Part shown: piece after piece, positions 1-64,000 of the stretch | Position numbering within the stretch: position 1 is the stretch's first letter | Layout: the number at the start of each line of letters is the position of its first letter | IMG/VR virus record: IMGVR_UViG_3300045988_076504 | Location: 1 to 64,000 of that record | Direction: 5' to 3' (one strand) | Source of the DNA: a virus | DNA length: 64,000 bases | Made by a program: the position numbers and the translations under genes | Notes under the pieces: generated by a model | Databases searched by the model: none | The model's input: only the letters and a program-made list of their open reading frames with translations | What the model was told of the DNA's origin: nothing

Positions 1-83
1 AGTTCTCTACCAAGCACTTTCTGTGCTTCTGTCATAGTCATAGGCTCTGCCATAATGACCTTTGTACCAACATATTGTTTCAT
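1..83 (-). CDS. hypothetical protein, first 27 codons only (gene runs off the window start)
   Basis: ATG at 83-81 on the minus strand, MKQYVGTKVIMAEPMTMTEAQKVLGRE..., open to position 1. It starts 13 nt after the stop of the 96-701 gene. Confidence 0.35.
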   Translation of the reverse strand, partial: MKQYVGTKVIMAEPMTMTEAQKVLGRE

Positions 84-95
84 GTTATTTATCTT

Positions 96-701
96 TTAAA
101 TGGAAAAATAGTCACATTCAATCCGAACGTTCCTTAAAGCTTCCCTTAGTTTTTTACATGTAGTATCGCTTACTTTGTCTAACAATACTATATTTCCGCA
201 TCCATTGATGGGCAATGATTCTAGGTAACTTTTTATTTCATCGACTGATACATTGTAAATATCTTTCAAAACTCCTATAATGTTCAACTTGTCGCGTATT
301 GGTGCATAATTATACACTTTGAAATAACATTTTCCATAATCTGCTGCGAGTGCTTTTTTCAAAGTGCCTTGATCTTGTTTTGTATTGAAAGCAGAATCAA
401 ACTTTATTTTATTTACAAACGCTACCATTTTGCCTATTGCTGCACCATAGCCATCATTGTATGCCGCTTTTACACGATCATTAACTGATTTCTCAGTATT
501 TTTCATGCGCTCTTCGTAGAGTACTTTGTTGTCTTCGCAAAGTCTCTTATTCTCCTCTTCTAACTTTTTGATCCTATCTTCATAGGTCTCCAAATTAGTT
601 TCGAAACTTTTAATATTTCGTTTGAGATTTGCAATTTCTTCACCCTTCTTTTTTATGGAATCTGAAATACATTCAATCAGATGGTTAATATTCGTATCCA
701 T
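96..701 (-). CDS. early protein: N-terminal coiled coil plus C-terminal ribosomal bL12 (L7/L12) CTD-like domain
   Basis: 201-aa ATG-to-TAA ORF. The N-terminal half has heptad-like charged repeats. The C-terminus DKLNIIGVLKDIYNVSVDEIKSYLESLP...LLDKVSDTTCKKLREALRNVRIE aligns by eye with E. coli bL12 [28 protein letters not shown]...[25 protein letters not shown]. Confidence 0.7.
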   Translation of the reverse strand: MDTNINHLIECISDSIKKKGEEIANLKRNIKSFETNLETYEDRIKKLEEENKRLCEDNKVLYEERMKNTEKSVNDRVKAAYNDGYGAAIGKMVAFVNKIKFDSAFNTKQDQGTLKKALAADYGKCYFKVYNYAPIRDKLNIIGVLKDIYNVSVDEIKSYLESLPINGCGNIVLLDKVSDTTCKKLREALRNVRIECDYFSI

Positions 702-948
702 ATTTCTCCCTATATTGATTATATTGTTCTGGACTTAGAAAGTAATTCTCATTTTCTTCAGAACATTCATACATGTCTGAATCTATTTCATAATCACTTT
801 CAGATAATACACACTGCCAATCGGCATGGGATAGGTCATATTGACCTAATTCCCAACCGTTGGTTTTACAAATAGCTTTAAGCTTCCTCACGTCCGCGTG
901 AAACCGGCGTCTCTTCAGCTCTTCTGCACTCTGTGTTCTCTTTTTCAT
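685..948 (-). CDS. hypothetical protein (basic N-terminus, acidic C-terminus)
   Basis: The ORF-track start at 957 is TTG; the first ATG is at 948 (MKKRTQSAEELKRRR...). Stop is TAA. It overlaps the upstream gene by about 70 nt in another frame. Confidence 0.45.
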   Translation of the reverse strand: MKKRTQSAEELKRRRFHADVRKLKAICKTNGWELGQYDLSHADWQCVLSESDYEIDSDMYECSEENENYFLSPEQYNQYREKYGYEY

Positions 949-1234
949 CGTAACCAAGATTTACAACATTTTTTATAATGTCGTTCATTTTACGTATACG
1001 GACAAATGTCTCATTCCACAACTTTGCCGTTGCTTTTGTTGCGGTTATCGTTTTGTTTAACAGCTTTTCGTCTGTCACATCTTCAAACTTTATTTTTAAT
1101 TCGTCCTCGGTTTTGTGGAGTAATACGTGAATAGAATCTGCACCTTTGTCTCCAATACTGTATATAACATCCAGTACATTCTCTGCAAAATCTTGAGGAT
1201 TTGTTACTTTTAAAGTTATTGTTTTACTTTTCAT
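878..1234 (-). CDS. hypothetical protein
   Basis: 118-aa ORF. Its ATG overlaps the TGA of the upstream gene (ATGA junction at 1231-1234). Confidence 0.55.
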   Translation of the reverse strand: MKSKTITLKVTNPQDFAENVLDVIYSIGDKGADSIHVLLHKTEDELKIKFEDVTDEKLLNKTITATKATAKLWNETFVRIRKMNDIIKNVVNLGYDEKENTECRRAEETPVSRGREEA

Positions 1235-1650
1235 TTTTGATAAATTTTAAAGTTTAGATAGCCATTTTTTGAGCCTCCGTAGGAAGCTCCTTTATACTTA
1301 ATAACACGAGAGAGAACACCATCCTTTTTACGTTTGAGGATAGCGAGATTACATGAACACTTAAGTTCACAACACAATATCATGTAATCAACGATAGATT
1401 TAGAAACTTGAATGGCCTCTTGACAACCTTGATATTTATATATCATATAGTTTCTTTTATCCATCATATAGACAGATATTACATCTTTGTTGATTACTGG
1501 TATTGTATCATACTGAACTGTTGGTTTTACAGTTCTGTACGATTGTGCTGAGCATTTGTTAGCTGATATTAACAACGCTATTACGATTATTAATAATACT
1601 GCTACTGTTTTAGCACATCTGGTTTGATACCTATCTTCTTGATTTTCCAT
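1231..1650 (-). CDS. hypothetical secreted or membrane-anchored protein
   Basis: 139 aa with an N-terminal hydrophobic segment TVAVLLIIVIALLISANKCSAQ (signal or anchor-like). Confidence 0.6.
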   Translation of the reverse strand: MENQEDRYQTRCAKTVAVLLIIVIALLISANKCSAQSYRTVKPTVQYDTIPVINKDVISVYMMDKRNYMIYKYQGCQEAIQVSKSIVDYMILCCELKCSCNLAILKRKKDGVLSRVIKYKGASYGGSKNGYLNFKIYQK

Positions 1651-1709
1651 TTTTATTGTTTTTCTGTTTTACTCTAATTGCTCCGGTTTAAACTCACGAT
1701 GTTTCATAG

Positions 1710-2096
1710 TCACTCCTCCTTTATGCCGAACGGACTGCCGTCTGCAAAAGTTGCATTATTGAATGCGTCTTCATATGTACTATGATATTCATTCATGTAC
1801 AAATATGAATCGTTCAAACTCACAATTATCTCTTGACTACGTTCTTGGTATTGAGTTTCCGGTCTTTCTAACCATCCGTATGGAAGATGATTTTTCATTT
1901 CTGTCAAACATTCGTCCATATTGTCAAATGGTCGATATCTTAATTTTGGTTCGATACGATAGTTTTCTGGACCTTTAGTAAAATCAGGATTTGCTGGATA
2001 ATGCCAATTACCATAATTGTCTTTTATTTGTATTGTTTTTCCTTCCGCATATGCTGTGATTATAGGAAGGAGTTCTTTTGCTTCTTCTTTTGTCAT
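1710..2096 (-). CDS. hypothetical protein
   Basis: 128-aa ATG-to-TGA ORF, tightly packed with its neighbours. Confidence 0.65.
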   Translation of the reverse strand: MTKEEAKELLPIITAYAEGKTIQIKDNYGNWHYPANPDFTKGPENYRIEPKLRYRPFDNMDECLTEMKNHLPYGWLERPETQYQERSQEIIVSLNDSYLYMNEYHSTYEDAFNNATFADGSPFGIKEE

Positions 2097-2111
2097 AATG
2101 ATTCAATTTTG

Positions 2112-2300
2112 TTATTTTGGACATAGGCGTTTGAAATTACAATATGCGCCACATGAAAAATGTAAACGTGATTCTGCGCATTCTATTCCTAAAGCGCATT
2201 CACAACATCTTTCCCAGAATGATAAAGTCGGTGTTTTTTTACATCGATATACTATTCTGTTTACCGTTATTAATTGACCTGGTTTTATTATTTTCCTCAT
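2112..2300 (-). CDS. small Cys-rich protein (possible zinc ribbon)
   Basis: 62 aa with 9 Cys, including CKK...CCEC...C...C...C. Confidence 0.5.
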   Translation of the reverse strand: MRKIIKPGQLITVNRIVYRCKKTPTLSFWERCCECALGIECAESRLHFSCGAYCNFKRLCPK

Positions 2301-2307
2301 AATTAAT

Positions 2308-2535
2308 TTATTTAGTTACAATGAATTTACCATGCCAATCGTTATATAACCTATTAAGAGCTTTTGCACGTATTAGTGCATTAGTTCCATCGAGATTATC
2401 GAATAGCTTCATTGAACACCCATCATGCTTGAAATATACTTTCCAGCATTTTTCATTCCACTTACTCTTCTTCTGTGGATTGTTCACTTGATTCTGCATA
2501 CGCAGCTTCGAGCGATGCCTCGTCGTATTGTTCAT
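2308..2535 (-). CDS. hypothetical protein
   Basis: 75-aa ORF. It overlaps the 3' end of the upstream gene by 74 nt; an internal ATG at 2499 is an alternative start. Confidence 0.45.
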   Translation of the reverse strand: MNNTTRHRSKLRMQNQVNNPQKKSKWNEKCWKVYFKHDGCSMKLFDNLDGTNALIRAKALNRLYNDWHGKFIVTK

Positions 2536-2764
2536 TGTCTGCTATCCATTTTAAATTGATTAACACTTCGTCATGACAAATGTCATATGGCTGACCACGA
2601 TAGGTATTAAGAGTATCTTGAGTTACGCTTTGAAAACGTCCCTCAACAAATGTGCCTGGTACACGTGGACGAATGTCGCAAAGTTGGTCGTTCTTGTCAA
2701 ACAACGCCTCTACCGTGTACTTACCATCTTTTGAAACCGCTATAATTGATTTGCGCTTTTTCAT
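2462..2764 (-). CDS. hypothetical protein with an acidic C-terminal tail
   Basis: 100-aa ATG-to-TAA ORF. Confidence 0.6.
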   Translation of the reverse strand: MKKRKSIIAVSKDGKYTVEALFDKNDQLCDIRPRVPGTFVEGRFQSVTQDTLNTYRGQPYDICHDEVLINLKWIADNEQYDEASLEAAYAESSEQSTEEE

Positions 2765-2875
2765 TTTATTTACCCTCGAGCTGGGATTTTATTTAATGCT
2801 CTTAATTCCTGTTTCTACAGGCAATATTCTCATTTTAACCAACTGCTACTATTATTCACAGTATTCAATAGAGAC

Positions 2876-3061
2876 TCAAGGATGTTTGTATGCTACTATT
2901 GTAGCTATTATTGTTATAAATCCTATTGTTGACAGTATTGTTTTTATAAGCGGACTTGCTATCGCACTTATTATGGCTAATACTACAAAAATTAAGACTG
3001 CAATAAATATATACATAGTGAATGCACCAAACACTTTTAAAAATATTTTCCAATTAAACAT
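2876..3061 (-). CDS. small membrane protein (2 predicted TM segments)
   Basis: 61 aa, almost entirely hydrophobic (FGAFTMYIFIAVLIFVVLAIISAIA...IGFITIIATIVAY). It starts 27 nt downstream of the tRNA-like gene. Confidence 0.5.
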   Translation of the reverse strand: MFNWKIFLKVFGAFTMYIFIAVLIFVVLAIISAIASPLIKTILSTIGFITIIATIVAYKHP

Positions 3062-3087
3062 ATTGTTACAATTAGTTTACAAAAGTG

Positions 3088-3156
3088 TTAGACTATTAGG
3101 ATTCGAACCTAAAATAACAGATAAGTCTGACGTGTTACCAGTTACACTATAGTCTA
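3088..3156 (-). ncRNA. tRNA-like gene (paralogue of the nearby tRNA-Gln) with a collapsed anticodon loop; possibly a pseudo-tRNA
   Basis: The minus strand reads TAGACTA TA GTGT AACTGGTA ACAC G TCAGA CTTA TCTGT TATT TTAGG TTCGAAT CCTAA TAGTCTA A. Acceptor, D arm and T arm are perfect. The D arm, anticodon stem and variable loop are nearly identical to tRNA-Gln at 3789-3860. The anticodon loop is only 4 nt (CTTA) and pair 27:43 is T:T. Confidence 0.6.
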
Positions 3157-3297
3157 AATAAGGCCAGTTCTCAAGCTGGAAATCTCAAACAGAACGACAA
3201 GGACTTTCACCTTATACACCTTTCGGTATGGTTAAATAACCACATGTCTATATTTCACCACGTTCCTCGATTTACTTCCTTACATTTAAAATATTAG

Positions 3298-3426
3298 TTC
3301 CAAACAGGGAATCGAACCCTTATCGATACATGTCTCGACAAATCACCATCCACATAATTCACTTCCACGACGTCAATGCATGTGCCGCTTAAATGAATAG
3401 GTTTGCTATGCGGTAGATTATTTGGA
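3298..3426 (-). ncRNA. 129-nt element ending in a tRNA-type T-arm and 7-bp acceptor-like helix; not a canonical tRNA
   Basis: The minus-strand 3' end reads AGGG TTCGATT CCCT GTTTGGA. GTTTGGA can pair with TCCAAAT (3426-3420) located 128 nt upstream. No canonical D or anticodon arm could be folded between them. Confidence 0.3.
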
Positions 3427-3715
3427 CCCGCGTCTCTCCGCGTGTCATACGTATGGATTAACTGTTCAACATTCACCGCTATCGGCTATAACCTTGCGCT
3501 AGATTATAACGTAGTCGGAGTTTACAGGCTTACAACTGTCACAATGGCTGTTTTAATTAATCACATGTAAACGAGCAGTTTTGAGGACATGCTCAGGTCC
3601 CTACAGACAGTTTATACTCGTGATGGAGTTGACATTATGAATACCAAATGTCGTTTGTAATAATGAAGAATAATGTATGCATATTTATTTAGATTTAGTG
3701 AATAATCTTATAAAA

Positions 3716-3743
3716 ACTATGCTATTTTCACGAACCGCATAGT
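3716..3743 (-). repeat. conserved-loop hairpin, copy 1
   Basis: Plus strand ACTATGC-TATTTTCACGAACC-GCATAGT: 7-bp stem and 14-nt loop. On the minus strand it is followed by TTTTTAT. Confidence 0.75.
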
Positions 3744-3788
3744 AAAAACATATGGAAATATACCTACATGTCTAATAAAATGTAAGCG

Positions 3789-3860
3789 TCAGGCTGTCAG
3801 GACTCGAACCTGAAATAACAGAACCAAAATCTGTTGTGTTCCCAATTACACTACAACCCG
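3789..3860 (-). tRNA. tRNA-Gln (anticodon UUG)
   Basis: Minus strand: CGGGTTG TA GTGT AATTGGGA ACAC A ACAGA TTTTGGT TCTGT TATT TCAGG TTCGAGT CCTGA CAGCCTG A. This is a 72-nt cloverleaf with all arms paired (two G:U pairs in the acceptor). Anticodon positions 34-36 are TTG. CCA is not encoded. Confidence 0.85.
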
Positions 3861-3862
3861 TA

Positions 3863-3894
3863 ATATACATCTATTTTCACAAACCGATGTATAT
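3863..3894 (-). repeat. conserved-loop hairpin, copy 2 (2 nt upstream of the tRNA-Gln 5' end)
   Basis: Plus strand ATATACATC-TATTTTCACAAACC-GATGTATAT: 9-bp stem and 14-nt loop. Confidence 0.75.
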
Positions 3895-3929
3895 ATAATG
3901 TTTAACATCTAAAATATATAATGGCTCCT

Positions 3930-3980
3930 AATCCGACACTACTGTGTTTCGTCTTAATTTTCAAAGACTCATCAGGGATT
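3930..3980 (-). ncRNA. hammerhead self-cleaving ribozyme (stem I open, stems II and III capped)
   Basis: Minus strand: AATCC CTGATGA GTCTT-TGAAAATT-AAGAC GAA ACAC-AGTA-GTGT C / GGATT. All core residues are present: C3-U4-G5-A6-U7-G8-A9, the G10.1:C11.1 pair, G12-A13-A14, the A15.1:U16.1 pair and C17. Stem I is 5 bp, stem II 5 bp, stem III 4 bp. The predicted cut is after C17, between plus coordinates 3935 and 3934. Confidence 0.85.
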
Positions 3981-3983
3981 TTT

Positions 3984-4015
3984 AAATACACCTATTCTCA
4001 CGAACCAGTGTATTT
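3984..4015 (-). repeat. conserved-loop hairpin, copy 3 (between the stop of gene 4029-4343 and the hammerhead)
   Basis: Plus strand AAATACAC-cTATTCTCACGAACCa-GTGTATTT: 8-bp stem, with the same loop core carrying one substitution. Confidence 0.75.
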
Positions 4016-4028
4016 TTACCAACTATGT

Positions 4029-4343
4029 CTATGGTTTCTTATGTGTTATGTCGTCAATTTTTTGACAGGATAGCCAAAAGTCTACCCCATCGTCAGATTC
4101 ATCAAAACCATCTCCTGTATTGTCTACTTGGTTGATGTAGACCTTTACGGCGATTGTTCTAAACTCTTCATAAGCATCAATTATTTGCTGTTGATGCTCA
4201 ACTTTTTTTTCGAGGGCTGTTACCTCGCTCTCTGAAGTACATCCAGAAAGAATCGCTGTTAACCACATTAGTACGAATACTAATATGATTGTGCTTAGAG
4301 GAATCCATGTTTCCGTCCAAGCTTCTTTGTCGTCTTTGTCCAT
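4029..4343 (-). CDS. membrane-anchored hypothetical protein
   Basis: 104 aa with one TM segment (LSTIILVFVLMWLTAILSG). It ends on TAG, used here as a stop. Confidence 0.6.
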   Translation of the reverse strand: MDKDDKEAWTETWIPLSTIILVFVLMWLTAILSGCTSESEVTALEKKVEHQQQIIDAYEEFRTIAVKVYINQVDNTGDGFDESDDGVDFWLSCQKIDDITHKKP

Positions 4344-4344
4344 A

Positions 4345-4677
4345 TTATACGTATTTAAATTTACAAATACCTGCTTCTTCAGCTTCTTTTATACTGAAAT
4401 CTAGCCAATCGGCATGTGAAGAATTAGTATCAACATATCCATATTCAATGCTAACATTGCATGTGTCAAGGTGTGTGACTTTGGTAAATGTGATGTTTTT
4501 TCTCGTACAGTATTTCTTTAGCGCTTCTACATCTACGCTTTCAACTTCTACTGGGACACCACGTATCAGAGTATCTACACACTCATCTTCCAACAACAAA
4601 GATAGACGTTTTGCTACTTTATTTGGATTTTCCTCAATTAGCGCTTTGATAGCATATTCTTTTGTTTCTTTATTCAT
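4345..4677 (-). CDS. hypothetical protein
   Basis: 110-aa ATG-to-TAA ORF, 1 nt from the downstream gene. Confidence 0.65.
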   Translation of the reverse strand: MNKETKEYAIKALIEENPNKVAKRLSLLLEDECVDTLIRGVPVEVESVDVEALKKYCTRKNITFTKVTHLDTCNVSIEYGYVDTNSSHADWLDFSIKEAEEAGICKFKYV

Positions 4678-4696
4678 CTTGATTATGGTTTAGTTT

Positions 4697-4727
4697 CATA
4701 AAAGAAGGGCAGTTTATGCACATGCCC
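4697..4727 (-). terminator. rho-independent terminator after gene 4739-5440
   Basis: Minus strand: GGGCA-TGTGCATAAAC-TGCCC followed by TTCTTTTAT, 12 nt after the TAA. Confidence 0.6.
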
Positions 4728-4738
4728 AGGTGATTGTG

Positions 4739-5440
4739 TTAAAGTGGTGACACTTCCTCAACATCTACTGTTGGGATGTCCATGCCTTTAACATCTGTTA
4801 AGCCGTAACATCTCAGTTCATCTTCGTTGAACTTAGCACCTGCTTTTTGTGCATCCCTTATGGAATACATGTTTCTAATGCGTTGTTCTGCAACATCCTC
4901 AGGGCGTTGACCAGCGAGGAAATTGTCAGGTTCTCCGAATGTTTGGCATAGGACCTGGAACGATGTGAATAGCTTAACAGTGTCTGAATTAGGATTACAT
5001 ACCCAGGCTCCTGCAGCATGTCCGTTTAATTCCTGTGAGTATTTCATACACATAGGAACTGGGAGTTTGTAATCAACAAGTTGACAAGCTTTAATTAATG
5101 TCAAGTCCTTCTTACGAGGACCGAATGACATCAATGCTTCGAGCTGTTGCTCTGTCAGGACGTAACGTCCGTCTTTAGCATTGGCGATGAGTGTGTTAAC
5201 ATCGGCTTGACCGTTGTTACTCACTACTGCCAATACAGCGTTTTTTAGTGTCTCATTGGAGGCTTTACCATCGTTCTGGTAAGTCTGCCATATCTGCATA
5301 GCGTCAAAATTAACGCATACGAGATGACATCTAAGAATATATTTATCGGTCTCTGGCTGACGCTGTCCGTTAGCATCAGCTTTTTTACGTGGATGAGAGA
5401 CCTCAATGCGATCCACGTAATAGTCGAAAATCTTTGCCAT
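4739..5440 (-). CDS. hypothetical protein, GC-richer than its neighbours; acidic C-terminal tip (possible ssDNA-binding protein, speculative)
   Basis: 233-aa ORF ending ...DIPTVDVEEVSPL. It has its own terminator and a long structured 5' leader. Confidence 0.75.
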   Translation of the reverse strand: MAKIFDYYVDRIEVSHPRKKADANGQRQPETDKYILRCHLVCVNFDAMQIWQTYQNDGKASNETLKNAVLAVVSNNGQADVNTLIANAKDGRYVLTEQQLEALMSFGPRKKDLTLIKACQLVDYKLPVPMCMKYSQELNGHAAGAWVCNPNSDTVKLFTSFQVLCQTFGEPDNFLAGQRPEDVAEQRIRNMYSIRDAQKAGAKFNEDELRCYGLTDVKGMDIPTVDVEEVSPL

Positions 5441-5578
5441 AATATTGCAATTTTAATGGTTTGGCTATATATTAACACAGTCTTTCCTGTGAGTCAGGTA
5501 TGCGAACGTATGAAAAGGGATGGGGAAAAATAGTCTCCCATTTACCCCTTTCCTATACAACCTTCTCGCCATACCAAA

Positions 5579-5675
5579 GCGACCGAAGGTCGAATCTTTG
5601 AAAAAGTATAAATTAGCTGACTTGAACCGCATGGACCGAGCGACGAAGTCGCGAGGAGAGATATAAAAATGAGTA
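5579..5675 (-). repeat. direct repeat R1 (hairpin + TAAATTAGC core + GC-rich tail)
   Basis: The sequence is gCGACCgaaGGTCGaatctttgaaaaagtaTAAATTAGCtgac...gaGCGACgaaGTCGCgaggagagat...atgagtag. It parallels R2 at 6121-6210. Confidence 0.65.
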
Positions 5676-6120
5676 GTTTTACGACATACTCAGGTCGGGC
5701 TGTCCGCTGTTCAGCCTGTGTACAGATGTCACCATCATCACGGAAATACAGAGTGCTCATCTGATTGCTCAGACTTCTTTCTTTTACGGTCATCCCTGTA
5801 TCGATGTTGCCAACCTGCCGCTGTAGACAGGACCTATTCACAGCGTTGTACCGCTGTAGGGAAGGCGTCTCCTTTACCCCGTTGCATTTTCATACGTGAT
5901 GCAACAAACGATGTGTTTGACGAGAACACATAACGACGATGGGTTGGATACCATCATCATGCAGTTTACATACGCAAGGTCATAACCTTGGTAGACAAGC
6001 TCTCCTGCATGATAAGCGCTGAGTTGCGCTAATGTAATCACGTTCGCTTTTAAGGTGTAGAGCGATAACTAACATACGTTTGAAACCAGGTACCGTGTAC
6101 TCCCTGGAAACATACTTTTG

Positions 6121-6210
6121 TTGACCGTTAAGCCGGTCAAACCTCTGAAAGAGTCTAAATTAGCCCACACACAGCGCAGCAGAGCGAGCGAAGCGAGCGA
6201 GAGATGAGTG
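6121..6210 (-). repeat. direct repeat R2
   Basis: The sequence is TTGACCGttaagcCGGTCAAacctctgaaagagtcTAAATTAGCccac...gagcgagcgaagcgagcgagagatgagtgag. The order of elements matches R1. Confidence 0.65.
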
Positions 6211-6231
6211 AGCCAAAAGCCCCGAAGGGGC
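6211..6231 (-). terminator. rho-independent terminator after gene 6239-6436
   Basis: Minus strand: GCCCC-TTC-GGGGC followed by TTTTGG, 8 nt after the TGA. Confidence 0.6.
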
Positions 6232-6238
6232 TTAAGAC

Positions 6239-6436
6239 TCATTTAAACATGCTGTGCCACAGGTGTGAGAATTGCACAAATGCAATAGTTCCACCAACGG
6301 CAAACATTGTTGCTATAATGTACAGTATAACACAATTCAACGTTGTTGGAAGAGTGCATACTGCAAGCATTATGGCTACAGCCCATGCGCACGCTGCAAC
6401 CGTGAGCACGACAACGATTTCAATAAACTTGCTCAT
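6239..6436 (-). CDS. small membrane protein (2 TM segments)
   Basis: 65-aa hydrophobic ORF followed by a minus-strand terminator. The competing plus-strand ORF 6204-6470 starts inside that terminator. Confidence 0.5.
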   Translation of the reverse strand: MSKFIEIVVVLTVAACAWAVAIMLAVCTLPTTLNCVILYIIATMFAVGGTIAFVQFSHLWHSMFK

Positions 6437-6515
6437 AACGATATCATTTAGATCGATAATAAAGAAATAGTTGCCTTTTGTCTACACGTTGGGAGGCATA
6501 ACCCAACACGCCTTA

Positions 6516-6710
6516 CTACACGTTTTTGTCCGCAACAGGTACAGCAAGCACTGTGATGGTATGATAATTACCAACGTGATGCTCCTGCACATGTTTTGCG
6601 AACTCAGGGTTCGCAAACGCCTCAGCAACGCTGTTGTACAGCCCGCTGTAGCGATGGTCCCAGCGACCATTGCGATTACGTGTAGAAAGACGAAGCTGAT
6701 ACTTCATCAT
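6516..6710 (-). CDS. hypothetical protein
   Basis: 64-aa ORF. It ends with tandem stops TAG-TAA (6518-6513). The GCTAATTTA motif lies about 40 nt upstream of the ATG. Confidence 0.5.
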   Translation of the reverse strand: MMKYQLRLSTRNRNGRWDHRYSGLYNSVAEAFANPEFAKHVQEHHVGNYHTITVLAVPVADKNV

Positions 6711-6747
6711 TTCTATTTGTAATTAAATTCGAATCGTTTTAACGACC

Positions 6748-6756
6748 TAAATTAGC
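6748..6756 (-). promoter_or_regulatory. third copy of the GCTAATTTA (minus-strand) motif; candidate promoter element
   Basis: The same 9-mer as at 5609-5617 and 6156-6164, always in the same orientation. This copy is about 40 nt upstream of the ATG at 6710. Confidence 0.35.
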
Positions 6757-7025
6757 CGACTCATTAAGCTTGCCACGGGGGTAGTTTCGTTTCTTCGACG
6801 ACTCGGGGAGGTTGAATTCAGCTGTTTCGCGTTTCTGCACTTTTATCATAAAAAATTTTTATTTCGTGTTTTCGTATTTATATAAAAAAAATAAAATTTT
6901 AATTTTTGTTCTTGAGCTTGTCGAATGTAAATTCACGTAAGTGCGCAAACAACGAAGTTGTGACATAAAAAAATCGAGATCAGCTAAGCTGACCCCGATC
7001 ATCAAAGATTTCTAAAACCGCATTA

Positions 7026-7115
7026 TTAAATTTTACGTAAATACCAACCTATTACAGCTATTATAAACAACATTATAAGAATGCCTATTGTTACCAATAT
7101 GAGTTTACATGTCAT
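7026..7115 (-). CDS. 29-aa hydrophobic peptide (putative)
   Basis: MTCKLILVTIGILIMLFIIAVIGWYLRKI. Its ATG overlaps the stop of the upstream small ORF. It is below the ORF-track size cutoff. Confidence 0.3.
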   Translation of the reverse strand: MTCKLILVTIGILIMLFIIAVIGWYLRKI

Positions 7116-7230
7116 CATCTTTATCTTCATTTTTAAATAATGTCCTGTGCAATACTATTATTGCGAACATAACACTTAATGTTTGTAATACTGCTGCTAT
7201 ATATTGTCCTGCTTCTGGTGTTATTTCCAT
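7105..7230 (-). CDS. 41-aa single-TM peptide (putative)
   Basis: MEITPEAGQYIAAVLQTLSVMFAIIVLHRTLFKNEDKDDDM. Confidence 0.3.
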   Translation of the reverse strand: MEITPEAGQYIAAVLQTLSVMFAIIVLHRTLFKNEDKDDDM

Positions 7231-7302
7231 AGTATATAGTTTTTCATATTTTATCTTTTATACTCGTAATAACTAATATTAAACCTATAATTAATCCTAT
7301 AC

Positions 7303-7398
7303 TTATGATTTCCATCTTTCTCCGTCTTTAAATCCTAACGCATACCCTATTACATATCCTAATAGTCCACATGCTATAATTATTGCTGTATATATCAT
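7303..7398 (-). CDS. 31-aa single-TM peptide (putative)
   Basis: MIYTAIIIACGLLGYVIGYALGFKDGERWKS. Its ATG overlaps the thyX stop. The longer ORF-track start (7485) lies inside thyX. Confidence 0.4.
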   Translation of the reverse strand: MIYTAIIIACGLLGYVIGYALGFKDGERWKS

Positions 7399-8258
7399 TT
7401 TATGTCTTCCTTTATTAAATTTGCTAATTTTTGTATATCCGGGTGTGCATTTTTTGCACTTCTGAGTCTTATAAATGCCTCCCAATCGTGTTCAAATCCC
7501 GTTACAATTATTTCTGTTTTTAGCGCATTTGGGAGTACTTGTCGTGTTTCTTGTGGTTTCCAACCACTGTCAATCAAAAATGAGTATGATAATTCATCGC
7601 TATTTAATTGTTGTAAAAACACATCCACATCGTCGTTATTACGTGGATACATAATCTTATAATCATTCAAATCACACCAATCATCATCCCAATATGTATA
7701 TTGTCCGGGGTTTAATTTATCTTCTAATTTGGTAGGTATGATATAAGTTATTTCATTGTCGAACTTATCTTTGTTGTAATTACAATATCTTGTACTTTCT
7801 TGGGCAAAAGACATAGATCTATGACGTACTATTTCATGTGAAACACCTCTATCGCATATGAATTTATATGTAATCCTTTTAACGTGATTTTTTGTTGGTT
7901 CCGACATGTATTTTAAGCATTCCTCCCATTTGTTTTCAATAATTACTCTATAATTTGTAGTTATGTATGCGTTACCATCTTCGAATTTAACGGTTGAATA
8001 CGGGTTTATTATAAAATAATACGCTATTCCATTTTTATCTTCGTTAACTGGCACTGTTAAGTATATTGTTCCGTGTTCCAGCATCGACATATGCCCCATG
8101 TTTATCATACGTTGTACAAATTCTTCACAACTATCATCTGTTATTTTATCTTCAGATTTATAACATATACGACCCGCAAGTTCTATTTGTTTTTTCACAT
8201 CCTTTAATGTATATTTAGTTGGGGTTATATCTTCTATTTCAGATTTTATCAGTCTCAT
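7395..8258 (-). CDS. thyX: flavin-dependent thymidylate synthase ThyX
   Basis: Contains the ThyX signature RHRSMSFAQESTRY (RHRxxSxxxxSxR). The ORF-track start 8264 is TTG. The ATG at 8258 forms an ATGA overlap with the upstream gene's stop. Confidence 0.9.
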   Translation of the reverse strand: MRLIKSEIEDITPTKYTLKDVKKQIELAGRICYKSEDKITDDSCEEFVQRMINMGHMSMLEHGTIYLTVPVNEDKNGIAYYFIINPYSTVKFEDGNAYITTNYRVIIENKWEECLKYMSEPTKNHVKRITYKFICDRGVSHEIVRHRSMSFAQESTRYCNYNKDKFDNEITYIIPTKLEDKLNPGQYTYWDDDWCDLNDYKIMYPRNNDDVDVFLQQLNSDELSYSFLIDSGWKPQETRQVLPNALKTEIIVTGFEHDWEAFIRLRSAKNAHPDIQKLANLIKEDIK

Positions 8259-8536
8259 ATCCAAATAATTAATTCGTTATCTTTTATATTACAGTCTACA
8301 GGTTTGTATGTCTTTCCACAATAGCCCATTCCATCATCTTCCCAGATACTTATATGTTTTTCTAATATATCTTTAGATATATTATCTTCCGGTATTTTTA
8401 ATATTCGTAAGAGGTCTATTACTCTTATTTGATATTCTGGCCAACCTTGGAAGTCATATCTCACCGGAGTGTCGTGTGTAATCAGAGACATTGTAGTCTC
8501 CTGATTTATAACGTCGGTTTTCTCTTTCGGTTGCAT
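8255..8536 (-). CDS. hypothetical protein
   Basis: 93-aa ATG-to-TGA ORF. Confidence 0.6.
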   Translation of the reverse strand: MQPKEKTDVINQETTMSLITHDTPVRYDFQGWPEYQIRVIDLLRILKIPEDNISKDILEKHISIWEDDGMGYCGKTYKPVDCNIKDNELIIWI

Positions 8537-8547
8537 CTTTTATAGCT

Positions 8548-9081
8548 TTAATCACTTTTGGATCTTTTAAATAATCTATCAATTTTTTCACAGTCGTTGT
8601 AATTAGGTTTGATACCCATATGTTTTACATATTTAGAACAACTAGTTGTAACTAATTCACCGTCTTCTACATATTGTAAATCATATTGTATATTAGACAT
8701 ATATTCGTAGTATTTATTACGAGCTTCTTTCTTTTCTCGTTTTGTTTTATAATATGTAATACATTCCAATAGTTGCGATCCACTTACACAACCTCTCGCA
8801 AATATATTACATATGTTTTGTAAGAATGAGATCATCCCAGTTCTACCCGCTTTTTCTTGTATGCTACATAACTCATCAAGCGCCTGTTTAAAGTATTGGT
8901 TGCTTTCATCATATACAGGAGATCCCCCACTTATGTATGCTGCATTTATTGGCGTTCCATATATTATGAAATACTTGCATGTATCTGTAATCGGAGTATA
9001 TGTATGATACAAGCTCAAATAATCAGCATAATATAATACAGCATTTAAACTAACAGTCTTTAAAAAGTTAAAACTCTCCAT
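8548..9081 (-). CDS. hypothetical protein, possibly Panacea/DUF4065-like (antitoxin-type domain)
   Basis: 177 aa. The N-terminus LNAVLYYADYLSLYHTYTPITDTCKYFIIYGTPINAAYI resembles the K-L-x-K-L-L-Y-(F/Y)-A...G-P-V pattern of DUF4065. This is recalled from memory only. Confidence 0.6.
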   Translation of the reverse strand: MESFNFLKTVSLNAVLYYADYLSLYHTYTPITDTCKYFIIYGTPINAAYISGGSPVYDESNQYFKQALDELCSIQEKAGRTGMISFLQNICNIFARGCVSGSQLLECITYYKTKREKKEARNKYYEYMSNIQYDLQYVEDGELVTTSCSKYVKHMGIKPNYNDCEKIDRLFKRSKSD

Positions 9082-9706
9082 ATTGTATAAAATCTAACAT
9101 TAGAAAATCAGCAGACGTACCAGCAGATTTATATTTTTGGTTATCTTTTTTAGCCCAGTATTTTGGGGAAAAGTGGAATAAATTTGCAAAAAACCTTTTG
9201 ATCTTTTCTTTCATCGTTGGTTGCCATTTAAAATTCATAAACTCCCAATTCTTTTGATCTATTGTAGGATCTTCACAATCTATAATCTTATGCCACGGAT
9301 GTTTAACATAACCGCCGCAGAATATTAGATTTTGGTAGGTTTCTGCGCATTTTTTAAATAATTCCTTAAACCAAACATAATCTCGATCTCCATCATATTT
9401 GAAATTTTCAAGATTTAGTTGCACGTATATAGGATCTTCTTTTGTTGATTTACTATTGAGATAATTTAGTACATCGGCAATAACAATATTTTTGTACTCT
9501 ATCAATCCGTGAGCAGATATCGCATCATAATCATGCGAATAACAAGAAACCCAATCTCTACGTAATCTTATATCGAATAAACGTACGCCGTCTATATATT
9601 GCGTCTGTATATCATGTGATTGACACTTTGCCGTAAAATTTATTAGTTTCTCCCACCATTTACGTGGTTTTGTAAAACTTAAACTATTGTGTGATGCTAA
9701 TTTCAT
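9068..9706 (-). CDS. PLC-like phosphodiesterase (PI-PLC X-domain-like)
   Basis: 212 aa with ASHNSLSF...QTQYIDGVRLFDIRL...ISAHG. This matches the (S/T)H(N/D)S ... Q...G(I/V)R.(F/L)D(I/L)R ... H pattern of PI-PLC X / PLC-like TIM-barrel enzymes. Confidence 0.65.
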   Translation of the reverse strand: MKLASHNSLSFTKPRKWWEKLINFTAKCQSHDIQTQYIDGVRLFDIRLRRDWVSCYSHDYDAISAHGLIEYKNIVIADVLNYLNSKSTKEDPIYVQLNLENFKYDGDRDYVWFKELFKKCAETYQNLIFCGGYVKHPWHKIIDCEDPTIDQKNWEFMNFKWQPTMKEKIKRFFANLFHFSPKYWAKKDNQKYKSAGTSADFLMLDFIQYGEF

Positions 9707-9707
9707 A

Positions 9708-10103
9708 TTATTTCTTTATAAAAGTTGCGTATATACATTTTGCAGCCCATCCTACTAAATAGGCATCTGCTTCTTGTGAATCTACTGTTGTAGGCAATCC
9801 TATATCTTCAAAGATCGATTGTTTTACATGTTCTGCTTCATGACAGATATCTGATATATAATCCGCAGTGTTTTTACGTTTATAACCCATACAAACTAAG
9901 ATTACCCATTGTTTGGTCTTCTTATCGAGCGCATAGAAAGTAAATGTTTTACTTGAAGGATCCCATATATCTGATATTTCTGAACCATCTCTGGTTGTAA
10001 AACGATCTCGTAAATCTTTCAGCGTACAATTCTTACAACAATACAGTAATCTTGGATATATTATAGGATCATACTTATCGATTATCTTCTTTTGCTTCTT
10101 CAT
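9708..10103 (-). CDS. small HExxH protein (putative zinc metallopeptidase-like)
   Basis: 131 aa containing ICHEAEHVKQ (HEAEH). Confidence 0.6.
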   Translation of the reverse strand: MKKQKKIIDKYDPIIYPRLLYCCKNCTLKDLRDRFTTRDGSEISDIWDPSSKTFTFYALDKKTKQWVILVCMGYKRKNTADYISDICHEAEHVKQSIFEDIGLPTTVDSQEADAYLVGWAAKCIYATFIKK

Positions 10104-10118
10104 TTGGACATTCTAAAT

Positions 10119-10424
10119 TTATTTATATATATATATACTAGATCCTTTAGAAGGATCGTTTAAAATTTTATTAACTCTGTCTAACATATCTCTTGTAGCC
10201 TTCTCAACATTTAATTGCTTTATTCTGTCTTTTATATACCAAACAGCCTTATCGAGATCTTCGATCTCTTTATCTACGGAAGTATATCCTTCTTCTTGTT
10301 TAAGACCAGCTCTCCACAGATATTTAATAGCACTGCCTATATCAAAACAATAATGTCTTGTTATATCTATACATTCTACACCACTAGGATGTTTTCTATA
10401 ATATTCAGGGTTTATTTTATCCAT
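10119..10424 (-). CDS. DUF3310-family phage protein
   Basis: NPEYYRKHPSGVECIDITRHY...GSAIKYLWRAGLK...EDLDKAVWYIKDRI matches the DUF3310 pattern (...iE.id...NaiKYl.Rag.K...eDL.KA..Yl). Confidence 0.75.
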   Translation of the reverse strand: MDKINPEYYRKHPSGVECIDITRHYCFDIGSAIKYLWRAGLKQEEGYTSVDKEIEDLDKAVWYIKDRIKQLNVEKATRDMLDRVNKILNDPSKGSSIYIYK

Positions 10425-10698
10425 ATGTTGTATATTTATATATTACTCTACAATATAGAGGGTTATTAATACTATAGGGTTATAATATTACTGGATTACA
10501 TATATAGTTCTACTTAAACTACCTTATTAACCCCCTATAGTCCCCCTTCTTCTCCTTCTTTTTACACTTATATAACGTGTAAACAATAAAAAGGTTGCAA
10601 TTTTATAAAATTTTTTATGCCGATGCAACCTTTTGGGTGTAAATTTACGTTATATGCTTGTAAACCACAAAATAGTGAGGAATTTAAAATTAATTAAC
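10425..10698. promoter_or_regulatory. divergent control region between the minus- and plus-strand modules
   Basis: Contains tandem 18-nt repeats TATAGAGGGTTATTAATA (10454-10471) and TATAGGGTTATAATATTA (10473-10490), plus an inverted CCCTATA at 10533-10539. A long hairpin AAAAGGTTGCA...TGCAACCTTTT (10589-10634) is flanked by inverted ATATAACGT(G/A) boxes near 10567-10582 and 10640-10656. Confidence 0.5.
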
Positions 10699-11103
10699 AT
10701 GAACGAAACATTGATAGTAACAAAGCCGTACTGCTGGATGGAGCCTGGCGATACATTCAAGCTCTCCAAAGACGGCAATTCGTATGTGAATACTCATACA
10801 CACGAGTATACAAATACAGACAAAGATATGGATATTACAAGTAGATCTGAAACAACATGTTCTATTTCAAAAGACATCGCTACAAGTTTGCTTAACGTTG
10901 GTATCTTGAAAGAAGATAAAACTGAAACATCGTTTGTAAATGTGTTCGATCGAATTGACGAAATGATAGACACTTATAATGAGGATCTTAAAAATATCGA
11001 TAAAGATACAGAGGATTTCCCACAATGCATGAAAGTTGAAAAGGAAACAGTATTGAGAAATTTGATCAAAGTGTTGTCTTATTTAAAAACGCTTAAGAAG
11101 TAA
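10699..11103 (+). CDS. hypothetical protein
   Basis: The ORF-track start 10633 is TTG and lies inside the hairpin region. The first ATG is at 10699 (MNETLIVTKPYCWMEPGD...). Stop is TAA. Confidence 0.6.
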   Translation: MNETLIVTKPYCWMEPGDTFKLSKDGNSYVNTHTHEYTNTDKDMDITSRSETTCSISKDIATSLLNVGILKEDKTETSFVNVFDRIDEMIDTYNEDLKNIDKDTEDFPQCMKVEKETVLRNLIKVLSYLKTLKK

Positions 11104-11498
11104 TGGACGAGATTAAAGTAACAGACCAGGCAAAGATTGCAGAAGATGTAAGTAATCACATAAAATACGACACACTTACAAAATTTCTTGTAAAGCCACT
11201 GCCACTTAAGAAAGTAAAGAAAGAGTTTGTTGTTCCGGTTCCGGTCGATAAGAAACCGAAGAAGGACAAAGAAGGTGTAGAGGCTGTAGATTACAACGAA
11301 ACTAAAACAGAAACCAGAGAAGTTGATTGTGATTATAGAGAGGGTGTTGTGTTAAAAGTCCCACATCAATACAAAGATACCGATATCAAGGTTGGAGATA
11401 CAATAGCGTATCACAACAGGGCCGCACAGTATTTTGATCTATGCAAGGATACACAAATTGTAAATATTTATGATGTTGTAGCGGTAGTGCACGATTGA
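11103..11498 (+). CDS. GroES/Cpn10-like co-chaperonin (gp31-type)
   Basis: 131 aa with FLVKPLPLKKVKKEF... and ...GVVLKVPHQYKDTDIKVGDTIAYHNRAAQYFDL..QIVNIYDVVAVV. This follows the Cpn10 pattern (...VKvGD.V.f..y.g.e......y.i....DIlAvi). Confidence 0.6.
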   Translation: MDEIKVTDQAKIAEDVSNHIKYDTLTKFLVKPLPLKKVKKEFVVPVPVDKKPKKDKEGVEAVDYNETKTETREVDCDYREGVVLKVPHQYKDTDIKVGDTIAYHNRAAQYFDLCKDTQIVNIYDVVAVVHD

Positions 11499-11708
11499 TA
11501 GAATCTGCAAACAAGTCGCAAAAGAACTGAATGAAGATGTCAATATAGTACATCAGATAATAAAATTTCAATTCGAACAGATTGTTCAAAAAATGAAAGA
11601 CGTTGATTTTACAGATGATATTCTGATAAATAATCTGTTTAAATTCAAATTGAAAACCAGATATAAAAATAACAAATCTTTAAAATATTGTTCTCATGAA
11701 AGTTAATA
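11470..11708 (+). CDS. small helical protein readable only if TAG is sense (two TAGs at codons 4 and 6)
   Basis: ATG ATG TTG TAG CGG TAG TGC ACG ATT GAT ... gives MMLQRQCTIDRICKQVAKELNEDVNIVHQIIKFQFEQIVQKMKDVDFTDDILINNLFKFKLK..., ending TAA at 11706-11708. In the standard code only the last 38 codons have an ATG. Confidence 0.4.
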
Positions 11709-12070
11709 TTATTACAGATAACGAGTGTTTCAACCTGGATGGTGAAACTGGAAACGTTGTTCGCAATATGAATGTAAAGTGGAATTTTACAAATCGTATT
11801 TTTTACATCGAACAAGATGGTGCATTAAAGATTCCAGAAGATAACGATTATGTAGTAGATTTCGATCCAAACGAAGTAAAAGCTGGAGATTTTATATTTA
11901 TTTCTTACAGGATTGACGGTAAGATGCATATAATCCTTCTTAAGGATAAGGGCCTTATAGATCTTATGAATCTATTTAAAGAAGATCGTGAAAAACGTAG
12001 ATTGGAAACATTATCTTGTGAAGGGTGCGAAAATTGTTGTGCAGATTGTGATGATTTAAAAGAAGCTTAA
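11696..12070 (+). CDS. hypothetical protein with a C-terminal Cys cluster
   Basis: 124 aa ending ...SCEGCENCCADCDDLKEA. Confidence 0.65.
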   Translation: MKVNIITDNECFNLDGETGNVVRNMNVKWNFTNRIFYIEQDGALKIPEDNDYVVDFDPNEVKAGDFIFISYRIDGKMHIILLKDKGLIDLMNLFKEDREKRRLETLSCEGCENCCADCDDLKEA

Positions 12071-12074
12071 GATT

Positions 12075-12374
12075 ATGAATACTAAGAAAACAAAGAAAAA
12101 TGCTAACGTTACTATTACAGTAAAGTTGTTAAATATTACAGATCCCACAGATGCGTATAAACTGTTTGCTATTGCAAAGTTTAATAATATGCGCGATGCG
12201 GAAAAGGATATTATATCTAAGACCATTATAGATCTTTATTTCAATACGCTAACGTATGAGATAAATTCAGCTCTTGCTGATATGGACGTGGAAGCTGCGA
12301 ACGCTCATAAAGTTCGCGAAAAGAAACCAAATATCTTTAAGAGATTCTGGAATTGGATTACACGTAAAAAGTAA
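12075..12374 (+). CDS. hypothetical basic protein
   Basis: 99-aa ATG-to-TAA ORF. Confidence 0.65.
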   Translation: MNTKKTKKNANVTITVKLLNITDPTDAYKLFAIAKFNNMRDAEKDIISKTIIDLYFNTLTYEINSALADMDVEAANAHKVREKKPNIFKRFWNWITRKK

Positions 12375-12381
12375 TCATGTT

Positions 12382-12431
12382 AAGTAATCCTTGGTGGGTA
12401 TCAAAAGTCGGGTTCGATTCCCGAATTACTA
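12382..12431 (+). ncRNA. tRNA-like acceptor/T-arm minihelix (too short for a tRNA)
   Basis: AAGTAAT cc TTG-gtgggtat-CAA aag TCGGG TTCGATT CCCGA ATTACTA. It has a perfect T-arm and a 6-bp acceptor-like helix, but only 19 nt where the D and anticodon arms should be. Confidence 0.3.
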
Positions 12432-12554
12432 CTTATTCAAAAAGTAATTGAGTCCATGTCAGGAGGCTCTGACGTTAAAGTGCCTCATAATGCCCATTTG
12501 CGTACGTTAGCTAGCGCGCCGGGCTCTTTTGTCCAATGAATAATTGAATATATA

Positions 12555-13457
12555 ATGGAAAATAAAATATATAAACTCTCAGACGAACAGTTTGTTGAGT
12601 TACTCAAGAAAAGTTCAACAATATCTGAAGTATTGTTTAAACTTGGTTATACAGTTAAAGGAAACTCTTGGGGATATTCTCAAATAAAAAGAAGAATGGA
12701 TGATCTGAATTTAGACCATTCTATATTCAAGGGGAAATCCGCTATTATAAAAACTACCAAGCTAAACAATGTAAAGAAAGAAGATATACTAAAAGAAAAT
12801 TGTAAGCATCAACGTACAGTATTAAGAAGATACATAATCAAAAACAACTTGATACCCTATAAGTGTGCAATATGTGGATGCACCGAATGGCAAGGGAAAA
12901 CGTTAAGTTTGGAACTTGACCATATAAACGGAATAAATAATGACAATAGATTAGAAAACCTTAGATTTTTATGTCCTAATTGCCATAGTCAAACATCAAC
13001 ATATGGAAGCAGAAATCAACAGCTTAATAGTTCTGAATATGATATATCAGACGACTTGAGAAAGATGGTTGAAGAGAAATACGACGAAGTTAAAAGTGTT
13101 AAAAAGGTATCGTCTATACTTGGAATACGAAGGTGTGTTGTTACGAAAATAGTTAACGAGTCTGGTCAAAAACATTCTAATCAGAAATATATAATAAGGT
13201 ATGATAAAGATTGGAATGAACTTGCAAGATATGGTTCTCTCGTAGAAGCTGCCAAGGCTTTGATAGAGGCTGATGAAGTTAAAACCAATAGAGTAAAGAC
13301 CTGCACTAGAACTATAATGTACAATAAAGATAATTTTTGGTTGGACAGTCATTGGAAAATATTGGATGGTAGCGGGATAATAAATAATCCGTTATTAGAA
13401 CCTTCTCTAATTGACTCGGAAGACACTGTTGACGAGGCGCAAGCGAAAGCAGCGTGA
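12555..13457 (+). CDS. HNH homing endonuclease
   Basis: 300 aa containing CAICGC...ELDHINGINNDNRLENLRFLCPNCHSQT (HNH/His-Me finger). Stop is TGA and there is no internal TAG. Confidence 0.85.
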   Translation: MENKIYKLSDEQFVELLKKSSTISEVLFKLGYTVKGNSWGYSQIKRRMDDLNLDHSIFKGKSAIIKTTKLNNVKKEDILKENCKHQRTVLRRYIIKNNLIPYKCAICGCTEWQGKTLSLELDHINGINNDNRLENLRFLCPNCHSQTSTYGSRNQQLNSSEYDISDDLRKMVEEKYDEVKSVKKVSSILGIRRCVVTKIVNESGQKHSNQKYIIRYDKDWNELARYGSLVEAAKALIEADEVKTNRVKTCTRTIMYNKDNFWLDSHWKILDGSGIINNPLLEPSLIDSEDTVDEAQAKAA

Positions 13458-13571
13458 CAGACTAAACGAGAAGGCTGACCTTAGGGTTGGATGCAATAGT
13501 CGAGCTATGAACCCCGGAGGAGTGGGGGCAGCACCTACATGGGTAACTATTAAAAATAATAAAAAGCATAT

Positions 13572-14108
13572 ATGGAACTGAAATTTAAAAAACTAGATGA
13601 TAAGGCTGTAATGCCGATTAGAGCTTACAAAAGTGATGCAGGATTAGATTTAACATGTACAAAAATTGTACCTGTACGTAATGCTTGTAATCAGCTTTTG
13701 TTGGAGTATCATACAGGTCTTGCTGTAGAAATTCCTGAAGGTTATGTAGGTCTTTTATTTCCACGTAGTAGTGTATTTAAGACATCTTTAATACAATCAA
13801 ACTGTGTGGGTGTTATTGATAGCGGTTATCGTGGAGAAGTTAAGGCAATTTTTAGAAATACTACAGATGTTATTCCTGCAGTATTTCAAGAAGGTGAAAG
13901 ATTCTGCCAATTGGTAATTGTACCAATTCCAGAGATTACAGTAGTAGAATCCTCAGAATTGAGCGAAGGAGATCGTGGTGAAAATGGTTACGGTTCCTCA
14001 GGAAATACAAACAAAGACAAAAATATTAGCGCAGAGCAACCTTCTGATGACGATCAGACAGAGACTCCAGCGGCGGTTGCTGGTCAAGCAACTGAGGCAG
14101 ATGCATAA
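13572..14108 (+). CDS. dut: dUTP diphosphatase (trimeric dUTPase) with a low-complexity acidic C-terminal extension
   Basis: All five dUTPase motifs are visible: AGLDL, GLLFPRSS, GVIDSGYRGE, ERFCQLVI and RGENGYGSSG. Confidence 0.9.
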   Translation: MELKFKKLDDKAVMPIRAYKSDAGLDLTCTKIVPVRNACNQLLLEYHTGLAVEIPEGYVGLLFPRSSVFKTSLIQSNCVGVIDSGYRGEVKAIFRNTTDVIPAVFQEGERFCQLVIVPIPEITVVESSELSEGDRGENGYGSSGNTNKDKNISAEQPSDDDQTETPAAVAGQATEADA

Positions 14109-14126
14109 TTAATTATTAACTGCATT

Positions 14127-14162
14127 GATAAGGGAGCATTCTAATTGGAGTGCCCCCTTATC
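14127..14162 (+). terminator. long hairpin after dut (possible terminator)
   Basis: GATAAGGGAGCA...TGCCCCCTTATC forms 12 pairing positions with one mismatch, followed by GTGTTTATATT. Confidence 0.4.
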
Positions 14163-14184
14163 GTGTTTATATTAAAATGTAATT

Positions 14185-14703
14185 ATGTTTGATATACAAG
14201 GAAACAAAATTATACTAAAAACAGACGAACTTGCAATACCTCCATTCAAGGATTATTACAATAACGCAAAAGACAAATCTAGAGCTATACAAGATATTGA
14301 ATTTGTAATATGGCGTTATAGATGGAATACCCCATACGAAGCGTATCCAGAAAAAGAACGTACATGGAGAGTTGCAAAAGATGTTTTTAAAGATGAACAT
14401 TATGAACCAACAGCAGAGATAAAAGAATTAGCAAAACGTTTCAATGAGTTTCAAGAAACACCTATGACGCGATTGCTCACATCTTCAAAACATGCTGCTG
14501 AGGCGATAATGAATGTAATGAACGAATATTCACAAGAAGACCTTGATATAGACACCGCAACTAAAGTATCAAAGCTACTTAAAGATATAAGTGGTATTAT
14601 TAAATCGCTAGATTTAGCGATGAAACAAGCAAAAGCAGAACAAGCTGAAACAGGTCGTGTAAAAGGTGGTGGTGTTATAGGTCTATATGAAAGCCCTAAA
14701 TAA
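14185..14703 (+). CDS. hypothetical protein immediately upstream of terL
   Basis: 172-aa ORF. Its TAA overlaps the terL ATG (TAATG). Confidence 0.7.
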   Translation: MFDIQGNKIILKTDELAIPPFKDYYNNAKDKSRAIQDIEFVIWRYRWNTPYEAYPEKERTWRVAKDVFKDEHYEPTAEIKELAKRFNEFQETPMTRLLTSSKHAAEAIMNVMNEYSQEDLDIDTATKVSKLLKDISGIIKSLDLAMKQAKAEQAETGRVKGGGVIGLYESPK

Positions 14704-17700
14704 TGGTTGATTTTAATTAGCATATAAAGAATACTAAGAAGTTCTGTGAAGCGGCAGAATTTTTCAAAGTACATAAATGTTATACTTTAGCTCCCAGAGG
14801 TACGACAGATTATGTTAAATATTGGGAGCGCGAAACAGACAGATGTTTAAATGGGTACACAGCTCCAGACGGTGATCAAATAACAGGCTATCATTATTTC
14901 TATCTTAATTACTGTCCTATTATGAGATTGGATGAAACAGAATATACAGATAGAAACGGAGATACACGTAAACGAAGAGAACGTATATTTGATTTCCCTA
15001 AGTTCTGGGATTATGATTATTATTATTTTAATGCTGTAGAAGAAGCTGAAACTGTCGGTAAACACATGGCGGTATTAAAATGTCGTCAGAGAGGTTATAG
15101 TTTTAAAGGAGCTGCGATGTTAGTTCGTAATTATGAGCTTATTCCAGGATCCAAGAACTTTGCAGTGGCTTCTGAACAGAAATTCTTAGTCGGTGACGGT
15201 TTGTTAACAAAAGCTTGGCAGATCATGGACTTTATAGATAAGAATACAGCGTGGGCGAAGTAGCGTTTGACGTCTACTCGTATGGAACGTGTGTCTGGTT
15301 ATAAAGTTACTGACGAGTTTGGTAAATAGACAGAATAGGGTTATTTATCGAGCATTACAGGAATCACTCTTAAAAATGACCCAGAACGTATTCGTGGTAC
15401 CCGTGGTAGATTAGTATTGTGGGAGGAGAGTGGAAAATTCCCAAGCTTGTTAGATGCTTGGCGTGTTGAACAACCTGCAGTAGAGACGGACGATGGTGTA
15501 GCATTCGGATTAATGATTAGTTTTGGTACAGGAGGTACTGAAGGAGCTTCGTTTGACGGATTGAAGGAGTTGTTTTATAAACCAAAAGCTTATAACGTGC
15601 TTTCGTTCCCAAATATTTGGGACGACAACGCAGAATAGACAGAATGTGGTTTCTTTGTACCAGCTTGGAGTAATCTTGAATCTTTTGATGAAGACGGTAA
15701 GTATATCTACATGGATGAAGACGGAAATAGTTTTCGTGAAAAAACTATTGAAGAACTTATAAAGCAACGTAATATTATTAAAGACGGAGGAGCTAGCCAA
15801 TAGTCTATAGACAGGTTTATATCCGAGCGTCCTATAAAGCCACAAGAAGCTGTATTGGAGCTTGGTAAAAATATATTTCCACGTAAACTTTTAATGGACC
15901 AACTTACACGTTTACGTACAAATAAGAAGCTTCAAAGTATGAAGCATATTGTAGATCTTAGTTGGGACGGAAATGGTAACGTAATAGCTACAGAAAAGAA
16001 AACAGGCGATATTACAAACTATCCGTTAAAGAAAGATTAGAAGCCTGCAGGATCCGTTGTGATATGGGAGTACCCAGTAAAGGATCCTCCATTTGGATTA
16101 TACATAGGAGGCTGTTTGACACCTGGTGAAAAAGTTTGTACGTAGCGTGGATTGATAAATGTTGAGGATGTTACTTTAGACGATAAGCTTATAAACAAAG
16201 ATGGAAAGTTTGTAGAAATAAAAAACCTTTAGAGGTATGATAAGGTAAACGAACCTATTTTCACATTGAAACCGTATGGTTCGTTTAGAACTACAACGTT
16301 TACCGGAGAACATCCTATATGGATACATAATAAAGGCTTTGTAAAAGCCAAAAATGTAAAGTAGGGAGATTGGCTGGAAATACCAAATACGTATAAAATA
16401 GACTGTATTGAAGATGACGATCGTCTTGCAAAATTGTATTATTTTTACGGCTTGTGGTTAGGAGATGGATTTTGTAACAAAAACGGAAATTCTCATGACA
16501 TATATTTGTCTATCGGAAAGAACGAAACAGATCTCGCATAGTTTTATGATCAACTTGTTGCGGAGTTGTTCGATAGAAAATGTATACATGTGCATAAAGA
16601 TAGAGAAGAGACTCGGAGATTTACAGACAAACGGTTATTTTAGGAACTTAAATCTTTATTTGGAACAAACGCACACAACAAGAGAATTCCAGAATGTATA
16701 AAAAAACTACCATACAATTACAAATTGCATTTCTTACAAGGGTATCTCGATTCTGATGGTTCTGTATTTTTAGATAATGGAAAAGTAAGAACAAACTTCA
16801 CAAGTGTGAACTTAGAACTTCTAGAAGATGTTCAAGATATGCTTTTTGGAATGGGTATCGCAAATAGTATCGTAATACATCAAAAAGAAACTACAAACAA
16901 ACAAGGTGTTCATTCGCAACAATCATATAGAATAAATATAAGTAGATCACATCAGATATCTTTAGCACTATTTCCTATATTTAACAGCAGAAAAATTAAA
17001 TTATTAAGTACTGCTGAGTACACATCATATGATAGAATGGATGTGAAATTCGCAGATGATAAAACACTGTTAAAAATTTAGAATGTAAATGATTCGTCAT
17101 ACACAGGAGTTGTATATAATTTTGAATGTGAGACACATACATTTATGTGTAGAAACATTTTAACACACAACTGCGACCCGTTAACACATCAGCGGGGTAT
17201 AATCGAGCAAAAACGGTGAAAGTCTAGAACAGAAAACACCGTGCTAATCTTACAGATTGCGAAAGGCTGTAAGACAGTGTAACGCATAGGAGATGAATAA
17301 ATATAATTCTCCCACGAGTGCTCGACACCATTTTTGGTGATGATATATGCTGAACTACATGGGGACATGTAGAAGTTAAGATAAAAAACTTAGCGATAAC
17401 AAATTGATGATCACGACGAATCGTTTACAAACTCATTAGGGTCAACATTTATATTTAAACGTGTTCAAGCAGGAGAAGCTTGGACAGATGTAATAGTAGC
17501 TGAGTATTCTGGAAGACCGGATACAGCGGAAGAATACTATGAAAACGTTCGTAAACTACTATTGTTCTATAATGCGAGATTGTTATTTGAGAACGAACGT
17601 AAAGGTATATATCCATATTTTACAAACAAACATTGTGATTACTTATTAGCCGATTAGCCAGATAAAGTAATCAGTGAATTATTTAAGAATTCTACAGTAC

Positions 17701-18044
17701 AACGTAGAAAAGGTTGCCATATGACAAAATAGATAAGGGCGTATGGTGAAGGTTTGATATTAGAATGGATGATGGAAGAATATGAACCAGGGCATCCAAA
17801 TATTGAACGTATATTTAGCGAACCGTTGATAGAAGAGTTAATAATGGACGATTAGGTTCGCAATGTGGACCGTGTTATAGCACTATGCATGGTCATGATT
17901 TATAGAGAAGAATTATATCAAGTAAAAGTATCAAGTGCTAAAGAGTAGAATAAGTAGGTAGAACTCTTCGAAAAGCCATTATTTAGCGATTAGTGGTGGG
18001 ACGATGGTCCGCAGGAAGATGATTTGCCAATATTTAGTTTTTAA
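14703..18044 (+). CDS. terL: terminase large subunit, TAG-recoded, interrupted by an intein and a group-I-like intron
   Basis: One frame runs from ATG 14703 to TAA 18042-18044. The ORF-track pieces 14922-15263, 15417-15638, 15855-16040 and 16725-17081 and the unlisted stretches between them are separated only by TAG (the first at 14718). Sequence includes ...KYWERETDRCLNGY...GYHYFYLNYCPI... and ...RIRGTRGRLVLWEESGKF. TGA/TAA stops occur only inside 17217-17400, the intron. Confidence 0.9.
16113..17171 (+). mobile_element. intein with LAGLIDADG homing-endonuclease domain, inserted in terL
   Basis: 353 codons. It starts ...LYIGG|CLTPGEKV. Block B is FTGEHPIW. The LAGLIDADG motifs are LWLGDGF and FLQGYLDSDGSV. 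It ends VYNFECETHTFMCRNILTHN|C, with the +1 Cys at 17172-17174. It contains in-frame TAGs itself. Confidence 0.85.
17182..17406 (+). mobile_element. ORF-less group-I-like intron in terL (225 nt)
   Basis: Exon 1 ends CCCGU (17177-17181), which pairs with GCGGG (17192-17196) and gives the U:G wobble at the splice site. The intron ends in G (17406). Joining the exons gives CCG TAT GAT CAC GAC = P-Y-D-H-D in frame. Frame 0 has TGA/TAA stops only inside this interval. Internal hairpins are CTTACAG...CTGTAAG and CTACATG-GGGA-CATGTAG. Confidence 0.65.
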
Positions 18045-18047
18045 TCA

Positions 18048-20534
18048 ATGGTAGAAGATAATTTATATAATTCGAGATTCCCTTAGCAGAAATTACTGCT
18101 ATCGAAGAAAAATGAAAAATGGCAGCACGATTGCGTAAATTATATTATTGGCGAAGGCAATATCGTTTCAGGGGGATAGACGCATACTGCACATGGAGAG
18201 ATGCAGACTTATTATAATCTGTATAATAGTATATTCGATGAGAAGGATTTTAAAAAGATAACAAATCCATTTAAGGTAGAAGAAGGTTTTCCTGCAACAC
18301 CTTAGGATTTTAATATCATCAGACCCAAAATAGACCTTCTCATCGGAGAAGAAACTAAACGACCATTAAACTTTAGAGTTGTACGAACATCACAGGAAGC
18401 AACATCTGAGTTAATGGAGACGTAGAAATAGTTATTAATGCAATATATGCAATCAGCATTAATGGCACAAATGGGTCCAGAAGAACAGCAACAGTTTCAG
18501 GAACAATTACAAAACGGCGAAATAATGCCACCTGAACAAATTGCTAAATATATGGACAAAGACTACAAAGATGTAGTAGAAAACACCGCATATCACACAC
18601 TTACGTATTTAAGAGAAAAATTAGGCATCGATAACGAGTTTATCAAAGGCTGGAAAGATGCGCTCATTAGCGGTCAAGAAGTGTATTATGTTGGTGTACT
18701 TAACTCAGAACCATATATGGAGAGAGTTAACCCTATGTATTTTTCATACGATAGAAGCCCGGATCTTGAATTTATAGAAGACGGCGCTTGGTGTTGTAGA
18801 AGAATGCGTTTACCTATCACCGAAGTTTATGATAGGTATTATGACAAACTCACAGAAAAAGATTTGAACAAACTTGAAGAAATGATAAATGCTGTACCTG
18901 CAAATAATCTTGGAGAACATGGTCCAAGAGATGATTTCAGAGGTATACAATTACATTTCTATGACAATCCTATATATGACGAAAAAGGTAATCACAATGT
19001 AAATGTATGGCATTGTTGCTGGAAATCTTTTAAGCGTATTAACTATGTCACTACACAAGACGAACAAGGTCAAATGTAGGTAAATATAGTTGACGAAACA
19101 TACCAACCTACAGGTACTGAAATTTCTATTGAACCGGATTGGATAGTTGAAGTATGGGAAGGATATAGGTGTAGCAACGATCTGTTTTTTGGTATACAAC
19201 CTATTGAATATCAGCATGTGAGCATAGATAATCCTAACAGTCAAAAGCTTCCGTATTGTGGAGCTATATACAGCAATACAAACAGTAGACCGAGATCTCT
19301 TGTTAGTATTCTCAAACCTCTACAATATATGTATATAGTATTGTGGTATAGATTGGAACTTGCGATAGCTAGAGATAAAGGTAAGGTTGTAAATATGGAT
19401 GTTACGTAGATACCTAAATCTATGGGTATTACTGTTGATAAATGGATGCATTATCTTTCAAGTGTTGGTGTTAACTTTATAAATCCTTTTGATACGGGTT
19501 GGAATATTCCGAATCGTGAAGGAGGAAAGCCGAGTCAGTTCAATCAGATTACATCTCTCGATCTTACAATGTCAAATGTTATAGCTGAATATATACAGTT
19601 GATGGATAAAATCGAACAACTTGCGGGGACCATATCTGGTATTACAGAACAACGTCAAGGTGCAATTAGTTCTACAGAACTTGTAGGAAATGTGGAACGT
19701 AGCGTTACACAATCATCACACATTACAGAACCTCTATTCTGGGTACACGCTCAAGTAAAGCGTCACGTATTAAATATGTTGCTAAATACTGCAAAAGGAG
19801 CTTGGCAAGAAACTGGTAAAGATAAATTACAATACATCTTCGATAACGGAGAAAGAGCGTTTATAGACATAACAAATAAATTCTATTATGAGGATATGGA
19901 TGTATTTGTATCAGATACATCAAAAGATCTTGAAAATATATAGAAGTTACAACAGCTTATACAGCCAGCTATGCAGAATGGAGCATCTCTATTAGAAGCT
20001 GCTGAGATTCTTACAAATGATAATTTCAACATCATTAAGCAGAAACTCAAGGATATGCAGACTCGTCAAGAGCAGCAAGTACAACAGCAACAACAGGCAC
20101 AAGCAGAACAGGAACAGAAGATTCAAGAAATGCAGAATCAAGCTAAAGAACAAGAGCTTATGTTGCAAGAGGCACAGATGGATCTTACACGTTATCAGAT
20201 AGATCAAGACAACGCTACTAAGATTGCTGTAGCTGAAATTAGTGCTTACCGTGGTACAGAAGACAAGGACGCAAATATGAACGGAATACCAGACATGATG
20301 GAAATCGGTAAACAGGCGTTGGAACACCAAAAGCTTCAAATGGAATCATACGATAGACAATACGAGTCTAAACAAAAACGAGAAATCGAAAATGCTAAAA
20401 TTCGACTGGAGCGTGATAAGATGTCTCACGAAACGTCATTACAAAAACAGAAGGATGATGCGGCATATAAAAGAGAAGAACTTAAAGCCAAAACAGCTTT
20501 AAAAAATCCAGTATCTGGGGAACATAAAAAATAA
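18048..20534 (+). CDS. portal protein (by position and size), TAG-recoded
   Basis: 828 codons in one frame from ATG 18048 to TAA 20532-20534. There are 8 in-frame TAGs (18084, 18177, 18303, 18423, 18429, 19077, 19407, 19941). It directly follows terL and has a Gln/Glu-rich coiled C-terminus. Confidence 0.7.
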
Positions 20535-20542
20535 TAATTATC

Positions 20543-21115
20543 ATGAAAGAAGAGTGGAAAATCATAGAAGGTACTAATGGAAAGTACTCGGTATCTAATT
20601 TAGGAAATGTTAAAATGAACGAACATTACACTGAAATTACTCCATCAAAAACTAATCCTTTAGGAAAAGCAAAATTGTACAAAGAACGACCGGTAAAACA
20701 ATATTTGAATTGTAACGGTTATCCGATAGTGTATTTACAAATATCGAAAGGTAATAGGGTGATAAAACCAGTACATAGACTTGTCGCCCAAGCATTTATA
20801 CCGAATCCACATAATCTACCATTTGTGAATCATAAAGATGAATCTAGATGTAATAACAATGCGGACAACTTAGAATGGTGCGATCCAAAATATAATGCGA
20901 ATTATGGTACAAGAAACGAAAGATTGCGAATAGCTGGAGGACGAAAAGTAGCACAGTATACATTAGATGGAGAGTTTGTAAAGATTTGGGATAGTGTATC
21001 TTCAATATCACAATATTATGGTATAAAATCAACAGCTCCTATATCTAGAGTATGTCGTCATATGAAGGGAAGACTTACTTATAAAGGATATAAATGGGAG
21101 TATGTGAATTGTTAG
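20543..21115 (+). CDS. free-standing NUMOD4/HNH_3-type homing endonuclease
   Basis: EWKIIEGTNGKYSVSNLGNVK (NUMOD4-like) and NGYPIVYL...VHRLVAQAFIPNPHNLPFVNHKDESRCNNNADNLEW (HNH_3-like). It ends on TAG at 21113. If TAG is read through, it extends to TAA at 21206-21208. Confidence 0.8.
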   Translation: MKEEWKIIEGTNGKYSVSNLGNVKMNEHYTEITPSKTNPLGKAKLYKERPVKQYLNCNGYPIVYLQISKGNRVIKPVHRLVAQAFIPNPHNLPFVNHKDESRCNNNADNLEWCDPKYNANYGTRNERLRIAGGRKVAQYTLDGEFVKIWDSVSSISQYYGIKSTAPISRVCRHMKGRLTYKGYKWEYVNC

Positions 21116-21191
21116 AAATACGATCTTGGAAAACTTACGAAGGAACAGCTGATAGAATTAAAGGATTAGATAGAAGAAAAATTAAAAACAT

Positions 21192-21983
21192 ATGATACAC
21201 AATTATAATAAACCGTCTGAATTACTCGCCAGACAAAAACAAACTGGCGAGTCTTATTGGGATATGATAGGTAAACCTCTACCAGAATACAAACGTGGTA
21301 AATCAGTGTATCAACAATTTGTAGAAACACATCGTAGAGGGTTGTATAGATATTTAAAAGCTCATAATTTACCAACTACGGCATTAGATAACATGGTTCG
21401 TCAAATGGCATGGGAATCTACATATGGAACATCAAACGTTGCTAAGAAATATAACAACTATGGTGGATACGGGTATAATGGTAAAACTTATACCAACTTT
21501 AAAAACGATGAAGATTTCTATAAAGCGTACGTAGGTCTTATAAATAAAATGGGGGCTTTGCGTGAAACTGATACAAATAAATATGCGAGAATACTTAAAA
21601 ACAAAGGTTATTACGGAGATTCGTATGAAAATTATTCTAAGAATTTGAATTCCATGAAACAGGCAGAGAAATGGATATTGAACGAATAGAAATATAATAA
21701 ATAGTTCTACGGAAACCCTCAAATGAAATTATCAGATTTTGATGGAGACGATTTGATACAAAAGAAAACAAACCCAGCTCCCGTAGATAATACATTTGTT
21801 GAAAAGCCTGAAATAGTTCCACAAACACCGGATCTTCATTTACAACCTGTATCATATGATTCGCAATATTAGAGTTCGTTACCAGACATTATGCAAACCT
21901 ACCAAAGAATGACAAGCGGACAGATGCCGTTGCAAACATTAAATAATACAGAGTACGGATATGAAGACTATACAGAAGCCTAA
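21192..21983 (+). CDS. glucosaminidase (FlgJ-type)-like peptidoglycan hydrolase domain protein, TAG-recoded
   Basis: VRQMAWESTYGTSNVAKKYNNYGGYGY resembles the ESGWG.S.LA...NN.FGIK block. The frame continues through TAGs at 21687, 21702 and 21870 to TAA at 21981-21983. Confidence 0.55.
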
Positions 21984-24222
21984 AAGAATGTGGCAAAAGA
22001 AGAAAGACTATAATAAAAAGAAATTAATACGTAAGATACAAAGACGTAATAAAATTTCTTTTGATGGTGGTAAAGACGAGTCTTATTCGGATTTAAAAAC
22101 AAATCGACCGATTATTATAAGACCCGGTTTGCTATCGATGTTTACTCCAAAACCTAAAGGATATAAGGAAGGTAAAAATTGCTTTGATGACGGTAGTGAT
22201 GATGGTAAAGACGATATTCGTGAACAGATAGAGAAAGATTTTCCATCTAGTAAGGCATTCGGAACAATACTTCCAGATTATACAATTGTTGCAGATTCTA
22301 CATTTACAAGAGATAAAACGGGAGCTGGGGAAATTGAATACTTCGACGAACCCGAAATCACATATGCAAACGGTTATAGAAAAGTAAATCCTACAAAAGG
22401 ACCGTCGTTGGTATATAATCCAAATAGTCAAACTGCGGAGGATGTAAAATTAGATTTGTTACATCATTATAGAAAATATGATCCTGTATACCAAGATTTA
22501 TTAAAAGATTATACAAATACACAAGATCCCAGTTAGATCTTATATAATTCTGAACTTGGAGAGTATTTTAGAAATCTTCCAAAAGAACAACAAACGGATG
22601 AGAATTGGAATAAACTTGTAAAAGAAAATTTAAATAGTCAATATGTGATTCAAGGCGTAGATGGGTCTTTAAGAGGTCTTATGGCTTCTGATAAACTTCG
22701 TAATATAGGACGATACCCAAGTCGTACTGTTTACGAACGTGAGAATCTTAACACAGATGCTGCAAGAAGAACATATTAGAACGTTGTCGATTATCTTACT
22801 TCAGAAAGATTGCCTGAAGTTATTGTAAAACCAAATTATCAACATGGCAAAAACAAAGGAGATAATAAATAGAATTGGTTTACAAGAATGGCAATAGGAG
22901 CCGCATTTAATGAAAACCCTGCTGTGATGACTGCCGCTGGATGGCATAAGGATTCTCGTGGAAATTGGAAACAAAAACGTACTGCGGCTACTAATAAATT
23001 AGCAGACAATCTTGAAACGATTTCTATGATGGCCGATGGTACTGGCAGCATAGATTTAATTAAAAGCGCCGGTAAACTTTTATGGAATGCAATAAGGCAT
23101 CCTGTACGTACAGCAAAACAGGTTAAGACTTTAGGCAATGTTGCAAAAAATACGGTTGCCGCTATTGATAAATCAATTAAAGGTAACGAGACATTACATA
23201 AAATTACTAAACCGATCGTTGCTAAAAAGAGAACATTGAAACTACAAGATACGATTGATAGAAAAATTAGTGATTTTAAAATGCCTAAAACGACCAAATC
23301 ACAAAAACCAATAAATCAAACATAGGGGTTTAAATCGGAATTAGATTGGTCTCCAGAAAGTTGGTTTAGTACTAGAGTTGGTGGACAATACGATGCCGAA
23401 GATGTAGCGGCACTCAAATCGCATTTGCCTGAGTATTTGGAAATTGAACGAAAAGCAAAAGCAGACGGTACTTGGTTAAAAATGGATGACGGGACAATAT
23501 ATCAGGGAGATCCTAGGAGTTGGGTTTAGCTTATGAGTAATGATGGTAAAAAACTATCGAGACAAAGATTATTTCACGGGGATAATAATATGTTTATGGA
23601 TATTGACGGAAAAGATGTCACTCCAGAAAAAATAGGTAATACTGTTTTGTGGACAAGTACAAACAAATATTTACCACATACTTACGGTAATCGTCATTAT
23701 GAATTAACCATACCAGAGAGCGTTCCGAACAAAATATTTGATGCCAAAGGAAGAAATTTTAATGATTTTATCGACATTTCCGATTATAAATATAAAAACA
23801 CAGACGATATAATTGATGATTTATTAAAAGACAACAATGTTGTGACAATTAATAATGTAGTTGATGTGGGATCAGATCCAAGATGGGCGCCTGGAAATAA
23901 AGGACTTCCAAACGGATTACCTAAAGAAGAGCTTCATAACTATTATAAGAGAGTGTTTGAAGGGAATGATGTTGTTTTAGGAAAAGATGTTCCGAGAAAA
24001 TCTTTGTTGGGTAATAATGGAAATTTCGATTTGTCTAATAAAAATATTTACAAGTCGTTATTCCCACTACTTATTGGAACCGAATTATTACAAGACAATT
24101 ACAATTCCGGTAAGGATATATATATAAAGAAGGCAAATAGAGGTAAATTTACCAAAGCCGCTAATGAGCATAACATGGGTGTCTAGGAGTTTGCTAGACA
24201 GGTGTTGAGCGCACCCAAATGA
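21961..24222 (+). CDS. large virion-associated hypothetical protein, TAG-recoded
   Basis: ORF-track pieces 21961-22536, 22888-23325 and 23533-24186 are all frame 1 and joined across TAGs. It ends at TGA 24220-24222. Confidence 0.65.
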
Positions 24223-24326
24223 AAATATAGCTCAACATTACGCAAACGTGCCAATTTTGCGAGAAATTTCGCACATTGAGCAGCAATTTAAATACAATTT
24301 AATTTAACTAATTATTATATATAATT

Positions 24327-25472
24327 ATGGCAAAAAAGAAAAACGGTCTATCAACATTCGATGACGCTTTAAGAAAGCTTGGTTATGATGGAGAAGTAAC
24401 AGATCCTATATCAAATATGGATGAGGATGATGTTGACATCGTAGACCAGTCTGATGATGATATTGACGACTTGGACGACAAAGATGATCCCGACAATGCC
24501 GGTGGACCAGACGATGATACACAGGATCTAAATGATCCAAACAATAACGATAATACACCTGTTCCAGATCAAAATAATCTGAATGATGATTTAAATGATA
24601 ATCCTGACGATTAGGACAAACCTTCTACTGATGCAGATAAACTTGAAACGCAGAACGTAAGGTTGTTCTTTGACGCATTCGCAGAGGAATTAGGATGGGA
24701 TGTAGCAGATGATGAAAAACCAGATTCAATGGAGGGCCTTATCAACTATATTGAAGATACAGTTGCTGAGAACTCTAAACCTCAATATGCAGATGACCGT
24801 ATTGCACGACTTGACGCGTATGTCAAGAACGGTGGTAAATTTGAAGATTTCTATAATGGAATGTCTCAGAACATACAATACGATAATATGGATATGGAGG
24901 ACGAATCTAATCAAAAGATGGCAGTCCGTGATTATTTAAAACTATCTGGCTACTCTGATGAGCAGATTGATAAAAAGATAGAAAGATACGAGGATGCAGA
25001 CATGCTTGAAGATGAAGCTACAGATGCGATAGAAAGACTTAAAGAGCATCAGCAGTTGCAACTTCAACATCAACAGGAAGAGCAAGAGGCGTTGCGTATT
25101 CAACAGCAGCAACAAGCTCAACAGTTTGTTACAAGTTTGAATAATACAATAAATTCTCTTGATAGTATTAGAGGAATAGCCATACCTAAACAAGACAGAA
25201 AAGCTCTATTTGATTATATTACAAAGGTAGATGCTTCCGGTATGACACAATATCAGAAAGATTTTAACGCTAATATGACAGAGAACCTTATAGAGTCTGC
25301 ATATTTCACAATGAAAGGCGATGCCCTCATCGGGGAAGCTAAACGCACTGGTCAAACGACTGCTGCAGAAAAACTTAGAAAAATGTTAAGATATTAGACT
25401 AAGAATCATAGTAGTTTTAATATAGATGATAAGAAACGTTCAGTAGCTGATATTGCGTCAAGATGGCTATGA
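24327..25472 (+). CDS. acidic coiled-coil protein upstream of the MCP (scaffold-like), TAG-recoded
   Basis: Pieces 24327-24614 and 24663-25397 share a frame. It has a poly-Asp/Asn N-terminus and a QQ-rich helix. It ends at TGA 25470-25472. Confidence 0.6.
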
Positions 25473-25496
25473 GAACATTAATCAATAAATAAATTT

Positions 25497-27020
25497 ATGA
25501 ATACACTTTTAAATAATCTTCAGCTTTACAGAGGTCGTAAATTCTCTGATTTGGTTGATGAGAACATGATTTCAAACGCACTTCTTACAAGACCTCACGA
25601 GATTAGCGGTCTGCTTTCTTTGGTATTTGGTACTAAGGATGACGGCGTATCTACAGCTATTGATATGATCACCGGTGGTCTTGGTAAGACTATGACTATT
25701 GAGAACCGCGAGTATGAGTGGTCTGTAATGGTTGATCAGGAAAAGGCTGTAAATATTCGTTGGGCGAAGGCTGACGGTTCGGAGATTACTTCTACAGCAA
25801 TCGAAAATGGAGTTACTCCAGGTTTGAATGGAGCTCCTATCTATCTCGGTTTGGAAGAGAAAGCCTTCGGTCCTGGTGCAGTACTTGCATTTGATAATGT
25901 AAACTATCAGGTACGTGTAAACGGTGTACCTTATCAGGATGGTTCTACATGGGTATATGAGTGCTATGTAGCAGACGGTTTTGCTGGAGCATATATTCCA
26001 GGTGAGTTCCTTCTTCCTGGTCGTCAGGTAAGCCGCATCGGTTCAGCATACGAGGAGTACAGTGATGAGGCAGATATCATTAGCTATCAGACTCCGTTCA
26101 AGATGCGTAACAACCTTACAACTCTTCGTCTTTCTTATGATATTACAGGCGATGCATATTCTACAGTACTCGCTATTGCATTGAAGGATCCTGAAACAGG
26201 TAAGACATCTTATTTGTGGTCTGATTATCAGTATTGGTTGGCTCTCCGTGAGTGGAAGCGTCGTGAGGAGAAGTTCCTTCTGTTCTCTCGTTCTAACCGC
26301 AATGCTGATGGTACATATGCTCTTAAAGGAAAAAATGGAAGACCCGTGCCAATTTCTGCTGGTTTGTTCGAGCAGGTTAGCCCAGCTAATGTTCGTTATT
26401 ATACACATTTGACAACAGAACTGCTTGAGGATTATCTGTTCGATCTGTGCTACAATATTCTTGGTACACAGGAGCGCAAGTTTATCGCTCTGACAGGAGA
26501 AATGGGTATCCGTGAATTCGACCGTGTACTCCGTGAGAAGGCAGCTGGATTCCAGCTTATCGATACTAAGTTCATCACAGGTTCTGGTCAGGAGTTGACA
26601 CTTGGTGGTCAGTTTACTACATACAAGATGACTAACGGTATTGAGCTTACAGTTAAGCGTTGCGCATTGTTTGACAACATGGAGATGTTCCGTCAGTTGC
26701 ACCCGATTACTGGTAAACCATTGATGTCATATACATTCTTGTTTGTTGATCTTGGTCAGCGTGATGGTCAGGCAAATGTAGTTAAGGTTTGTCGTAAGGG
26801 TCGTGAGTTTGTACAGTGGTGTACAGCAGGTTCTGTAACACCTTCTGGATACAGCAACAGCATTAACACAGTACGTTCTAACAGCCGTGATGGTTATCAG
26901 GTACACTTCCTTGGTGAGGAGGGTATAATGCTTCGTAACCCGCTGTCTTGTGGTATTCTGTATTGTGATGCTGAAGACACAGACATTCTGAACGATGGTA
27001 ACTACAACGTAGCTGCCTAA
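25497..27020 (+). CDS. major capsid protein (by size, position and codon bias)
   Basis: 507-aa uninterrupted ORF, visibly GC-richer with biased codons, no TAG, TAA stop. It is preceded by the scaffold-like gene and followed by a hairpin. Confidence 0.7.
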   Translation: MNTLLNNLQLYRGRKFSDLVDENMISNALLTRPHEISGLLSLVFGTKDDGVSTAIDMITGGLGKTMTIENREYEWSVMVDQEKAVNIRWAKADGSEITSTAIENGVTPGLNGAPIYLGLEEKAFGPGAVLAFDNVNYQVRVNGVPYQDGSTWVYECYVADGFAGAYIPGEFLLPGRQVSRIGSAYEEYSDEADIISYQTPFKMRNNLTTLRLSYDITGDAYSTVLAIALKDPETGKTSYLWSDYQYWLALREWKRREEKFLLFSRSNRNADGTYALKGKNGRPVPISAGLFEQVSPANVRYYTHLTTELLEDYLFDLCYNILGTQERKFIALTGEMGIREFDRVLREKAAGFQLIDTKFITGSGQELTLGGQFTTYKMTNGIELTVKRCALFDNMEMFRQLHPITGKPLMSYTFLFVDLGQRDGQANVVKVCRKGREFVQWCTAGSVTPSGYSNSINTVRSNSRDGYQVHFLGEEGIMLRNPLSCGILYCDAEDTDILNDGNYNVAA

Positions 27021-27046
27021 AACAATATATAATAATTAACGATCGA

Positions 27047-27066
27047 GTTGGGGTTTATTCCCCAAC
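27047..27066 (+). terminator. hairpin after the MCP gene (weak terminator candidate)
   Basis: GTTGGGG-TTTATT-CCCCAAC, with no clear T-tract. Confidence 0.35.
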
Positions 27067-27097
27067 GACCGACGTTACAACATACTAATTTTAAATT

Positions 27098-27850
27098 ATG
27101 GTAGTTGAATTAAAAATAATGAAGAAAAATCCCTGGGCGGGTCTTATAAAATACAAAGCATGTTTCGATTACATTGCTCCCTACCTTACTCGTTCCGGGT
27201 CGATATATACGGGTCTCACCCCAGAAGATGAGAAACACTATGAGAAAGTATTAGGTCTTGCAGAAGGAACTCTTGCTAAGAATAGTCCTTACTGGGATAA
27301 CTTTGTAGTAAAGATAGGTTCCAGACCTTTGTTACTTGATGATACATATCCAAGACAAGAAATGATTATCAAGTTCCTTACAGGGCATAAGCGTGTTGCT
27401 ACATCTCTTGATAAACTTGCAGCTAGCAAGGATTATCTCTTAATCAATAAGCAGGCAGAAGCTATTGAGCAGAATAAGATCAATAAGCTACGTAGAGATG
27501 CTATCAAAGAGTTCGACAAACTGTCTTTGGATCAGATGCGCAAGTGTTTGCGTTTGTTTGGTCTTAAGTCAGACAACCTATCAAACGAGCTTGTCGAATC
27601 TACATTGTTCGGTCTTATTGATAAGAACCCTAAGAAGTTCTTTGATATTTGGGTAAACAATAAGTCAAAGGAGACTGAGTTCTTGCTCGAAACGGCTATC
27701 GCTAAGGGTATTATCCGCAAAGATAAGACACATTATTATTATGGTAGTGAGTTGTTTGCAGATTCTAAGCAGGACGCTGTTGCTTATCTTGATGCAAAGA
27801 AAAATCAAGACCTTAAACTTTCAATTATAAACCAAGTAGAAAGTAAATAA
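27098..27850 (+). CDS. structural-module hypothetical protein
   Basis: 250-aa uninterrupted ORF with a TAA stop. Confidence 0.7.
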   Translation: MVVELKIMKKNPWAGLIKYKACFDYIAPYLTRSGSIYTGLTPEDEKHYEKVLGLAEGTLAKNSPYWDNFVVKIGSRPLLLDDTYPRQEMIIKFLTGHKRVATSLDKLAASKDYLLINKQAEAIEQNKINKLRRDAIKEFDKLSLDQMRKCLRLFGLKSDNLSNELVESTLFGLIDKNPKKFFDIWVNNKSKETEFLLETAIAKGIIRKDKTHYYYGSELFADSKQDAVAYLDAKKNQDLKLSIINQVESK

Positions 27851-27867
27851 TTAAAATTATACGACGT

Positions 27868-28569
27868 ATGACGCATAGTGATATTAAAATAAAATTTTTG
27901 ATTGAATATGACAAGATGACCACTACATCGTCATATCCGTCGCTTACTGATTATGAAATAGCTACAGTTCTCGATAAAGCGTATAATGCGGTAATCGCAA
28001 ACAAACTTACAGGTAATAATCCAAGAAGAGTTGCTTTTGAAGGAGATATAAAAGCTATTGAAGACATCAGACCGTTAATAGTAACAAAAAACATTGAGAA
28101 AGCTGATTTCAATGGTAAAAATAAAATGGCATATAATCTGGATACGATGAGCAATGATCAAGATGTTCGTCTTATGTATTATCTACAATCTTGTGTAAAT
28201 ATAAAAGGTAATAAAGTCAATACATACCTCATAAGTCATCAAGACGCACAACGATTTGAAGAAACCGATACTAATAAGCCGTGGATATCAACTCCTGTGC
28301 TATATCTAGAAAATCATTTTATATATTTACTGTTTGACAGTTTTAAATACAATTACAACGATGTTAACGATCTCGAATGTACATTTATAAAAAAGCCAAA
28401 ACCATTTGTATTGCCTGGGTTACAATGTGATTTTGAAGATACTACGTACTTTGAATTAAATGATAATGTGGCCCAAGAAATTATCAATATGGCTATTATA
28501 ATGTCTGCAGAGATTGTAGAATCTCAAAGACTTTCTACAAAAACATCTATAAATAGTTTTGAGTCATGA
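27868..28569 (+). CDS. structural-module hypothetical protein
   Basis: 233-aa uninterrupted ORF with an ATGA overlap to the next gene. Confidence 0.7.
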   Translation: MTHSDIKIKFLIEYDKMTTTSSYPSLTDYEIATVLDKAYNAVIANKLTGNNPRRVAFEGDIKAIEDIRPLIVTKNIEKADFNGKNKMAYNLDTMSNDQDVRLMYYLQSCVNIKGNKVNTYLISHQDAQRFEETDTNKPWISTPVLYLENHFIYLLFDSFKYNYNDVNDLECTFIKKPKPFVLPGLQCDFEDTTYFELNDNVAQEIINMAIIMSAEIVESQRLSTKTSINSFES

Positions 28570-29342
28570 CAACAGAACAAACCAGACAATTAGGTATCGA
28601 GTTTGAAAGAAGGATTAATGAAATATATCCGGAGTTTCAACTAAAAGAGAAATTAGATACCGATACAATATATTCATTTTTAAGTGAATATGCTGCACAA
28701 TATGTTGATGGGCTCATAATTGCTTTAGGTACTTCACAAGAGAGTAATTCTGCAACGTCAAAAATAAATGATGTTTTAAGAACTCTTGTTCGTCGTGTAG
28801 TGATAAATAAATCCGACATCACTCTTGATGACATGTCAGCAGGCGTTGAAAATCAATATGTGTTGTTCAAAAAACCAATTGATTATTACAGATATTTAAG
28901 ATCTTCAAGTATTGTAAACAAATATCGAGGATCTTCTGTAAAGAATAACGTAATACAGAATCAACTTATACGTTAGCAAGATGCGCTAAATGTAACACAG
29001 TCATTCTTCAATTCGGGCTGTATTATTAGATTCCCGTTAGTAGTATGGGAAACAACAAATGATGGTACAGAACTTATTAAGGTACTGCATGATCAATATA
29101 CGTCAATATCTAAATTAAATCTTACATATTATAAACAAATAAACAGATTTAATGTTATTAATTATAATGATGAAGATAATTCTGAAAAAGCTGTACATAG
29201 TTATTGTGACTTACCTTTTTCAGCATTCGACGATATTGTAGAAGGTGCTGTATAGATGTATATAAGTAAATATAAATTCCTACTGTTAGGGGGTAATAAG
29301 TCCAAACAACAAAATAAACAAACACAACAGGATGAACAATGA
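28566..29342 (+). CDS. structural-module hypothetical protein, TAG-recoded
   Basis: The frame continues through TAGs at 28974 and 29253 to TGA 29340-29342. Confidence 0.65.
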
Positions 29343-30034
29343 CACCGTATTAGATATTAACTTCATTTGAAACAGAGATAGGTAAGATTAACGATTCTGT
29401 TAATAAGCCGCTAACTACGGATTCATTGTATTGGATCAACCAAGCTGTTGCAAAGTTTGTTAAGCTTCGTTTTAATGGCGATTTTGTACACAAGACGGGA
29501 TTTGAACAAACCGAAAAACGTAGGGAGGATTTGATAAATTTGTTTAAAGAGTGTTCTTACTTTACTCAAGATTTTAGTAAAGATTTAAAGGAACCAAATT
29601 ATGATTCATATGCTGTATCATATCCGAATGACTTTTTATATATTCTTAATGAGGATGTTGTTATTTCAGATAATGACGACGAATATAAAACAAACACACA
29701 TGTGTTTGAATGCACACGTGATAGTTACATGCATAGAATAAATAATTCTCTTACAGATTTTCATTATATTAGACATAAAGCAAGACCTTTGAGAATAAGA
29801 ACAGAGAAAGGTTGTGAGCTATTAACAGATAAAAATTATAAGATTTATTCTTATACTATAGGTTATTTAAGAAAACCTAATATAATAACGTTAGATGATC
29901 CGTCACTTGAGTATGCGGATTTTAACGATAATGTAATGTACGAAGTAATTAAGATTGCAGCTCAAATGTATGTTGAGAATACGCAAGACAAACGTTATGA
30001 AACCATTACAAATGAAGTAAATACTCAAGAATAA
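29339..30034 (+). CDS. structural-module hypothetical protein, TAG-recoded
   Basis: ATG 29339 overlaps the upstream TGA. There is a TAG at codon 5, the frame joins ORF 29426-30034, and the stop is TAA. Confidence 0.65.
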
Positions 30035-30112
30035 TTTTAACGTGGAAACCTCAGCTAGTTAGGTCTAGTATTATTAAATAGAGGGAGTAGAAAAAATTAA
30101 ATATTTTAAATT

Positions 30113-31159
30113 ATGATTACATATGTAAATACAGTACTTGTAGGTACTGGTTCCGAACTGGCTGCTACTGCTCCAGTTGCACAGATTGAGAAGAATGCAC
30201 CTAACGCAGATGCTGGTAAGTTTATTGTAATGAGTATGGATAATGTTGATAATCCATACAGCACTGAGAATACAGCAAAGGCTAAGAAGTTCCGTATAGG
30301 TTTTATTACCAGTAAGAACACAGCAATTCGTACAAAGGATGGCGATGTTAAGTATGTACCTGTAATTAAGTGGACAAACACAATTAAGCGTGATGATATT
30401 ACATCAACAGTTAAGCAGGCACACTTTAACAGTACTCCTGACACAATTACTATTGACTTTAGTAATGTTGATTCTGCAGTTATGACAGAGTTTAGGAAGG
30501 GTGAGCGTCGTATCGTAGTACGTCTTACATTTAAGGATCTACCTACTCGTTATCGTAAATGGACAGAGTCTTATGAGTACGTAACAAAGCCAGAGGATAC
30601 TGCCGATACTATTGCAGAGGCTATTAAGAAGCAGATTAACGTTCAGTATAAGAGAGCTCGTGTTTACGCTACTGCTGCAGCTGGTGTTGTAACACTTACG
30701 GCTATGGATTATGATGATGATAATGTAAATGATAGTTTGAACTGGGCTAATAAGGTACGTTTCAGTGCAAATGTATATTACACAGATCCTACAGCTCCTG
30801 CATTCGCTTCTAAGAACAAGTATTCTATCACAGGTCTCAAGATCGAGAAGACTCCTGGTAAATGGTGCACAACTGATGCTAAGCTTGTACGTGATCGTGA
30901 AGCACAGGCTATGGGTTATCAGGGTATCCTGAACCGTGGTGAGGGTACATGGCCAGTTATCAAGCCAGATATGGTTACAGACATCACTAAGAAATACGAC
31001 GGTCTTACAATCATGTTCGAGAATCACTATCATGCTGCTGACGATCAGATTCGTCGTACAAAGGAGTGTGTTGAGATTTACGATATAGCTGGATCTAGCA
31101 AGATTGGTGATATTTTGACAAATCTCGGACTTACAGCAACAGACGAAGGTATTGCCTAA
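30113..31159 (+). CDS. abundant virion protein (auxiliary capsid-like; function unverified)
   Basis: 348-aa uninterrupted, TAG-free ORF with MCP-like codon bias, followed by a strong terminator. Confidence 0.75.
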   Translation: MITYVNTVLVGTGSELAATAPVAQIEKNAPNADAGKFIVMSMDNVDNPYSTENTAKAKKFRIGFITSKNTAIRTKDGDVKYVPVIKWTNTIKRDDITSTVKQAHFNSTPDTITIDFSNVDSAVMTEFRKGERRIVVRLTFKDLPTRYRKWTESYEYVTKPEDTADTIAEAIKKQINVQYKRARVYATAAAGVVTLTAMDYDDDNVNDSLNWANKVRFSANVYYTDPTAPAFASKNKYSITGLKIEKTPGKWCTTDAKLVRDREAQAMGYQGILNRGEGTWPVIKPDMVTDITKKYDGLTIMFENHYHAADDQIRRTKECVEIYDIAGSSKIGDILTNLGLTATDEGIA

Positions 31160-31179
31160 TTATTAACTTACATTACTTG

Positions 31180-31202
31180 GGACTCTTTTTAGAGTCCTTT
31201 TT
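31180..31202 (+). terminator. rho-independent terminator
   Basis: GGACTCT-TTTT-AGAGTCC followed by TTTTT. Confidence 0.7.
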
Positions 31203-31223
31203 AATGTTCTAATACACACTATT

Positions 31224-32114
31224 ATGAGAATAATAAGAACAGGAAACGACATTAAAGTTATATTTACAATTAAGGGTCCTGCCTCTACAGACACTGTTAA
31301 TATGAAACAGCTACGTGTGTATTTTGTAAATAAGTCTTCTGATAAATGTCATTTTGTTAAAAGATTTCCAAAAGAACCGTTTCCTCAATTCTATGAGCCA
31401 TCTAAATATACGGTACACGGATGTGGTAGATTTGGATACAATGTAAGACCGAGCTACAACAAATGCGAATATGCAGTATGTTCAGAAGGATTTCATGATT
31501 ATCACATCTGGCCAAGTTATAATGGATTCGGAATAATACCTGAGAAGTTTCATGATTGTTGTCATAAACCAGAACCTGAAGAGTTTATAGCTCCGTTTGT
31601 TCTTGAAGAGGGATCTAATGATGTATCTGCATATTTTCCAGCATGTTAGCAGAAAAATGGCATTTATAGAATGATTGTAGTTATGACCGCATATGAATCA
31701 GGTTGGGGAAAATGTAATCTTCATACGTATACTATCGATTATGGTGATATTTTCGAGTTGACTTGTAAGGAAACTGGAGAACAAGGAAACATAGTGATAG
31801 ATTTACGTGATGTTGAACCCACACCGCCATCTGGACAAGATGATCATTATATAGGATTTTCAAGTGTGGAAAATGCCGACGATGTGAATATCGCACAATT
31901 GACAAAAGTAAACACACTCAAGAAAGATTTCCTAATATCCAACAGTACTGGAAATTGGGCATATCTTTGGATCGTAAGTAAAACACCTATCAACAAGCTT
32001 ACAATATCCGGACAAGATCAACCAATAAAACAACTGTCCAGATCTGATTACAAATACTGTTATAGATCGTATTAGAAATTAGATCAGACATCATTTAAAT
32101 TCACAATATCATGA
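31224..32114 (+). CDS. Cys/His-rich structural hypothetical protein, TAG-recoded
   Basis: Pieces 31224-31649 and 31671-32075 share a frame across TAGs. It ends at TGA 32112-32114. Confidence 0.65.
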
Positions 32115-32332
32115 AATACTTAGAAGACGATATAAAATTCTTTTCGAGAGTTGTCTCAGGTTCACAAGACGGAGTAATTGCAAGCGCGGAACAGATAAAG
32201 GATTACGATTGGAAAGGCGGAGAATTTTAGAATAATATAAATAGCTAGCTGTATTAGGAGATTGCAAAATTAAAAGAACTTGGTTTTGATATGACCCCTA
32301 TAACAGAACAAGAAATATTAGAAGGATTATGA
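32111..32332 (+). CDS. 73-aa protein with a tail-fibre-type N-terminal motif, TAG-recoded
   Basis: MKYLEDDIKFF... with three in-frame TAGs and ATGA-type overlaps at both ends. Confidence 0.5.
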
Positions 32333-33426
32333 AATTTTTAGATTTAAACGGTTTAAATACCCTTAAAAGTTATATAAAGAATACCTACGCTAAAAAGCCA
32401 ACAATTATAACGCTGTCACAAATCGATACTTGTGGATATGAAAGTGCTTGGGATCTTGCTCAAGCTGCTAAAAATTCAGAAACAGGTTTAGTGTTCTATG
32501 TTAGCGATATGTATTCTACACTTTATGTATTTGGTGAAAATCCTATACATGGCTGTGTACAAGTACTAGTTGGCAATTGTGTGATGGACACAAGCGATTC
32601 CTCTATCAGTGTAGCACACAAAGATGGAATTTCTGCAACATATGTCAGAACATATCTTCACAAACCTGCCGCAATATATAATAAAGATGCAGGTTTTGAT
32701 AGTACAACACAAGAATGGTCAGCGTGGATCATTAGAGAAACAAACGTTGCTACGAAAACCGGAACTGTCGCTAATAATATTAACGCAATTAAACAATCTC
32801 TTGGTGATTTGTTATCGGTCGGTGTTGGAACAAATGTTGACAAAAATAAGCTTACACTCGGCTCGATGTATACAGGAGGCCTTTTAAAAGCACCCGGTAC
32901 ATTAATCGATAAAGAAATTCCAGAAGCAAGTCAGACATGTAACGGTCTGATGTCAGTTGCTGATAAAATCAAACTTGACGGTTTGAGTGATGGTGGTAGC
33001 AGCACTGTAACAGATCCTACAAGCGTTGCAAAGATTGTAAGGTTTGACAGTGTTGTTACAGGAGATGTTACTATCGCAGCAGGATCTATAACAAGCGATA
33101 ATTGTGTTTTAGTATATCTTAAAGATAAGAACATATTTGCAATAAAAGATTAGGATAACGATACATATTATAATAACGGAGGTATTATCTTAAACGACAA
33201 TCCTGGAGTATGGGTATCGTCAGATAATTTCTCAGGACTTATTCCAAATTTTGAAGCAGGGTATAAAGCGATTCCGAATGCTATTTATGTCGACAAAGAT
33301 TATAAAATGTATGTTGGCGGTGTTATAAATAATTTGAAAGGTGGTGGTAAGTTCTGCCAGGCACTTAACGTAATAAACGTAATGAACATCCCAATAGATG
33401 AAATAAATACAACAGAAACTGAATAA
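32329..33426 (+). CDS. tail fibre / receptor-binding protein paralogue 1, TAG-recoded
   Basis: The N-terminus is MKFLDLNGLNTLKSYIKNTY. It contains NGLMSVADKIKLDGL. It continues through the TAG at 33151 to TAA 33424-33426. Confidence 0.65.
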
Positions 33427-33439
33427 TTAAAGATTAAAT

Positions 33440-34276
33440 ATGGCAAAATATTTAGATAGTGCTGGTCTTAGCACACTTGTGGGACAAATAAAAGAAAAAT
33501 ATTATCCAAAGACCAGCGGAAATAGTGATAGAAGTGATATTAATGCAATACTTAACGGGGATAAACCATTAGTTGCTCCACAACTTGTTACAAACGGATG
33601 GACTGTCACTAAGGTTGGCGGAAGTGCAGATACTACAGCTTATTCTGGAACTACCATTACTGTACCAACAGGATCATCAGTACAATATACAGGTACTTGG
33701 AAATGGACAACAACTGTAGGATATAAAGACCCTGAAACTGTCAGTGGTGCGTGGGGTTCTACTAAACCAGCATCCGGTACTGCAAGTAGTGTGTGTGCAG
33801 TACAAAGTAAAACTTCAACCACAGTAACTGATGCAACTATAGCACAAGTAACATTGACTGCTGCAAAAAAAGGATTGATGTTAAGCGGTCAGAAAGTAGT
33901 AAAAGCAAGTGGTAATGATAACACAAGTGCTTCTGCGATAGTTAAGTTTAGAGAGTGTGTTTATTGTGGAGCTGTTACATCTGCAACGCCTGATGGCAGT
34001 ACAATTGCAGCATTGGCAAATCCATTGTTGTTGGGTTCAAGACAAGCAACTATCACAGCAAATACAGATTCAAGCCACTACTATTGTTATGCATATCCAA
34101 CAAGTTTCGGCGAGCTTATTTCAATCATAGCAGATGGCGCAGATCCTATTAAAGATAACTTCAGAGCTGTGCAAACAGTAAATGTGAAAAACAAAGCAGG
34201 ACTTACAAAAGACTATTATGTATATGTAAGTGTTAATAAGGGTGCGTTTTCAAACAACTCACTCGCATTTAGATAA
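33440..34276 (+). CDS. tail fibre / receptor-binding protein paralogue 2
   Basis: The N-terminus is MAKYLDSAGLSTLVGQIKEKYY. 278 aa, TAG-free, Ser/Thr/Gly-rich. Confidence 0.7.
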   Translation: MAKYLDSAGLSTLVGQIKEKYYPKTSGNSDRSDINAILNGDKPLVAPQLVTNGWTVTKVGGSADTTAYSGTTITVPTGSSVQYTGTWKWTTTVGYKDPETVSGAWGSTKPASGTASSVCAVQSKTSTTVTDATIAQVTLTAAKKGLMLSGQKVVKASGNDNTSASAIVKFRECVYCGAVTSATPDGSTIAALANPLLLGSRQATITANTDSSHYYCYAYPTSFGELISIIADGADPIKDNFRAVQTVNVKNKAGLTKDYYVYVSVNKGAFSNNSLAFR

Positions 34277-34290
34277 TTGGAGGATTAAAT

Positions 34291-36339
34291 ATGGCAAAAT
34301 TAGGACAAATTAAATCCGGAACAATGCGAGTTGGTAATACCACCGCATCCGGTTATGGTATTGTATATGCAGATGAGATTATAGGTCACAGAAGAGTAAA
34401 CACGTATGCTGACTTAGCAAATATTCCAGATTGGTCTTTGTATAATAAAGCAGGAGGTGAAACAACGTCTGCGGCTATAGGACAGTTATGGTATGTTACT
34501 ACTGGAGACACTTCTGGTCATTCTGCCGGTTTGTATCAGCTTACAGCTTGGTCAAACAATATAAAAACTTGGACGTTCTTTAAAAATGGAGCAAATGCAT
34601 CCAATACAACCTATACATTTGCAAATGGATCGAACGGTACGTTCACTGTAACGCCATCTGGAGGTTCTGCTCAAACGGTATCTATTGGTAAACCATCTAC
34701 TGCTGGAACAGCGGATCATGCAAAAACCGCAGATTCTGCTACAAAGGCTAATAGCGCTACATCAGCAACAAATGCTGGTCATGCTGCTAGCGCTGATAGT
34801 GCTACTAGTGCTACAAAAGCTACAAATGATGCAAACGGTAACAATATTGCAGGTACATATTTGACAAAAAATACAGCTTCTACTACATACGCAACAAAAA
34901 GCGAAATTTCAGCTCTTACATCTGCTTTGGTATATAGAGGTACTGTTGATGCTAAATACGCACTCCCTACAAAAAATGTAAAAATTGGAGATGTATATGT
35001 AGTTGCTGCAACTGGTACGTTTGCCGGTCAGACATGTGAACCTGGAGATATGATTATAGCTCAAACTGCAAGCAATGCTGAAGGTACACCAGCACCTACA
35101 TGGACTGTAGTGCAGACTAACATCAACGGTGCTGTAACGACTACTGAAAATCTTACTGCAAGCAGGTTGGTTGTTGGTAATAGTAATAAAAGTATAAGAG
35201 TTGCAACTGGTTCAGGTCTTGTTAAATTGACAGAAGGTGTTGTTAGTTACGATAACAATACATATTTAACAACAAGTAGTGCATCTAATACTTATGCTAC
35301 AAAAACTGCTCTTGATGGTAAAGTTGATAAGGTATCTGGTAAAGGATTAAGTACAAATGATTTTACTACTGCCGATAAAACTAAACTCGATGATCTTGGA
35401 TTGTCTGGGAATTCTTTTAATGATACATCTACTAATACTAAAGGTTTAACACTCAACTTAGTTGGTACCGACAGCAGTTACAATATACCAATTGTTAAAC
35501 CAAGCACTGATGCTTCGACTTACGGTCTTATGAGTGGTACTGACAAGAAGAAACTTGACAACATCGCAGAAGGTGCTAATAAGTATAGTCTTCCAACTGC
35601 CGCTAACGGTACACTTGGTGGTATCGCACTTGGATATGCAGAAACAGGTAGAAATTATGCTGTAAAATTAGACAGTAATAAAGCTTATGTTCATGTACCT
35701 TGGACAGATACTAATACTACTTATCCTTTAGCTTCTACATCCGCTAATGGTTTGATGTCTAGTACAGACAAAAACAAATTAAATGCTATACAAACTCCAG
35801 CAACTATAACAACATCATAGTTAGATTTGTGTGGGTATACCAATGCTGAATCTCTAGTTAACGCTGTAGCTAACCAAAAAGACGGGCTTTCTTATTTCGT
35901 AACCGATCAGAACGCAATTGTAACATTGCAAACAGACAACGGAAAGCATGCTATAATCCAAACGATAAGAACAGCTACTGAATTAAATGATTTGTGGGAA
36001 TTTGCCACAGGCACAACGTCGTCTCATACAGATGGAGTTCTTTTTACATACTAGAGATTCTATCCAATAGGTGGAACTTACTCTACTGATACCCGCAATA
36101 AGTGGACAAAGTGGGCTATAATAGACGTAGATACAATGTACACTACAAACAGGTCAAATATGAATAGTGTTTACAAATAGCTGGGTAAACAACTACTTAG
36201 TAATTTGAGCGTGGATACGAATGGAAAAATCACATTCAGTTCTACTTATTCCGGAACAAGTACAGCAGGAATCAAATCACAATCTAAAGATATATTAACA
36301 CCTATACTAAAATCGGAAATTACTACATTATTTAATTGA
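34291..36339 (+). CDS. long tail fibre protein paralogue 3, TAG-recoded
   Basis: 682 codons. It has a TAxSA/TSAT low-complexity stalk and repeated G(L)(M/S)S..DK.KLD boxes (GKGLSTNDFTTADKTKLDDL, YGLMSGTDKKKLDNI, NGLMSSTDKNKLNAI). TAGs lie at 35818, 36052 and 36178. It ends at TGA 36337-36339. Confidence 0.7.
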
Positions 36340-36345
36340 TAAAAT

Positions 36346-36993
36346 ATGGCACAATATTTAGATTTAAACGGATTGCGTACGGTTGTAGACAATATAAAAA
36401 ACATTAAATCCCCTGTTTGTTTACCTACTTACGATAGGCGTTCCTCCTTATCATCCACAGCAACTGTGAAAAATGAAACTGCCTCCTCATATACACTTAT
36501 TATGTATGATACGAGGAGCTTGAGGTTTTTAGCATTGTCGAATGGAGCATTTTACACCAGGTGGGATTCTAATTCGAAACATTTGAGTTACGATTGTTAT
36601 GGAACACCATTGGACACTGGTGTACAACCTAAATTTGGATATTTATATGCAAATGTATTTGATAATACATTATAGTTAGGTGGAACAAATGGACAACTTA
36701 AAAATGTGGCAAATTATACAGCCCCAACAACATGGACTACTGTAACAACGTCTCCTATAAGTGGTGGGGATACAATTACAAAAATGGAAAAAAGCGATAC
36801 TGGAAATGGTACATATTTGTGGAGAATAACTGTAAAAAATCCAAATGCGGACGCTTGTGACTTTCTCGTATAGGATGCTGCCGGCAATAATTTCATACAG
36901 TATGGTATATATTTAGAAGGTAAGCAGTCTGGTACGTTTACAATAGAATTACCAAAAACAACTCCAAATGACCGTTTTTACGTCACAACATAA
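36346..36993 (+). CDS. tail fibre-associated protein paralogue 4, TAG-recoded
   Basis: The N-terminus is MAQYLDLNGLRTVVDNIKNIK. TAGs lie at 36673 and 36871. It ends at TAA 36991-36993. Confidence 0.6.
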
Positions 36994-37050
36994 TATATTT
37001 TAACATATTTTATCAAAAAATTGTACATTGATGCAACCATAAACGCATAA

Positions 37051-37140
37051 ATTTCCGTTATGGAAATATCAGCGGTAGCACTTAGCTACCAGATTTATAG
37101 GTGTGCGAACACCTGTAAATCCCTATAACTTGCAAGTTAT
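37051..37140 (+). other. cluster of four consecutive hairpins in the largest late-module intergenic gap
   Basis: ATTTCC-gttat-GGAAAT (37051-37067). GGTAGC-actta-GCTACC (37074-37090). AGGTGT-gcga-ACACCT (37099-37114). A 16-nt perfect palindrome ATAACTTGCAAGTTAT (37125-37140) followed by TTTAT. Confidence 0.6.
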
Positions 37141-37276
37141 TTTATGAAGGTTCATAGCCATTTTTTAATTAATCCTTTTATTTCTTTTAACTACGGAAGA
37201 TAAAATAACTGAGAAGGTTTATTGTTACGATCATCCGAGCGCATACAATAACCACGACGCTCTTGCTATAGCAGCT

Positions 37277-38026
37277 ATGGCAGGACGCAATAATGAAGAT
37301 CCGTTGGCAATGGCATCTATGATGAATAACAACTAGTGGATGAACAATCCTTTTATCTATTTGGTATTCCTCATGATGTTCGGTAATGGAGGTTTCTGGG
37401 GTAACCGTAATGGTCTCCAAGGAGCTGAAATTCAAGGACAGCTTGATTCTCTGCGTAATCAGATGGCAGATAACCAGAATAGCAACTTAATTATGGGAGC
37501 TATTCAAGGTAATAACTGTGATCTGAAAGCTCTTGCTTCAAATCTTAACTGTGATTTCAACCAGTTACAAAACTCTGTTTGTGCGGTACGTTCCGCAATT
37601 GAACAGGTTGGTGGAAAGATCGGTTATAGCGCAGAACGAGTAATCAATGCAGCTAACTTAGGTGATATGAATATAATTCAGCAACTTAAGGACTGCTGCT
37701 GCCAGACCCAACAGAACATTATCAAGATGGGTTATGAGCAGTAGCTCGCAACATGTAATCAGACTAACACTTTGCAGAATGCAATCCAGTATGTGGCAAC
37801 AGGCGTTGAACGAGGATTCGCTGCATCAAGTTTCCAGAACGCACAAGATAAATGTGATATAATCCGTTCTAGCCAGGATAATACTCAACGTATCATAGAT
37901 ACATTGAATAATCACTGGCAGTGTGATTTACAATAGAGGTATAATGATGCAAGACTAGAGCTCAGTCAGCAGAAACAGAATGCTACGTTAATCGCAGCTC
38001 TGAAACCTGCTGCAGCTGCTGCATAA
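37277..38026 (+). CDS. hypothetical protein (hydrophobic N-terminus, Gln/Asn/Cys-rich), TAG-recoded
   Basis: The first ATG of the open frame is at 37277. It joins ORF 37340-37744 across TAGs and ends at TAA 38024-38026, followed by a terminator. Confidence 0.55.
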
Positions 38027-38040
38027 AATGGTTAATAGAA

Positions 38041-38071
38041 GGGAGAGGGACAATATCCCTTTCCCTTTTTT
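38041..38071 (+). terminator. rho-independent terminator
   Basis: GGGAGAGGGA-caata-TCCCTTTCCC (10 bp including one G:T) followed by TTTTTT. Confidence 0.75.
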
Positions 38072-38093
38072 GTTTTATTTAAATTTACAAACT

Positions 38094-38579
38094 ATGTTGT
38101 TTAAAGATTTGAATCCAAATTATCCGATATTTATCTTCAATAAAACAGATATTACTGTACAGGAAGGTAAAGTTATAAACAAAGGTCTTCCGCATTTTGA
38201 TATGTTGCATAACACTACTTCTGCGATGGTTACAGATATAACTATCAAAGCTGGAGATGTTACAAAAACATATACATTTAAAGACGATACTGAAATAGGG
38301 TATGCTGAAAACCTTGTAATATCTCCAAATAGAGATGCTATATTACGTGAGGTAGAATCTATCAAAGATCAATCTGAACAAGTTCTTAACCAAATTGATC
38401 TACATAAAGCAACAGTAGAAAAATGTAACAAAGTATTGTCCGAGTTTAATCCGGTGTTTAAAGAGAAGAAAGAAACAGAACAACGTTTCTCAAAACTTGA
38501 ATCTTCTGTTGAAGATATTAAAACAATGATTTCAAATCTTTCAAACACTATAAACAATAATAACAATGGACAAGTCTAA
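38094..38579 (+). CDS. hypothetical protein with a C-terminal coiled coil
   Basis: The ORF-track start 38028 would place the terminator hairpin inside the gene. The in-frame ATG at 38094 (MLFKDLNPNYPIF...) is preferred. Confidence 0.6.
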   Translation: MLFKDLNPNYPIFIFNKTDITVQEGKVINKGLPHFDMLHNTTSAMVTDITIKAGDVTKTYTFKDDTEIGYAENLVISPNRDAILREVESIKDQSEQVLNQIDLHKATVEKCNKVLSEFNPVFKEKKETEQRFSKLESSVEDIKTMISNLSNTINNNNNGQV

Positions 38580-39063
38580 AATGAAAATGCACATAGACAG
38601 AATATCTTCTTTAATGGAAGAGCATAGTGATTCTGAAGTAAAGTGCGCAATAGTAAAAACGATCATGTCTTATCTATCAAAATGTGATGATAATACAATA
38701 AATGAGTTGTTAGATTGTACTGAAGGTTTATGTAATTATAATAACTTCTTAACGCAAAAGGAAGCATATGAAATACTAAACAAGTTTAAAAACTCGAATG
38801 GTAGTTCTGGTGCCCCTTTAAACATGTCAATACTTGAAACGCTTAAAGATGAAAACAAGTGCATAGACGATGCTCCAAATTATAATAAATGGGCATTATA
38901 TGTCACAATGTGCAAGTTTGCATCGGATCAAGGAGAGGTTATTTCTAAACTTGTGAACAATGATCATAATGCTTATATTAGTGCTTGTTATGATATGTCT
39001 GTTGCTCAGCTTAAAGATGCTGACAGACCGAGATGGGTAAGACAATACTTTAATTTATTTTAA
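38566..39063 (+). CDS. hypothetical protein
   Basis: 165-aa uninterrupted ORF overlapping the upstream gene by 14 nt. Confidence 0.65.
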   Translation: MDKSKMKMHIDRISSLMEEHSDSEVKCAIVKTIMSYLSKCDDNTINELLDCTEGLCNYNNFLTQKEAYEILNKFKNSNGSSGAPLNMSILETLKDENKCIDDAPNYNKWALYVTMCKFASDQGEVISKLVNNDHNAYISACYDMSVAQLKDADRPRWVRQYFNLF

Positions 39064-39065
39064 AT

Positions 39066-41945
39066 ATGAAAATTCAAAAGAAGCAAGAAATTGAATTCTT
39101 TGGTACCAAAACAGGCAATGCTAATTCTATCGCTTTAGGCTACGCAACTGAGACTAAGAACTTCGGGGAAGTTGCTGTAGGTGTAATGAATAAGTCTACC
39201 GCTGCTAAAGATCCAAATAGCCCAAAAGGCGTTTGCGCTGATTCTGATGCCACTTTGTTCTCTGTTGGATGTGGTGGAAGCGGGGAACGAAAGAACGCGT
39301 TAGAAGTAAAAGGAGACGGCTCTGTGTTGATTTCTGGAGAGAATGGTGATATAAATGTTGCCGATAAAATTAAGCAGGCTCTCGATACAGATGCAAGCAT
39401 TGAACTTGTTAAATCTACAGAGAGTGATCTCCAGTATACACTTATGGTTAACAACGAGTCACGTGGAAGCATAAATATTCCAAAAGATCAATTCTTGAAG
39501 AATGTAACGTATGATACTGAAGCTAAACAGCTTGTATTTACGTTTGTAACACTTGATGAGGAAGAGCATGTAGAGAAAATATCTATCAACGATCTGAAAG
39601 ATGTCTATACAGCTGGTGATGGTATTAACATAGATAATAATGTAATATCTGCTGATTTTAGTTCTGTCATGACAGCTATATCTGATGAAAAGACTTAGAG
39701 GGAAACGACTGATAACGAAATAAAGTCTACATTAGATACTAAAGCTGATTTAAATAATGCCATAACTTATCGTTCAGATAATATAAGTGGATTATTTAAC
39801 AACGATGGAAACAAACAAGAATCTTATGGTTATCGTTGTGTGGATATAGGTTTTAATAATGTAAGAAACTTTAGCAATACTTGCATTTCTATAGGTAGCG
39901 ATAACAACCAACTTGAAAGAGGCGATAACACTATTTGTATGGGTACATCAAACACTTTTAACTATGGTAGTGTTTGTGTTGGAGACAATATAAAATCCAG
40001 ATATACTAATTCTATATATATTGGAAGTGGAATAACCACAAAACAAGACACCTTTGGTTCACTTAACACTATAATTGGCAGTTATGACGGTTTAAATGTT
40101 GCTTGTACACCGATTGGATTTATTAGCGTTGGGTTCGGACCTCGTGCCGACAAAGACGGAAAAGTACTTTATCAAATCGGAGCTCATCATGCTACAGATT
40201 ATAACAAAGATAATTATAATCTAGAAGAAACCCTTACTTCTGATTACGATCATAAAAAGTATATTTATGGTATTGGTGGTTATGATGGTACAGACCCTGT
40301 AACAACTAAAGCTAAATCTCTTCAAGAAGTCTTAGATACTAAAGCTAACAAAACAGATGTAAATAGTCGTTTAGATGATTTACAAAACCGTTGTTTTAAG
40401 TTTGGAATTGATGGTAGCATAGCAGCTCCATATAAAGGAATACCTACAGATGATTCAAAACTAAAGATTAAAACATTAAAGGATAATCAAGAATATACTT
40501 ATGTTAACGTAAGTGGTATTTTAGAGCCTGGAGACCCAGCTTATAATTGTATATATGATAAAACTCTCGATAAAACCATTAATATTATAACTAGTGATGA
40601 CTTTATTCCAACAAATAAAGAAGGTGATTTTTTTAAAACATCTGAATCTCTTGATTTAACTCACACATTTTATCTTGATAATGAAAAGACAGGTATTGTT
40701 GATAATCTTACTCAACTTACCATTGAAGAAACTAATGTTTTTGTAAATTTTCCGTATGTGGAAATTAATGATAATCTTAATGACAGTGAAGTACCACAAT
40801 ACATATATGATGCAACTGATAATAAATGGATAGAAGTTGTTGATACATTTTATACCAGTTCGTATGTTGGTTTTAATACAGAAGAACCATTAGATTTGAC
40901 ACATGAATTTTATAATAATGTTATAGGAAATTGGACAAGCGTTGGAGAACACTCTACAGCATTAGGTTGTTATGCGTATTCAGGTGGAAACGAATCTATA
41001 GCATTAGGATGTTTTACAACAGTAAACGGCAATGGTTCTACATGTTTAGGATATAATTCACAAGTAGATGGAGACGAATCTATTGTATTAGGATATAATT
41101 CATCATCAAAGGCGAGTTATAATGTAGTATTAGGACGAAAAATAAAATCTTACGCAGGTGCGTCTAATAGTGTAGCAATAGGAACTGGTCTAACTGTAAA
41201 TGGAAATCATGCTATCGGGATAGGAGATGGAATAGATTTAAATAATGATAGGAGTATAGCAATAGGAGATGTTAGCTATGTATCTGTTGGAGCTATAGCT
41301 ATTGGTAATAATAATAATGCAACAGGAGACACGTCTATAGCTATTGGAGATACCACTCGCTCAAAGGGTAACTATTCTACATGTATTGGTTATCGTGCAA
41401 ATGCAACCGGTCTTAATTCTTCAGCTTTAGGTGCTTATTCAAGTACTGGTGGAGATTATGCTATAGCTCTTGGTAAAAACATGTCAAATACTAAATCAAT
41501 ATTTGGTGTTGGTTTTAATGGTGTGAATGGTATCGATATGGATAGAGATAATTATGGTCTTTATCTTAAAGGTTTTGGTGGTTATGATGGAACTAATCTT
41601 GTAGTACCGAGTGGAAATACTGAAACTCTCAATCCTGGTATTAAAAGTGTTCAGCAAATAATTAATGAAAAAGCTGATGCTTCTGCTTATTATACTAAGA
41701 CTGAAATAGATGGTAAGGGTTATCTTACAGCTCACCAATCATTGGATGATTATGCTAAGAAAACTGAAATACCTAATGTTAGTACCAAAGCCGATCTCGT
41801 TGATGGTAAATTAAAAGCAGAACAATTACCTAAGCTCGATAATATTGCGGAAGCCACCACAACAGAAGACATGATAACCAAATTCAACGATTTACTTGCC
41901 GATTTGAAAGCTAAAGGTTATATGACTGCCGACATAACAACATAA
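39066..41945 (+). CDS. large fibre/spike protein with YadA-head-like (Hep_Hag-type) repeats, TAG-recoded
   Basis: Pieces 39066-39698 and 39840-41945 share a frame across a TAG at 39696. The C-terminal half has more than 12 degenerate repeats of the form (N/D)S.A(I/L)G.....G (SIALGCF, STCLGYNS, SIVLGYNS, SVAIGTG, HAIGIGD, SIAIGD, TSIAIGD, STCIGYRA, SSALGAYS, YAIALGKN). Confidence 0.7.
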
Positions 41946-41952
41946 TCATTTT

Positions 41953-42384
41953 ATGACATTTAATATTAATAATACCACTATCAAAGGGATATGTAATTTC
42001 GAAGGATTAGTACTTACCGCATATAAATGTCCAGCTGGAGTTTGGACAATTGGATATGGACATACTAAAGGAGTTAAAAAAGGACAAAAGATAACAAGAG
42101 AACAAGCTGTAGAATATTTAAAATAGGACGTTCAGCCTATTGTAAGCTACTTAAATAAGCTTGGCGTGTGCAAGACACAAGGTTAGTTCGGAGCTTTAGT
42201 TAGTTTTATATTCAATTTAGGCGTTGGTAATTTTTAGAAATCGACACTATTTAAATATATTAAACAAGGTAAATCTGACGACATGATATGTAATTAGTTC
42301 ATGCGTTGGACAAAAGGTGGCGGTAAAGTACTACCAGGATTAGTAAAACGAAGATAGTGGGAGTGTAACATGTGGAGAAGCTAA
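41953..42384 (+). CDS. endolysin, GH24 (T4/P22-type) lysozyme, TAG-recoded
   Basis: NFEGLVLTAYKCPAGVWTIGYGHT matches the catalytic E...(D/C)..G..TIGYGH block. There are five in-frame TAGs (42124, 42184, 42235, 42295, 42355). It ends at TAA 42382-42384. Confidence 0.85.
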
Positions 42385-42385
42385 T

Positions 42386-42901
42386 ATGAATAACATACTT
42401 ACTTAGATTGGATATATGTTCAATTCTATATGTGGACAAAGCCAATGGGCTAAGTTATGGCTTGGAGCGAGTGCGTTGCTCACAGCATACGTTGTCCCTA
42501 TAGTAGGATTATTAGTCGCTTGTTTTGCATTTACTACCGTAGATATGATCTATGGTATAAAAGTAGCAAAAAAGCTAGGACAAAAAATCACTAGTAAGAA
42601 AAATTGGCGTGGTACACTCTAGAAAATAAAGGATGAATTCACCATTATATTATTAGCACATTTGTTGGAATACGTTGTGCTAAACGATCAGATACCATTT
42701 GTACTAACAGGCGGCACTACAGTTATAATATGTTTAACTGAATTATGGTCTATTCTTGAGAATTTACATACATTGGATCCAAACGGTCCGTGGAGATCTT
42801 TAGGTATGTTTTTAAAGAAAAAAGGTGGTGAATATACAGGGATTGAAATTAATAATAAAAACGATGATACAAGCGATAATAACGTGGTTATTAAACCATA
42901 A
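42386..42901 (+). CDS. holin-like membrane protein, TAG-recoded
   Basis: ATG 42386 joins ORFs 42416-42622 and 42662-42901 across TAGs. It has three hydrophobic segments and ...CLTELWSILENL (the E..SI.EN motif of a phage holin family). It directly follows the endolysin. Confidence 0.65.
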
Positions 42902-43508
42902 AAGAATCGCTGTAGAAGCCTTTTTAAGCCTTTGTGTGACATTATCTGTTTTGTATGGAATAACTATACATAAACAGAATTAGAAGCTTACAGAGAGCTT
43001 AGAAATAGCTCAGAATAACATTGAAGCCTATTAGGGGTTGTTAAACAACTCTTAGTAGGCTTGTAATGTTTTATAGCTAGACATGTCTAAACTAAAAGAA
43101 TCTAACGATAAATTAATACAACAAATAGACAGTGTTCGTAAAGAAAATAAAATTTCTTCAAAAGGTTTAACTACAGCAGCAACCCAAACGTAGGTTTTAA
43201 ACGTTAATAGTAGTAAGGGGGTAGGGGGTTAGGTTATAGTTACTAAAGATACTATATATACAGATAGTATTAAATATAACGACTTAACCAATGTATATTA
43301 TAGTATAAGTAAAGACAGTATTTCTATAAGATTAGATGTACGTAATACTTAGTATCTATACATATATAAGAAAAAAGAATATAAAAATAAGAAAAACTTC
43401 TTTAAACGTTTGTTTACATTAGATTTCAAAAAGGTTACTAAGTACAAGTACAAAATAGTAAATACTAACGAATTACTTAAAGGGGAAGATATAAGAATTA
43501 TAGAATAA
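42864..43508 (+). CDS. spanin-like protein (N-terminal TM plus coiled coil), heavily TAG-recoded
   Basis: The ATG at 42864 lies inside the holin 3' end. The sequence is MIQAIITWLLNHKRIAVEAFLSLCVTLSVLYGITI... followed by a coiled region. Several in-frame TAGs mean no ORF-track entry. It ends at TAA 43506-43508. Confidence 0.45.
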
Positions 43509-43515
43509 CAATAAT

Positions 43516-44199
43516 ATGAAATTATTTACATTACGTAGTATAGTAGATGATGTTCTACTAATGATTAGAAATAATAATGTAAGTGAAAGTGAAGACTTCT
43601 CAAGAGCTTAGATAGCTCTATGGGTGTTAGCATATAAAGCTGCAATTCTTAAACGAAAACAAGAGAAAGATAAAGAAGCTGGAAAGAGCGATGAGGATGA
43701 AGATGACGATATAACGAAAACAATAGGTCCTGTCGAACTTGTAGACGAAGAGTCTTTAGACGGTACCTGTTTATATAGAAAAAGAACAAAGGATAAACTT
43801 CCAGAATTGTCAGGATCTAGCGATTGCAGTATTATAAGTGTACAGGACCAAGAAGGATGTCCGATACAAAAAATGAATGAGAAACGCAGACATTTTCACT
43901 TCTTTAGAAAATATACATTTGGAGAATTAGCATGGTGGTATGAAGACGAATACGTCTATTTAGAAGGTCTTACGGATCTAAATAGGTTACGTTATATATG
44001 GATCAGCGGAGTGTTTACAGGAGCTGATTCTAATGTAGACGAAGATGATGTAAAAATACCAGGGTGGATGATACCAGATATAAAACAAATGATTATTAAG
44101 AACGAGCTCGGGTTTATATTACAAATGCCTAGTGACGATGATAACAACAGTACTATAGCGAGTGTAAAGCCAAGAGGTCCTCAGCAAGATGAAAAATAA
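43516..44199 (+). CDS. structural-module hypothetical protein, TAG-recoded
   Basis: ATG 43516 joins ORF 43624-44199 across a TAG at 43609. Confidence 0.6.
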
Positions 44200-44641
44200 A
44201 AAATCATACACTACAAAAGATATGTATAAAGCATATCATAAAATCAACAAAGAAGTACCATACGTTCGTTTTAAGCGCATTTTAGATAAATGTAATAAGA
44301 TTATCCTAGATGCGCTTTTAATGCGTTCAGAACTAATTAAAATGCCTTCTGGGTTAGGTTATATTTGTATATGTAAATATAAACCCAAGACATATACAGC
44401 TAAAAGTTTATCTGTAGATTATAAAGCATCTAAAGAATGTAACAAACGTATATATCACTTAAATGAACATTCCGATGGTTATAAATATCGTCTATTTTGG
44501 TCTAAGCAACCTAGAATTTTTCCAGATATATATAAATACAATTTAAGTCTTGTACGAACAAATAAACGAGCGTTGGCACAATTAATATTTAACAATCACG
44601 ACTATATAAATATAGATGATATACAAATATACAAAATGTGA
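44189..44641 (+). CDS. small basic protein, possibly HU/IHF-like DNA-binding
   Basis: 150 aa. KRILDKCNKIILDALLMRSELIKMPSGLGYICICKYKP loosely follows the HU/IHF helix-then-G.G.f.v pattern. crAss-like structural modules are known to carry IHF-like genes. Confidence 0.6.
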   Translation: MKNKKSYTTKDMYKAYHKINKEVPYVRFKRILDKCNKIILDALLMRSELIKMPSGLGYICICKYKPKTYTAKSLSVDYKASKECNKRIYHLNEHSDGYKYRLFWSKQPRIFPDIYKYNLSLVRTNKRALAQLIFNNHDYINIDDIQIYKM

Positions 44642-44660
44642 ATCTGTTATTGCAAAAATA

Positions 44661-45476
44661 ATGGCAGATTCTGACATGTCGGAAAAAAATATGAGAGTGA
44701 CCGACATTAGAGAATGGATATTTGAAGCTATCGAACACATAGGAGCTCCGATGTAGTATATACAAAAAGAGTCTGGTCAAGATGATTGCCCTGTATTTGA
44801 AATACATGAAAATCAAATACCAATACCAGACGATTTACATACATTAAATGGAGTTGCATATTCAAATAATCCAGACGGTCCTTGGATACCAGTCAGATCT
44901 GAAACAGCTACATTCAAAGGACCTAAAAGACACTCGCACCCGCATCACGAACCAGAGCAACCAATGAGGTACAAATTACCTACAACGCAAGCTCAATTTT
45001 ATGGTAACAATCTTACCAAATATGTCACAGACAGAATCCCAAATGAGGAGAATGATGTTACGATGTTTACAAAACCTGGATGGATTGTATTTAATAAACC
45101 GAAGGGATATGTAAAATTGTCATATAAAGCAATCGCAACTGATGAGCGAGGTTATCCATTAATACCAGATTTAGCATCGTATCAAGAAGCTGTATATTGG
45201 TATGTAATGTGGAAATTATCATTTAACAAATATTTAAAAGGAGAGCTTGGTGGAAGTGTACGTAATTCCCAACAGGTTTACTTTTATTTACAACAACAAT
45301 GGAATTTCTTTAGAAATTGTGCATATGCTGAAGCAATGATACCAACAGAAACAGACATGCGTTCTATCAAAAACGAATGGAATAAATTAATACCAGATTG
45401 GGACAGCGATGATAATTTCTTCAGCAGTGTCGGAAAGAGACAATTAAATTATAACGATTATTATTATGGATACTAA
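44661..45476 (+). CDS. structural-module hypothetical protein, TAG-recoded
   Basis: ATG 44661 joins ORF 44964-45476 across a TAG at 44754. Confidence 0.6.
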
Positions 45477-48400
45477 TCAAAACAACACCTCAATTAATGT
45501 ATTCAACAAGGGTATGAATACAGATGCTTCATATTCTAATATACAAGAAGGTCAGTATTTATACGCTGAGAATCTTAGAAATTATATGCTAAATGGAGAC
45601 GCTGACGGCTTTAATACAAACCAATATGGATCTATACAGCCAATAGAGGGGTGTGACTGGGACAAACTTAATATTAAGCTTATTGATTTTGACGGAAACC
45701 CATTTCATATAGATTCTATTTTAGCTGCGGATACAATACGTAATATTGGTATTATAATAGTTAAAGGTTATGTAGAAGATGAAAATTCAGAACAGTAGTT
45801 AGAGCAATGGGCTGTTGCGCGTGCAACATTATCTGATGAAAAAATACTGGAAGACATTAAAATAATATACTTGTCTGGAACTGGTGTTAAAAATTAGTTA
45901 GACGGGGAAAAGGTGAGTATTGTATTAAAATACGAAACCGAAGAAAATATAAAACTGTATATCGCAGACGGTAAGCATTTCATGCTCGTATTGAATGTTG
46001 CTGAAGGCAATGATGGTCACAATGAAAAAATATCTGGGGATTTATCAAAAATAGAAAATATACAATGTGTATTTTTAAATCCTATAAAGTTTTTAGGTCT
46101 TACTACAGGAAATCTTACAGCAGGCGTTGTCCAATATGCTTATAGACTATATGATCAAAACGGATCTGCAAGTCCAATGTCTTGTATTACAAACACAATA
46201 CAGCTGGTACAAAATGAAGAAAACAGCGCTTCTAAAATAACAAAAGGTGGAAGTAAGGGTAAGTATATAGGATGTGGTGTAAAATTACAAATAAAATTAG
46301 AAAAGGAAGAAAACGCAGCATATAATCATATAGAAATATATAGAATATATTATGAAGAAGGAGGACAACTTCCGAAAGTTGGCGTAATATATAATAAAAA
46401 AATACCACAACTCGATACTTTAGACTATACTGATTTTGGTCAGGGATATTTGTCAGAAATAACAGTAGACGAATTTAACAACATATCTGGAATACATATC
46501 ATTCCGAAAGTATTGGAATCTAAAAACGGACGATTATTTGCAGCAAACATTAAAGATTCAGCATCATCACTAAACGATATTGCAAATCACTTTGACGCTA
46601 GAGCATTTAGGTTCAATAGGTAGAATAAAACAGTATATTCACAGTACTCCGATCAAAACACTACGTATTCAAAAACAAGAGAAGATATAGATAAAGAGTC
46701 TTATTATGATAGTAAAAATGATACGTCTGATTATTTTAACGAATACAACGATGTAACAAAAACTTTTAATATCGAAGATGATGTATGTAGACTTGGAGAA
46801 CTTACGGAAGATGGAACTGGTGCATATTACGGAGGATACGGTAAAAATATAAAGTGGAGGTTTGTAATAACAGAATTAGTTGGAGATTATTCTAATGTAG
46901 GAAACCCACATGGAACGCGTTAGACAGATCCAGAATTTTTATATGAAAACGTCGGAGCTGTCGGAAATACGTTGATAACAAATTATGAGGAAAGTAGTGA
47001 TGGAGTAAAACCGTTATCATATGACAACAAACTGAAATACGGGTATGTTATATAGAACCTCGAAACTGGTGATAATTCTATGGAATTGTAGGACGAGATT
47101 GATTATACAGATTTGTTTGAATCTTCAAATAAAACATGCACATATTCCAACTCATGTATATCTTATGGATTTAGATCTTTAAAAAGAGACGAACTGTATA
47201 GGTTTGGTATAGTATTGTATAACAAAAGAAACGAAGCTACGCCTGTTATGTGGATCGGTGATGTTAGAACACCTCCGTGTAATGAAAAATGTTTTGACAC
47301 ATATGAATCGAATGTACATAATACAAGTCTTGTTGTGAGACCTTTGGGTATTGAATTTAAAGTAGATCTAACAGATATAAATAAGTACATAGCTAAGAAC
47401 GATGAATACAACGAATCGGATCAAATAGTAGCGTATGAAATAGTACGTTGTTACAGATCGTCCAAAGATGTTTAGAATATAGCGCAAGGTGTATTATCAA
47501 GACCTGTAAGGAAAACAAAAAATGAGTACGCGGCAAATGTTAAGATAGATCCTGTGTATACACCAACAGGTATACTTACAACACAATCGTATTGGAATGG
47601 GGAATCCTGGGTATCACATAATGGATGTCTTAAAAACGTGTGGGACGCTGGTAAGCTAAATGATGCAAATGGATATGAAGCAGATAATTTCGACAACCGT
47701 ACATTGTTTTAGTTTATATGTCCAGAGGCTTGTTACAACGGAGATTACATGAAAAGCGTAATAGACAATACTAATTTGTCAATATAGCCGTTTTTTTATA
47801 TATTCGGTCAAGGTAAAGGTAAAACACATGCGTTAGATACTTGTAACGAGCTCATAACTGTTAGTGCCGACAAATAGGAGCGTCCGAAAATAAAAGATCA
47901 TATATTATTACAATCTTATTATTATACAAGTACAGCGTGGTCAAACAATCAACAACCACTACCTCCGTATGCTACATCTTTTGACATTGTAGATAAAGAG
48001 TCTATCAATATAAATGGAGCTGTTATTAAGCTAGATAGAAATCCGTATGTAGATTACGGGGTTGATTTAAAGACAGACCAATGGGATTATTTACCTGTAG
48101 ATCAGTTTGTATTACGCTCATATGAATCTGGATTTATAGACGATCCTATAAAACTTGTATTGTTTGCTCCGAGTGGAGAATCTAAACAAACATAGGAAAA
48201 GTACCCGAAATTAAAAGATAATCAACTGTTCTTCATATATGATTCTTACGGAAGAACAGCTATTAATTATTTTGAAAACAAAGCGTGTACAAGGAACGGT
48301 CAAGATCTTATCGTTGGTGGCGGATTATACAATAATCCTGATATTAAGAATTATGGTTTTAGAAGGTCTGTAGACAGTTATGAATATCTTACTTATAAAA

Positions 48401-50670
48401 CGCCAGAAAGACATTACAAAGGCGCTGCAAATGTCGGATCTCTTGGTATAATAGCAACACCTTCATATAAAAATTATATAAACTGTGTACAATATTGTTA
48501 CGGGTATTCTAAACTATACGAAAAGACACCATTCCTATATACAAGAGCGTACAGTAATTCAAATGAAACTACCAAATTATTTGGTGACGCAAATATTGTA
48601 AATTCATATAATATAAAAGGAACTGAGAAGTATAATGTTAAGGATGCAATTATAACAAACGCTCTCGGATGGGATGATATTTTTTCAGCAGACACTCAGA
48701 ACGGAGCAACTTCATGGTCGTATAAATATAATGATTACGTACAACCAATAGGTATATCGACATATTGTAATATTATAATGGGAGGAAAATATGGCGAATC
48801 TAAATATTTGACCAAAGACAAAGAGCAAGGGTTATTCAATAGCGAAGGAAAAACAAAAATATCATATGGAGACATGCCATCTGGATTAGTAGGTACTGCA
48901 GGAAATAGCATATTGATAAATCTGGAAAGCGACAATAATATATTATATAAGAATGTAGCTACTGATAGAATATTAAAGCATTCTAATCAAATGACATCGT
49001 TAAGCGATTATGAATTATGGTACAGCTACATATATGAACATCCAGCTACAGAGCAAAAAACTTTATATTCTACAACGTTTCCAAATGAGGTTACAGTAGA
49101 CGAGGCTATAAGCGAAGCTTCTAGAGACAAATCTTGTATATACGACAAGGTAGTACGTAAAGAAGAAGGAGAATAGGATTTGACTAGCTTTATTTATAGA
49201 TCTAGTATTGCTGGAACATATCTTTGTAACTTGAAGCAGAACACCGTTCCGTATAATGGTTATCAATACACTTCCAGATTAACAAATACGTATGTAAGTT
49301 GTGGAAATTATTATAAGTATAATCCGAATAAAAAGAAGATCGTATTTAACGGAGATTGTTATATTCAACCTTTTGAGTATGTGAGTGCTCATAAATATTA
49401 CTATAAAGATGTTGCCAGTCCTGTAACAACGTGTCTTATATACACATTCCCCGTGGAAACAAGTATAAACATGATAACATCGTACGGTAATGAATTTTCA
49501 AAGAATCTCGACAGTGAAGGATTGTGTACAAATTTACAACAACAACCATCAAATGTGAACGACATTTATGCGTAGGATGATCCTGAATATGTATACAATA
49601 CTGCGTATTCTCAACAATCAAATGCTCAAACACACGAGGTTATAGATATTAGCGATGATAGCAATACCTTATCTTGTGTAGATTATAGATGTTACTATTC
49701 AGAATTAAAATCGAATAACGAAAATATTGATAGTTGGCAAGTATTTAAACCTGCTAATTTTTTAGATGTTGACGATAGATACGGAGAAATAACCCATCTT
49801 AGAACATTTAACAATATATTAATGTTTTGGCAAGAGCACGCAACTGGACAGTTTAGTGTAAACGAGCGCAGTCAAATAAGCGATGATTCTGGAAAACCTA
49901 TAGTTCTTGGTGTTGGAGATGTATTGAGTAGATACGATTATATTGATTATACAACAGGTATGCATAAAGAACAATATTGCGATACGTGTTCTAATACATC
50001 TTTATATTGGTTTGATTCGCACAACAGTGAAATAAAAACATTATCTGGTAACGGGGTTGTACAACTAAATAAAACACACAACACGTAGAACATTATGCAC
50101 GAATATTCTGGAATATCTGCACCAGTTATGTTCTATGATAAAAAATATAACGAGGTTGTTTCTAAAGTATTACACGGAGATCCTGATAAATCTATCGCAT
50201 ATAATGAAATGATACAAGCATTTACATCTGTATACGATTTGGATTTCGAAAATCATCTCACGTTCGATAATAATATTTATTTGTTAAATCCATCGAAAGA
50301 AGGAAAATTAAACATCGGACATTGGAATAATGGAACTCAAAACGTTAATACAAAATTAAAATATGTTGTGAATGCTAATCCTGGAATAACCAAAGTATTT
50401 GATAATTAGGAAATCGTTACAGAACAATATAAAAACACCAATATTGAAGATTTTAAGTTTACGTGGTATACAGAAATATCCGGAGATACTACTTATGAAC
50501 AACCAAAGATAACAAACAGAGAAGGAAATTATAGATATTCGTTGCCGAGAGTTGGTTAGAATGCGGTCTATGGAAACAGATTGCGTGGAAAATACATGAT
50601 TGGCGAAATAGATAATATAATAACACCTATATCTTATATAATTACTAAATTTAGAAAATCATGTAGTTAA
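45466..50670 (+). CDS. giant tail protein (about 1734 codons; tail-tubular-B/muzzle-like by position), TAG-recoded
   Basis: ORF-track pieces 45466, 45913, 47113, 48778, 49180, 49822 and 50095 are all frame 1. I read 46621-47112 and 47461-48780 codon by codon and the only stops are TAG. It ends at TAA 50668-50670. Confidence 0.75.
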
Positions 50671-52721
50671 CAAATTATAAATATATAAAGAATCAAAAAC
50701 CGAGATATGGCGATGGCAAGTGGGATTGGAATGATTGGTATAATGATACGAAAGGTATTATATCTTTTAATCAACCGAGCGGAAATAAACATCTAACATG
50801 GGGTAACGTACCTGGTCTTGAGAGTGTTATTCGAAGCGATATACAAACAGCTAGTCCAAATCAATTAAATAATATGGTTAACAAACCAGAACATTCGGAA
50901 ATAAAACCAGGTTCTGAAAACGGAGGTTCATCTAAAGGCGTATCATCAACAGGATTATCTTGGGATCCTACATCAGCATTAATGTCTACAGCTAATTTTG
51001 TTGGTGATGTGTTTAGCGCATATAATAGACCTGTTGCAAACGCATCCGAACTTGCTTCTCAAGCTGGTACATCTTATGGAAATGTAGGAGGAGTACAATA
51101 TCAAAGACAGAATGCTGTTGACGTTGATCAGGCTGTATAGAATGCTAAAGAATAGGGGAACCAAGGAACAATGTCAACAGCTATGAGTGGTTTAAGTGCA
51201 GGAGCTGCTATAGGTTCTATAGGCGGACCACTCGGCGCAGGAATAGGTGCTGTTGTTGGAGGACTTGGTGGACTTTTATTTGGAAATAGCGCAAAACGTA
51301 GAGCTATGAAACGAGCACAACGTCAAGGTGAATTAGCACAAAGAATGGCTGTAAATACTAATATATTTAACAGAGCACAAGCTCAGTCAGATTTGATGAA
51401 ACAGCAATATATGTAGAAATACGGAAATACTCAAGGTGGTATACTGTATGCTAATAAAGGAAAAGATATACCGATGTATAATAGTGGTAAAGATAAAGTA
51501 TGGTCTCCTGACGGATATGTTTCTGGATTACACAATTCTTATGTAGGTAAAGGCGAAGTGATAGCCAACTTTAGCAGCGGCAAAGCTTCTGTAATCACAA
51601 AAGGTAAGGTTGGAGTTGATAATCAGAAATCATCGGTTAGTGAAAATGACGATAATGTAATACTCGGCAATGATGTTGATTTTACAACAGGAAGGACATT
51701 CGCAGAACAAGGTAGACCATATGCAGACAAATTACATTTCATAAACCAATCTGAAAAGAAGGTTGGAAAATACGGGAAATTGAGTTCTTTGAGTAAGAAT
51801 ACTCAAGATCTTTATAACAAACAAATAGGTTCTACTAAACAACAATTACTTGATGGTTTGAAAGATATTTCAGATAGACAAGCAGAACAACATAATTATG
51901 AGAACAACATGAAACAATATGCACATTTTGCGAATGGCAAATCTTCTGTATTCTATAATAAATGGTTACCATATATGCAAATGGCAGTACCTAGTCTAAC
52001 AGGTATTGCTGATGGAATCGGTAGATACATAAACGCTAACAAATAGAATATTGAAAATAGTGATACGTATTATAGAAATCCGTATGCACAACGTGCTCTA
52101 CAAGGTCTTGCAGGACTAAGATATGATGTAGATCCGGAGTTAAGACAATATGTGAATCAACAAGCTTATAATAAGTATGCAATAGATCAGCAAGGTGGTT
52201 TGACAGCTGGGCAGAAATATATAGCGAAGAATAGCTTGTATAATGATTATATAAATAATGTAGCTAAATTGTATGCAAACGCTAACAATATAAATAATCA
52301 ATACAAGGCACAGTATTATGATCAGCTTATGAAAGCTGGAGAAGCTGAAAGATCTGCTTTGACTGCAGCTAGACGTTACGATGCTGATATTTATGCTAAA
52401 GCTAGAGCTGCACAACTTAATATGGCAAATCAAGCACGTAAGGATGCACTTGAAAATCTTTATAGAATGGATAAGAGATTTGCAGATTATAAGATGTGGA
52501 AAGACACAAATAGGATTTACGAGCAGGATGTGGCTAATAAGAAACAAGATGTGCAAAATAGTTTTGATATAGCTAAAGAAACTGCTGCAAGTAATGAAAG
52601 AATCGCAAGAATGATGAATAATTCCAATCGTGTCGTTACAAATCCTATGTTTTATAGATTTACGCCAAGTAGTCTTTTTGATCAGTTAAACTTTAATTAT
52701 TCAAATTTCACGAAACGATGA
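50661..52721 (+). CDS. tail/cargo protein with a Gly-zipper hydrophobic segment, TAG-recoded
   Basis: Pieces 50874, 51171, 51474 and 52152 are all frame 0. The only upstream in-frame ATG is 50661, followed directly by TAG. It contains GLSAGAAIGSIGGPLGAGIGAVVGGLGGLLFG and ends at TGA 52719-52721. Confidence 0.6.
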
Positions 52722-54442
52722 TATATAGATATGACCAACCTGTAGATATGCCAATTCCAGAACTGTATGATACCGGTTTAATGTAGGCATACACACAGGC
52801 GATAAGAGAGCAATTTGAAAAAGGAGAAAAGCGTTTAGATGAGTTTGCATCAAAGTATGGAAACTTCACATCTCCTTTTGCTAAAGATATACAAGATTGG
52901 GACAGATTGACAATGGGTCGAATAAATAATATTTATAATGACCTTGTATCCAGAGGCATAGATCCATTGCGTAGCAGAGAAGGTTAGATGCTAATGGCAT
53001 AGGCTATTAGACAAACACCTGTTGGTAAATTAAATCAATTAAGGCAGTCTGCTGCAATAGGTGAACAATATCTCAAAGCCAAAGGAGATTTACAAGCGAA
53101 GGGTTTGTATAGCCAGGAGATGGAAGATTACTTTTTAAAACATCCTTTTAGTCAATGGAGTACTTCTGAAAACGGATTGTTTAATAGAACATCTCCTTTG
53201 CAATATAAGGATATACATGATATCACTGATGATTGGTTTAAGCATTCTGAGAAAAAATTTGATGAGAAATTAACAAAGCAGAAAGCGGACGGTTATGATT
53301 ATTATACCGTTTCTGAAGATGATATACATGGTATTATAAACAGTAATATTAATGACTTTCTGGATAGCGATTACGGTCGTTATTATTATTAGAAAGAAAA
53401 GAATTTGGTTTAGCGTCTAAATCCTACAGCCACACAAGATTAGATAGAAAATATGGCGATGTAGAAGTTCAGAGAAGATATTGTCAATAGAAACAGTGAT
53501 TATCTAAGAAACGAACGTAAAGTCAACGAATATGCTAAATTGGATTATGAGGATAAACTCGAACGTAGTAGAAAAGAGTGGGAGTGGGCAAACAAACCGT
53601 CTGGAAAATCTGGCGGTCCTCAGGAAACATAGAACTATCATCAGAACATGTTGTTAAACGGTTTGTATAATTTATCAGGCAATACAGATTTTCTTGATCC
53701 TGGTGTTTCAAGCAAAACCAAAACAACTATTGCATCTAAAGCTATTTCTTATTTGAAAGACGCTGTAAAAGGGTTTGATACAAATCCAAAGGAGAGACTA
53801 AAACAGATAATAAAATACACAACAATATAGGGGTCTGAAGAAAAACCTTCTTTTATAGGCGAGAAATTTAACCATAAAGCAGGAAAGTCGTATGGTAATT
53901 GGATGATCGGAAACAAAAAGGTCGAAGGCTTGACATTATCTCAAAACGAATTGAACACTTTAATCAGTGATATAAATTGGGGTGCGATGACAGTAAACAG
54001 TAATATTAAACAGTCACATGCGTTACATAACAACATAGCAAACCTTTCCAAAAAAACTATTTCATACGAAGTTACTGATAAAAATAATAAATCAAAGAAA
54101 GTAACAAAAACAAAACCTAAATACAGATTTATTCTTATTCCGGATACATACAACAATGTCGCAACAACAATAGATAAAAACGGAGCTGCTGTACAAGCTA
54201 ATCGTGGAACGCTGTATGCTGTAAATACAGATGATAACTCAAAACAAATAAATCTCGGTAAAACATTCATACCGTTTAATAAAACAGATCCTGTGACTAC
54301 AGATGGAAAAGCTAAAACTAACGAAATTACAACAGCATCCGGATATAGAACAAGAACAGATCAACAAGAAAATAGTGTACGTAAAGTATTAGGTATGAAA
54401 AATACCGATAAGGGTGCTAATACGGGAGATTATGATTATTGA
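52718..54442 (+). CDS. tail/cargo hypothetical protein, TAG-recoded
   Basis: ATG 52718 (ATGA overlap) joins pieces 53105, 53648 and 53903 (frame 2) across TAGs. It ends at TGA 54440-54442. Confidence 0.65.
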
Positions 54443-54444
54443 TT

Positions 54445-57400
54445 ATGGGAGATATTAGAAAATTAAGAGCCATCTCCGCAAATGTGAGACGGCAAGAAGA
54501 ATATCAGCAGCGATTGAGGAATGAAGAGCGTGAGAAAAAACGCAAAGAAGAACTTCTTCGTCAACGTGAAAAGGAATATTAGGAAGCTTTAAAAAAGAGA
54601 AAACAGGCTGAAGAAGCCGACGCACTTATACGAAAACATAAGGAGGAAAATAATTATAAGCCTGTTGATTCTCTAATAACAAAATCCGAAGAGCCTCAAA
54701 AACAAGATTCTGCCGATATAATAAGACCTGTAACTAAACCTCAACCGAGTATATATAAAAGTCCTTTTAGAGAAGATACAATATTTGGAGCAGATGGTAA
54801 ATTAAACAAGTACGATTGGACAAAGTCTGAAAAGGCTATGAAATATACTCCAATGGTACAAAAAATGGTAGATAAATATAAGCAGGATGAGAGTGACAAG
54901 CGTTTGAGATATGCCACAACTCCTGCTCGTATTGCTAACATGATGGCAGATCAAGCTGATTTGGAAGAAGCTCTTGCAGCGATGGGTGCTCAAAATGATG
55001 CGAATACCATGGCAATGAAAGAGGAGCTTAAAAAGATCAAAAACGACATTCAAAAGGAAGTAGATTGGTATACTGCAACAACACCTCGTAGTAATTAGAG
55101 TGATATTAGAACAGATAGTTCGCGACTTATTTCTTATTTTGATGCTGGTGGTATAGGAGAAGCTTCTGTAGATATAAATCATGCGTTAAAACAGCAACAA
55201 CAAGCTAAAAAGCTCGGTCTTATTAATGACGGTCAGTCTTTGCTGGCTGACGCGTATCACACGTTCATGATTTCTAAAAACGAAGTTCAACGACAAACAT
55301 CACAAGGTAAAATTAATACTCTATAGCAACAGTTAAATATGGCGAACCCTCAGGGTCTGGACGAGTATCAAGACATATGTGAACAATATATACAATTAAA
55401 TCAATGGTTGAACAGTGTTAAAAGAAGATATACTAGCGGACAAGGAATTACACCAGAAGAGAAAAGACAATGGGATCCTGTACAGAAAAAGATCAACGAG
55501 TTAAATAGCAAGAAAGAACAATATGAAAATATGTTTAATAATCTTGCTACTTTTGAAAATCAAACAACTGTTGGAGATTGGGTGTCAAATTCACAAAAAT
55601 ACTTAAACAAACTCAATTTGGATTTTGGTACTGGTGTTGGAGGATCTTTGAAAGGATATGGTGAAAATATAACCGGTTTTTAGAAAGCATTGGCCAATAG
55701 AGATCAAAAAGCTGTAAATTTTTATAAAAACAAGTTAAAAGGTATATTTAAGAATTTCTCTGCAAAAGGTGAAGAAATGAAAAAACTTTGGTAGAGAGAT
55801 TATGATATAGATACTGCAGATTTAAATCGTTGGACATCGGACTACAAAGTATCTGAATATTTCAAACAAAAAGAACAAGAAGCTAATGATTTAGCATGGT
55901 ATAATCCTAAAAAACTATGGATGGCTCCGTCTTTGTTAGGATCGTCTATGTCTTCTCCGGAAAAAACATTAATGTCCGTGGGAGCCGGATTGATAGCTCT
56001 CATGGGTTCGATATTAGCTCCTGAGACAGGAGGTGCTTCTATAGCACTTACAGCAGGAGCCGTATCATTCTTAAGCAGTATGGCAGCAGGAGCTGATGAG
56101 AACTTTGCAAATGTCGCAGATGCTACAAACGAAATAGCCAAGAAAGATTTAGCTAAAAAAGGTCAGATGGATAAATTTTTAGCTGATGCCAGACAAGTTC
56201 TTGGTTATAATACAACAGAAGAGGACGCGTTACAAGCATTTTATCTCGGCAAATATGTTCCGAATGACTTTAAGATACGTCAGACTTTGTTAGATGCTAC
56301 GGCAGGTTCTGCAAAGCAGTATTATCAAGGTATGGGTGTAAATACATGGGATTCTCTTGTAGATGCTATTGTTACATGTATGCCTACTGGTGGTATTGCA
56401 AAAGGATCTAAAGTTGGGTTCTTAACAGATAAAATCGCAAGTAAAGCGGATAGAAAGTTGTTGAAAGCTCAGCTTTCTAAATATATGAAAGCAAACAATG
56501 TATCTCTCAAAGAAGCTATCAAGGCTTTCAATGAAAGCGGTGCTAGTAGAACAACAATATAGAACGCCATAAATGATTTACGACAAGCTGTCAATGCTCC
56601 TGCTAATTATCTAAGAACGCTATCTAAAGACGTTGTAGAGAAAATGGGACTCCCTGTATTGCAACAAAAAGCAAATGCGTTGTTAGACAAAGGTCTCGCT
56701 AAAATGGCAGAAAGATCTTTAAGACATACAGCTAATGTTACAGACATGCTTGCAGCTGTTCCAGAAAGAGTTTTGAAGTATAGAAAAAACTTAAGACTTG
56801 CTGGTAAACTAGCAAAAGATCTAGGATGGCGTACAGCAGCGTCTATGTATTCTGAAGGTGCAGAAGAAGGTATTCAGCAATTGCAACAATATCAACGTAT
56901 GGAAGAAAGGTCGAATGCGTATTTCAATGTATTAGAACAACTTCCTCTTACGATAATTGATGGAGCTAAATTATGGAGTACGTTCTTATTTAAGAATCCA
57001 GAGAACCTTACAGCGCAAGAAAGAGATATAGTACAACAGATGCATGGTGGTATATTGGGAGCTTTGTTACAAGGTGGACCGATGATTGCAGCACAAGGAG
57101 TTGGTGGTACGTATAAGCAATACAAGCTTGATCAGATTATAATGAATAACCTTTTAGCAGACAATATAGCAACAAATGACTATCTTGATAAAGCTAGGAT
57201 TTTGTCGCAAGAGCTTGGAAAAGGGAATTATAAGAACATTATAGAAACTCTGAATCAATACGATGAGTTAACTACAAATATGCGAAATCGTCATAAAGAC
57301 GATCCTAATTGGGCGCTTCCTCAAAATCATATAAGCAATCTCCATAAACTTTTAAATGTTGTTGCAAATTTGCAACAAAACGAAGAGGTTAAAAAAATAA

Positions 57401-60400
57401 AGAATTCTATTTTTAATTATGAAGATGATACGAAAGGCGTTATAAGAAAAACCGCAAAAGGTATATGGGATAATACATTTAATAGAAAAGATGCAAAACG
57501 CAGAAGCCAACTTAGAGACGATTATAATACATATATAGGTATCTTAGCAACGAGGTTGAACGAGATAAATGATTCCAAACAGTTCTTGGACGAAAAGACA
57601 AGAGATCTTATTTCTGCAAGATTTAATCAAGGTACATTTGAAGACTATGTGAACAACAATCAAGCTAATCCTCTTGTAGCGGAACTATCTACAAAAATTG
57701 AAAAAGATGAACACGGATATCATTTGGCTGACGCATATAAAGATAACCAAGATCTACAAGAGAAGTTTAAATTGCTACAAGAAAATTATTAGACTCACAA
57801 TTCGAATGCAGAAGTACTCCATAGTCTTATAGGTTAGATGCAGACGATGCAGCTTTTACAAGACATGGAGAAGATTAAACAACTCCCAGGAGGAACCACA
57901 CTGTCATCTAGAGCTAAGTTTGAAGTTGATCGTACTAAAAAACGACTTCGTGAGTTACATGGCGATAATATAAAGCTTGATACAGAAGAAGATGTTAAGA
58001 ACTTTGCAGCATCACAAGGCTATAATATAGACGACGATTATGTGGATGCATTAAGACAGGTATCTGATGCTAGAATGCAAGTGAACTTCAATACGGAAAT
58101 GTTCAACAGGCTCATTACAAATACGAAAGACGCTGTAAAAGCTGTCAAATCATTTAAAGAGAATCGTAAAGCCGATGAGGAGTTAAGATAGAGTATTGAA
58201 GATGATTTCTACAACAATGAAATAGATCGTCAAAAGTTCGAAGCGTCGGAAATAAACGATGATAACAATACATTTACAAAAGACGGTAAAACGTATGTTG
58301 TACGTGATGATTCTGATGGTGTACGTAGAGTATACGAATACGACTCTGAAAACGACAAGCTTGTTCCTACAAATAAATAGTTCAATAAACGAGAGTGGTA
58401 CGATAGTAGATAGTAGTTTGATGCTGAAACAGCAGACCATGAAAAACTCAGAGCTAAATATGACGATTATAAAAGCTTGCTCGATAAAGATGTAAATGAT
58501 CTGACGGATCAAGAGAAAGAAAGACTTGAAACATACAAAGGTATGTTAGATAAGTTTAATCGTTTTGATGATTCTGAGCAAGCAAGAAATAAGTATTTAG
58601 AAGATGCTTCTAAGACTCCAGGATTAAAAACAGATTATACAGAAACCTTTAGAAATTTATCAGAGTACGCTAGCGAAAAAGGATATACTCAAGATCAATT
58701 TGATAGCCTTGTAAACGAATTAGCAAAAACATCAAACGATGGTTATAGAACCAGAGAATAGAAAATACGCAAATGGGTTGAAGATGGTAGAGATGTCGAA
58801 TATTCTTATACAGGAGATTCTTATTTTATTGGAAGCGATCATGTGTCAAAAGAAGCTTATGATTATGCTAAATGGTTGCAAAAACGTAACGAAAATCAAG
58901 ATGACGTTGTAGAAGATGACGAAGTTTTGGTAGAGCCTCCAATTGTTCCAGAGACTCGACCAGAAGATGAAGATAACTAGAGAAAAGCTTATCAAAAGCC
59001 AGAAACTACGTTTACGCATAATGGAAAGCCTATCACCTTGCAACAAGCTTAGGTTTTAACACAACTGCAGCCGTATCTAGCATCTGATGAAAAATATCAT
59101 TATGAATGGCGTACTAGTGAAAACTATTTTATAGAAGAGAATGGTAAAATTGTAATGTACAATCGTCTACATAGTTTGTTAGATCCGTATATTGCAGATG
59201 AGCCAGAAAAAACAGAATCTATAAAAGAAAATACAAGAATATTACAAGCCGCAAGAGACAAATGGAAAACCGCTATTGACAATAACGAATCTTCTGACCG
59301 AATTAAAGAGTTAAGAAAAGAGTATGTTTCATTAATCGAACAAATGCGTGACGATTATAACGAAATAGTTATGCTCAAATATAGTCAGAATGAATCAGAT
59401 GTTAAAAGATTCTATTTAAATTTTGATGGATATTTTCAAAATGACGACATTCTTATAAGCGATGATGCTGTAAACGCAATGGCTACCATGCTTGCTCGTA
59501 AAGATAACAATTTGTTCGAAGTTGGATCTACCACAGTATCTGGTACAATTGTAGACGAAATAGCAAGATCTGTATTCGCACATTCTCGTGTGGACAATAT
59601 TCCAAGATTTAAAATGAGCGATGAAACATTTTCTAAACTCGTTAAAGATCTAGAGAAAGAAAGAGATCGCTGGGAATCACTTGGTTATACTATTGTAACA
59701 GAAGGATTGTGTTTCCATGGTGAAATCCAAGACAAAGATGGTAATATAGTCCGAGTTGCTGGAGAAACAGACATGTTAGCAATAGCTCCAGACGGGTCTA
59801 TTACAATCGTAGATTATAAAACGTCTAAGAAATCATGGGAAACTAAACAACGTCCTACAGGTGTACAAAGTACCGAAAGTGTTATAGACGCATTGGATTG
59901 GCAATATAGCAAACGCTATGCTTTTGGTAAACGACAACGTTCTACAGCAAGAGTATTCTATACAAATCAATTGAACGCATACAGGCAAATGATAACAAAC
60001 TGTACTGGATTGTCTGTTGCAAATCTTCAACTGATGGGATTTTAGACAGATATTGAAGAAAGTAATGATAGAATATTGTTAAACAAAATAAAATCTATTA
60101 GCGAACCTACAATTGTAGATATTGCTGTATTAGATCCTGTATTGAGTGAACATTCTTATATAGAACAACGTAGTGTAATAGAAGAAAGAATAAAGGAAAC
60201 TAAAGAGCGTACAAAAACCGCATTTAAAGAATATACCGATAAGTTTGCTGCTGTTGGAGAATTGATGCAAGACGTTCAAGATCCTAAATTACAAGCTTTG
60301 TATAAATATGCGAAAGAACAGATTGATAAGATTGGAGACATTGATCAGATCAACGACTTGGACAGATTAAACTAGCTTTATAATTGGATCAATAATAGCA

Positions 60401-63400
60401 TGTCCAGTTTACGTAATTTGGAAGCGGAAGCTCAACAAGCATTGAATGCTCAATCAGAAGATGCGTCTAGAAACGAAGGTGTTACACCTAACAGCAAAAA
60501 ATTCAATGCTCCACACAGAGTGTATAGTGATGAAGAGTTGAAACATTATAATCACACAGCACAGGATCCTAAATTCTTAAACGCCCAATAGAAGAAAGAA
60601 TTACAAACGTTCAAAGATTGGACAACACGACCAGATTTCGCATAGAATGTTCAGTTTGAAATAGATTTCGATGCGTCCGGGTTTATACATGGAGTACCTA
60701 CAGCGGGTACCAGATTAAAATTCAAATCTATAAGTTATAACGGTGTTAAATTATCACCATCCGTTGTGCAGAATATTTCATTTATGTGGTCTGTTGATCA
60801 AGACGCATCATCATTACGCCAGCGTCTTATACAATGTTTTAATGACAATTATGACGATATCAAATCTGGCAAAAAGAAAATCATATTAAAGAACGTACAA
60901 AGAACAAACGGTAAATTACTATTCGGTGATACTTCTAAAAATGTACAAGAAGCGTTGGAATTGTCAGACGAACAAGTTTCAAATTTGTTAAATTATGATA
61001 GCGATGCTGTACTATTAATATCGGATAGTGCTGGTATTGTACGTAGATTGGATAGTGAAGATAAGAAAGCCGGGTCTGGAACCGCTGAGCGTATTTCTAA
61101 AAAAGAAGAAAATAGAAACCGTCCTGGTATTGTATACATACAAAAGTAGCTGCATTATGCTGAAGATGAAGGATCTGGAAATAAACCACACACAGCTTTA
61201 ATTCCGCTCACGCCTGCTAAAATGTCATCTGGTGCAGTAGATCTCATAATAGATATTCTTACAAACACCGGTAAATCCAAAAATATGTCTGCAAAAGACA
61301 ACAACGGAAATTCAATACCGGGACCTATAAATAGATCATTACTGTTACACTACTTAATCCGTTTTGGAGGTGGTGCTGAAGCTATGATGAATAGTTTCCA
61401 ATTCAATTATGAAAGTAATGGTCAAAACGGTTTGGACTACAGTAAAGTATTCATAAGTACAGATAGAGGTTAGACAAAAACAACTTATAACTTAAAAGAC
61501 ATACAAGATGTATAGAAATTAAGAGAGTGGTTGTTAAATAATGCATATTTGAATGTACAAAATATATCTTTGATTCGAGATAATGTAGCAACATCTAAGG
61601 ACGGTATTTTTGCAGGAGTAAAAGAATGGTTTGATAATCATCCTGATGTAGAATCTATATCATACTCTGACGAATTTGTAATAACGAGAGATGATGTAAA
61701 TTCTAATATCGGAGGAATACAATGGATGATTAAAAACAACTGGTTGCAATCTCAGTATACTGGTATTACGGACGCTATTGTATCTGCTAATGATTTTGAC
61801 ATAATAGATCAAGTTCAAAACGCTCCAGAAAATATTTAGAAACAGCAAGATGATTTTGATCGAGCTGTGGAAGAGCAACTAGGACCGATTCCGGACGGTG
61901 TAAACGATAACAACGATCAAAACACAACAAACGATGCTCCGATCTCTTTTGATGACTGTGATAACGCTTGGGGAAACATAATAGATCCTAGCGCGACACT
62001 ATTCATGAGAAACCCAGAACATCCAAAACGACCGATAACAGAAAAACGTCAAATGGACAAAGCTATTCAAGATGTCAAAAGGATGTGTGGAGATACAGTT
62101 CTCATAGAAACGTTGGACAGTGTTCAAATGGCTGAAAGATTTGGAGATGCTGTTGGAGCATGTACTCAAGCAAGTATTGTGTTATCGTACGGTGCGGAAA
62201 ACGGAGTTCAATACCACGAAGCATTTCACAGAGTTGTAGAATTAGCAATGCCAAAAGATGAGCGAGACAAATTGTATAATCTGTACAAGACTAAATACGC
62301 TAAGAATACAAACCTTAAAGATAAGGATGTTGCTGAAGATTTAGCCGATATGTATTTTGATTACAGTAAGAATGTATGGCACCCGAGAAATAAGTTGTTT
62401 GCAAAACTATTCTCGAAAATATATAATTATATAAATGCTTTATTGACAACAAAAAGTTTTAAATTTGCAGCAACGTTTGTTAGAATTGATTACGGTAAAT
62501 ATGCTAAGAATGAAATAACAAAAGAAAATCAAGACCGTTTTACAAAAGAATTCCACAATGTACTGAAAATGACATTGAAAGATTCTACTGGTAAGGAGCA
62601 TGTATTTAATAATGTATATACACAAACACAACTAAAAGACGCTGTTGATGTATTGTTACCTTTAATAATCAAATCTCAAGGTATCGATATTCTTGGTTCT
62701 AACGCAGATACTCTAAAAACAGATAAAAAATCTTTGCTTGCAGAAGGTTCTAAATTCGCACAAATATATAGACAGTTAACGTGTGGTGATGCTACTGAAT
62801 TATAGTTAAATCAAGCTGTTGCGGAAGGTAAGTTGTCTCCACTAACAAGAAATAATGCATTAGCTTTACGAGAAGTGTTTGACAACTGGTCTCTTGTACA
62901 ACCGATGTTGGAAGACAAATTACGTGCCGTCGGACTTCGTTCGAAACTTGGAGATGTCAATCAGATAAGTGCAGATGTAACTAGTCATACAGACGATGCC
63001 TTTTATTCTCATTCTATGAGTGACGATATAGGTTCTGCGATGCTTTATTTACTTAGTACTATACCAAATCAAAGGTATGTTACACAAGAAGATGTGGCTT
63101 CTGGCTTAGCTAAAAACATGTATGCTACAGATAAAAATGGAAATATTATAATGGAGAATGGTAAACCGAAACGCGCTACTATTCCAGCAATACGTAATAG
63201 TTTCGGAATGACTTCGTATCTTCCATTTAAAGCTGTACACCAAAGAATGTTAACAGAATTGCACGATGTAAAAGATGTTCGTGATTTGGTAGAAAAACTT
63301 AAGAAGTTAGGAGAAGTAGATTACTTATTTAACACTCTTGCACAGTATCTCGAAAGATTTAGATACTTGTCATATATAAGGTTTTCAGATAAAGAGAAAT

Positions 63401-64000
63401 TTGGCGAATATGTAGGATTCCCTGTCGTGATGTATAAAAACGCAATAGTCGATCCGTCATATTATATTGCAGATACATCTATTCGTAATGAAGATACAAT
63501 GTATCCTAAACAAATACGCCTCGTTAAGGATTTAAAGGACAAAAAGGGCAATCTCATATGTAAGGCTGGTGATATATTACAAGGAGCTGCTATATTGTAG
63601 GATCAAGATAAACAAACATTAACAACGTTGTTTTATCAGTCTATAAAATCACAGAAGATGAATTTCAACTTCTTCAACATTAGAAATTCTAAAGGTGAGA
63701 ATGGAAGATATGAATATTCATATTAGCCTACAAATACAGACAGATCAATATCTCAGTTGCCTATAGGGTGGTTTGATAATATTAGAATAGGTCTTACAGG
63801 TTTGTATAACAAAGATGGTTCTGTTAATAAGTCTAACAAATCATTTGAAACGACAAGGCAATTCTTGATGTCCATAAGAAACCAGCTTATTAATAATTCT
63901 GGATAGGTATAGATTGGTGATAAGATATATAAAATGAGCGACGCCGCTGATTTCGATCATGTTGTTTCTGCTACTGTACAATCTTTAAATAATGTTGGCA
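54445..64000 (+). CDS. giant polyvalent virion protein (more than 3185 codons, 3' end outside the window) with RecB-like PD-(D/E)xK nuclease and HExxH metallopeptidase motifs, TAG-recoded
   Basis: All 18 ORF-track pieces from 54838 to 62833 are frame 1 and linked only by TAG, including a tandem TAG-TAG at 58411-58416. AGETDMLAI...ITIVDYKTS...YTNQLNAYRQMI lies at 59761-59994. YHEAFHRV lies at 62212-62235. It is still open at 64000. Confidence 0.75.

What the first reader, a model, noticed from the sequence alone, without database searches (positions are those of the whole stretch)
3088..3860. A tRNA-Gln(UUG) and a sibling with a 4-nt anticodon loop, but no CUA suppressor tRNA in this window
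The tRNA at 3789-3860 is a clean tRNA-Gln(UUG). The gene at 3088-3156 shares its D arm (GTGT-AAYTGGKA-ACAC), anticodon-stem sequence (CAGA/TCTG), variable loop (TATT) and a good T-arm and acceptor. Its anticodon loop, however, is CTTA (4 nt), with a T:T mismatch at the stem base, so it cannot present an anticodon.

Given that TAG is decoded as Gln, a tRNA-Gln-derived suppressor is what one would expect at this position. This copy could be a decayed suppressor, an assembly error that removed 3 nt, or a tRNA-like RNA with another role. I searched both strands for T-arm signatures and for U-CUA-R loops with flanking stems and found no candidate.
Basis: partly seen in the sequence, partly recalled or inferred. 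Interest (0 to 1): 0.65.

Follow-up and report, generated by a model that had tools for sequence, protein, structure and literature searches.

The report
Anticodon-less tRNA look-alike; suppressor found elsewhere
This gut crAss-like phage carries a real, inherited tRNA-shaped gene whose anticodon loop is only 4 bases long, but it is not a dead stop-codon suppressor: the phage's true UAG-reading tRNA lies 9 kb away in the same window, hidden from standard software because a 982-base mobile intron splits its anticodon.

Summary
All the RNA genes in the finding are on the minus strand. The tRNA-Gln(UUG) at 3789-3860 and the 69-nt sibling at 3088-3156 are both real (Rfam 59 and 56 bits). The sibling has perfect acceptor, D and T arms and a 4-nt anticodon loop. 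The same 69-nt form occurs in assemblies from at least five other samples, so it is not an assembly error.

The claim that the window has no CUA tRNA is wrong. A tRNA(CUA) lies on the + strand, with exons at 12491-12527 and 13510-13546. It is split between U35 and A36 by a 982-nt intron that encodes an HNH endonuclease, just upstream of dUTPase. Related phages have an uninterrupted tRNA(CUA) at that spot. The exons keep the cloverleaf through compensatory changes in all four stems.

The sibling is closest to tRNA-Gln(UUG) (79%) and not to the suppressor (52%). crAss-like phage cr273_1 has both a normal tRNA(CUA) and a 4-nt-loop tRNA-like with the same D arm. The sibling is therefore not a decayed suppressor.

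Most likely it is a non-decoding tRNA-shaped module at the 3' end of a small structured RNA cassette, used for processing or stability. This function is inferred, not shown. A neutral relic of a tRNA-Gln duplicate is the main rival.

The parts
3088..3156 (-). tRNA-shaped RNA gene (the 'sibling') of the tRNA-Gln type. It has a 7-bp acceptor, 4-bp D stem, canonical D and T loops and a 5-bp T stem. The anticodon arm is reduced to 4 bp plus U:U, capped by the 4-nt loop CUUA. It cannot present an anticodon.
   Evidence: Rfam tRNA 56.3 bits. Cloverleaf is the MFE fold. Identical in 3 assemblies of this genome. 97% identical and the same length in 5 assemblies from other samples, with substitutions only at position 9 and in the loop (CTTA to TTTA).
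3157..3295 (-). Leader of the sibling cassette. It holds a fourth copy of the conserved hairpin motif (stem ACGUG/CAUGU, loop GUGAAAUAUAGA, 3263-3242), followed by about 85 nt with two hairpins, one capped by a GNRA loop. Together with the sibling it forms a roughly 210-nt cassette present in some relatives and absent in others.
   Evidence: Absent from L003/L011, L001/L012 and L162-L171; present in L157-L161. 95% conserved, with a GNRA-preserving GAAA to GAGA change and G:U to A:U or G:C changes in the stems. No match in Rfam and none to the leader in the phage collection.
3789..3860 (-). Canonical tRNA-Gln(UUG), preceded by a conserved hairpin motif (3892-3865).
   Evidence: ARAGORN. Rfam 59 bits. 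Conserved in L001, L003 and L157-L171.
12491..12527 (+). 5' exon of the amber suppressor tRNA(CUA): acceptor 5' strand, D arm, anticodon-stem 5' strand and loop bases C32 U33 C34 U35.
   Evidence: Sequence TGCCCATTTGCGTACGTTAGCTAGCGCGCCGGGCTCT. Homologous to the 5' half of the uninterrupted tRNA(CUA) of L142 and to the 5' exons of L141 and L172.
12528..13509 (+). 982-nt intron inserted between U35 and A36 of the CUA anticodon. It carries an HNH endonuclease ORF (12555-13457, no in-frame TAG). The 3' 105 nt fold into P7-like and P8-like helices resembling the group I R/S core.
   Evidence: Pfam HNH E 2e-4. The ORF is coding throughout: mismatches at codon positions 1, 2 and 3 number 21, 18 and 96 against L141. 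Intron-less alleles in L142 and L140; intron-bearing alleles in L141 and L172. Helices GACUR/YAGUC and CUGAYC/GRUUGG each show one compensatory change. No Rfam intron hit.
13510..13546 (+). 3' exon of tRNA(CUA): A36 A37 C38, anticodon-stem 3' strand, variable loop, T arm with the non-canonical loop GGCAGCA, acceptor 3' strand and discriminator A. The dUTPase gene follows at 13572.
   Evidence: The spliced sequence folds into a perfect cloverleaf, -26.8 kcal/mol, with loop CUCUAAC. Across 5 suppressors, 95.2% of cells pair, 13 of 21 pairs show changes on both sides, and 0 of 500 shuffles reach this.

Best explanation
The gene at 3088-3156 (minus strand) is a real, inherited, tRNA-shaped RNA. 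It derives from the phage tRNA-Gln(UUG) lineage, and its anticodon loop has been reduced to four bases, so it cannot decode.

It is neither the phage's amber suppressor nor a remnant of it. The suppressor is a separate gene in the same window (+ strand, exons 12491-12527 and 13510-13546). Its CUA anticodon is split between U35 and A36 by a 982-nt, group I-like intron that encodes an HNH homing endonuclease. The intron must be spliced out before TAG-containing late genes can be read.

The sibling sits at the 3' end of a small optional cassette: a conserved hairpin motif, an ~85-nt structured leader, then the tRNA-like.

I infer, but have not shown, that it works as a tRNA-like processing and stability module:
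- Host RNase P would cut at its 5' end, defining the 3' end of the leader RNA.
- tRNA 3'-end enzymes would trim it.
- The compact fold would protect the transcript.

This resembles tRNA punctuation in mitochondria and the mascRNA element of MALAT1. Only the acceptor/T-arm helix matters for such a role, which explains why the anticodon arm is free to shrink.
For: Shown:
- The tRNA fold is real: Rfam 56.3 bits and an MFE cloverleaf.
- It is reproducible and heritable. Three assemblies of this genome are identical. Five assemblies from other samples have the same 69-nt length and no stem substitutions.
- Relative to the closest tRNA-Gln (L001), pairs 1:72 and 50:64 changed on both sides and stayed paired.
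- A true tRNA(CUA) exists in the window, with covariation in all four stems. It lies where L140, L142 and cr273_1 carry theirs, just before dUTPase.
- cr273_1 and cr272_1 have a tRNA(CUA) as well as a tRNA-like with the same D arm. That tRNA-like has a 5-bp anticodon stem of different sequence capped by a 4-nt loop (CUUG), and a compensated tertiary pair 19:56 (G:C to A:U).

Supporting the processing idea:
- In the five other Oafivirinae genomes examined and in this one, a tRNA-like follows the permuted tmRNA. Its acceptor and T arms are intact but its middle is variable or missing.
- This genome has two further acceptor/T-arm mini tRNA-likes: L007 11468-11516 and window 12383-12431.
- A tRNA follows RAGATH-15 RNA directly in L016.
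- The same RNA cluster holds a hammerhead ribozyme with covarying stems, and a weak twister-like match lies in the corresponding cluster of cr273_1.
- Leader hairpins change in structure-preserving ways.
- In L158-L161 a deletion removed the neighbouring 61-aa ORF but stopped 5 nt past the tRNA-like.

From established knowledge: an acceptor/T-arm minihelix is a sufficient substrate for bacterial RNase P (McClain, Guerrier-Takada and Altman 1987).
Against: - No transcription or processing data exist.
- The cassette is missing from the closest IMG/VR relatives and from ten other related loci, so it is dispensable.
- Divergence among the copies I found is only about 3%, so the lack of stem substitutions is weak evidence of constraint.
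- The loop sequence itself is not conserved (CUUA versus UUUA).
- The leader's folding energy is not better than that of shuffled sequence (z -0.23), and it matches no known family.
- The sibling and the cr273_1 element may have arisen independently (68% identity).
- The intron's class is unproven. There is no Rfam hit, I found no P1/internal guide pairing, and the Bohxovirus copy ends in A rather than G.
Confidence: 0.45

Rival explanations
1. Neutral relic. A duplicated tRNA-Gln(UUG) lost three bases of its anticodon loop, is now a non-functional pseudogene, and has simply not yet decayed further.
For: - The lesion disables decoding.
- The cassette is absent from many close relatives and so is dispensable.
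- Known copies differ by only 2 of 69 nt, so there has been little time for decay to show.
- The loop sequence varies.
- Phage genomes commonly contain tRNA pseudogenes, and a TAG-recoded Crassvirales genome was reported with two low-scoring tRNA-like loci (bioRxiv 10.64898/2026.08.21.746148).
Against: - Every stem and both tertiary-interaction loops are intact, and the only defect is a clean loop truncation that leaves a closed hairpin.
- Compensatory changes at 1:72 and 50:64 relative to the nearest tRNA-Gln.
- cr273_1 keeps a 4-nt-loop tRNA-like with a fully different but fully paired anticodon stem and a compensated 19:56 pair.
- About 20 distinct tRNA-Gln-type scaffolds in IMG/VR have shortened anticodon arms, most with 7/7 acceptor pairing that the search pattern did not select for.
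- The deletion in L158-L161 spares the element.
Confidence: 0.3
2. Decoy or sponge. A tRNA-Gln body without an anticodon binds and titrates a factor that recognises tRNA shape, without being cleaved or used in translation. Candidate factors are an anticodon nuclease of host defence, a modification enzyme, an aminoacyl-tRNA synthetase or amidotransferase, or the CCA-adding enzyme.
For: - It keeps the full L-shape determinants and a U1:A72 pair typical of tRNA-Gln.
- tRNA-Gln-type scaffolds with truncated anticodon arms recur in unrelated phages, often as the only tRNA-like gene within about 7 kb.
- From general knowledge, U34-modified tRNAs (Gln, Lys, Glu) are common targets of anticodon nucleases.
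Against: - No associated protein gene or defence context was found. Neighbours in the IMG/VR family, read from their sequences without a family search, look like replication or methylase genes.
- Anticodon nucleases and GlnRS mostly need the anticodon loop for binding.
- This reading does not explain the mini tRNA-likes that lack D and anticodon arms altogether.
Confidence: 0.12
3. Decayed amber suppressor. A former tRNA-Gln(CUA) lost its anticodon.
For: It is of the tRNA-Gln type, it lies in a phage that reads TAG as Gln, and no CUA tRNA is found by standard tools.
Against: - The window encodes an intron-split tRNA(CUA) under structural selection at the syntenic suppressor locus.
- The suppressor family is unrelated in sequence to the sibling (52-67% identity versus 72-79% to tRNA-Gln UUG).
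- CUUA/UUUA cannot be made from CUCUAAC by a single 3-nt deletion.
- cr273_1 has both kinds of gene.
Confidence: 0.03
4. Unconventional decoder. The top pair of the stem opens to give a 6-nt loop ACUUAU, and the RNA still reads a codon (for example UAA or UAG) on the ribosome.
For: ARAGORN in relaxed mode models a 6-nt loop with a 2-base 'anticodon' uu. The centroid structure has a 3-bp stem and 6-nt loop.
Against: - No known tRNA decodes with a 4- or 6-nt loop lacking the U33 turn and a purine at 37.
- TAA is the commonest true stop in the window's genes, so reading it would be harmful.
- Relatives have UUUA in place of CUUA.
Confidence: 0.03
5. Sequencing or assembly artefact that removed 3 nt.
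For: Coverage of one assembly is low (contig name cov_7.08).
Against: - The sequence is identical in three assemblers' outputs.
- The 69-nt length is the same in five assemblies from different samples and studies.
- A 4-nt loop is also present in the RefSeq genomes cr273_1 and cr272_1.
Confidence: 0.01

Closest known systems
mascRNA / MALAT1 and MEN-beta tRNA-like elements, and the mitochondrial 'tRNA punctuation' model
   Same: A tRNA-shaped element at the 3' end of a non-coding transcript. It has good acceptor and T arms and a reduced, non-decoding anticodon arm, and is proposed to be cut by RNase P to define the upstream RNA's 3' end.
   Different: Those are eukaryotic nuclear or organellar systems with experimentally shown cleavage. 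Here the host is a bacterium, the element is phage-encoded and clearly descended from tRNA-Gln, and processing has not been tested.
Phage tRNA pseudogenes and 'undetermined' tRNAs (ARAGORN tRNA-??? with 2-base anticodons, tRNAscan Undet)
   Same: A tRNA-scoring gene without an assignable anticodon in a phage genome. Several IMG/VR relatives of this type are reported by ARAGORN as tRNA-???.
   Different: The lesion is confined to the anticodon loop, and all other features are intact and recur in other lineages. That pattern is not what random decay predicts.
tRNA-like downstream of the permuted tmRNA in Oafivirinae crAss-like phages (cr273_1, cr272_1, cr7_1, cr124_1, cr130_1, cr131_1)
   Same: The cr273_1 and cr272_1 element shares the D arm GUGU-AACUGRUA-ACAC and a 5-bp stem capped by a 4-nt loop CUUR. 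All of them keep the acceptor and T arms while the middle varies.
   Different: The genomic position differs (after the tmRNA versus after a leader in the small-RNA cluster). Identity to the sibling is only 68%, so homology versus convergence is open. RefSeq annotates these as part of the tmRNA or, in cr7_1, as 'tRNA-Cys'.
Group I introns in bacterial tRNA anticodon loops (cyanobacterial tRNA-Leu UAA and tRNA-fMet, Azoarcus tRNA-Ile, Agrobacterium tRNA-Arg)
   Same: This comparison concerns the suppressor's intron. The insertion is in the anticodon loop directly after a U. The intron ends in G in two of three copies. R/S-like P7 and P8 helices are present. A homing-endonuclease ORF and intron-less alleles in relatives are also found.
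   Different: - The host gene is a phage amber suppressor.
- Only 27 nt on the 5' side and 52 nt on the 3' side are non-coding, so any ribozyme core must overlap the HNH ORF.
- There is no Rfam RF00028 hit, and no P1/guide pairing was recognised.
- A 2014 review states that all phage group I introns known then were in protein-coding genes (PMC3984707).
Suppressor tRNA(CUA) 'code-switch' genes of TAG-to-Gln recoded phages (genetic code 15; Yutin 2021, Borges 2022, Peters 2022)
   Same: A tRNA(CUA) placed at the boundary between TAG-free genes and TAG-containing late genes, just before dUTPase as in cr273_1, L140 and L142.
   Different: It is interrupted by an intron and has non-canonical D and T loops, so it escapes ARAGORN and Rfam. 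This is one concrete instance of the 'divergent suppressor that escapes detection' proposed in PMC7886860.
Bacterial Y RNA (YrlA) tRNA-like domain
   Same: A non-decoding RNA that mimics the tRNA D/T elbow and acceptor, with a shortened anticodon stem.
   Different: In YrlA the acceptor-like stem continues into a Ro60-binding helix, and the gene lies next to rsr. Here the flanks do not pair, and no Ro60 gene was noticed near the element, though none was searched for.

Membership tests
Canonical decoding tRNA | Cloverleaf with 7-bp acceptor, D arm, T arm and conserved tertiary positions (U8, G18G19, T54-psi55-C56, A58) | tested here: met
   Rfam RF00005 56.3 bits against a gathering score of 29. 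All these stems pair perfectly. D loop AACUGGUA, T loop UUCGAAU.
Canonical decoding tRNA | 5-bp anticodon stem with a 7-nt loop (U33, three anticodon bases, purine 37) | tested here: not met
   The arm is 14 nt rather than 17: UCAGA-CUUA-UCUGU with a U:U at 27:43. ARAGORN default gives no call, and relaxed mode gives a 2-base 'anticodon'.
Amber suppressor tRNA(CUA) - the sibling at 3088-3156 | CUA anticodon, or descent from the phage's suppressor gene family | tested here: not met
   There is no CUA in the loop. Identity is 52% to the window's suppressor against 79% to tRNA-Gln(UUG) of L001. The locus is not syntenic with the suppressors of relatives.
Amber suppressor tRNA(CUA) - the split gene at 12491-13546 | Cloverleaf with loop CUCUAAC after joining the exons, conserved across relatives with covariation, at the syntenic locus | tested here: met
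   MFE cloverleaf of -26.8 kcal/mol. 95.2% of cells paired, 13 of 21 pairs with double changes, 0 of 500 shuffles reaching this. L142 and L140 carry an uninterrupted tRNA(CUA) at the same place.
Amber suppressor tRNA(CUA) - the split gene at 12491-13546 | Production of a ligated, aminoacylated tRNA in infected cells | not testable with these tools
   Needs RT-PCR or tRNA-seq. The T loop GGCAGCA and D loop ACGUUAGCUA are non-canonical, and ARAGORN rejects even the spliced form.
Group I intron | U at the last exon position and G as the last intron base | tested here: inconclusive
   The U is met in all three copies. The terminal G is met in the window and L141 but is A in Bohxovirus L172.
Group I intron | Conserved catalytic core (P3-P8, with R/S elements forming P7) | tested here: inconclusive
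   RNAalifold finds GACUR/YAGUC and CUGAYC/GRUUGG helices, each with one compensatory change. ACAGACUAAA and AUAGUC resemble the R and S consensus, which I recalled from memory. No Rfam RF00028 hit at E up to 10. P1 and the guide sequence were not identified.
Group I intron | Mobile-intron signature: a homing-endonuclease ORF, and intron-plus and intron-minus alleles with a precise insertion point | tested here: met
   HNH domain. The ORF is under coding selection. L142 and L140 lack the intron, while the window, L141 and L172 have it at exactly U35|A36.
tRNA-like processing module (mascRNA-like / tRNA punctuation) | Intact acceptor/T-arm helix, dispensable or reduced anticodon arm, position at the end of another RNA | tested here: met
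   The sibling follows a conserved structured leader. Analogous elements follow the tmRNA in six genomes, with only the acceptor and T arms constant.
tRNA-like processing module (mascRNA-like / tRNA punctuation) | Cleavage by RNase P at the 5' end and tRNA-type 3' processing in vivo | not testable with these tools
   No transcript data are available.
tRNA pseudogene | Evolution at the neutral rate, with stem-breaking substitutions and no conservation | tested here: inconclusive
   0 of 2 substitutions fall in stems among copies only 3% diverged, which is too little divergence to decide. The presence/absence polymorphism shows it is dispensable.

The most novel reading that the evidence does not exclude
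Anticodon-less tRNA-Gln bodies, with the anticodon loop cut to 4-6 nt and everything else intact, may be a recurrent and selected class of phage RNA with a dedicated function. Possible functions include a decoy against tRNA-targeting host defence or a regulator of Gln-tRNA supply during the TAG-to-Gln code switch. On this reading the sibling and the 4-nt-loop elements of cr273_1 and several IMG/VR phage families are members of that class. In the same phage group, the code switch would itself be gated by splicing of a mobile intron that sits inside the suppressor's anticodon.
Probability: 0.15. Interest if true: 0.8.

Novelty: new variant of a known kind. Interest (0 to 1): 0.62.

Why it matters
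Several papers note that some TAG-recoded Crassvirales, including a member of the Suoliviridae, have no detectable suppressor tRNA. They suggest host suppressors or divergent phage tRNAs that escape detection (PMC7886860; bioRxiv 10.64898/2026.08.21.746148).

This window gives a concrete, checkable answer for one lineage. The suppressor is there, but it is split inside its anticodon by an endonuclease-carrying intron and has unusual D and T loops. Intron-aware searches could recover 'missing' suppressors elsewhere. Splicing also becomes a possible control point for the switch to late-gene translation. A 2014 review recorded no intron in any phage tRNA gene (PMC3984707).

The sibling shows that phage 'tRNA' hits without an anticodon need not be junk or errors. 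Similar truncated tRNA-Gln bodies and acceptor/T-arm mini-helices recur next to tmRNA, ribozymes and other structured RNAs in these phages. That points to tRNA shape being reused for RNA processing or another non-decoding role.

Tried and rejected
- Exact or degenerate pattern scans of IMG/VR for the sibling's two halves and its anticodon arm found nothing. The first scan found only ordinary tRNA-Gln(UUG).
- A D-arm-only scan returned mostly coding sequence and unrelated tRNAs.
- The metagenome scan gave a few more short-arm tRNA-Gln-like genes but no ortholog of the sibling.
- A BLAST of the cassette against the phage collection matched only generic tRNAs.
- I looked for HDV-like/theta, twister or other ribozymes flanking the two tRNAs. 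Rfam at E up to 10 gave only the hammerhead upstream of tRNA-Gln.
- Relaxed ARAGORN, with and without introns, gave dozens of low-score calls. These included a 'tRNA-Pyl (cta)' at 52030-52108 inside a coding region, with no Rfam support. I judged them noise.
- I tried to recover the unseen ~36 kb of the genome. About 9.9 kb beyond the window start was obtained (L007), and about 7.6 kb beyond the window end in a 76%-identical relative (L139). Neither holds a tRNA(CUA). Three exact-protein look-ups failed. About 18-26 kb remain unseen.
- I considered the tRNA-like at 12383-12431 as a remnant of the suppressor and rejected this. It is conserved alongside the real suppressor in L141.
- I looked for a P1/internal guide pairing for the intron by eye and found nothing convincing.
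- I considered that the leader might encode a peptide. It holds only a 12-codon ORF, and I did not pursue it.
Full report
**Context.** The window comes from a crAss-like phage. Its thymidylate synthase, dUTPase and other genes match Crassvirales. The nearest named relatives are Suoliviridae/Oafivirinae. The same genome was recovered as ~100-kb contigs from a Peruvian gut sample. Genes on the minus strand (96-10.1 kb) and on the + strand up to 14.1 kb have no in-frame TAG. Most of the long + strand ORFs from 14.7 to 54.4 kb carry 1-16 in-frame TAGs. In an alignment of ORF 14700-17219 with relatives, Gln is by far the commonest residue opposite TAG: 41 of 189, against a 3.2% background.

**Checking the observation.** Everything in the finding is on the minus strand.
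- ARAGORN and Rfam both find tRNA-Gln(UUG) at 3789-3860.
- Rfam also finds a tRNA at 3088-3156 with 56.3 bits (E 2e-9). ARAGORN does not call it by default.
- Its sequence is UAGACUA UA GUGU AACUGGUA ACAC G UCAGA CUUA UCUGU UAUU UUAGG UUCGAAU CCUAA UAGUCUA A.
- The acceptor (7/7), D (4/4) and T (5/5) stems are perfect, and the D and T loops are canonical.
- The anticodon arm is three bases short: four pairs plus a U:U mismatch, capped by CUUA. The cloverleaf is the minimum-energy fold.
- The anatomical description is accurate and far beyond chance.

**Not an artefact.** Three independent assemblies of the same genome are identical over 2861-4100. I searched the protein database with the neighbouring 100-aa protein and pulled the contigs that encode its relatives. 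This gave five assemblies from other samples (L157-L161) that carry the element. All have the same 69-nt length and differ at two positions only: A9 to G, and the first loop base, giving UUUA. The 4-nt loop is heritable. The loop sequence itself is not fixed.

**The suppressor is in the window.** In cr273_1 a tRNA(CUA) sits just upstream of dUTPase. In the window, dUTPase is at 13572-14108. It is preceded by a 300-aa HNH endonuclease ORF at 12555-13457. Fetching dUTPase loci of relatives gave three kinds of allele:
- L142 and L140 carry an uninterrupted tRNA(CUA) about 25 nt before dUTPase.
- The closest relative, L141, and the window show no tRNA call.
- Reading the sequences resolves this. 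In L141, the first 34 nt of the L142-type tRNA end in ...GAAGG CUCU. A 983-nt insertion follows, and then AAC CCUUU ... UGGGGUA A. Joining the two pieces gives a tRNA that ARAGORN calls as (cta), nearly identical to L142's.

The window has the same insertion at the same point. Its 5' exon is 12491-12527, ending CCGGG CUCU. The intron is 12528-13509. The 3' exon is 13510-13546, starting AAC CCCGG. The spliced 74-mer folds into a perfect cloverleaf with loop CUCUAAC (-26.8 kcal/mol).

Compared with L141, the window's exons differ by compensatory changes in all four stems. On an alignment of five suppressors, 95.2% of cells pair, 13 of 21 pairs show changes on both sides, and no shuffle out of 500 reaches this. 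A third intron-bearing allele is in Bohxovirus PV686213.1, again with compensated exons.

The window's D loop (ACGUUAGCUA) and T loop (GGCAGCA) are unusual. This explains why even the spliced sequence escapes ARAGORN and why Rfam sees nothing. The gene sits at the boundary between TAG-free and TAG-containing genes, as expected for a code-switch tRNA.

**What kind of intron.** Evidence in favour of a group I-like intron:
- The ORF is coding along its whole length, with mismatches to L141 at codon positions 1/2/3 of 21/18/96. It has an HNH domain.
- Only 27 nt (5') and 52 nt (3') are non-coding. Both ends of the intron are more conserved than its middle.
- RNAalifold on the last 105 nt of the three copies predicts a GACUR/YAGUC helix enclosing a CUGAYC/GRUUGG hairpin. 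Each has one compensatory change.
- The flanking sequences ACAGACUAAA and AUAGUC resemble the classical group I R and S elements that form P7.
- The exon ends in U, and the intron ends in G in two of three copies.
- Intron-less alleles exist, and the insertion is in the anticodon loop, as in all bacterial tRNA group I introns.

Evidence against:
- No Rfam group I hit.
- No recognisable P1/guide pairing.
- The Bohxovirus copy ends in A.

I call it group I-like, unproven. A 2014 review states that all phage group I introns then known were in protein-coding genes (PMC3984707). My literature searches found no report of an intron in a phage suppressor tRNA.

**What the sibling is not.**
- It is 79% identical to the tRNA-Gln(UUG) of relative L001 and 72% to the window's own. 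It is only 52% identical to the window's suppressor.
- Relative to L001, pairs 1:72 and 50:64 changed on both sides and stayed paired.
- CUUA or UUUA cannot be produced from the suppressor loop CUCUAAC by a single contiguous 3-nt deletion. Either can be produced from a Gln-type loop YUUUGRN by loss of positions 35-37.
- cr273_1 and cr272_1 carry a canonical tRNA(CUA). They also carry, right after their permuted tmRNA, a tRNA-like with the same D arm (GUGU AACUGAUA ACAC). It has a 5-bp anticodon stem of different sequence (ACACA/UGUGU) capped by the 4-nt loop CUUG. Its tertiary pair 19:56 has changed from G:C to A:U.
- 4-nt-loop tRNA-likes therefore coexist with real suppressors. The 'decayed suppressor' reading is not supported.

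**What the sibling probably is.** It forms the 3' end of a ~210-nt cassette (about 3295-3084). The cassette is present in the window and L157-L161. It is absent from L003/L011, L001/L012 and ten further relatives. The cassette has three parts:
- It begins with a hairpin whose loop (GUGAAAUAUAGA) is a variant of a motif with exactly three perfect copies in the window. That motif is a covarying stem around GGUUYGUGARAAUAG. The perfect copies precede the hammerhead, tRNA-Gln and a larger structured RNA.
- About 85 nt with two hairpins follow. Between lineages these change in structure-preserving ways: GAAA to GAGA, G:U to A:U.
- The tRNA-like comes last.

Across this phage group, tRNA-shaped elements with intact acceptor and T arms but reduced or missing D and anticodon arms lie next to other structured RNAs:
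- After the permuted tmRNA in cr273_1, cr272_1, cr7_1, cr124_1, cr130_1, cr131_1 and this genome.
- A 49-nt mini-helix at window 12383-12431, between a small ORF and the suppressor, conserved in L141.
- A tRNA-like 3' domain on the structured RNA at 3298-3426.
- A tRNA abutting RAGATH-15 RNA in L016.

The acceptor/T-arm helix is the minimal substrate of bacterial RNase P (established knowledge). My best explanation is therefore that the sibling is a processing and stability module. The host's tRNA-maturation enzymes would cut and trim the cassette transcript at it. The anticodon arm would be free to shrink because nothing reads it. Self-cleaving ribozymes in the same clusters fit a theme of RNA punctuation: a hammerhead with covarying stems I and III, and a weak twister-like hit in cr273_1.

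These steps are inferred. There are no transcript data, the copies I found are too similar to prove selection, and the cassette is dispensable.

**A wider pattern.** A spacing-based scan of IMG/VR looked for tRNA-Gln-type D arms followed too soon by a T loop. It returned about 20 distinct genes with short anticodon arms. Most have 7/7 acceptor pairing, which the pattern did not require. They include families with CUUG, UUUG or GCAU 4-nt loops. ARAGORN labels several of them 'tRNA-???', often as the only tRNA-like gene within about 7 kb. This argues that clean truncation of the anticodon loop in an otherwise intact tRNA-Gln body is recurrent. It keeps open a more specific function such as a decoy.

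**Verdict.**
- Observation: partly confirmed. Both genes are real, but the 'no CUA tRNA' statement is wrong.
- Interpretation: partly supported. Only the 'tRNA-like RNA with another role' alternative survives.
- Novelty: the sibling is a new variant of a known kind (non-decoding tRNA-like RNAs).
- Main interest: the by-product is an amber suppressor split in its anticodon by an HNH-carrying intron. It gives a concrete explanation for 'missing' suppressors in recoded Crassvirales.

Noticed in passing
window 3941-3994 (-), with stem I extending to about 3999-3936: Hammerhead ribozyme (CUGAUGAG ... CGAAAC ... GUC|) upstream of tRNA-Gln. The Rfam hit is sub-threshold (26.6 bits). However, stems I and III covary among the window, L003 and L001, and the core is 93-98% identical in cr273_1, cr272_1, cr131_1 and cr53_1.
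   Followed up: partly
window 4013-3986, 3892-3865, 3743-3716 and 3263-3242 (all -): A conserved hairpin with a covarying 5-7-bp stem and the loop GGUUYGUGARAAUAG. Only three exact copies occur in the 64 kb; the fourth copy is a variant. One copy precedes each small-RNA unit. The same motif precedes CDSs after the tmRNA in cr130_1 and cr131_1. It could be a promoter, a regulatory site or a processing site; its function is unknown.
   Followed up: partly
window about 3541-3298 (-); tRNA-like 3' domain at 3426-3298: A structured RNA conserved in L003 and L157-L171. It ends in a tRNA-like domain with a 7-bp acceptor (UCCAAAU/GUUUGGA), a T arm (AGGG UUCGAUU CCCU), a long arm in the D position and a hairpin with a 7-8-nt loop. 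Fold z-score is -2.56. The window copy has a ~50-nt insertion relative to L003. No Rfam match.
   Followed up: partly
window 12383-12431 (+): A 49-nt mini tRNA-like with acceptor AGUAAU/AUUACU, a 19-nt linker and T arm UCGGG UUCGAUU CCCGA. It lies just after the stop codon of a 99-aa ORF and about 60 nt before the suppressor's 5' exon. It is conserved in L141.
   Followed up: partly
L007 11190-11420 and 11468-11516 (same genome, about 2.8-3.2 kb beyond window position 1; L007 + strand = window minus strand): A permuted (two-piece) tmRNA, Rfam RF04321 57.5 bits against a gathering score of 47, with a G3:U70 acceptor. A 49-nt acceptor/T-arm mini tRNA-like follows it. RefSeq already annotates tmRNA in related Oafivirinae genomes, but the trailing tRNA-likes are either unannotated or labelled 'tRNA-Cys' (cr7_1).
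   Followed up: partly
window 2771-2851 (-): A divergent RAGATH-12-like RNA (33.7 bits against a gathering score of 75) directly upstream of the 100-aa ORF 2462-2764. Weak hits lie at the same place in L011 and L012. Full-score RAGATH-12 (97-107 bits) sits upstream of a homologous protein in the distant crAss-like contigs L016 and L017, which also carry RAGATH-15 abutting a tRNA (in L016).
   Followed up: partly
window about 5440-7100: A ~1.6-kb stretch in which the assemblies' gene callers find no gene (L007 1248-2914). G+C is 44-46%, against 35% for the window. It may be another large structured RNA.
   Followed up: no
L007 10724-11190 and 16101-18004 (outside the window): Further gene-free, relatively G+C-rich stretches in the same genome, flanking the tmRNA and downstream of the sigma-factor gene block. 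Candidate non-coding RNAs.
   Followed up: no
L172 (Bohxovirus PV686213.1) 1541-1640: This copy of the suppressor intron ends in ...UUUAACA (A, not G), although its exons keep a compensated cloverleaf. It either uses a different 3' splice determinant or is a defective allele.
   Followed up: no
IMG/VR loci L102-L128 (for example L103 9066-9135, L107 7523-7592, L125 519-588): Families of phage tRNA-Gln-type genes with 7/7 acceptor pairing and shortened anticodon arms (CUUG, UUUG or GCAU 4-nt loops, or 3-bp stems). ARAGORN calls several of them 'tRNA-???'. In one family the gene sits in a conserved early-gene neighbourhood among replication and methylase genes.
   Followed up: partly
window 3062-2876 (-) versus L158-L161: The 61-aa predicted membrane protein ORF just downstream of the sibling is deleted in one lineage. 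The deletion starts 5 nt after the tRNA-like's discriminator base.
   Followed up: no

Follow-up and report, generated by a model that had tools for sequence, protein, structure and literature searches.

An apparently uncatalogued hairpin with a conserved apical module and a proposed boundary role in crAss-like phages

Three small hairpins lie interleaved with a tRNA gene and a hammerhead ribozyme in a viral genome (IMG/VR record IMGVR_UViG_3300045988_076504, positions 1 to 64,000; this whole 64-kb stretch is referred to as the window). A sequence-only reading of the locus had described them as hairpins with unrelated stems and a common 14-mer, TATTYTCACRAACC, and that description, including coordinates and sequences, is confirmed here. 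The locus raises the question of why the same 14 nt should recur on stems of different sequence, directly beside a tRNA and a ribozyme, and of what such an element would do there. We address it through the fold of the 14 nt, the variants of them that occur in nature, and the positions that the element occupies in other genomes.

Three hairpins in one non-coding RNA island

All three copies are read on the minus strand. Copy 3 (3984..4015) has the RNA sequence AAAUACACU-G-GUUC-GUGA-GAAU-A-GGUGUAUUU, with a basal stem of 9 bp including the closing U·G; copy 2 (3863..3894) reads AUAUACAUC-G-GUUU-GUGA-AAAU-A-GAUGUAUAU; and copy 1 (3716..3743), with a basal stem of 7 bp, reads ACUAUGC-G-GUUC-GUGA-AAAU-A-GCAUAGU. 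In the window, the degenerate 14-mer is matched exactly at three sites, which fall within 300 nt. When up to two mismatches are allowed there are 7 matches in the whole 64 kb against 2.5 expected, and the four additional sites, each with one or two mismatches, are at chance level and lack a flanking stem. A covariance model (R1) and the underlying alignment (A1) were built from 91 unique hairpins, three of which are the window copies, so that these match by construction. Searched with R1, the window yields just the three copies, all in one non-coding RNA island: copy 3 at 45.7 bits (E 5.8e-10; minimum free energy -12.8 kcal/mol, z -5.6), copy 2 at 41.1 bits (E 1.1e-8; -10.5 kcal/mol) and copy 1 at 37.8 bits (E 9.7e-8; -8.1 kcal/mol). 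The next match, at 32651-32668 (E 0.24), has the core only, without a stem, and was rejected as a fourth copy. Nor could we retain the degenerate relative that had been proposed at 3251-3269, a site without a flanking stem that R1 misses at E<=10.

The neighbours of the hairpins are on the minus strand as well. A tRNA-Gln gene with anticodon UUG (3788..3860) is found by ARAGORN and scores 59 bits against the Rfam tRNA model; a second tRNA-like gene lies at 3088-3156. Copy 2 ends 2 nt from the 5' end of tRNA-Gln, as had been noted, with UA as the linker, which places the expected RNase P site 2 nt past the hairpin, and copy 1 lies 44 nt downstream of the 3' end of the same tRNA. A putative type-I hammerhead with an open stem I (3930..3980) is recognised from its pairing and from Rfam scores that fall below gathering (Hammerhead_3, 26.6 bits, E 0.004; RAGATH-1, 23.8 bits). 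Its parts are stem I (AAUCC/GGAUU), CUGAUGAG, stem II (UCUU..AAGA), CGAAAC and stem III (CAC-AGUA-GUG), and the predicted cut is after C3935. Copies 3 and 2 bracket this ribozyme in the order hairpin, hammerhead, hairpin, and copy 3, the one said to abut stem I, indeed ends 3 nt before it. Upstream of copy 3 on the same strand is a 104-aa ORF (4029..4343) without a Pfam domain; its stop codon is 14 nt before the hairpin, and copy 3 is therefore in the 3' UTR of this ORF.

A U-tract follows copy 1 alone, in agreement with the sequence-only reading: UUUUAU stands there, and copies 2 and 3 have none. The U/A-rich tail (3701..3715, minus strand; UUUUAUAAGAUUAUU; UUUU A U AAGAUUAUU) contains a weak U-tract with five consecutive U, counting the last U of the stem, and five T in its first 8 nt. 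With A/U-rich stems throughout and no more than 4-5 U after copy 1, a terminator there would be weak. A generic consensus terminator scan does not call copy 1, since the scan needs at least three G-C pairs and a loop of 3-8 nt. The earlier statement that these hairpins are not plain terminators accordingly divides: copies 2 and 3 cannot be terminators, and copy 1 is terminator-like.

The conserved 14 nt form a helix with a GUGA tetraloop

The 14 nt had been taken for an open loop. In the minus-strand RNA they are instead paired with themselves, as a G•A mismatch followed by G·U, U-A, U-A and Y-R pairs and a GUGA loop. The whole element is built from a basal stem of free sequence (6-9 bp) that ends in a Y-G pair, a 1x1 G•A mismatch, a four-pair apical helix made of the G·U wobble and three Watson-Crick pairs, and a GUGA tetraloop of the GNRA class, giving 12-14 stacked pairs including the mismatch. 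Its consensus is stem(6-9 bp) - Y G G U N N G U G A N' N' A U A G - stem. The window copies differ in how the tetraloop is closed, with C-G in copy 3, U-A as a compensated change in copy 2, and a C•A mismatch instead of a pair in copy 1. RNAalifold independently yields the same structure, with double changes at 9 of 11 pairs. Of the four inner pairs, two (positions 13/20 and 14/19) show covariation in the alignment as well as across the database. In A1, 91% of cells are paired, as against 36-49% when the partner column is slid. It is important to note that stems of at least 5 bp and the G..U and U..A frame were criteria for entry into A1, so that the argument is carried by the database-level tests of core variants described below. 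The minus strand, on which the element would function, folds better; the plus strand folds worse because the G·U becomes A•C there. A pseudoknot partner, one of the roles first proposed for the 14 nt, was rejected, as these nucleotides pair internally and covary.

The core variants that occur in a collection of viral contigs amount to a natural mutational scan. For each variant we determined the share of matches that lie inside an adjacent inverted-repeat stem of at least 6 bp, a measure in which proportions rather than totals are to be compared. The canonical core, GGTTCGTGAGAATA, was flanked in 105 of the 138 matches listed for viral contigs, by stems whose sequence differs from copy to copy, and in 4 of the 120 listed for bacterial and archaeal genomes (one per species). 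With both variable pairs swapped in a compensated manner (GGTCTGTGAAGATA), 48 of the 112 matches listed were flanked, by 41 distinct stems; with the swap on the 5' side only (GGTCTGTGAGAATA) or the 3' side only (GGTTCGTGAAGATA), the figure was 0 of the 120 listed in either case. These counts show that the inner four pairs are a real helix. Among the 120 matches listed for each of the remaining variants, none was flanked when the G·U was changed to G-C (GGTTCGTGAGAACA), two when it was changed to A-U (GATTCGTGAGAATA), seven when the G•A became G-C (GGTTCGTGAGAATC), and none when GUGA was replaced by GAAA (GGTTCGAAAGAATA). The wobble and the GUGA loop are thus kept though more stable or equally stable options exist, which argues for selection on recognition rather than on stability. 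The proposal that the 14 nt are a specific recognition element gains support from this pattern, in which compensated changes are tolerated while G·U→G-C and GAAA are absent from hairpins among the matches listed. Rare members found with R1 extend the range of the apex: their loops include GUGAA and GUGAU pentaloops as well as GCGA, GAGA and GGGA, the G•A may be replaced by C•C, C•A or U•C, and the G·U by A•C or A-U.

Several known RNA elements were considered as identities for this fold and rejected. The shared GGUUCG recalls the T arm of tRNA, whose T-loop is characteristically a 7-nt loop (UUCRANY) closed by G53-C61. A T-arm or minihelix mimic would need an equivalent of that pair, which is missing, the C61 position being G or A; moreover, positions of the would-be loop (13/20 and 14/19) covary in Watson-Crick fashion, which a T-loop does not allow. 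The sarcin-ricin loop and SRP RNA domain IV do not agree with the motif in their non-canonical strands, and there was no match to an SRP or rRNA family of Rfam. A CRISPR repeat or solitary repeat decoy is contradicted by stems that differ in nearly every copy (93 unique hairpins, and 41 unique stems in the replicate set). No family of Rfam 15 covers the hairpins of the window island or of L050, another locus rich in them, even at E<=10, and the core sequence is absent from the searchable literature. Such a hairpin is not mentioned in a report on theta ribozymes, which are linked to tRNAs in gut phages (PMC10879173), or in the text of the paper describing 224 motifs (PMC5737381), and work on the RAGATH motifs does not describe it either. 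The motif is apparently an uncatalogued phage hairpin, proposed here to be of the boundary or terminator kind, with an apical module such as specific recognition would require.

Occurrence and placement in related genomes

A search of related genomes, which the sequence-only reading had proposed, found the motif in viral contigs and in the cultured phage crAss001; its absence from such genomes, named in that reading as a refutation, did not occur. The hammerhead core of the window is 93-98% identical in the crAss phages cr273_1, cr272_1 and cr131_1, which are Suoliviridae, and the window is itself from a crAss-like phage. Both cr273_1 and cr272_1 carry the same hairpin on another stem sequence. 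Those carriers that could be placed, mostly by indirect means, are crAss-like: Suoliviridae (the window, cr273_1 and cr272_1), relatives of csAssE-Sib (151 kb) and IAS virus, and one contig weakly related to cr116_1. In crAss001, a member of the Steigviridae that is cultured on Bacteroides intestinalis, one copy (MH675552, 1878-1909) stands about 5 nt before a tRNA-Glu. The Prevotella megaphage Lak-C1 has a variant with a U•C mismatch. We did not find the motif in the Cellulophaga phage phi14:2, which is marine and crAss-like, or in the Bacteroides fragilis phage B40-8, where a 25-bit match proved to be a different hairpin, long and fully paired, that contains GGTTCGTG by chance. A scan of a genome collection with one genome per bacterial or archaeal species gave mostly chance matches, among those listed. 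Six of its matches have stems of at least 5 bp and lie on contigs of metagenome-assembled genomes assigned to gut Bacteroidales, Prevotella, Parabacteroides or Lachnospiraceae (one has no assignment), and one of the six adjoins an integrase. Among the 20 ORFs near the island of the window, Pfam returned ThyX, dUTPase, HNH and domains of unknown function only, with no RNA-related domain and no candidate for a partner protein or nuclease.

With respect to tRNAs, 20 of 92 unique hairpins stop no more than 15 nt short of the 5' end of a same-strand tRNA (2-13 nt, with one overlapping, and most often 2-4 nt), through linkers that are A/U-rich and mostly finish in U; the 3' end of a tRNA comes closer than 19 nt to none of the 92. 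Within 100 nt, a tRNA is found on the same strand as 23 hairpins versus none on the opposite strand. The hairpins with the compensated core provide an independent set, in which 12 of 41 stand 2-11 nt before a tRNA, six of these being tRNA-Glu. Measured from the conserved apex, the distance to the 5' end of the tRNA runs from 9 to 16 nt.

With respect to genes, 83 of the 92 hairpins are intergenic when ORFs of at least 80 aa are considered. In 66 of these 83 the next ORF upstream has the same orientation, often at a distance of 13-60 nt, and 49 hairpins have same-strand ORFs on either side. Many copies that do not adjoin a tRNA are followed by a run of T: at least five of the next 8 nt are T in 35 of 72, and at least four in 53 of 72, with a background T frequency of 0.31, and in the replicate set with the compensated core, at least five are T in 22 of 29. 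A U-tract thus follows about half to three quarters of the non-tRNA copies, on the sense strand and past genes, and terminator duty therefore appears to be one normal setting of the element.

Ribozymes other than that of the window also have the hairpin as a neighbour. One hairpin stands 12 nt before a hatchet ribozyme (81.8 bits), and in L308 two motif hairpins bracket a bona fide RAGATH-1 hammerhead (69.2 bits). Elsewhere the element is clustered: L050 has seven hairpins within 2.2 kb, interspersed with eight tRNAs, and L059 has seven within 1.3 kb. The proximity to hammerheads invites comparison with the 5' hairpin of the RAGATH-1 family (RF03152), since copy 3 lies a few nucleotides before stem I and the Rfam model aligns its own 5' hairpin there. 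We rejected this identity: the window scores 23.8 bits against a gathering threshold of 56.3, the true RAGATH-1 of L308 keeps its own 5' hairpin while the motif copies lie outside the match, and the motif mostly occurs, unlike the RAGATH-1 hairpin, where there is no hammerhead at all.

A proposed boundary role and its rivals

Judging from these positions, we propose that the element is a cis-acting boundary hairpin, serving as a terminator stem or as a leader insulator, with an apex that is read by a putative factor, and we give this reading a probability of about one half. Such a hairpin would act as punctuation in polycistronic phage RNA, ending a coding region or spacer and sitting directly before whatever makes an RNA end, be it a U-tract, an RNase P site or a self-cleaving ribozyme. 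Before a U-tract it would support intrinsic termination, in most non-tRNA copies of relatives and, weakly, in copy 1; before an RNase P site it would be a leader or insulator, as copy 2 may be at 2 nt and its relatives typically at 2-11 nt; and before a ribozyme it may take the place that copy 3 has 3 nt ahead of the hammerhead, and that other copies have before the hatchet and on both sides of the RAGATH-1 hammerhead. After termination or cleavage the stable hairpin would be left as the 3' end of the upstream RNA, and the tRNA or ribozyme downstream would be shielded from mispairing with upstream sequence. The idea of 3'-end protection is weakened in tRNA arrays, as the RNA upstream of the hairpin is only spacer there. 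Because the stabler G-C and the equally stable GAAA are absent from hairpins among the matches listed, the apex would most likely be a docking surface for a trans-acting RNA-binding protein or ribonuclease, from the phage or from its Bacteroidales host. While the fold, its strand and covariation, and the positions and distribution of the element are shown directly, termination, protection, insulation and factor binding are roles that we infer.

Known systems resemble the element in part. Like intrinsic (Rho-independent) terminators, the hairpins stand on the sense strand soon after a stop codon, and many are followed by a U-tract; unlike them, they have a fixed apex with a conserved mismatch and wobble and A/U-rich stems, and a good share of copies (20 of 92 and 12 of 41) abut a tRNA with no U-tract, while others abut a ribozyme. 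The intercistronic C(UUCG)G hairpins of T4 and the RNase III intergenic hairpins of T7 are phage-specific families that mark or stabilise the ends of units in polycistronic transcripts. The motif is likewise intergenic and phage-specific with a shared sequence feature, but what it shares is a 16-nt apical module (YGGUNN-GUGA-NNAUAG) with its G•A and G·U, on a helix too short for a classical RNase III site; bacterial RNase III needs about two turns (around 20 bp), and such a site was rejected on the length of the motif. The boxB hairpins of lambda and P22 (nut) come close in form, as short hairpins with a GNRA-type cap and a conserved apex, and the motif too has a GNRA-like loop on a short stem; by this analogy the apex is probably read by a protein, as that of boxB is. 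It differs from boxB in being multi-copy, in lying at gene ends and before tRNAs rather than near promoters, and in its variable basal stems. RiboJ, a synthetic insulator, combines a ribozyme with a hairpin and keeps flanking sequence from disturbing folding. The motif hairpin similarly stands beside a self-cleaving ribozyme, but it is natural, has a conserved apex, and is also found before tRNAs and as a terminator stem.

Two rivals to the boundary hairpin keep the trans-acting partner and assign it a different task. Cas6/Csy4 cut at a repeat hairpin and RNase III cuts the intergenic hairpins of T7, and the apex might in the same way recruit a specific endoribonuclease, of phage or Bacteroidales origin, that cuts in the hairpin or at its base and so separates mRNAs, tRNAs and ribozymes. 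A dedicated processing signal of this kind would account for constraint on apex sequence and geometry beyond what stability needs, and for hairpins that punctuate RNA islands such as L059 and L050 between units needing separation. We nevertheless hold it to be unlikely: with 9 to 16 nt between apex and tRNA, a ruler-type nuclease would not generate the tRNA end, which would be left to RNase P, the 12-14 bp helix is short for bacterial RNase III, the 20 neighbouring ORFs offer no nuclease candidate, and the U-tract that follows many copies is something a pure cleavage site does not need. Somewhat less probable again is a regulatory site on nascent RNA, a protein-binding hairpin like boxB/nut or RAT, through which a phage factor would switch termination and time read-through into tRNAs and downstream genes. 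The GNRA fold, the GUGAA and GUGAU variants that recall the GNRA-like pentaloops of boxB, the conservation of the apex that protein recognition would predict, and the many terminator-like copies between co-directional genes (49 with same-strand ORFs on both sides) are what one would expect from it. Nut-type systems, however, have one or two promoter-proximal sites rather than many copies per region, there is no U-tract to act on at the copies that stand 2-11 nt ahead of a tRNA, and here too the 20 neighbouring ORFs contain no candidate protein.

The other two rivals dispense with a partner that reads an RNA apex. The hairpin could be an ordinary stable terminator or insulator without any trans-acting partner, its apex a fast-folding cap spread by descent and recombination. 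This is compatible with the U-tracts after many copies and with the unrelated hairpins that precede other tRNAs at this position, in crAss001 as well as many phages, but we regard it as improbable, because descent alone fails to explain wholly different basal stems under an identical apex, because the destabilising G•A and G·U are kept while G-C at the wobble and the GAAA loop never occur in a hairpin among the matches listed, and because the variable pairs change only in a compensated way. Least likely of the four, and very improbable in our estimate, is a hairpin acting at the level of single-stranded or supercoiled DNA, whether as a promoter for a virion RNA polymerase as in N4, a replication or recombination site, or a nuclease target. 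By annotation, crAss-like phages do carry a virion RNA polymerase, as N4 does, and the spacing of 9-16 nt from apex to tRNA start is fairly narrow. Promoters of the N4 type consist of a hairpin on the template strand, whose stem has 5-7 bp and whose loop has 3 nt, at a constant distance from +1; the motif was rejected as such a promoter on its apex of a 4-bp helix with a 4-nt loop, on its better paired sense strand, and on a spacing that is not fixed. The template strand turns the G·U into C•A, many copies lie just past a stop codon and before a T-run, which is the geometry of a terminator and not of a promoter, and the motif is absent from phi14:2, whose record annotates virion polymerase subunits from proteomics. 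The single-stranded DNA element that the sequence-only reading had allowed for is disfavoured, since G·U and G•A tie the structure to one strand, which is always that of the neighbouring tRNA (23 versus 0).

Beyond the boundary hairpin as such, we tentatively raise the possibility, which we think rather less probable than the boundary role itself, of a dedicated punctuation system in gut crAss-like phages and at least one Lak megaphage, in which a putative protein or ribonuclease reads the GUGA/G·U/G•A apex and defines, cuts or protects the ends of mRNAs, tRNAs and ribozymes. Such a system would be a bacterial-virus counterpart of the recognition of repeats by Cas6 or of the histone stem-loop by SLBP. 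The crAss-like phages are among the most abundant human gut viruses, and to our knowledge little is known of how their transcripts end and are processed. An easily recognised hairpin at transcript boundaries in several crAss-like lineages, including the cultured crAss001, may be useful in annotation, where it would mark non-coding RNA islands and the places at which transcription units end. It may also serve as bait for a new RNA-binding or processing factor, since the natural mutational scan indicates specific reading of the wobble pair and of the GUGA loop, and in the engineering of Bacteroides and their phages it would be a candidate part for insulation or termination. If it were simply a favoured terminator cap, its value would lie mostly in annotation.

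It counts against the boundary reading that most tRNAs of crAss001 do without the motif: in the stretch examined, 23 tRNAs are annotated as against a single motif copy, and the motif is therefore not needed for tRNA maturation. Other spaced tRNAs of this phage are preceded by unrelated hairpins that end 5-7 nt upstream. Leader hairpins of this kind are found at 42% of the motif-free spaced tRNAs in contigs that carry the motif and at 34% of those in unrelated viral contigs. Several of them are looser relatives of the motif, of the form …CUU-GUGA-AAG… with a C•C or U•C mismatch.

Hammerhead ribozyme and neighboring hairpins

On the minus strand of the window, a type-I hammerhead occupies positions 3930-3980, with stem I formed by AAUCC/GGAUU and a predicted cut after C3935. 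Its Rfam scores (26.6 bits for Hammerhead_3 and 23.8 bits for the RAGATH-1 hammerhead) both fall below the gathering cutoff, and its core is 93-98% identical to those of the crAss phages cr273_1, cr272_1 and cr131_1; the cr273_1 core reads CUGAAUGAG, with one A more.

Besides the conserved GUGA-capped motif, other hairpins are repeated. Read on the minus strand, cr273_1 (L001) carries two copies of GCUCG-GAAU(U)AGA-CGAGC, at 3065-3082 and 3309-3325, one of them directly upstream of the hammerhead, the site that is taken in the window by the third motif hairpin (3984-4015). The loop of this second hairpin and the 3' half of the motif have GAAUAG in common. In another viral locus, L059, each of two motif hairpins is immediately followed by a copy of a C(GAAA)G hairpin module with the sequence UUUUGAAAGA..GGACGAAAGUCCUAUCAAGAUAUUU (minus strand, ~10700-10745 and 9835-9880).

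Phage tRNAs, their upstream hairpins and tRNA-like genes

In phage tRNA clusters, tRNAs are commonly preceded by a stable hairpin whose end lies 0-9 nt before the tRNA 5' end; among viral loci in general (L004-L1078), this holds for 34-42% of tRNAs with an upstream spacer of at least 40 nt. We found no description of this arrangement in the literature searched.

Two elements on the minus strand of the window resemble tRNAs but are unusual in form. The gene at 3087-3156 scores 56.3 bits against the Rfam tRNA model, has an anticodon loop of 6 nt (ACUUAU) and is called by ARAGORN at a relaxed threshold only, as tRNA-?(Lys|Stop)(tt); this atypical tRNA is also present in the related contigs L004 (1531-1602), L054 (4411-4482) and L060 (1368-1439). 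The element at 3297-3457 has a T-arm and an acceptor-like 3' end (GGGUUCGAUUCCC ... GUUUGGA), and the relaxed-threshold ARAGORN model weakly suggests that it may be a tRNA with a 65-nt insertion. In L054, L059 and L004, Rfam likewise reports 'tRNAs' of comparable length (98-155 nt). Upstream of the window element lies a non-coding stretch of 290 nt (3458-3715) that carries no assigned feature.

TAG as a possible sense codon

Among the plus-strand genes of the window (~15 kb to 64 kb), treating TAG as a sense codon raises ORF coverage from 62% to 80%, whereas treating TGA in this way brings it to just 66%. This suggests that TAG is recoded in the late genes. Within the window, no tRNA with a CUA anticodon was found.

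Other RNAs in motif-carrying islands and related phages

In locus L038, a hatchet ribozyme (13016-13099, 81.8 bits) and a tmRNA (13597-14158, 47.8 bits) share one RNA island with two motif hairpins. In L043, Rfam detects a permuted tmRNA (69.1 bits); ARAGORN likewise predicts permuted tmRNAs, both there and in L108. In L049, the ~170 nt immediately 3' of tRNA-Gln (12071-12240) match no Rfam family and are ~95% identical to the Prevotella Lak megaphages Lak-C1 and Lak-A1; outside this segment, the contig is similar to the crAss-like IAS virus.

In the cultured phage crAss001, ~900 nt without annotated genes (95964-96870; 45964-46870 of locus L245) adjoin a TROVE (Ro60-like) gene; such a gap is the type of site that might encode a Y-RNA-like partner.

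Follow-up and report, generated by a model that had tools for sequence, protein, structure and literature searches.

A type-I hammerhead ribozyme of a large phage-borne family upstream of tRNA-Gln in a crAss-like phage, predicted to part mRNA from tRNA precursor

The window, by which we mean the whole 64,000-nucleotide stretch of viral DNA that was analysed, carries on its minus strand a small protein gene followed by a non-coding island around a tRNA-Gln. The features of this locus, including orthologous elements noted in the related locus L123, are given below in the order of minus-strand transcription.

4029..4343, minus strand: upstream protein gene, 104 aa, predicted membrane or lipoprotein-like, with a TAG stop at 4031..4029
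3984..4015, minus strand: hairpin A (GGUUCGUGAGAAUAG), lower stem of ~9 bp, G.A mismatch, upper stem GUUC/GAAU, GUGA tetraloop
3982, minus strand: family-conserved A, 7 nt 5' of C3
3930..3980, minus strand: type-I hammerhead ribozyme, assigned from core and stems, model R1, covariation and shuffles
3980-3976 and 3934-3930, minus strand: hammerhead stem I, 5' strand AAUCC and 3' strand GGAUU
3975-3969, minus strand: hammerhead core segment CUGAUGA
3968-3951, minus strand: hammerhead stem II, GUCUU, loop UGAAAAUU, AAGAC
3950-3948, minus strand: hammerhead core segment GAA
3947-3936, minus strand: hammerhead stem III, ACAC, loop AGUA, GUGU
3935, minus strand: hammerhead C17, with the predicted scissile bond between C17 (3935) and G1.1 (3934)
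3863..3894, minus strand: hairpin B, GUGA module (GGUUUGUGAAAAUAG), ending 2 nt before tRNA-Gln
3788..3860, minus strand: tRNA-Gln, anticodon UUG, without encoded CCA (ARAGORN; Rfam tRNA 59 bits)
3716..3743, minus strand: hairpin C, GUGA module (GGUUCGUGAAAAUAG), then UUUUUAUAAG; orthologous hairpin in L123
3456..3562, minus strand: probable variant twister ribozyme, type P1, 233 nt downstream of tRNA-Gln
3298..3426, minus strand: tRNA-shaped RNA, acceptor stem UCCAAAU/GUUUGGA, canonical T-arm GGGUUCGAUUCCC, large variable D-region insertion
3088..3156, minus strand: tRNA-like paralogue of tRNA-Gln with a 4-nt anticodon loop, CAGA-CUUA-UCUG (Rfam tRNA 56.3 bits; no ARAGORN call)

TAG is read as a sense codon in the late genes of this phage.

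Every nucleotide of the hammerhead class core is in place at 3980..3930, namely C3 U4 G5 A6 N7 G8 A9 and G12 A13 A14, with a C where the class admits H17 (not G), and both the A15.1-U16.1 (A3947-U3936) and G10.1-C11.1 pairs are found. The original prediction of a complete hammerhead on the minus strand is thus borne out, with stems of 5, 5 and 4 bp, as is its assignment of the open helix to stem I, which gives type-I topology. Its placement also agrees with the coordinates: the ribozyme lies between the stop of gene 4029-4343 and the hairpin-plus-tRNA-Gln unit, with 35 nt to hairpin B, where about 35 nt had been given. Hairpin A ends 3-4 nt before stem I, and the predicted cut falls 74 nt 5' of the tRNA-Gln start. 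A plus-strand ORF overlapping the ribozyme (3921..4073) was dismissed because conservation here is RNA-structural and not codon-like.

A covariance model, R1, seeded with 21 hammerheads from other phages and excluding the window sequence, scores the site at 66.3 bits (E 2.5e-18) as the sole match in 64 kb, the runner-up within the window reaching 12.9 bits. A relaxed type-I descriptor matches the real window exactly once and finds at least one match in only 3 of 300 dinucleotide shuffles of it. When the 6 kb around the site were compared with GenBank phages by megablast, only the hammerhead itself matched, in three crAss-like genomes. Given the shuffles, the R1 E-value and the restriction of megablast matches to the hammerhead, a chance match is excluded.

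Rfam gives a different picture, reporting no ribozyme in the window at gathering thresholds. In an E-value scan of 3000..4400 the best scores were 26.6 bits for Hammerhead_3 (gathering 48.5) and 23.8 bits for the RAGATH-1 hammerhead (gathering 56.3), and all hammerhead families tested (RF00163, RF00008, RF02275-7) scored below their thresholds; the type-III model puts stems I and III out of register on the window copy. The original prediction had treated covariance-model scores below gathering as grounds for giving up the ribozyme. The scores do fall below, but they are uninformative as a refutation, because at the same thresholds Rfam also reported no member of the covariation-supported UGARAAUU-loop family in 14 related loci, some of the best R1 matches included. 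The shortfall marks where the Rfam library reaches its limit and is no defect of the sequence. The low Rfam score is one of three observations that would suit a chance or decayed hammerhead-like motif that no longer cleaves. The others are a register-shifted stem I (CCUGAU/AUUAGG), which ties up core nucleotides and whose predicted stability slightly exceeds that of the active fold (-11.4 versus -9.7 kcal/mol, a difference of 1.7), and a z-score of only -1.44 for the isolated fold. The shortness of stems I (5 bp) and III (4 bp) likewise counts against a functional ribozyme. Against decay stand the E-value from an independent family model, the rarity of descriptor matches in shuffles, and an intact, canonical core accompanied by both family extras, loop 2 and the A 7 nt 5' of C3, so that we regard a decayed or chance motif as extremely unlikely.

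The family to which the element belongs is very large and stereotyped. Its exact 30-nt core plus stem II was found in more than 119 viral contigs and 32 bacterial MAG contigs; the phage contigs span 4-282 kb, and the MAG contigs are assigned to Clostridia, Bacilli, Bacteroides, Elusimicrobia, Melainabacteria and Gammaproteobacteria. Among the exact-core copies, 117 of 131 parse as full type-I hammerheads, among them 62 distinct stem I strands and 76 distinct stem IIIs. Four features make up the family signature: an open stem I of 5-6 bp, an A placed 7 nt 5' of C3 (kept in 105 of 107 sequences), a 5-bp stem II with loop UGARAAUU, and a variable stem III hairpin; position H17 is C in 74, U in 12 and A in 3 of 89 unique type-I sequences. 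All three helices around the core are supported by covariation, which is heavy in stems I and III. In alignment A2, 96.1% of cells are paired versus 72.2% after shuffling, with two-sided changes at 10 pairs; in alignment A3 (107 distinct sequences) the values are 96.0% and 69.0%, with both sides changing in 15 of 17 pairs. None of 500 shuffles reached the observed values, and slid controls were 34-46% paired. Stem II variants also covary (GUAUC/GAUAC, GUCGU/ACGAC) while loop 2 remains UGARAAUU. Fast hammerhead cleavage at physiological Mg2+ requires a tertiary contact between the regions of stem I and stem II, and the conserved loop 2 together with the A 7 nt 5' of C3 is, from sequence, consistent with such a contact.

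That phage operons contain hammerheads has been known since 2010-2011. As an element in a phage intergenic region, the window hammerhead is of an already known kind (PMC3088659, PMC6155905, PMC6765202). It shares with bacterial and phage type-I hammerheads (Rfam clan CL00010; Perreault et al. 2011, PMC3088659; de la Pena 2017, PMC6155905) an identical catalytic core, a three-helix junction with an open stem I, a location between genes of a phage operon (several copies to an operon in relatives), and a proposed role in cutting polycistronic transcripts. What sets it apart is a signature of its own, with loop 2 UGARAAUU, a stem I of 5-6 bp and the A placed 7 nt 5' of C3, and the tRNA that takes the place of a protein gene downstream in the window and two relatives. 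The RAGATH-1 hammerhead (RF03152) is also type I, with a hairpin and A-rich linker in front, and is carried by the same crAss-like group (73.2 bits in locus L001, 65.8 bits in L066, and also at the end of L003). RAGATH-1 has a minimal stem II of G-C plus a short loop, unlike the 5-bp stem II and 8-nt loop found here, and the window copy does not belong to it by score; Rfam at gathering thresholds found no RAGATH-1 copy in the window. In the literature searched, which did not extend to the alignment datasets of Perreault 2011 and Jimenez 2011, the exact stem II and hairpin sequences were not found. Rfam-based annotation would probably leave the family unmarked, because no member was reported at gathering thresholds in the loci scanned. 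The window hammerhead is a member of a family that is common in gut phages and poorly annotated.

In two related crAss-like loci, L028 and L123, the gene is likewise followed by a hairpin, the hammerhead, a second hairpin and tRNA-Gln(UUG), and homologues of the upstream protein occupy the same position in both (43% identity in L028, 50% in L123). Searching with the upstream protein alone found no relatives; L123 was recovered using an alignment of that protein with its L028 homologue. Stem I, AAUCC/GGAUU in the window, is UGUCU/AGACA and CACAC/GUGUG in L028 and L123, and stem III, ACAC/GUGU in the window, is ACUC/GAGU and ACGC/GCGU, all fully compensated. The compensatory changes in three orthologues indicate purifying selection on the fold and not recent insertion. 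This bears on whether the hammerhead spreads horizontally as a passenger or selfish element and brings the phage little benefit at the tRNA-Gln locus. Such a reading gains from the identical 30-nt core plus stem II across phage contigs and MAG contigs of several phyla, from the hammerhead being the only part of 6 kb shared at megablast level with other crAss-like genomes, and from its site in an indel-rich island, ~700 nt of whose non-coding sequence is absent from L028. Retention in three orthologous loci argues against it, as do the flanks, which vary among family copies, and the family copies examined show no mobile-element boundaries; we consider it quite unlikely.

The same three loci raise the question of a link to tRNAs. 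Only 3 of ~132 family copies lie upstream of a tRNA, all at these orthologous crAss-like loci and always before tRNA-Gln(UUG), and across 928 kb of phage loci rich in tRNAs the model detects just 2 hammerheads. A general hammerhead-tRNA link is accordingly rejected; placement before a tRNA is uncommon for an otherwise familiar element. In keeping with the original prediction, which knew of no annotation of such an arrangement, the literature searched describes hammerheads neither on the 5' side of a phage tRNA nor in any crAss-like phage. Suoliviridae genomes carry dense ribozyme islands with hammerhead, RAGATH-1 hammerhead, RAGATH-14 and hatchet ribozymes and a candidate twister.

Theta ribozymes (Kienbeck et al. 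2024, PMC10879173) are minimal HDV-like ribozymes next to gut-phage tRNAs, with a cleavage site reported adjacent to the tRNA and a postulated role in tRNA 3' trailer processing. The window element is similar in being a small ribozyme of a self-cleaving class near a same-strand tRNA in a TAG-recoding gut Caudoviricetes phage. It differs in belonging to the hammerhead class, in lying upstream and not downstream of the tRNA, in a predicted cut 74 nt from the tRNA and not at its end, in a tRNA association that is clade-specific and not family-wide, and in a tRNA that is no suppressor. The Rfam E-value scan of 3000..4400 gave no HDV-family match, and the theta double-pseudoknot fold was not found. 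The earlier analogy to tRNA-flanking HDV-like ribozymes is not supported, since a family with 3 of ~132 copies before a tRNA, and a cut 74 nt off it, is not tRNA-dedicated. These observations also weigh on the idea of a dedicated tRNA-processing ribozyme, a 5' counterpart of theta acting in tRNA-Gln maturation or regulation and possibly tied to TAG recoding. Hammerhead, hairpin and tRNA-Gln(UUG) are indeed kept in three crAss-like contigs despite divergent stems and spacers, and late-gene TAG recoding is the setting reported for theta ribozymes (PMC10879173). The rarity of tRNA-linked copies, the scarcity of hammerheads in tRNA-rich loci, a non-conserved spacer that places the cut 62-110 nt from the tRNA in the relatives and leaves RNase P necessary, and the ordinary identity of the tRNA make a dedicated role unlikely.

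Hairpins do lie on both sides of the hammerhead, as first described, but their conserved part is the 4-bp upper stem with the G.A mismatch and its GUGA tetraloop cap, not a loop alone. This GUGA hairpin is a widespread gut-phage module, with 67 unique forms in a sample of IMG/VR: U-rich tails follow 30 of them, 9 precede a tRNA by 2-13 nt, and TTTG stands 4-9 nt upstream of 14. The module could be a terminator, a 5'-leader element or a processing site; hairpin C looks terminator-like because UUUUUAUAAG comes next. The flanking hairpins were rejected as part of the ribozyme, as most family copies have no hairpins and most hairpins no hammerhead. Further along the island, the tRNA-shaped RNA at 3298..3426 is called by neither ARAGORN nor Rfam and has a conserved counterpart in L123, where the acceptor stem shows a wobble and an anticodon-like stem covaries. 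The tRNA-like element at 3088..3156 is probably a decayed copy, and no homologues of it were found in IMG/VR. The Rfam E-value scan revealed no further ribozyme in 3295..3157 or 3715..3563.

The candidate at 3562..3456 resembles the type-P1 twister ribozyme (Rfam RF03160), reportedly described by Roth et al. 2014. Its helices are P1 GAUUAAU/GUUAAUC, P2 AACA/UGUU, P4 ACAG/CUGU and a P5 insertion hairpin, its loops are L2 GCC, L4 UUGUAAGC and an L1 3' strand GAACA, and cleavage is predicted at U3555|A3554. Twister pseudoknots, reviewed with the ribozyme in PMC5408937, are T1, of 3 bp between L4 and L1, and T2, between the GC of L2 and the GC of L4. The candidate has P1, the U|A site, a 4-bp P2, P4, the L2 GC, an L4 ending in AAGC, the optional P5 and an L1 3' strand beginning with GA, and both pseudoknots can form. 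It is unlike type-P1 twisters in its large P5 insertion and at the ~ten nucleotides of L1 and L4 that are >97% conserved: L4 is UUGUAAGC and not UCCCAAGC, and L1 is GAACA and not GAGGG, such that the near-invariant L4 CCC and L1 GGG are exchanged for UGU and ACA, still mutually pairing, and T1 would be UGU:ACA instead of the consensus CCC:GGG. The Rfam twister-P1 model gives just 15.2 bits versus a gathering threshold of 67.2, yet aligns all helices and loops to their twister-P1 counterparts. A descriptor requiring both pseudoknots has 11 unique matches in 2.46 Mb versus 1 in 5 shuffles, and the L123 orthologue shows compensatory changes in P1, P2 (A-U to G-C), T2 (G-C to A-U) and P5. Homologues in the IMG/VR scan were confined to L123's own contig, and a scan of a single metagenome with a 16-mer gave 120 chance matches and no twister.

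RtcB-type ligases join 5'-OH and 2',3'-cyclic phosphate ends. A type-I hammerhead gives a downstream 5'-OH and a type-P1 twister an upstream 2',3'-cyclic phosphate (PMC8782182), and both elements flank tRNA-Gln in the window and L123. Acting as a pair, they might excise a 380-nt RNA (3934..3555) containing tRNA-Gln and bearing these two ends, which are RtcB-type-compatible, so that the RNA could go free without host RNases and perhaps be ligated or circularised. That the twister assignment is based on the descriptor and a single orthologue, that L028 has the hammerhead and tRNA with no twister beside the tRNA, and that transcription may end at hairpin C and its U-tract, between tRNA and twister, all speak against excision, which we judge very unlikely. 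The broader notion that tRNA-Gln sits in a ribozyme-delimited cassette, 5' hammerhead and 3' variant twister, in a TAG-recoded crAss-like phage and is released without host endonuclease is doubtful. If true, it would extend the theta idea, that is, ribozyme-assisted phage tRNA biogenesis and possibly code-switch timing, to two more ribozyme classes and to the tRNA 5' side.

Our preferred reading is that 3980..3930 on the minus strand is a functional type-I hammerhead self-cleaving ribozyme of the large phage-borne family that parts mRNA from tRNA precursor, and we think it probable. A minus-strand transcript would run from gene 4343..4029 into the non-coding island, where the ribozyme would fold and cleave between C3935 and G3934 in vivo. 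Hairpin A and the complete ribozyme would then form the 3' end of the upstream mRNA, which would carry a terminal 2',3'-cyclic phosphate, and the downstream RNA would start with a 5'-hydroxyl and carry hairpin B and pre-tRNA-Gln. The layout supports the original proposal that cleavage after C17 would sever the upstream mRNA from the tRNA precursor. Such a cut would uncouple the two and make no mature tRNA end; because it falls 74 nt upstream of the tRNA 5' end, RNase P would still have to remove that leader, and 3' trimming and CCA addition would also be required. If hairpin A is an efficient terminator, the hammerhead would be made only by read-through. The role is most likely transcript segmentation that would free the upstream message from the tRNA precursor, presumably to the benefit of the phage. 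Most family copies sit between protein genes, in the interval from a stop codon to the following ribosome-binding site, and one operon often has several of them; this fits the published suggestion that hammerheads of bacteria and phages process polycistronic transcripts (PMC6765202, PMC3088659).

None of these findings changes the definition of the hammerhead. They describe a very large, stereotyped type-I family with the same 30-nt core and stem II in phages and in MAG contigs of several phyla, and provide evidence for crAss-like phages as carriers of this UGARAAUU-loop family. The setting is a TAG-recoded phage, where links between ribozymes and tRNAs have lately been proposed, and the locus offers a conserved natural case of a tRNA downstream of a hammerhead, an easily assayed substrate for pre-tRNA processing.

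On the minus strand, positions 3980..3930 of the window read AAUCC-CUGAUGA-GUCUU(UGAAAAUU)AAGAC-GAA-ACAC(AGUA)GUGU-C-GGAUU. All hammerhead invariants are there (C3-A9, G12-A14, the A15.1-U16.1 and G10.1-C11.1 pairs, and C17), the helices comprise 5, 5 and 4 bp (stems I, II and III), and, since stem I is the open helix, the element is a type I hammerhead, whose scissile bond is predicted to lie between C3935 and G3934. The minus-strand sequence thus confirms the complete canonical core and stem arrangement claimed by the original prediction, and the gene with its stop, the hairpins and the tRNA-Gln that it had placed around the hammerhead are likewise found.

Features of the hammerhead locus and the stretch downstream of it
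4343..4029, minus strand: upstream gene, 104 aa, TAG stop
4015..3984, 3894..3863 and 3743..3716, minus strand: three alike GUGA hairpins (A, B and C)
3980..3930, minus strand: type I hammerhead
3860..3788, minus strand: tRNA-Gln(UUG), called by ARAGORN and the Rfam tRNA model
3562..3456, minus strand: candidate variant twister-P1, 233 nt downstream of tRNA-Gln, conserved in L123 (an orthologous hammerhead locus)
3426..3298, minus strand: tRNA-shaped RNA, starting 29 nt beyond the twister-like element and preceded by a CGCGG...CGCGGG hairpin
3156..3088, minus strand: tRNA-Gln paralogue (Rfam tRNA model, 56 bits), anticodon loop of 4 nt, CUUA

The stems of the window copy are short, which is a caveat on its activity, and a competing stem I, shifted in register, has a predicted stability advantage of 1.7 kcal/mol over the active fold; unlike the window copy, the hammerheads of L123 and cr272_1 have the canonical fold as their minimum-energy structure. 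When the window was shuffled 300 times with dinucleotides preserved, a relaxed type I descriptor (stem minima of 4, 3 and 3 bp) matched in only 3 of the shuffles, and in the real window it finds this single site only.

When 6 kb around the site were compared by megablast with 50,697 GenBank phage records, only about 58 nt of hammerhead matched, in three Crassvirales (Suoliviridae) genomes, cr272_1, cr273_1 and cr131_1, all of which leave it unannotated. An exact match to the 30-nt CTGATGAGTCTTTGAAAATTAAGACGAAAC, which spans core and stem II, is found in more than 119 IMG/VR contigs, 4-282 kb long, and in 32 contigs belonging to bacterial MAGs of several assigned phyla. Complete type I hammerheads account for 117 of 131 exact-core copies (89 unique), with C, U and A at H17 in 74, 12 and 3 of the unique sequences, and the parsed copies include 62 stem I strands, nearly always of 5-6 bp, and 76 stem IIIs. 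In a gap-free alignment of 21 hammerheads from other phages, which does not include the window, 96.1% of cells are standard pairs vs 72.2% after shuffling, and 10 pairs vary on both sides. The covariance model built from it scores the window site at 66.3 bits (E 2.5e-18, filters off), with a runner-up of 12.9 bits in the 64 kb. Aligning 130 hits (107 distinct sequences) to the model gives 96.0% paired cells vs 69.0% shuffled, with both sides varying in 15 of 17 pairs, and sliding the 3' partners by 1-3 columns lowers pairing to 34-46%. Where stem II differs (GUAUC/GAUAC, GUAUU/AAUAC, GUCGU/ACGAC), loop 2 is still UGARAAUU, and an A located 7 nt 5' of C3 (A3982 in the window) is present in 105 of the 107 sequences. 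Because of this covariation, the model score, the kept loop 2 and the kept A, the window element is, as judged from sequence, a genuine hammerhead of a large, stereotyped family.

With gathering thresholds applied, two tRNA hits are all that Rfam reports in the window. Under permissive settings, the best hammerhead match is the type III model, which gets the core and stem II right, puts stems I and III out of register, and scores 26.6 bits vs a gathering threshold of 48.5, an outcome that the original prediction had named as evidence against a hammerhead. The window-type family also went without an Rfam hammerhead-family hit at gathering in 14 related loci scanned, which hold some of the best-scoring members under our model, so the low score tells more about the Rfam library than about the sequence. 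In two of these loci Rfam called RAGATH-1 hammerheads; the RAGATH-1-hammerhead model gives the window copy 23.8 bits vs 56.3 at gathering. The window element is a hammerhead of the kind found between phage genes; it belongs neither to RAGATH-1 nor to the theta-type ribozymes.

Dense ribozyme clusters are present in related Suoliviridae genomes. In cr53_1 (NC_055889.1), an unannotated stretch of about 1 kb at 963..1881 holds a RAGATH-14 (205.9 bits), two hatchets (94.5 and 85.5 bits) and a type III hammerhead with stem II and loop 2 as in the window copy (42.2 bits, below gathering). RAGATH-1 hammerheads occur in cr272_1 (L001 136..208) and L066 (2869..2939), and sequence reading places another at the end of L003 (about 1940..1986), where Rfam did not call it; all three crAss-like genomes also carry a standard hammerhead. 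From these copies, the metagenomic RAGATH-1 motif occurs in crAss-like phages.

The window proteins are similar to those of crAss-like phages, and the standard code leaves the plus-strand genes in fragments. With TAG as sense, plus-strand ORFs of 1740, 963, 839, 829 codons and more appear within 12,000..64,000 (e.g. from 14700 and 18045). Because reading TAG as Gln yields unbroken matches over the full length of the large terminase (E 3e-86) and portal protein (E 5.9e-147), with 13 in-frame TAGs in the 839-codon terminase frame (insertion included) and 8 in portal, the phage is TAG-recoded in the late genes. The hammerhead locus lies in a minus-strand block where TAG is still a stop, and the adjoining gene ends in TAG. 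The window yielded no suppressor tRNA. Past the last PHROG-matched residue (about 470), the terminase frame contains a segment (about 16,100..17,200, plus strand) that starts CLTPGEKV, ends HNC and looks like an intein or homing-endonuclease insertion. L028, the crAss-like contig most like the window at the hammerhead locus, carries a permuted tmRNA at 12111..12325 (Rfam tmRNA_permuted, 65.6 bits vs gathering 47), a region whose counterpart would fall outside the window.

What was described earlier as the hairpins' "conserved loop" is in fact an upper stem of 4 bp (GUUC/GAAU) under a GUGA tetraloop; the stem covaries (to GUUU/AAAU and GUCU/AGAU), and beneath it come a G.A mismatch and a lower stem, variable and 6-9 bp long, giving the formula N6-9-GGUUCGUGAGAAUAG-N'6-9. 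The window has these three copies only, and GGTTCGTGAGAATAG is present in more than 120 contigs of IMG/VR. Of 67 unique hairpins, 30 (45%) have a U-rich tail; a tRNA begins 2-13 nt past the end of at least 9; 7 lie within 60 nt after a tRNA; and 14 have TTTG 4-9 nt upstream. The module is not in Rfam (nearest match Prevotella-2, 21 bits). The hairpins form a module widespread in gut phages, where it punctuates tRNA arrays as well as some genes, and may act as a terminator, leader or processing site; we rejected the idea that they are part of the ribozyme.

The original prediction had called the arrangement analogous to, yet distinct from, that of HDV-like ribozymes flanking phage tRNAs; the analogy was not supported. 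ARAGORN, run over the first 123 loci, placed a tRNA within 300 nt downstream of a hammerhead only in the window and L028, tRNA-Gln(UUG) in both; L123, reached through the upstream protein, is a third locus with this layout. Across the three, the upper hairpin parts, the hammerhead core with stem II, and the tRNA are invariant, differences are fully compensatory in stem I (AAUCC/GGAUU, UGUCU/AGACA, CACAC/GUGUG for window, L028 and L123) and stem III (ACAC/GUGU, ACUC/GAGU, ACGC/GCGU), and the spacer from hammerhead to hairpin B is not conserved and varies in length. No tRNA lies within 1.5 kb of the nearly identical hammerhead in the three GenBank crAss-like genomes, and most other family copies sit after a stop codon and ahead of the following ribosome-binding site and start codon, in several loci as tandems of two to four. 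In 928 kb of phage loci rich in these hairpins and in tRNAs, our covariance model found just two hammerheads. As only three loci have the tRNA and most copies lie between protein genes, the hammerhead-tRNA arrangement is kept within one small clade and is not a family property. Theta ribozymes, as described in PMC10879173, which does not mention hammerheads, cut next to tRNAs, with processing of the 3' trailer as their postulated role, whereas the hammerhead's predicted cut lies 74 nt upstream of the tRNA 5' end, and at that distance cannot replace RNase P.

Downstream of the hammerhead, an ORF-poor stretch of about 1 kb forms a non-coding RNA island. Block 3562..3456 scores only 15.2 bits with Rfam twister-P1, with all helices and loops aligned to their counterparts: a 7-bp P1, a 4-bp P2, L2 GCC, P4 with L4 UUGUAAGC, the L1 3' strand GAACA, a large P5 insertion hairpin and a predicted U|A cut site, U3555|A3554. 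With the pseudoknots T1 and T2 defined as in PMC5408937, T1 is UGU:ACA in place of the consensus CCC:GGG. The L123 orthologue (about 741..849) carries compensatory changes in P1, P2 (A-U to G-C), T2 (the L2 G / L4 C pair becomes A / U) and P5. A descriptor needing both pseudoknots found 11 unique twisters with varied T1 in 2.46 Mb of the loci analysed, and 1 hit in five block-shuffles. The block is probably a variant twister. Compact twisters with covarying T1 (CAC:GUG, CCA:UGG, UCC:GGA) occur in phage loci that also carry hammerheads (L028 9691..9761, L123 3067..3142, L039, L078, L085, L101, L138, L234); those of L028 and L123 are unreported by Rfam at gathering thresholds.

In the tRNA-shaped RNA, uncalled by ARAGORN and Rfam, the acceptor stem reads UCCAAAU/GUUUGGA, the T-arm is canonical and a variable insertion enlarges the D region (in the window by two extra hairpins). 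The counterpart of this RNA lies at about 886..962 of L123, and the "anticodon" loop is not conserved. The tRNA-Gln paralogue cannot decode, because its anticodon loop has only 4 nt, and an anchored 18-base pattern over its anticodon arm had no match in IMG/VR. Tetraloop "anticodon" arms are seen in tRNA-like genes of other phage loci too, e.g. L125.

Within the papers searched, none connects hammerheads to crAss-like phages or to a position 5' of phage tRNAs. The best-supported role of the window hammerhead would be co-transcriptional segmentation of a multi-unit transcript, a function that PMC3088659, PMC6765202 and PMC6155905 propose for bacterial and phage hammerheads. Given the type I topology, cleavage would leave nearly the whole ribozyme on the 3' end of the upstream mRNA, which would keep hairpin A and the ribozyme and end in a 2',3'-cyclic phosphate, and the downstream RNA would start 5'-OH-GGAUU and carry hairpin B and pre-tRNA-Gln. 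The benefit may be protection of the mRNA, release of the tRNA precursor for RNase P, or both. The element's interest would rise only if the hammerhead-tRNA-twister cassette turned out to be a functional unit.

Follow-up and report, generated by a model that had tools for sequence, protein, structure and literature searches.

PeSL (promoter-early stem-loop) cassettes are regulatory elements of T4-type phages: short composite stem-loop motifs, each with a strong sigma-70-like early promoter and present in dozens of copies genome-wide, are repeated in a plastic early region, where they flank small non-essential units and where recombination between copies explains insertions, deletions and replacements between close relatives (Arbiol et al. 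2010, PMC2839356; Comeau et al. 2014, PMC4122927). A second precedent is the crAss-like phage phi14:2, in which two long intergenic stretches of the early region give rise to abundant long non-coding RNAs (bioRxiv 10.1101/2020.03.07.982082). Here we describe a locus that resembles both systems, contained in a 64,000-nt stretch of viral DNA from IMG/VR (hereafter ‘the window’). Its source is a TAG-recoding crAss-like phage of the order Crassvirales, the dominant phages of the human gut.

With the PeSL elements the locus shares the repeated stem-loop motifs of a plastic early region, the small flanked units and the signs of recombination between copies. When compared with PeSL, however, (i) its module carries neither a sigma-70-like nor a Bacteroides-type promoter, (ii) the order of elements differs, a conserved core being followed by two hairpins, (iii) three copies reside in one locus, (iv) most cassettes are non-coding, (v) units end in pseudoknots, and (vi) PeSL phages belong to another phage order and infect another host phylum. 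With phi14:2 it has in common a long ORF-free stretch that lies within the early gene block and on the gene-bearing strand. For phi14:2, neither repeats nor turnover of cassettes nor structure have been described; conversely, the RNA proposed here is a predicted one, and the island shows no sequence similarity to any GenBank phage.

Comparison of the ORF-free island (positions 5441-6238) with about 40 related contigs (designated by L numbers), out of roughly 170 haplotypes of the locus in Logan/ENA, leads us to consider a cassette-locus architecture highly probable: two copies of a boundary signal bracket a 452-base mobile cassette that is absent, replaced or nested in close relatives. For a structured RNA as the product of the island's core, predicted from its sequence, we judge the chances to be even. 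The combined reading that we adopt, with some reserve, as somewhat probable is that the early operon contains a locus at which cassettes are swapped, that the island is one of its filled slots, and that the cassette is made as a structured RNA.

Results

Setting and composition

The locus sits in an early minus-strand operon that uses the standard code (Table 1), while the late genes of the phage need TAG read as sense. The initial annotation had described the island as less A+T-rich than the rest of the phage, which is correct (G+C 0.46 versus 0.35 for the window), but the rise is wider than had been noted, spanning positions ~4650-6750 and including the flanking genes (0.43 for the 233-aa, 0.43 for the 65-aa and 0.49 for the 64-aa gene). 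Since the enrichment is common to neighbouring protein genes, it is not an RNA signature, and a G+C-rich, ORF-free island in an A+T-rich phage does not by itself amount to an RNA gene. The same caution follows from the fact that the very same element is an ORF in sister genomes.

The 233-aa protein, encoded by the conserved anchor gene, matches nothing in Pfam or PHROG and lacks homologues among GenBank phages, and the quality of its AF2 model (pLDDT 54) does not permit a fold search. Small genes make up other cassettes of the locus, coding for 64 aa, 65 aa and a 26-28-aa peptide.

Table 1. Features of the cassette locus (window coordinates).
Feature	Position	Strand	Details
64-aa gene, first unit of locus	6516-6710	-	non-coding cassette in its place in L007
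Boundary module A, before 64-aa gene	6734-6764	-	GAGUCGGCUAAUUUA + hairpin UCGUU-AA-AACGA
65-aa hydrophobic ORF, optional cassette	6213-6436	-	ORF 6239-6436; missing in L010, L018, L033
Terminator-like hairpin of 65-aa unit	6213-6233	-	AAGCCCC-UUCG-GGGGCUU + UUUUGG
R2 = boundary module B	6121-6210	-	nearly identical in L001, L010, L018, L032 despite differing cores
R2 parts	6165-6208; 6156-6164	-	G+C-rich spacer 6165-6208; core GTGTGGGCTAATTTA, GCTAATTTA at 6156-6164
R2 hairpins	6143-6153; 6121-6140	-	hairpin 1 CUCU-UUC-AGAG; hairpin 2 UUGACCG-GCUUAA-CGGUCAA
Core, 452-nt mobile cassette ‘winT’	5664-6115	-	GUAUGUUUCC...CUCAUUUUUA; non-coding here
Conserved winT local hairpins (examples)	5911-5931; 5841-5856; 5698-5716; 5975-5990	-	
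Unit-terminal H-type pseudoknot + U tract, cassette end	5661-5699	-	S1 CGAC/GUCG, L1 CU, S2 GAGUA/UACUC, L3 UAAAAC, then AUUUUUA
R1 = boundary module C	5579-5675	-	5664-5675 overlaps cassette end
R1 parts	5618-5663; 5609-5617	-	spacer 5618-5663; GCTAATTTA 5609-5617
R1 hairpins	5596-5606; 5580-5592	-	hairpin 1 CUUU-UUC-AAAG; hairpin 2 CGACC-UUC-GGUCG
Leader of 233-aa gene	5441-5578	-	hairpin CACAG-GAAAGA-CUGUG 5476-5491, then TTAATATATAGC 5464-5475
233-aa gene, conserved locus anchor	4739-5440	-	
Same pseudoknot after 233-aa gene	4697-4735	-	S2 GGGCA/UGCCC; 4 nt past stop codon

Boundary modules

Two imperfect direct repeats, R1 and R2, had been proposed to flank the core of the island, and global alignment bears out their relatedness (67 of 104 columns identical; score 22 versus -11.8 ± 4.7 for shuffles). 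Read on the minus (coding) strand, they are two of three copies (A, B and C) of a boundary module composed of GTGnGnGCTAATTTA, a short 4-5-bp hairpin, UU, and then a G+C-rich hairpin, and the three copies precede three expression units, namely the 64-aa gene, the core and the 233-aa gene. The third copy (6734-6756) is more degenerate than R1 and R2, and a regular-expression scan of the window revealed no further ones. Their 22-nt core, GCTAATTTAnACTnTTTCAnAG, has exactly two occurrences in the 64-kb window, with 0.05 expected. Plus-strand GAA loops indeed correspond to UUCG-type loops on the minus strand, as had been pointed out (e.g., CGACC-UUCG-GUCG at 5580-5592), and hairpin 2 of R1 covaries across clades (CGACC/GGUCG, CGCAC/GUGCG, CGUGC/GCACG, UUGCC/GGCAA). 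This hairpin was flagged as terminator-like; better candidates lie upstream of the two repeats, namely the pseudoknot with its U tract before R1 and the 6213-6233 hairpin before R2.

A sigma-70-type consensus scan found no promoter-like site in R1 or R2, and the Bacteroides-type promoter (TTTG / TAnnTTTG, -7/-33) is absent from the modules, with no TAnnTTTG box on the intergenic coding strand. The modules may contain a phage-specific promoter. Because they have no recognisable promoter, a function as start signal is something that we infer.

Terminal pseudoknot

An H-type pseudoknot followed by a U tract, of which we collected 23 distinct instances, ends winT, other cassettes and the 233-aa gene. 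The copy past the 233-aa gene shows that the motif also marks the ends of coding units, and the equivalent position is occupied by the pseudoknot in L003 (6680) and L023 (3721) as well. In alignment A8, 92.6% of cells are paired, whereas sliding the partners against each other leaves 25-53%; both sides have changed in 7 of 10 pairs, and none of 500 shuffles reaches the observed score. Rfam contains no family for this motif.

The pseudoknot, a candidate terminator for a host or virion RNA polymerase, resembles an intrinsic terminator in that its S2 helix is followed by one base and then UUUUU, and in that it stands at unit ends, including 4 nt past a stop codon. Unlike in intrinsic terminators, however, the 12-nt loop of its 5-bp stem forms pairs with upstream bases, giving the H-type pseudoknot, and the loop letters CU, U and UAAAAC are conserved.

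Turnover of the cassette among relatives

The boundaries of winT are identical in at least five flank contexts, and the same cassette is found in L040-L042 between flanks that have no nucleotide similarity to the window. Its identity to relatives is 92-97%, whereas the adjacent gene differs by 13-21%; expressed as divergence, 2.9-8% in winT compares with 30-46% at third positions of that gene. Low divergence of this kind could reflect recent transfer instead of constraint.

The idea of a repeat-bounded insertion, for which an empty site should exist, is supported. In L033 and L036 the interval corresponding to window positions 5663-6409 is missing and a single hybrid module is kept, with an R2-type 5' half and an R1-type 3' half, as one would expect if the two repeats had undergone homologous recombination with each other. 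L006, L012 and L008 likewise have one module and no core, and L011 and L012 are distinguished by a clean 373-nt indel. Both the L033/L036 hybrid and the L011/L012 indel represent changes between close relatives of the type that recombination produces and, as for PeSL, a repeated composite motif is seen to flank variable units across the contigs compared. The slot is occupied in relatives by differing combinations of winT, alpha, beta, X and Y, with spacings from module B to module C of 405-1092 nt; nested insertions place winT inside another non-coding unit in L018, L035 and L010, and there are at least 10 arrangements of the locus in total. Cassettes alpha, beta, X and Y contain no ORFs, and the cassette of L011 contains a tRNA-like T arm. 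A transposable element (IS or MITE) was considered and rejected, there being no terminal inverted repeats and, at the junctions in five contexts, no consistent target duplication.

Beyond this set of contigs, the island locus has no DNA match in GenBank phages, a ThyX-anchored search of named crAss phages for this locus yielded distant relatives only, and exact-pattern scans with winT and beta brought up no new occurrence in either IMG/VR or 185,579 GTDB species genomes, and hence no sign of a host origin. Samples in which this phage is carried include those behind ERZ1749330, ERZ28622068 and SRR1761707.

Coding status of the core

In accordance with the initial annotation, the island contains no ORF of 100 aa or more on either strand, the longest one within the core comprising 99 aa (GTG start) and extending through R1. 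Since the late genes need TAG as sense, recoding had to be considered here too, but reading TAG or TGA as sense opened no ORF in the island. Small plus-strand ORFs, suggested by the ATGAGT in which both repeats end, were rejected after ATG and frame turned out not to be conserved in L001 or L003. In the sister phages L032, L035, L040 and L043, however, a 137-aa ORF is intact, so that being ‘ORF-free’ is a property of the window lineage and not of the element. Two indels (-2 at ~5981 and -1 at ~5880) split this ORF in three in the window, where no intact version with start and stop was found in the core; the common L018 lineage likewise has it broken, with a nonsense change in addition.

One may then argue that the core is a decaying gene for a 137-aa ORFan accessory protein, that the window copy is a pseudogene with two frameshifts and no function of its own, and that the hairpins are mRNA or terminator features. 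We regard this explanation, the main rival to our own, as possible but unlikely. It accounts well for the extent of the ORF, which takes up the whole cassette, from first base to last, in all sister-lineage haplotypes, its end being the cassette end, and which is also represented by 11 database proteins; by our estimate, ~150 stop-free codons would arise at the composition of the cassette with a chance of ~2e-4 per frame, and even the window retains only 6 stops in frame ‘-0’ versus ~16 expected. In L040, moreover, the ORF stands at the very head of a small-gene operon, with 29 nt separating it from the gene that follows, and genuine small genes also occupy the slot. Yet the broken versions are the commoner ones (4 contigs of the window type and, for the L018 type, 13 contigs carrying its 233-aa protein, plus L010), and they are still 97% identical with hairpins kept. 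The pattern of substitution can be read in both directions: changes within the frame of the ORF, and in no other frame of the cassette, show an excess of synonymous ones (15:16, 17:18 and 7:8, with 26% synonymous expected; P = 0.003-0.06), whereas third positions take up 52% of the substitutions in the cassette versus 67-78% in the neighbouring gene. By codon-usage log-odds the ORF frame scores best, at a level similar to the 64- and 65-aa genes, with an ambiguous score. Furthermore, in a DNA phage, four to seven compensatory stem changes, several of which alter amino acids, would be unusual within a coding region. The protein itself has no family match and no confident fold (AF2 pLDDT 35), and a search of 1.84 billion representative proteins gave no relatives outside one cluster at 90% identity, and the sibling cassettes do without any ORF.

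RNA structure

All hairpins listed in the initial annotation are present, at or within 2 nt of the positions given there. As for the impression of dense structure, the window sequence taken singly has a modest advantage over its shuffles in folding energy (minus strand, z = -2.2; plus strand, z = -2.0). With z only about -2, this single-sequence impression is weak, and it is the comparative evidence that carries the structure. RNAalifold predicts 130 pairs for winT, of which 4 show compensatory changes, 12 compatible one-sided changes and 2 are broken. The 4 compensatory changes compare with 0.3-0.5 expected (P = 0.0006-0.0008; 4 versus 0.3 and P = 0.0006 when the structure was taken from an independent haplotype), and some of them cost amino-acid replacements in the 137-aa ORF. 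In alifold, winT reaches a z-score of -3.6 and the beta cassette one of -7.0, the coding strand having a slight advantage, and beta, which has no ORF, exhibits 12 compensatory pairs. The proposal of a structured RNA is thus borne out for local hairpins but not for a global fold of winT, where broken pairs are not fewer than expected. In the broken-ORF lineage alone, preservation of structure is a trend (P = 0.07). These patterns suggest that selection maintains a set of local hairpins in winT.

The Rfam scan that had been recommended gave, at gathering score, two tRNAs as the sole matches in the window. At E-values up to 10, Rfam 15 found nothing in 4400-7200, nor in L040, and tRNA and tmRNA scans left the island empty. 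The view that the island matches no feature type that can be named accordingly holds with respect to Rfam, but not in general, the T4-type PeSL terminator/promoter cassettes being an analogue.

It appears highly improbable that the island is a known RNA class which the models missed, be it a group I intron, a self-cleaving ribozyme, or a Y-RNA-like, tRNA-like or guide RNA. The surroundings are certainly rich in RNA, with the two tRNAs, a hammerhead-like motif (3941-3994) and a RAGATH-12-like one (2771-2851) in the window and twister-P1-like motifs in relatives, and both the intron-like placement of winT inside another non-coding unit and the T arm of the L011 cassette might be taken to point that way; group I core elements are not evident, however, RF00028 gives no match, the window cassette lies between boundary modules and not in a gene or RNA that could provide ‘exons’, and a known mobile-RNA class is opposed by the lack of terminal inverted repeats and of a consistent target duplication, as well as by the empty Rfam result. 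Equally improbable is a DNA-level element with no RNA of its own (replication origin, packaging site, or recombination hot spot with neutral spacer). In its favour, direct repeats and hairpins are typical of replication origins too, both strands fold about equally well, and the empty sites show the cassettes to be dispensable. Against it, an essential origin would not be missing in close relatives, the coding strand has many G-U pairs and G-U-compatible one-sided changes, the terminal pseudoknot with its U tract also trails a protein gene and makes sense only as RNA, and 97% identity would not be expected of a neutral spacer whose adjacent gene differs by 20%, unless very recently transferred.

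Discussion

Taken as a filled slot of a cassette-swapping locus, the island suggests the following mechanism. At the DNA level, the modules would serve as portable homology for recombination, as in T4-type PeSL cassettes. At the RNA level, module and pseudoknot would act as the start/leader and stop signals of independent transcription units, and the cassette would be expressed in the window phage as a structured early RNA of ~0.5 kb that yields no protein. As to its role, our guess is an accessory function, plausibly in host takeover or anti-defence.

If this reading is true, the terminator/promoter-cassette shuffling of T4-type phages extends to Crassvirales, and the shuffled cargo can be a structured non-coding RNA. 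Boundary module and terminal pseudoknot are two RNA motifs new to Rfam, and could be used to annotate the borders of transcription units in uncultured phages. The module and pseudoknot motifs also provide testable candidates for the sequence signals that the virion RNA polymerase of crAss-like phages reads. It is tempting to speculate further, with only a slim chance of being right, that the modules, the ‘hairpin + TTAAT...’ motifs (GCTAATTTA, TTAATATATAGC, TTAATCAC) and the pseudoknot with its U tract constitute the start/stop code of the virion-packaged RNA polymerase in this crAss-like lineage, and that the slot holds exchangeable early structured RNAs (winT, alpha, beta, X and Y, one of them with a tRNA-like arm) traded by recombination as accessories for host takeover or anti-defence.

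Among these motifs, TTAATATATAGC, located in the 233-aa gene leader, does not vary in any of 8 clades, and the hairpin directly preceding it covaries (CGUAG/CUACG, UAUAG/CUAU, AGAGG/CCUCU). The same GGAAAGA-loop hairpin also ends the alpha cassette of relatives, and marks an insertion hot spot.

Cassette exchange at the island

The ORF-free island at 5441-6238 is genuine, and the description that suits it best is that of a PeSL-like cassette-shuffling locus in Crassvirales (PeSL denoting the promoter-early stem-loop regulatory cassettes of T4-type phages) with a mostly non-coding, hairpin-rich cargo. The features listed in the initial annotation were all found in the sequence, and its reading was right on a repeat-bounded insertion and partly right on a structured RNA. 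No ORF of at least 100 aa lies within the island, and reading TAG or TGA as sense opens none. The direct repeats R1 and R2 are identical in 67 of 104 alignment columns (score 22 versus -11.8 +/- 4.7 for shuffles), and two occurrences of their common 22-nt core were counted in 64 kb, versus 0.05 expected. The island is indeed richer in G+C than the window (0.46 versus 0.35), but the rise is not confined to it and spans 4650-6750; since it takes in three flanking protein genes (0.43-0.49), it marks the whole segment and not an RNA. An Rfam scan of the island gave no match, E-values up to 10 included, and none of the GenBank phages carries matching DNA.

The window is from a crAss-like phage of the order Crassvirales, with a 507-aa major capsid protein that shares 81-87% identity with its counterparts in the uncultured phages cr272_1, cr131_1 and cr7_1, in Dulem virus 42 and in a Bohxovirus. 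The minus-strand genes (1 to ~10.6 kb) use the standard code; the plus-strand late genes (14700-54442) need TAG as sense, which yields nine ORFs of at least 400 codons versus four under the standard code. Within the minus-strand block, the island lies between a ThyX gene upstream and a gene for a 233-aa protein downstream, for which a family search gave no match.

With homologues of this 233-aa protein as anchor (43% identity to identical), about 40 related contigs (among L001-L043) were gathered, and all of them keep the gene-free gap upstream of the gene. The distance from module B (R2) to module C (R1) is 405-1092 nt, or else the interval is missing entirely. A mosaic map built by BLAST resolves the locus into discrete segments, namely winT (the 452-nt core of the window's island), alpha, beta, X, Y and tail.

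Arrangements of the locus in the window and related contigs
Arrangement	Contigs
B-winT-C	window, L015-L017
B-alpha-winT-beta-C	L018-L022, L035
B-alpha-X-winT-beta-C	L010
B-alpha-beta-tail-C	L001, L024
B-alpha-Y-tail-C or B-alpha-Y-C	L023, L034
B-alpha-winT-C	L032
Unrelated cassette with tRNA-like T arm	L011, L007
Single module, no core	L006, L008, L012, L033, L036

The empty site that the initial annotation proposed to look for is present among relatives: L033 lacks the equivalent of window 5663-6409 and has one hybrid module, R2-like in its 5' half and R1-like in its 3' half, the arrangement expected if the two repeats underwent homologous recombination. A clean indel of 373 nt separates L011 from L012, and several short assemblies end ~40 nt upstream of module B.

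The winT cassette (GUAUGUUUCC...CUCAUUUUUA) keeps the same termini in five or more flank contexts, and in L040-L042 it is ~92% identical to the window copy within flanking DNA that shares no detectable similarity with the window. The L018 copy of winT differs from that of the window at 13 of 452 positions (2.9%) versus 19.5% for the adjacent 233-aa gene (39% at third codon positions); hence, winT was either recently exchanged or has almost all of its positions under constraint. Neither terminal inverted repeats nor consistent target duplications were found at its junctions, and exact-pattern scans of 185,579 species genomes of bacteria and archaea, and of the rest of IMG/VR, revealed no copy.

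Two further cassette types deserve mention. The non-coding cassette of the L011 clade carries a tRNA-like element with a GGTTCGAATCC T arm, and the tail segment has an ORF for an acidic 26-28-aa peptide (MTYQEYAEEYADSWFDYDG...) whose frame is conserved between relatives, which shows that some cassettes in this slot are tiny genes.

Boundary modules and unit-end pseudoknots

In coding-strand orientation, the last part of each repeat consists of GTGnGnGCTAATTTA, a 4-5-bp hairpin (loop of 2-3 nt in the window's three copies, longer in some relatives), UU, and a G+C-rich hairpin that often has a UUCG-type loop. Across relatives the GCTAATTTA core is constant, and both hairpins vary in letters with complementarity retained, the second reading CGACC/GGUCG, CGCAC/GUGCG, CGUGC/GCACG or UUGCC/GGCAA. 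A pattern scan of the 64-kb window gave no module copies beyond the three. Ahead of the 233-aa gene lies a covarying hairpin with a GGAAAGA loop, and directly after it a TTAATATATAGC motif that is identical in 8/8 clades; hairpins of this type mark the cassette insertion spot in relatives.

Features of the locus and its surroundings
Feature	Position (strand)	Remarks
R1, module C	5579-5675	
R2, module B	6121-6210	
Third module copy	6734-6756	more degenerate; ahead of 64-aa gene
winT	5664-6115	
Nearest promoter-like site	6924-6896	after strong terminator at 7000-6972
Hairpin with GGAAAGA loop and its 3' motif	5464-5491 (-)	TTAATATATAGC directly 3'; ~25-50 nt ahead of ATG of 233-aa gene
End motif after 233-aa gene	4697-4735 (-)	starts 4 nt past stop codon
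End motif, tRNA region	3563-3602 (-)	
Second ORF-free island	3157-3788 (-)	
Hammerhead type III-like motif	3941-3994 (-)	26.6 bits; gathering score 48.5
tRNA-Gln(UUG)	3789-3860	
tRNA-like gene	3088-3156 (-)	Rfam 56 bits
RAGATH-12-like motif	2771-2851 (-); L011 6287-6365; L007 8442-8520	33.7 bits in window, <=44.8 in relatives; gathering score 75
Twister-P1-like motif	L011 8331-8395; L007 10822-10886	47.4 bits; gathering score 67.2
tRNA, UUA anticodon	L023 3834-3906	
tRNA-like element	L011 3650-3726	Rfam tRNA 25.8 bits, E 0.41
Tail peptide ORF	L001 ~5654-5741; L023 ~2700-2781	

The winT and beta cassettes share one end motif with the 233-aa gene and with a site in the tRNA region, in the order S1a (4-5 nt), CU, GAGYA, U, S1b, (U)AAAAC, URCUC, AUUUUUA. 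The 23 distinct instances among L001-L043 fit an H-type pseudoknot, with pairing in 92.6% of cells versus 25-53% when partners are slid, both sides changed in 7 of 10 pairs, and 43 double-change cells versus 16 in shuffles (observed value reached by 0 of 500). Both helices covary strongly: S1 occurs as CGAC/GUCG, UAGUC/GACUA, GGAC/GUCC, CAAC/GUUG and UAUC/GAUA, and S2 as GAGUA/UACUC, GAGCA/UGCUC, AAGCA/UGCUU and GGGCA/UGCCC. Rfam holds no family for this pseudoknot, which is a new motif. Because it is found after a protein gene as well as after non-coding cassettes, ahead of a U tract, we read it as a putative signal for the end of a transcription unit, acting as a terminator or protecting the 3' end.

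In PeSL terminator/promoter cassettes of T4-type phages, units are deleted, inserted and swapped through the homology of repeated modules (PMC2839356, PMC4122927). We propose that the crAss-like locus works in a similar manner: each unit would be transcribed from the minus strand, the module would provide its start or a 5' leader made up of two protective hairpins, its end would be set by the pseudoknot and U tract, and the repeated modules may provide the homology by which co-infecting phages delete, insert or swap units. The locus differs, however, in one defining PeSL feature, a recognisable promoter, as neither a sigma-70-like nor a Bacteroides-type promoter was recognisable in the module. 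In crAss-like phages, early transcription is the work of a virion RNA polymerase, and two long intergenic regions of phi14:2 yield abundant early long non-coding RNAs (bioRxiv 10.1101/2020.03.07.982082). The boundary modules are candidate signals for the virion RNA polymerase.

Is winT an RNA or a gene?

The chances that winT acts as a structured RNA appear about even. Folded by itself, the window sequence scores only slightly better than shuffles (z = -2.2 minus, -2.0 plus strand). Support is limited to local hairpins; broken pairs in the global fold are not fewer than expected. RNAalifold on four winT haplotypes gave 130 pairs with 4 compensatory double changes, 12 one-sided changes that keep pairing and 2 broken cells. 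When a haplotype outside the comparison supplied the predicted structure, 4 compensatory pairs were found versus 0.3-0.5 expected (P = 0.0006-0.0008), and L040 adds more, some of which alter amino acids of the ORF. Column shuffling yielded z = -3.6 for winT and -7.0 for beta, the coding strand being slightly better; beta, which lacks an ORF, shows 12 compensatory pairs, and conserved ORFs were not found in alpha, X, Y or L007-type cassettes.

That winT is instead a decaying gene seems less likely. In favour of a gene, one frame is open across the entire cassette (137-162 aa) in L032, L035, L040, L043 and 11 database proteins, with its stop at or just past the cassette end, and undoubted small genes also occupy the slot. 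In the window and L018 lineages, two deletions relative to these open versions, one of 2 nt within a hairpin loop and one of 1 nt where helices join, split the frame into three pieces, L018 having an extra nonsense change. Substitutions in this frame are 45-48% synonymous versus 26% expected (P = 0.003-0.06), with nothing in the other five frames. Several points tell against a functional protein: only 52% of substitutions fall at third positions versus 67-78% in the neighbouring gene, 1.84 billion representatives searched exhaustively with HMMER yielded no homologues beyond one 90%-identity cluster, a family search gave no match and no confident fold was obtained, and broken versions are commoner than intact ones in public assemblies.

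Other RNA elements

The second ORF-free island, richer in G+C, is flanked by the two tRNA genes and carries the terminal pseudoknot as in winT and the 233-aa gene, a hairpin CGCG-GAGAGA-CGCG at ~3440 resembling that of alpha, and a tRNA T-arm-like GGGTTCGATTCCC at ~3320. Just upstream of tRNA-Gln(UUG), the hammerhead-like motif has an intact core (CUGAUGAG...CGAAAC) and scores below gathering; the motif-tRNA order recurs in relatives (best 34.9 bits, L003). The tRNA-like gene has a shortened anticodon loop (CAGA-CUUA-UCUG), and ARAGORN made no call for it in the window and called a two-base anticodon in L018. In L011 and L007, a recurring motif TAGAGTTAATTAACA...TTATCAAAATG lies directly 3' of the twister-P1-like motif, ahead of a gene start, and the two may form a processing-plus-start unit.
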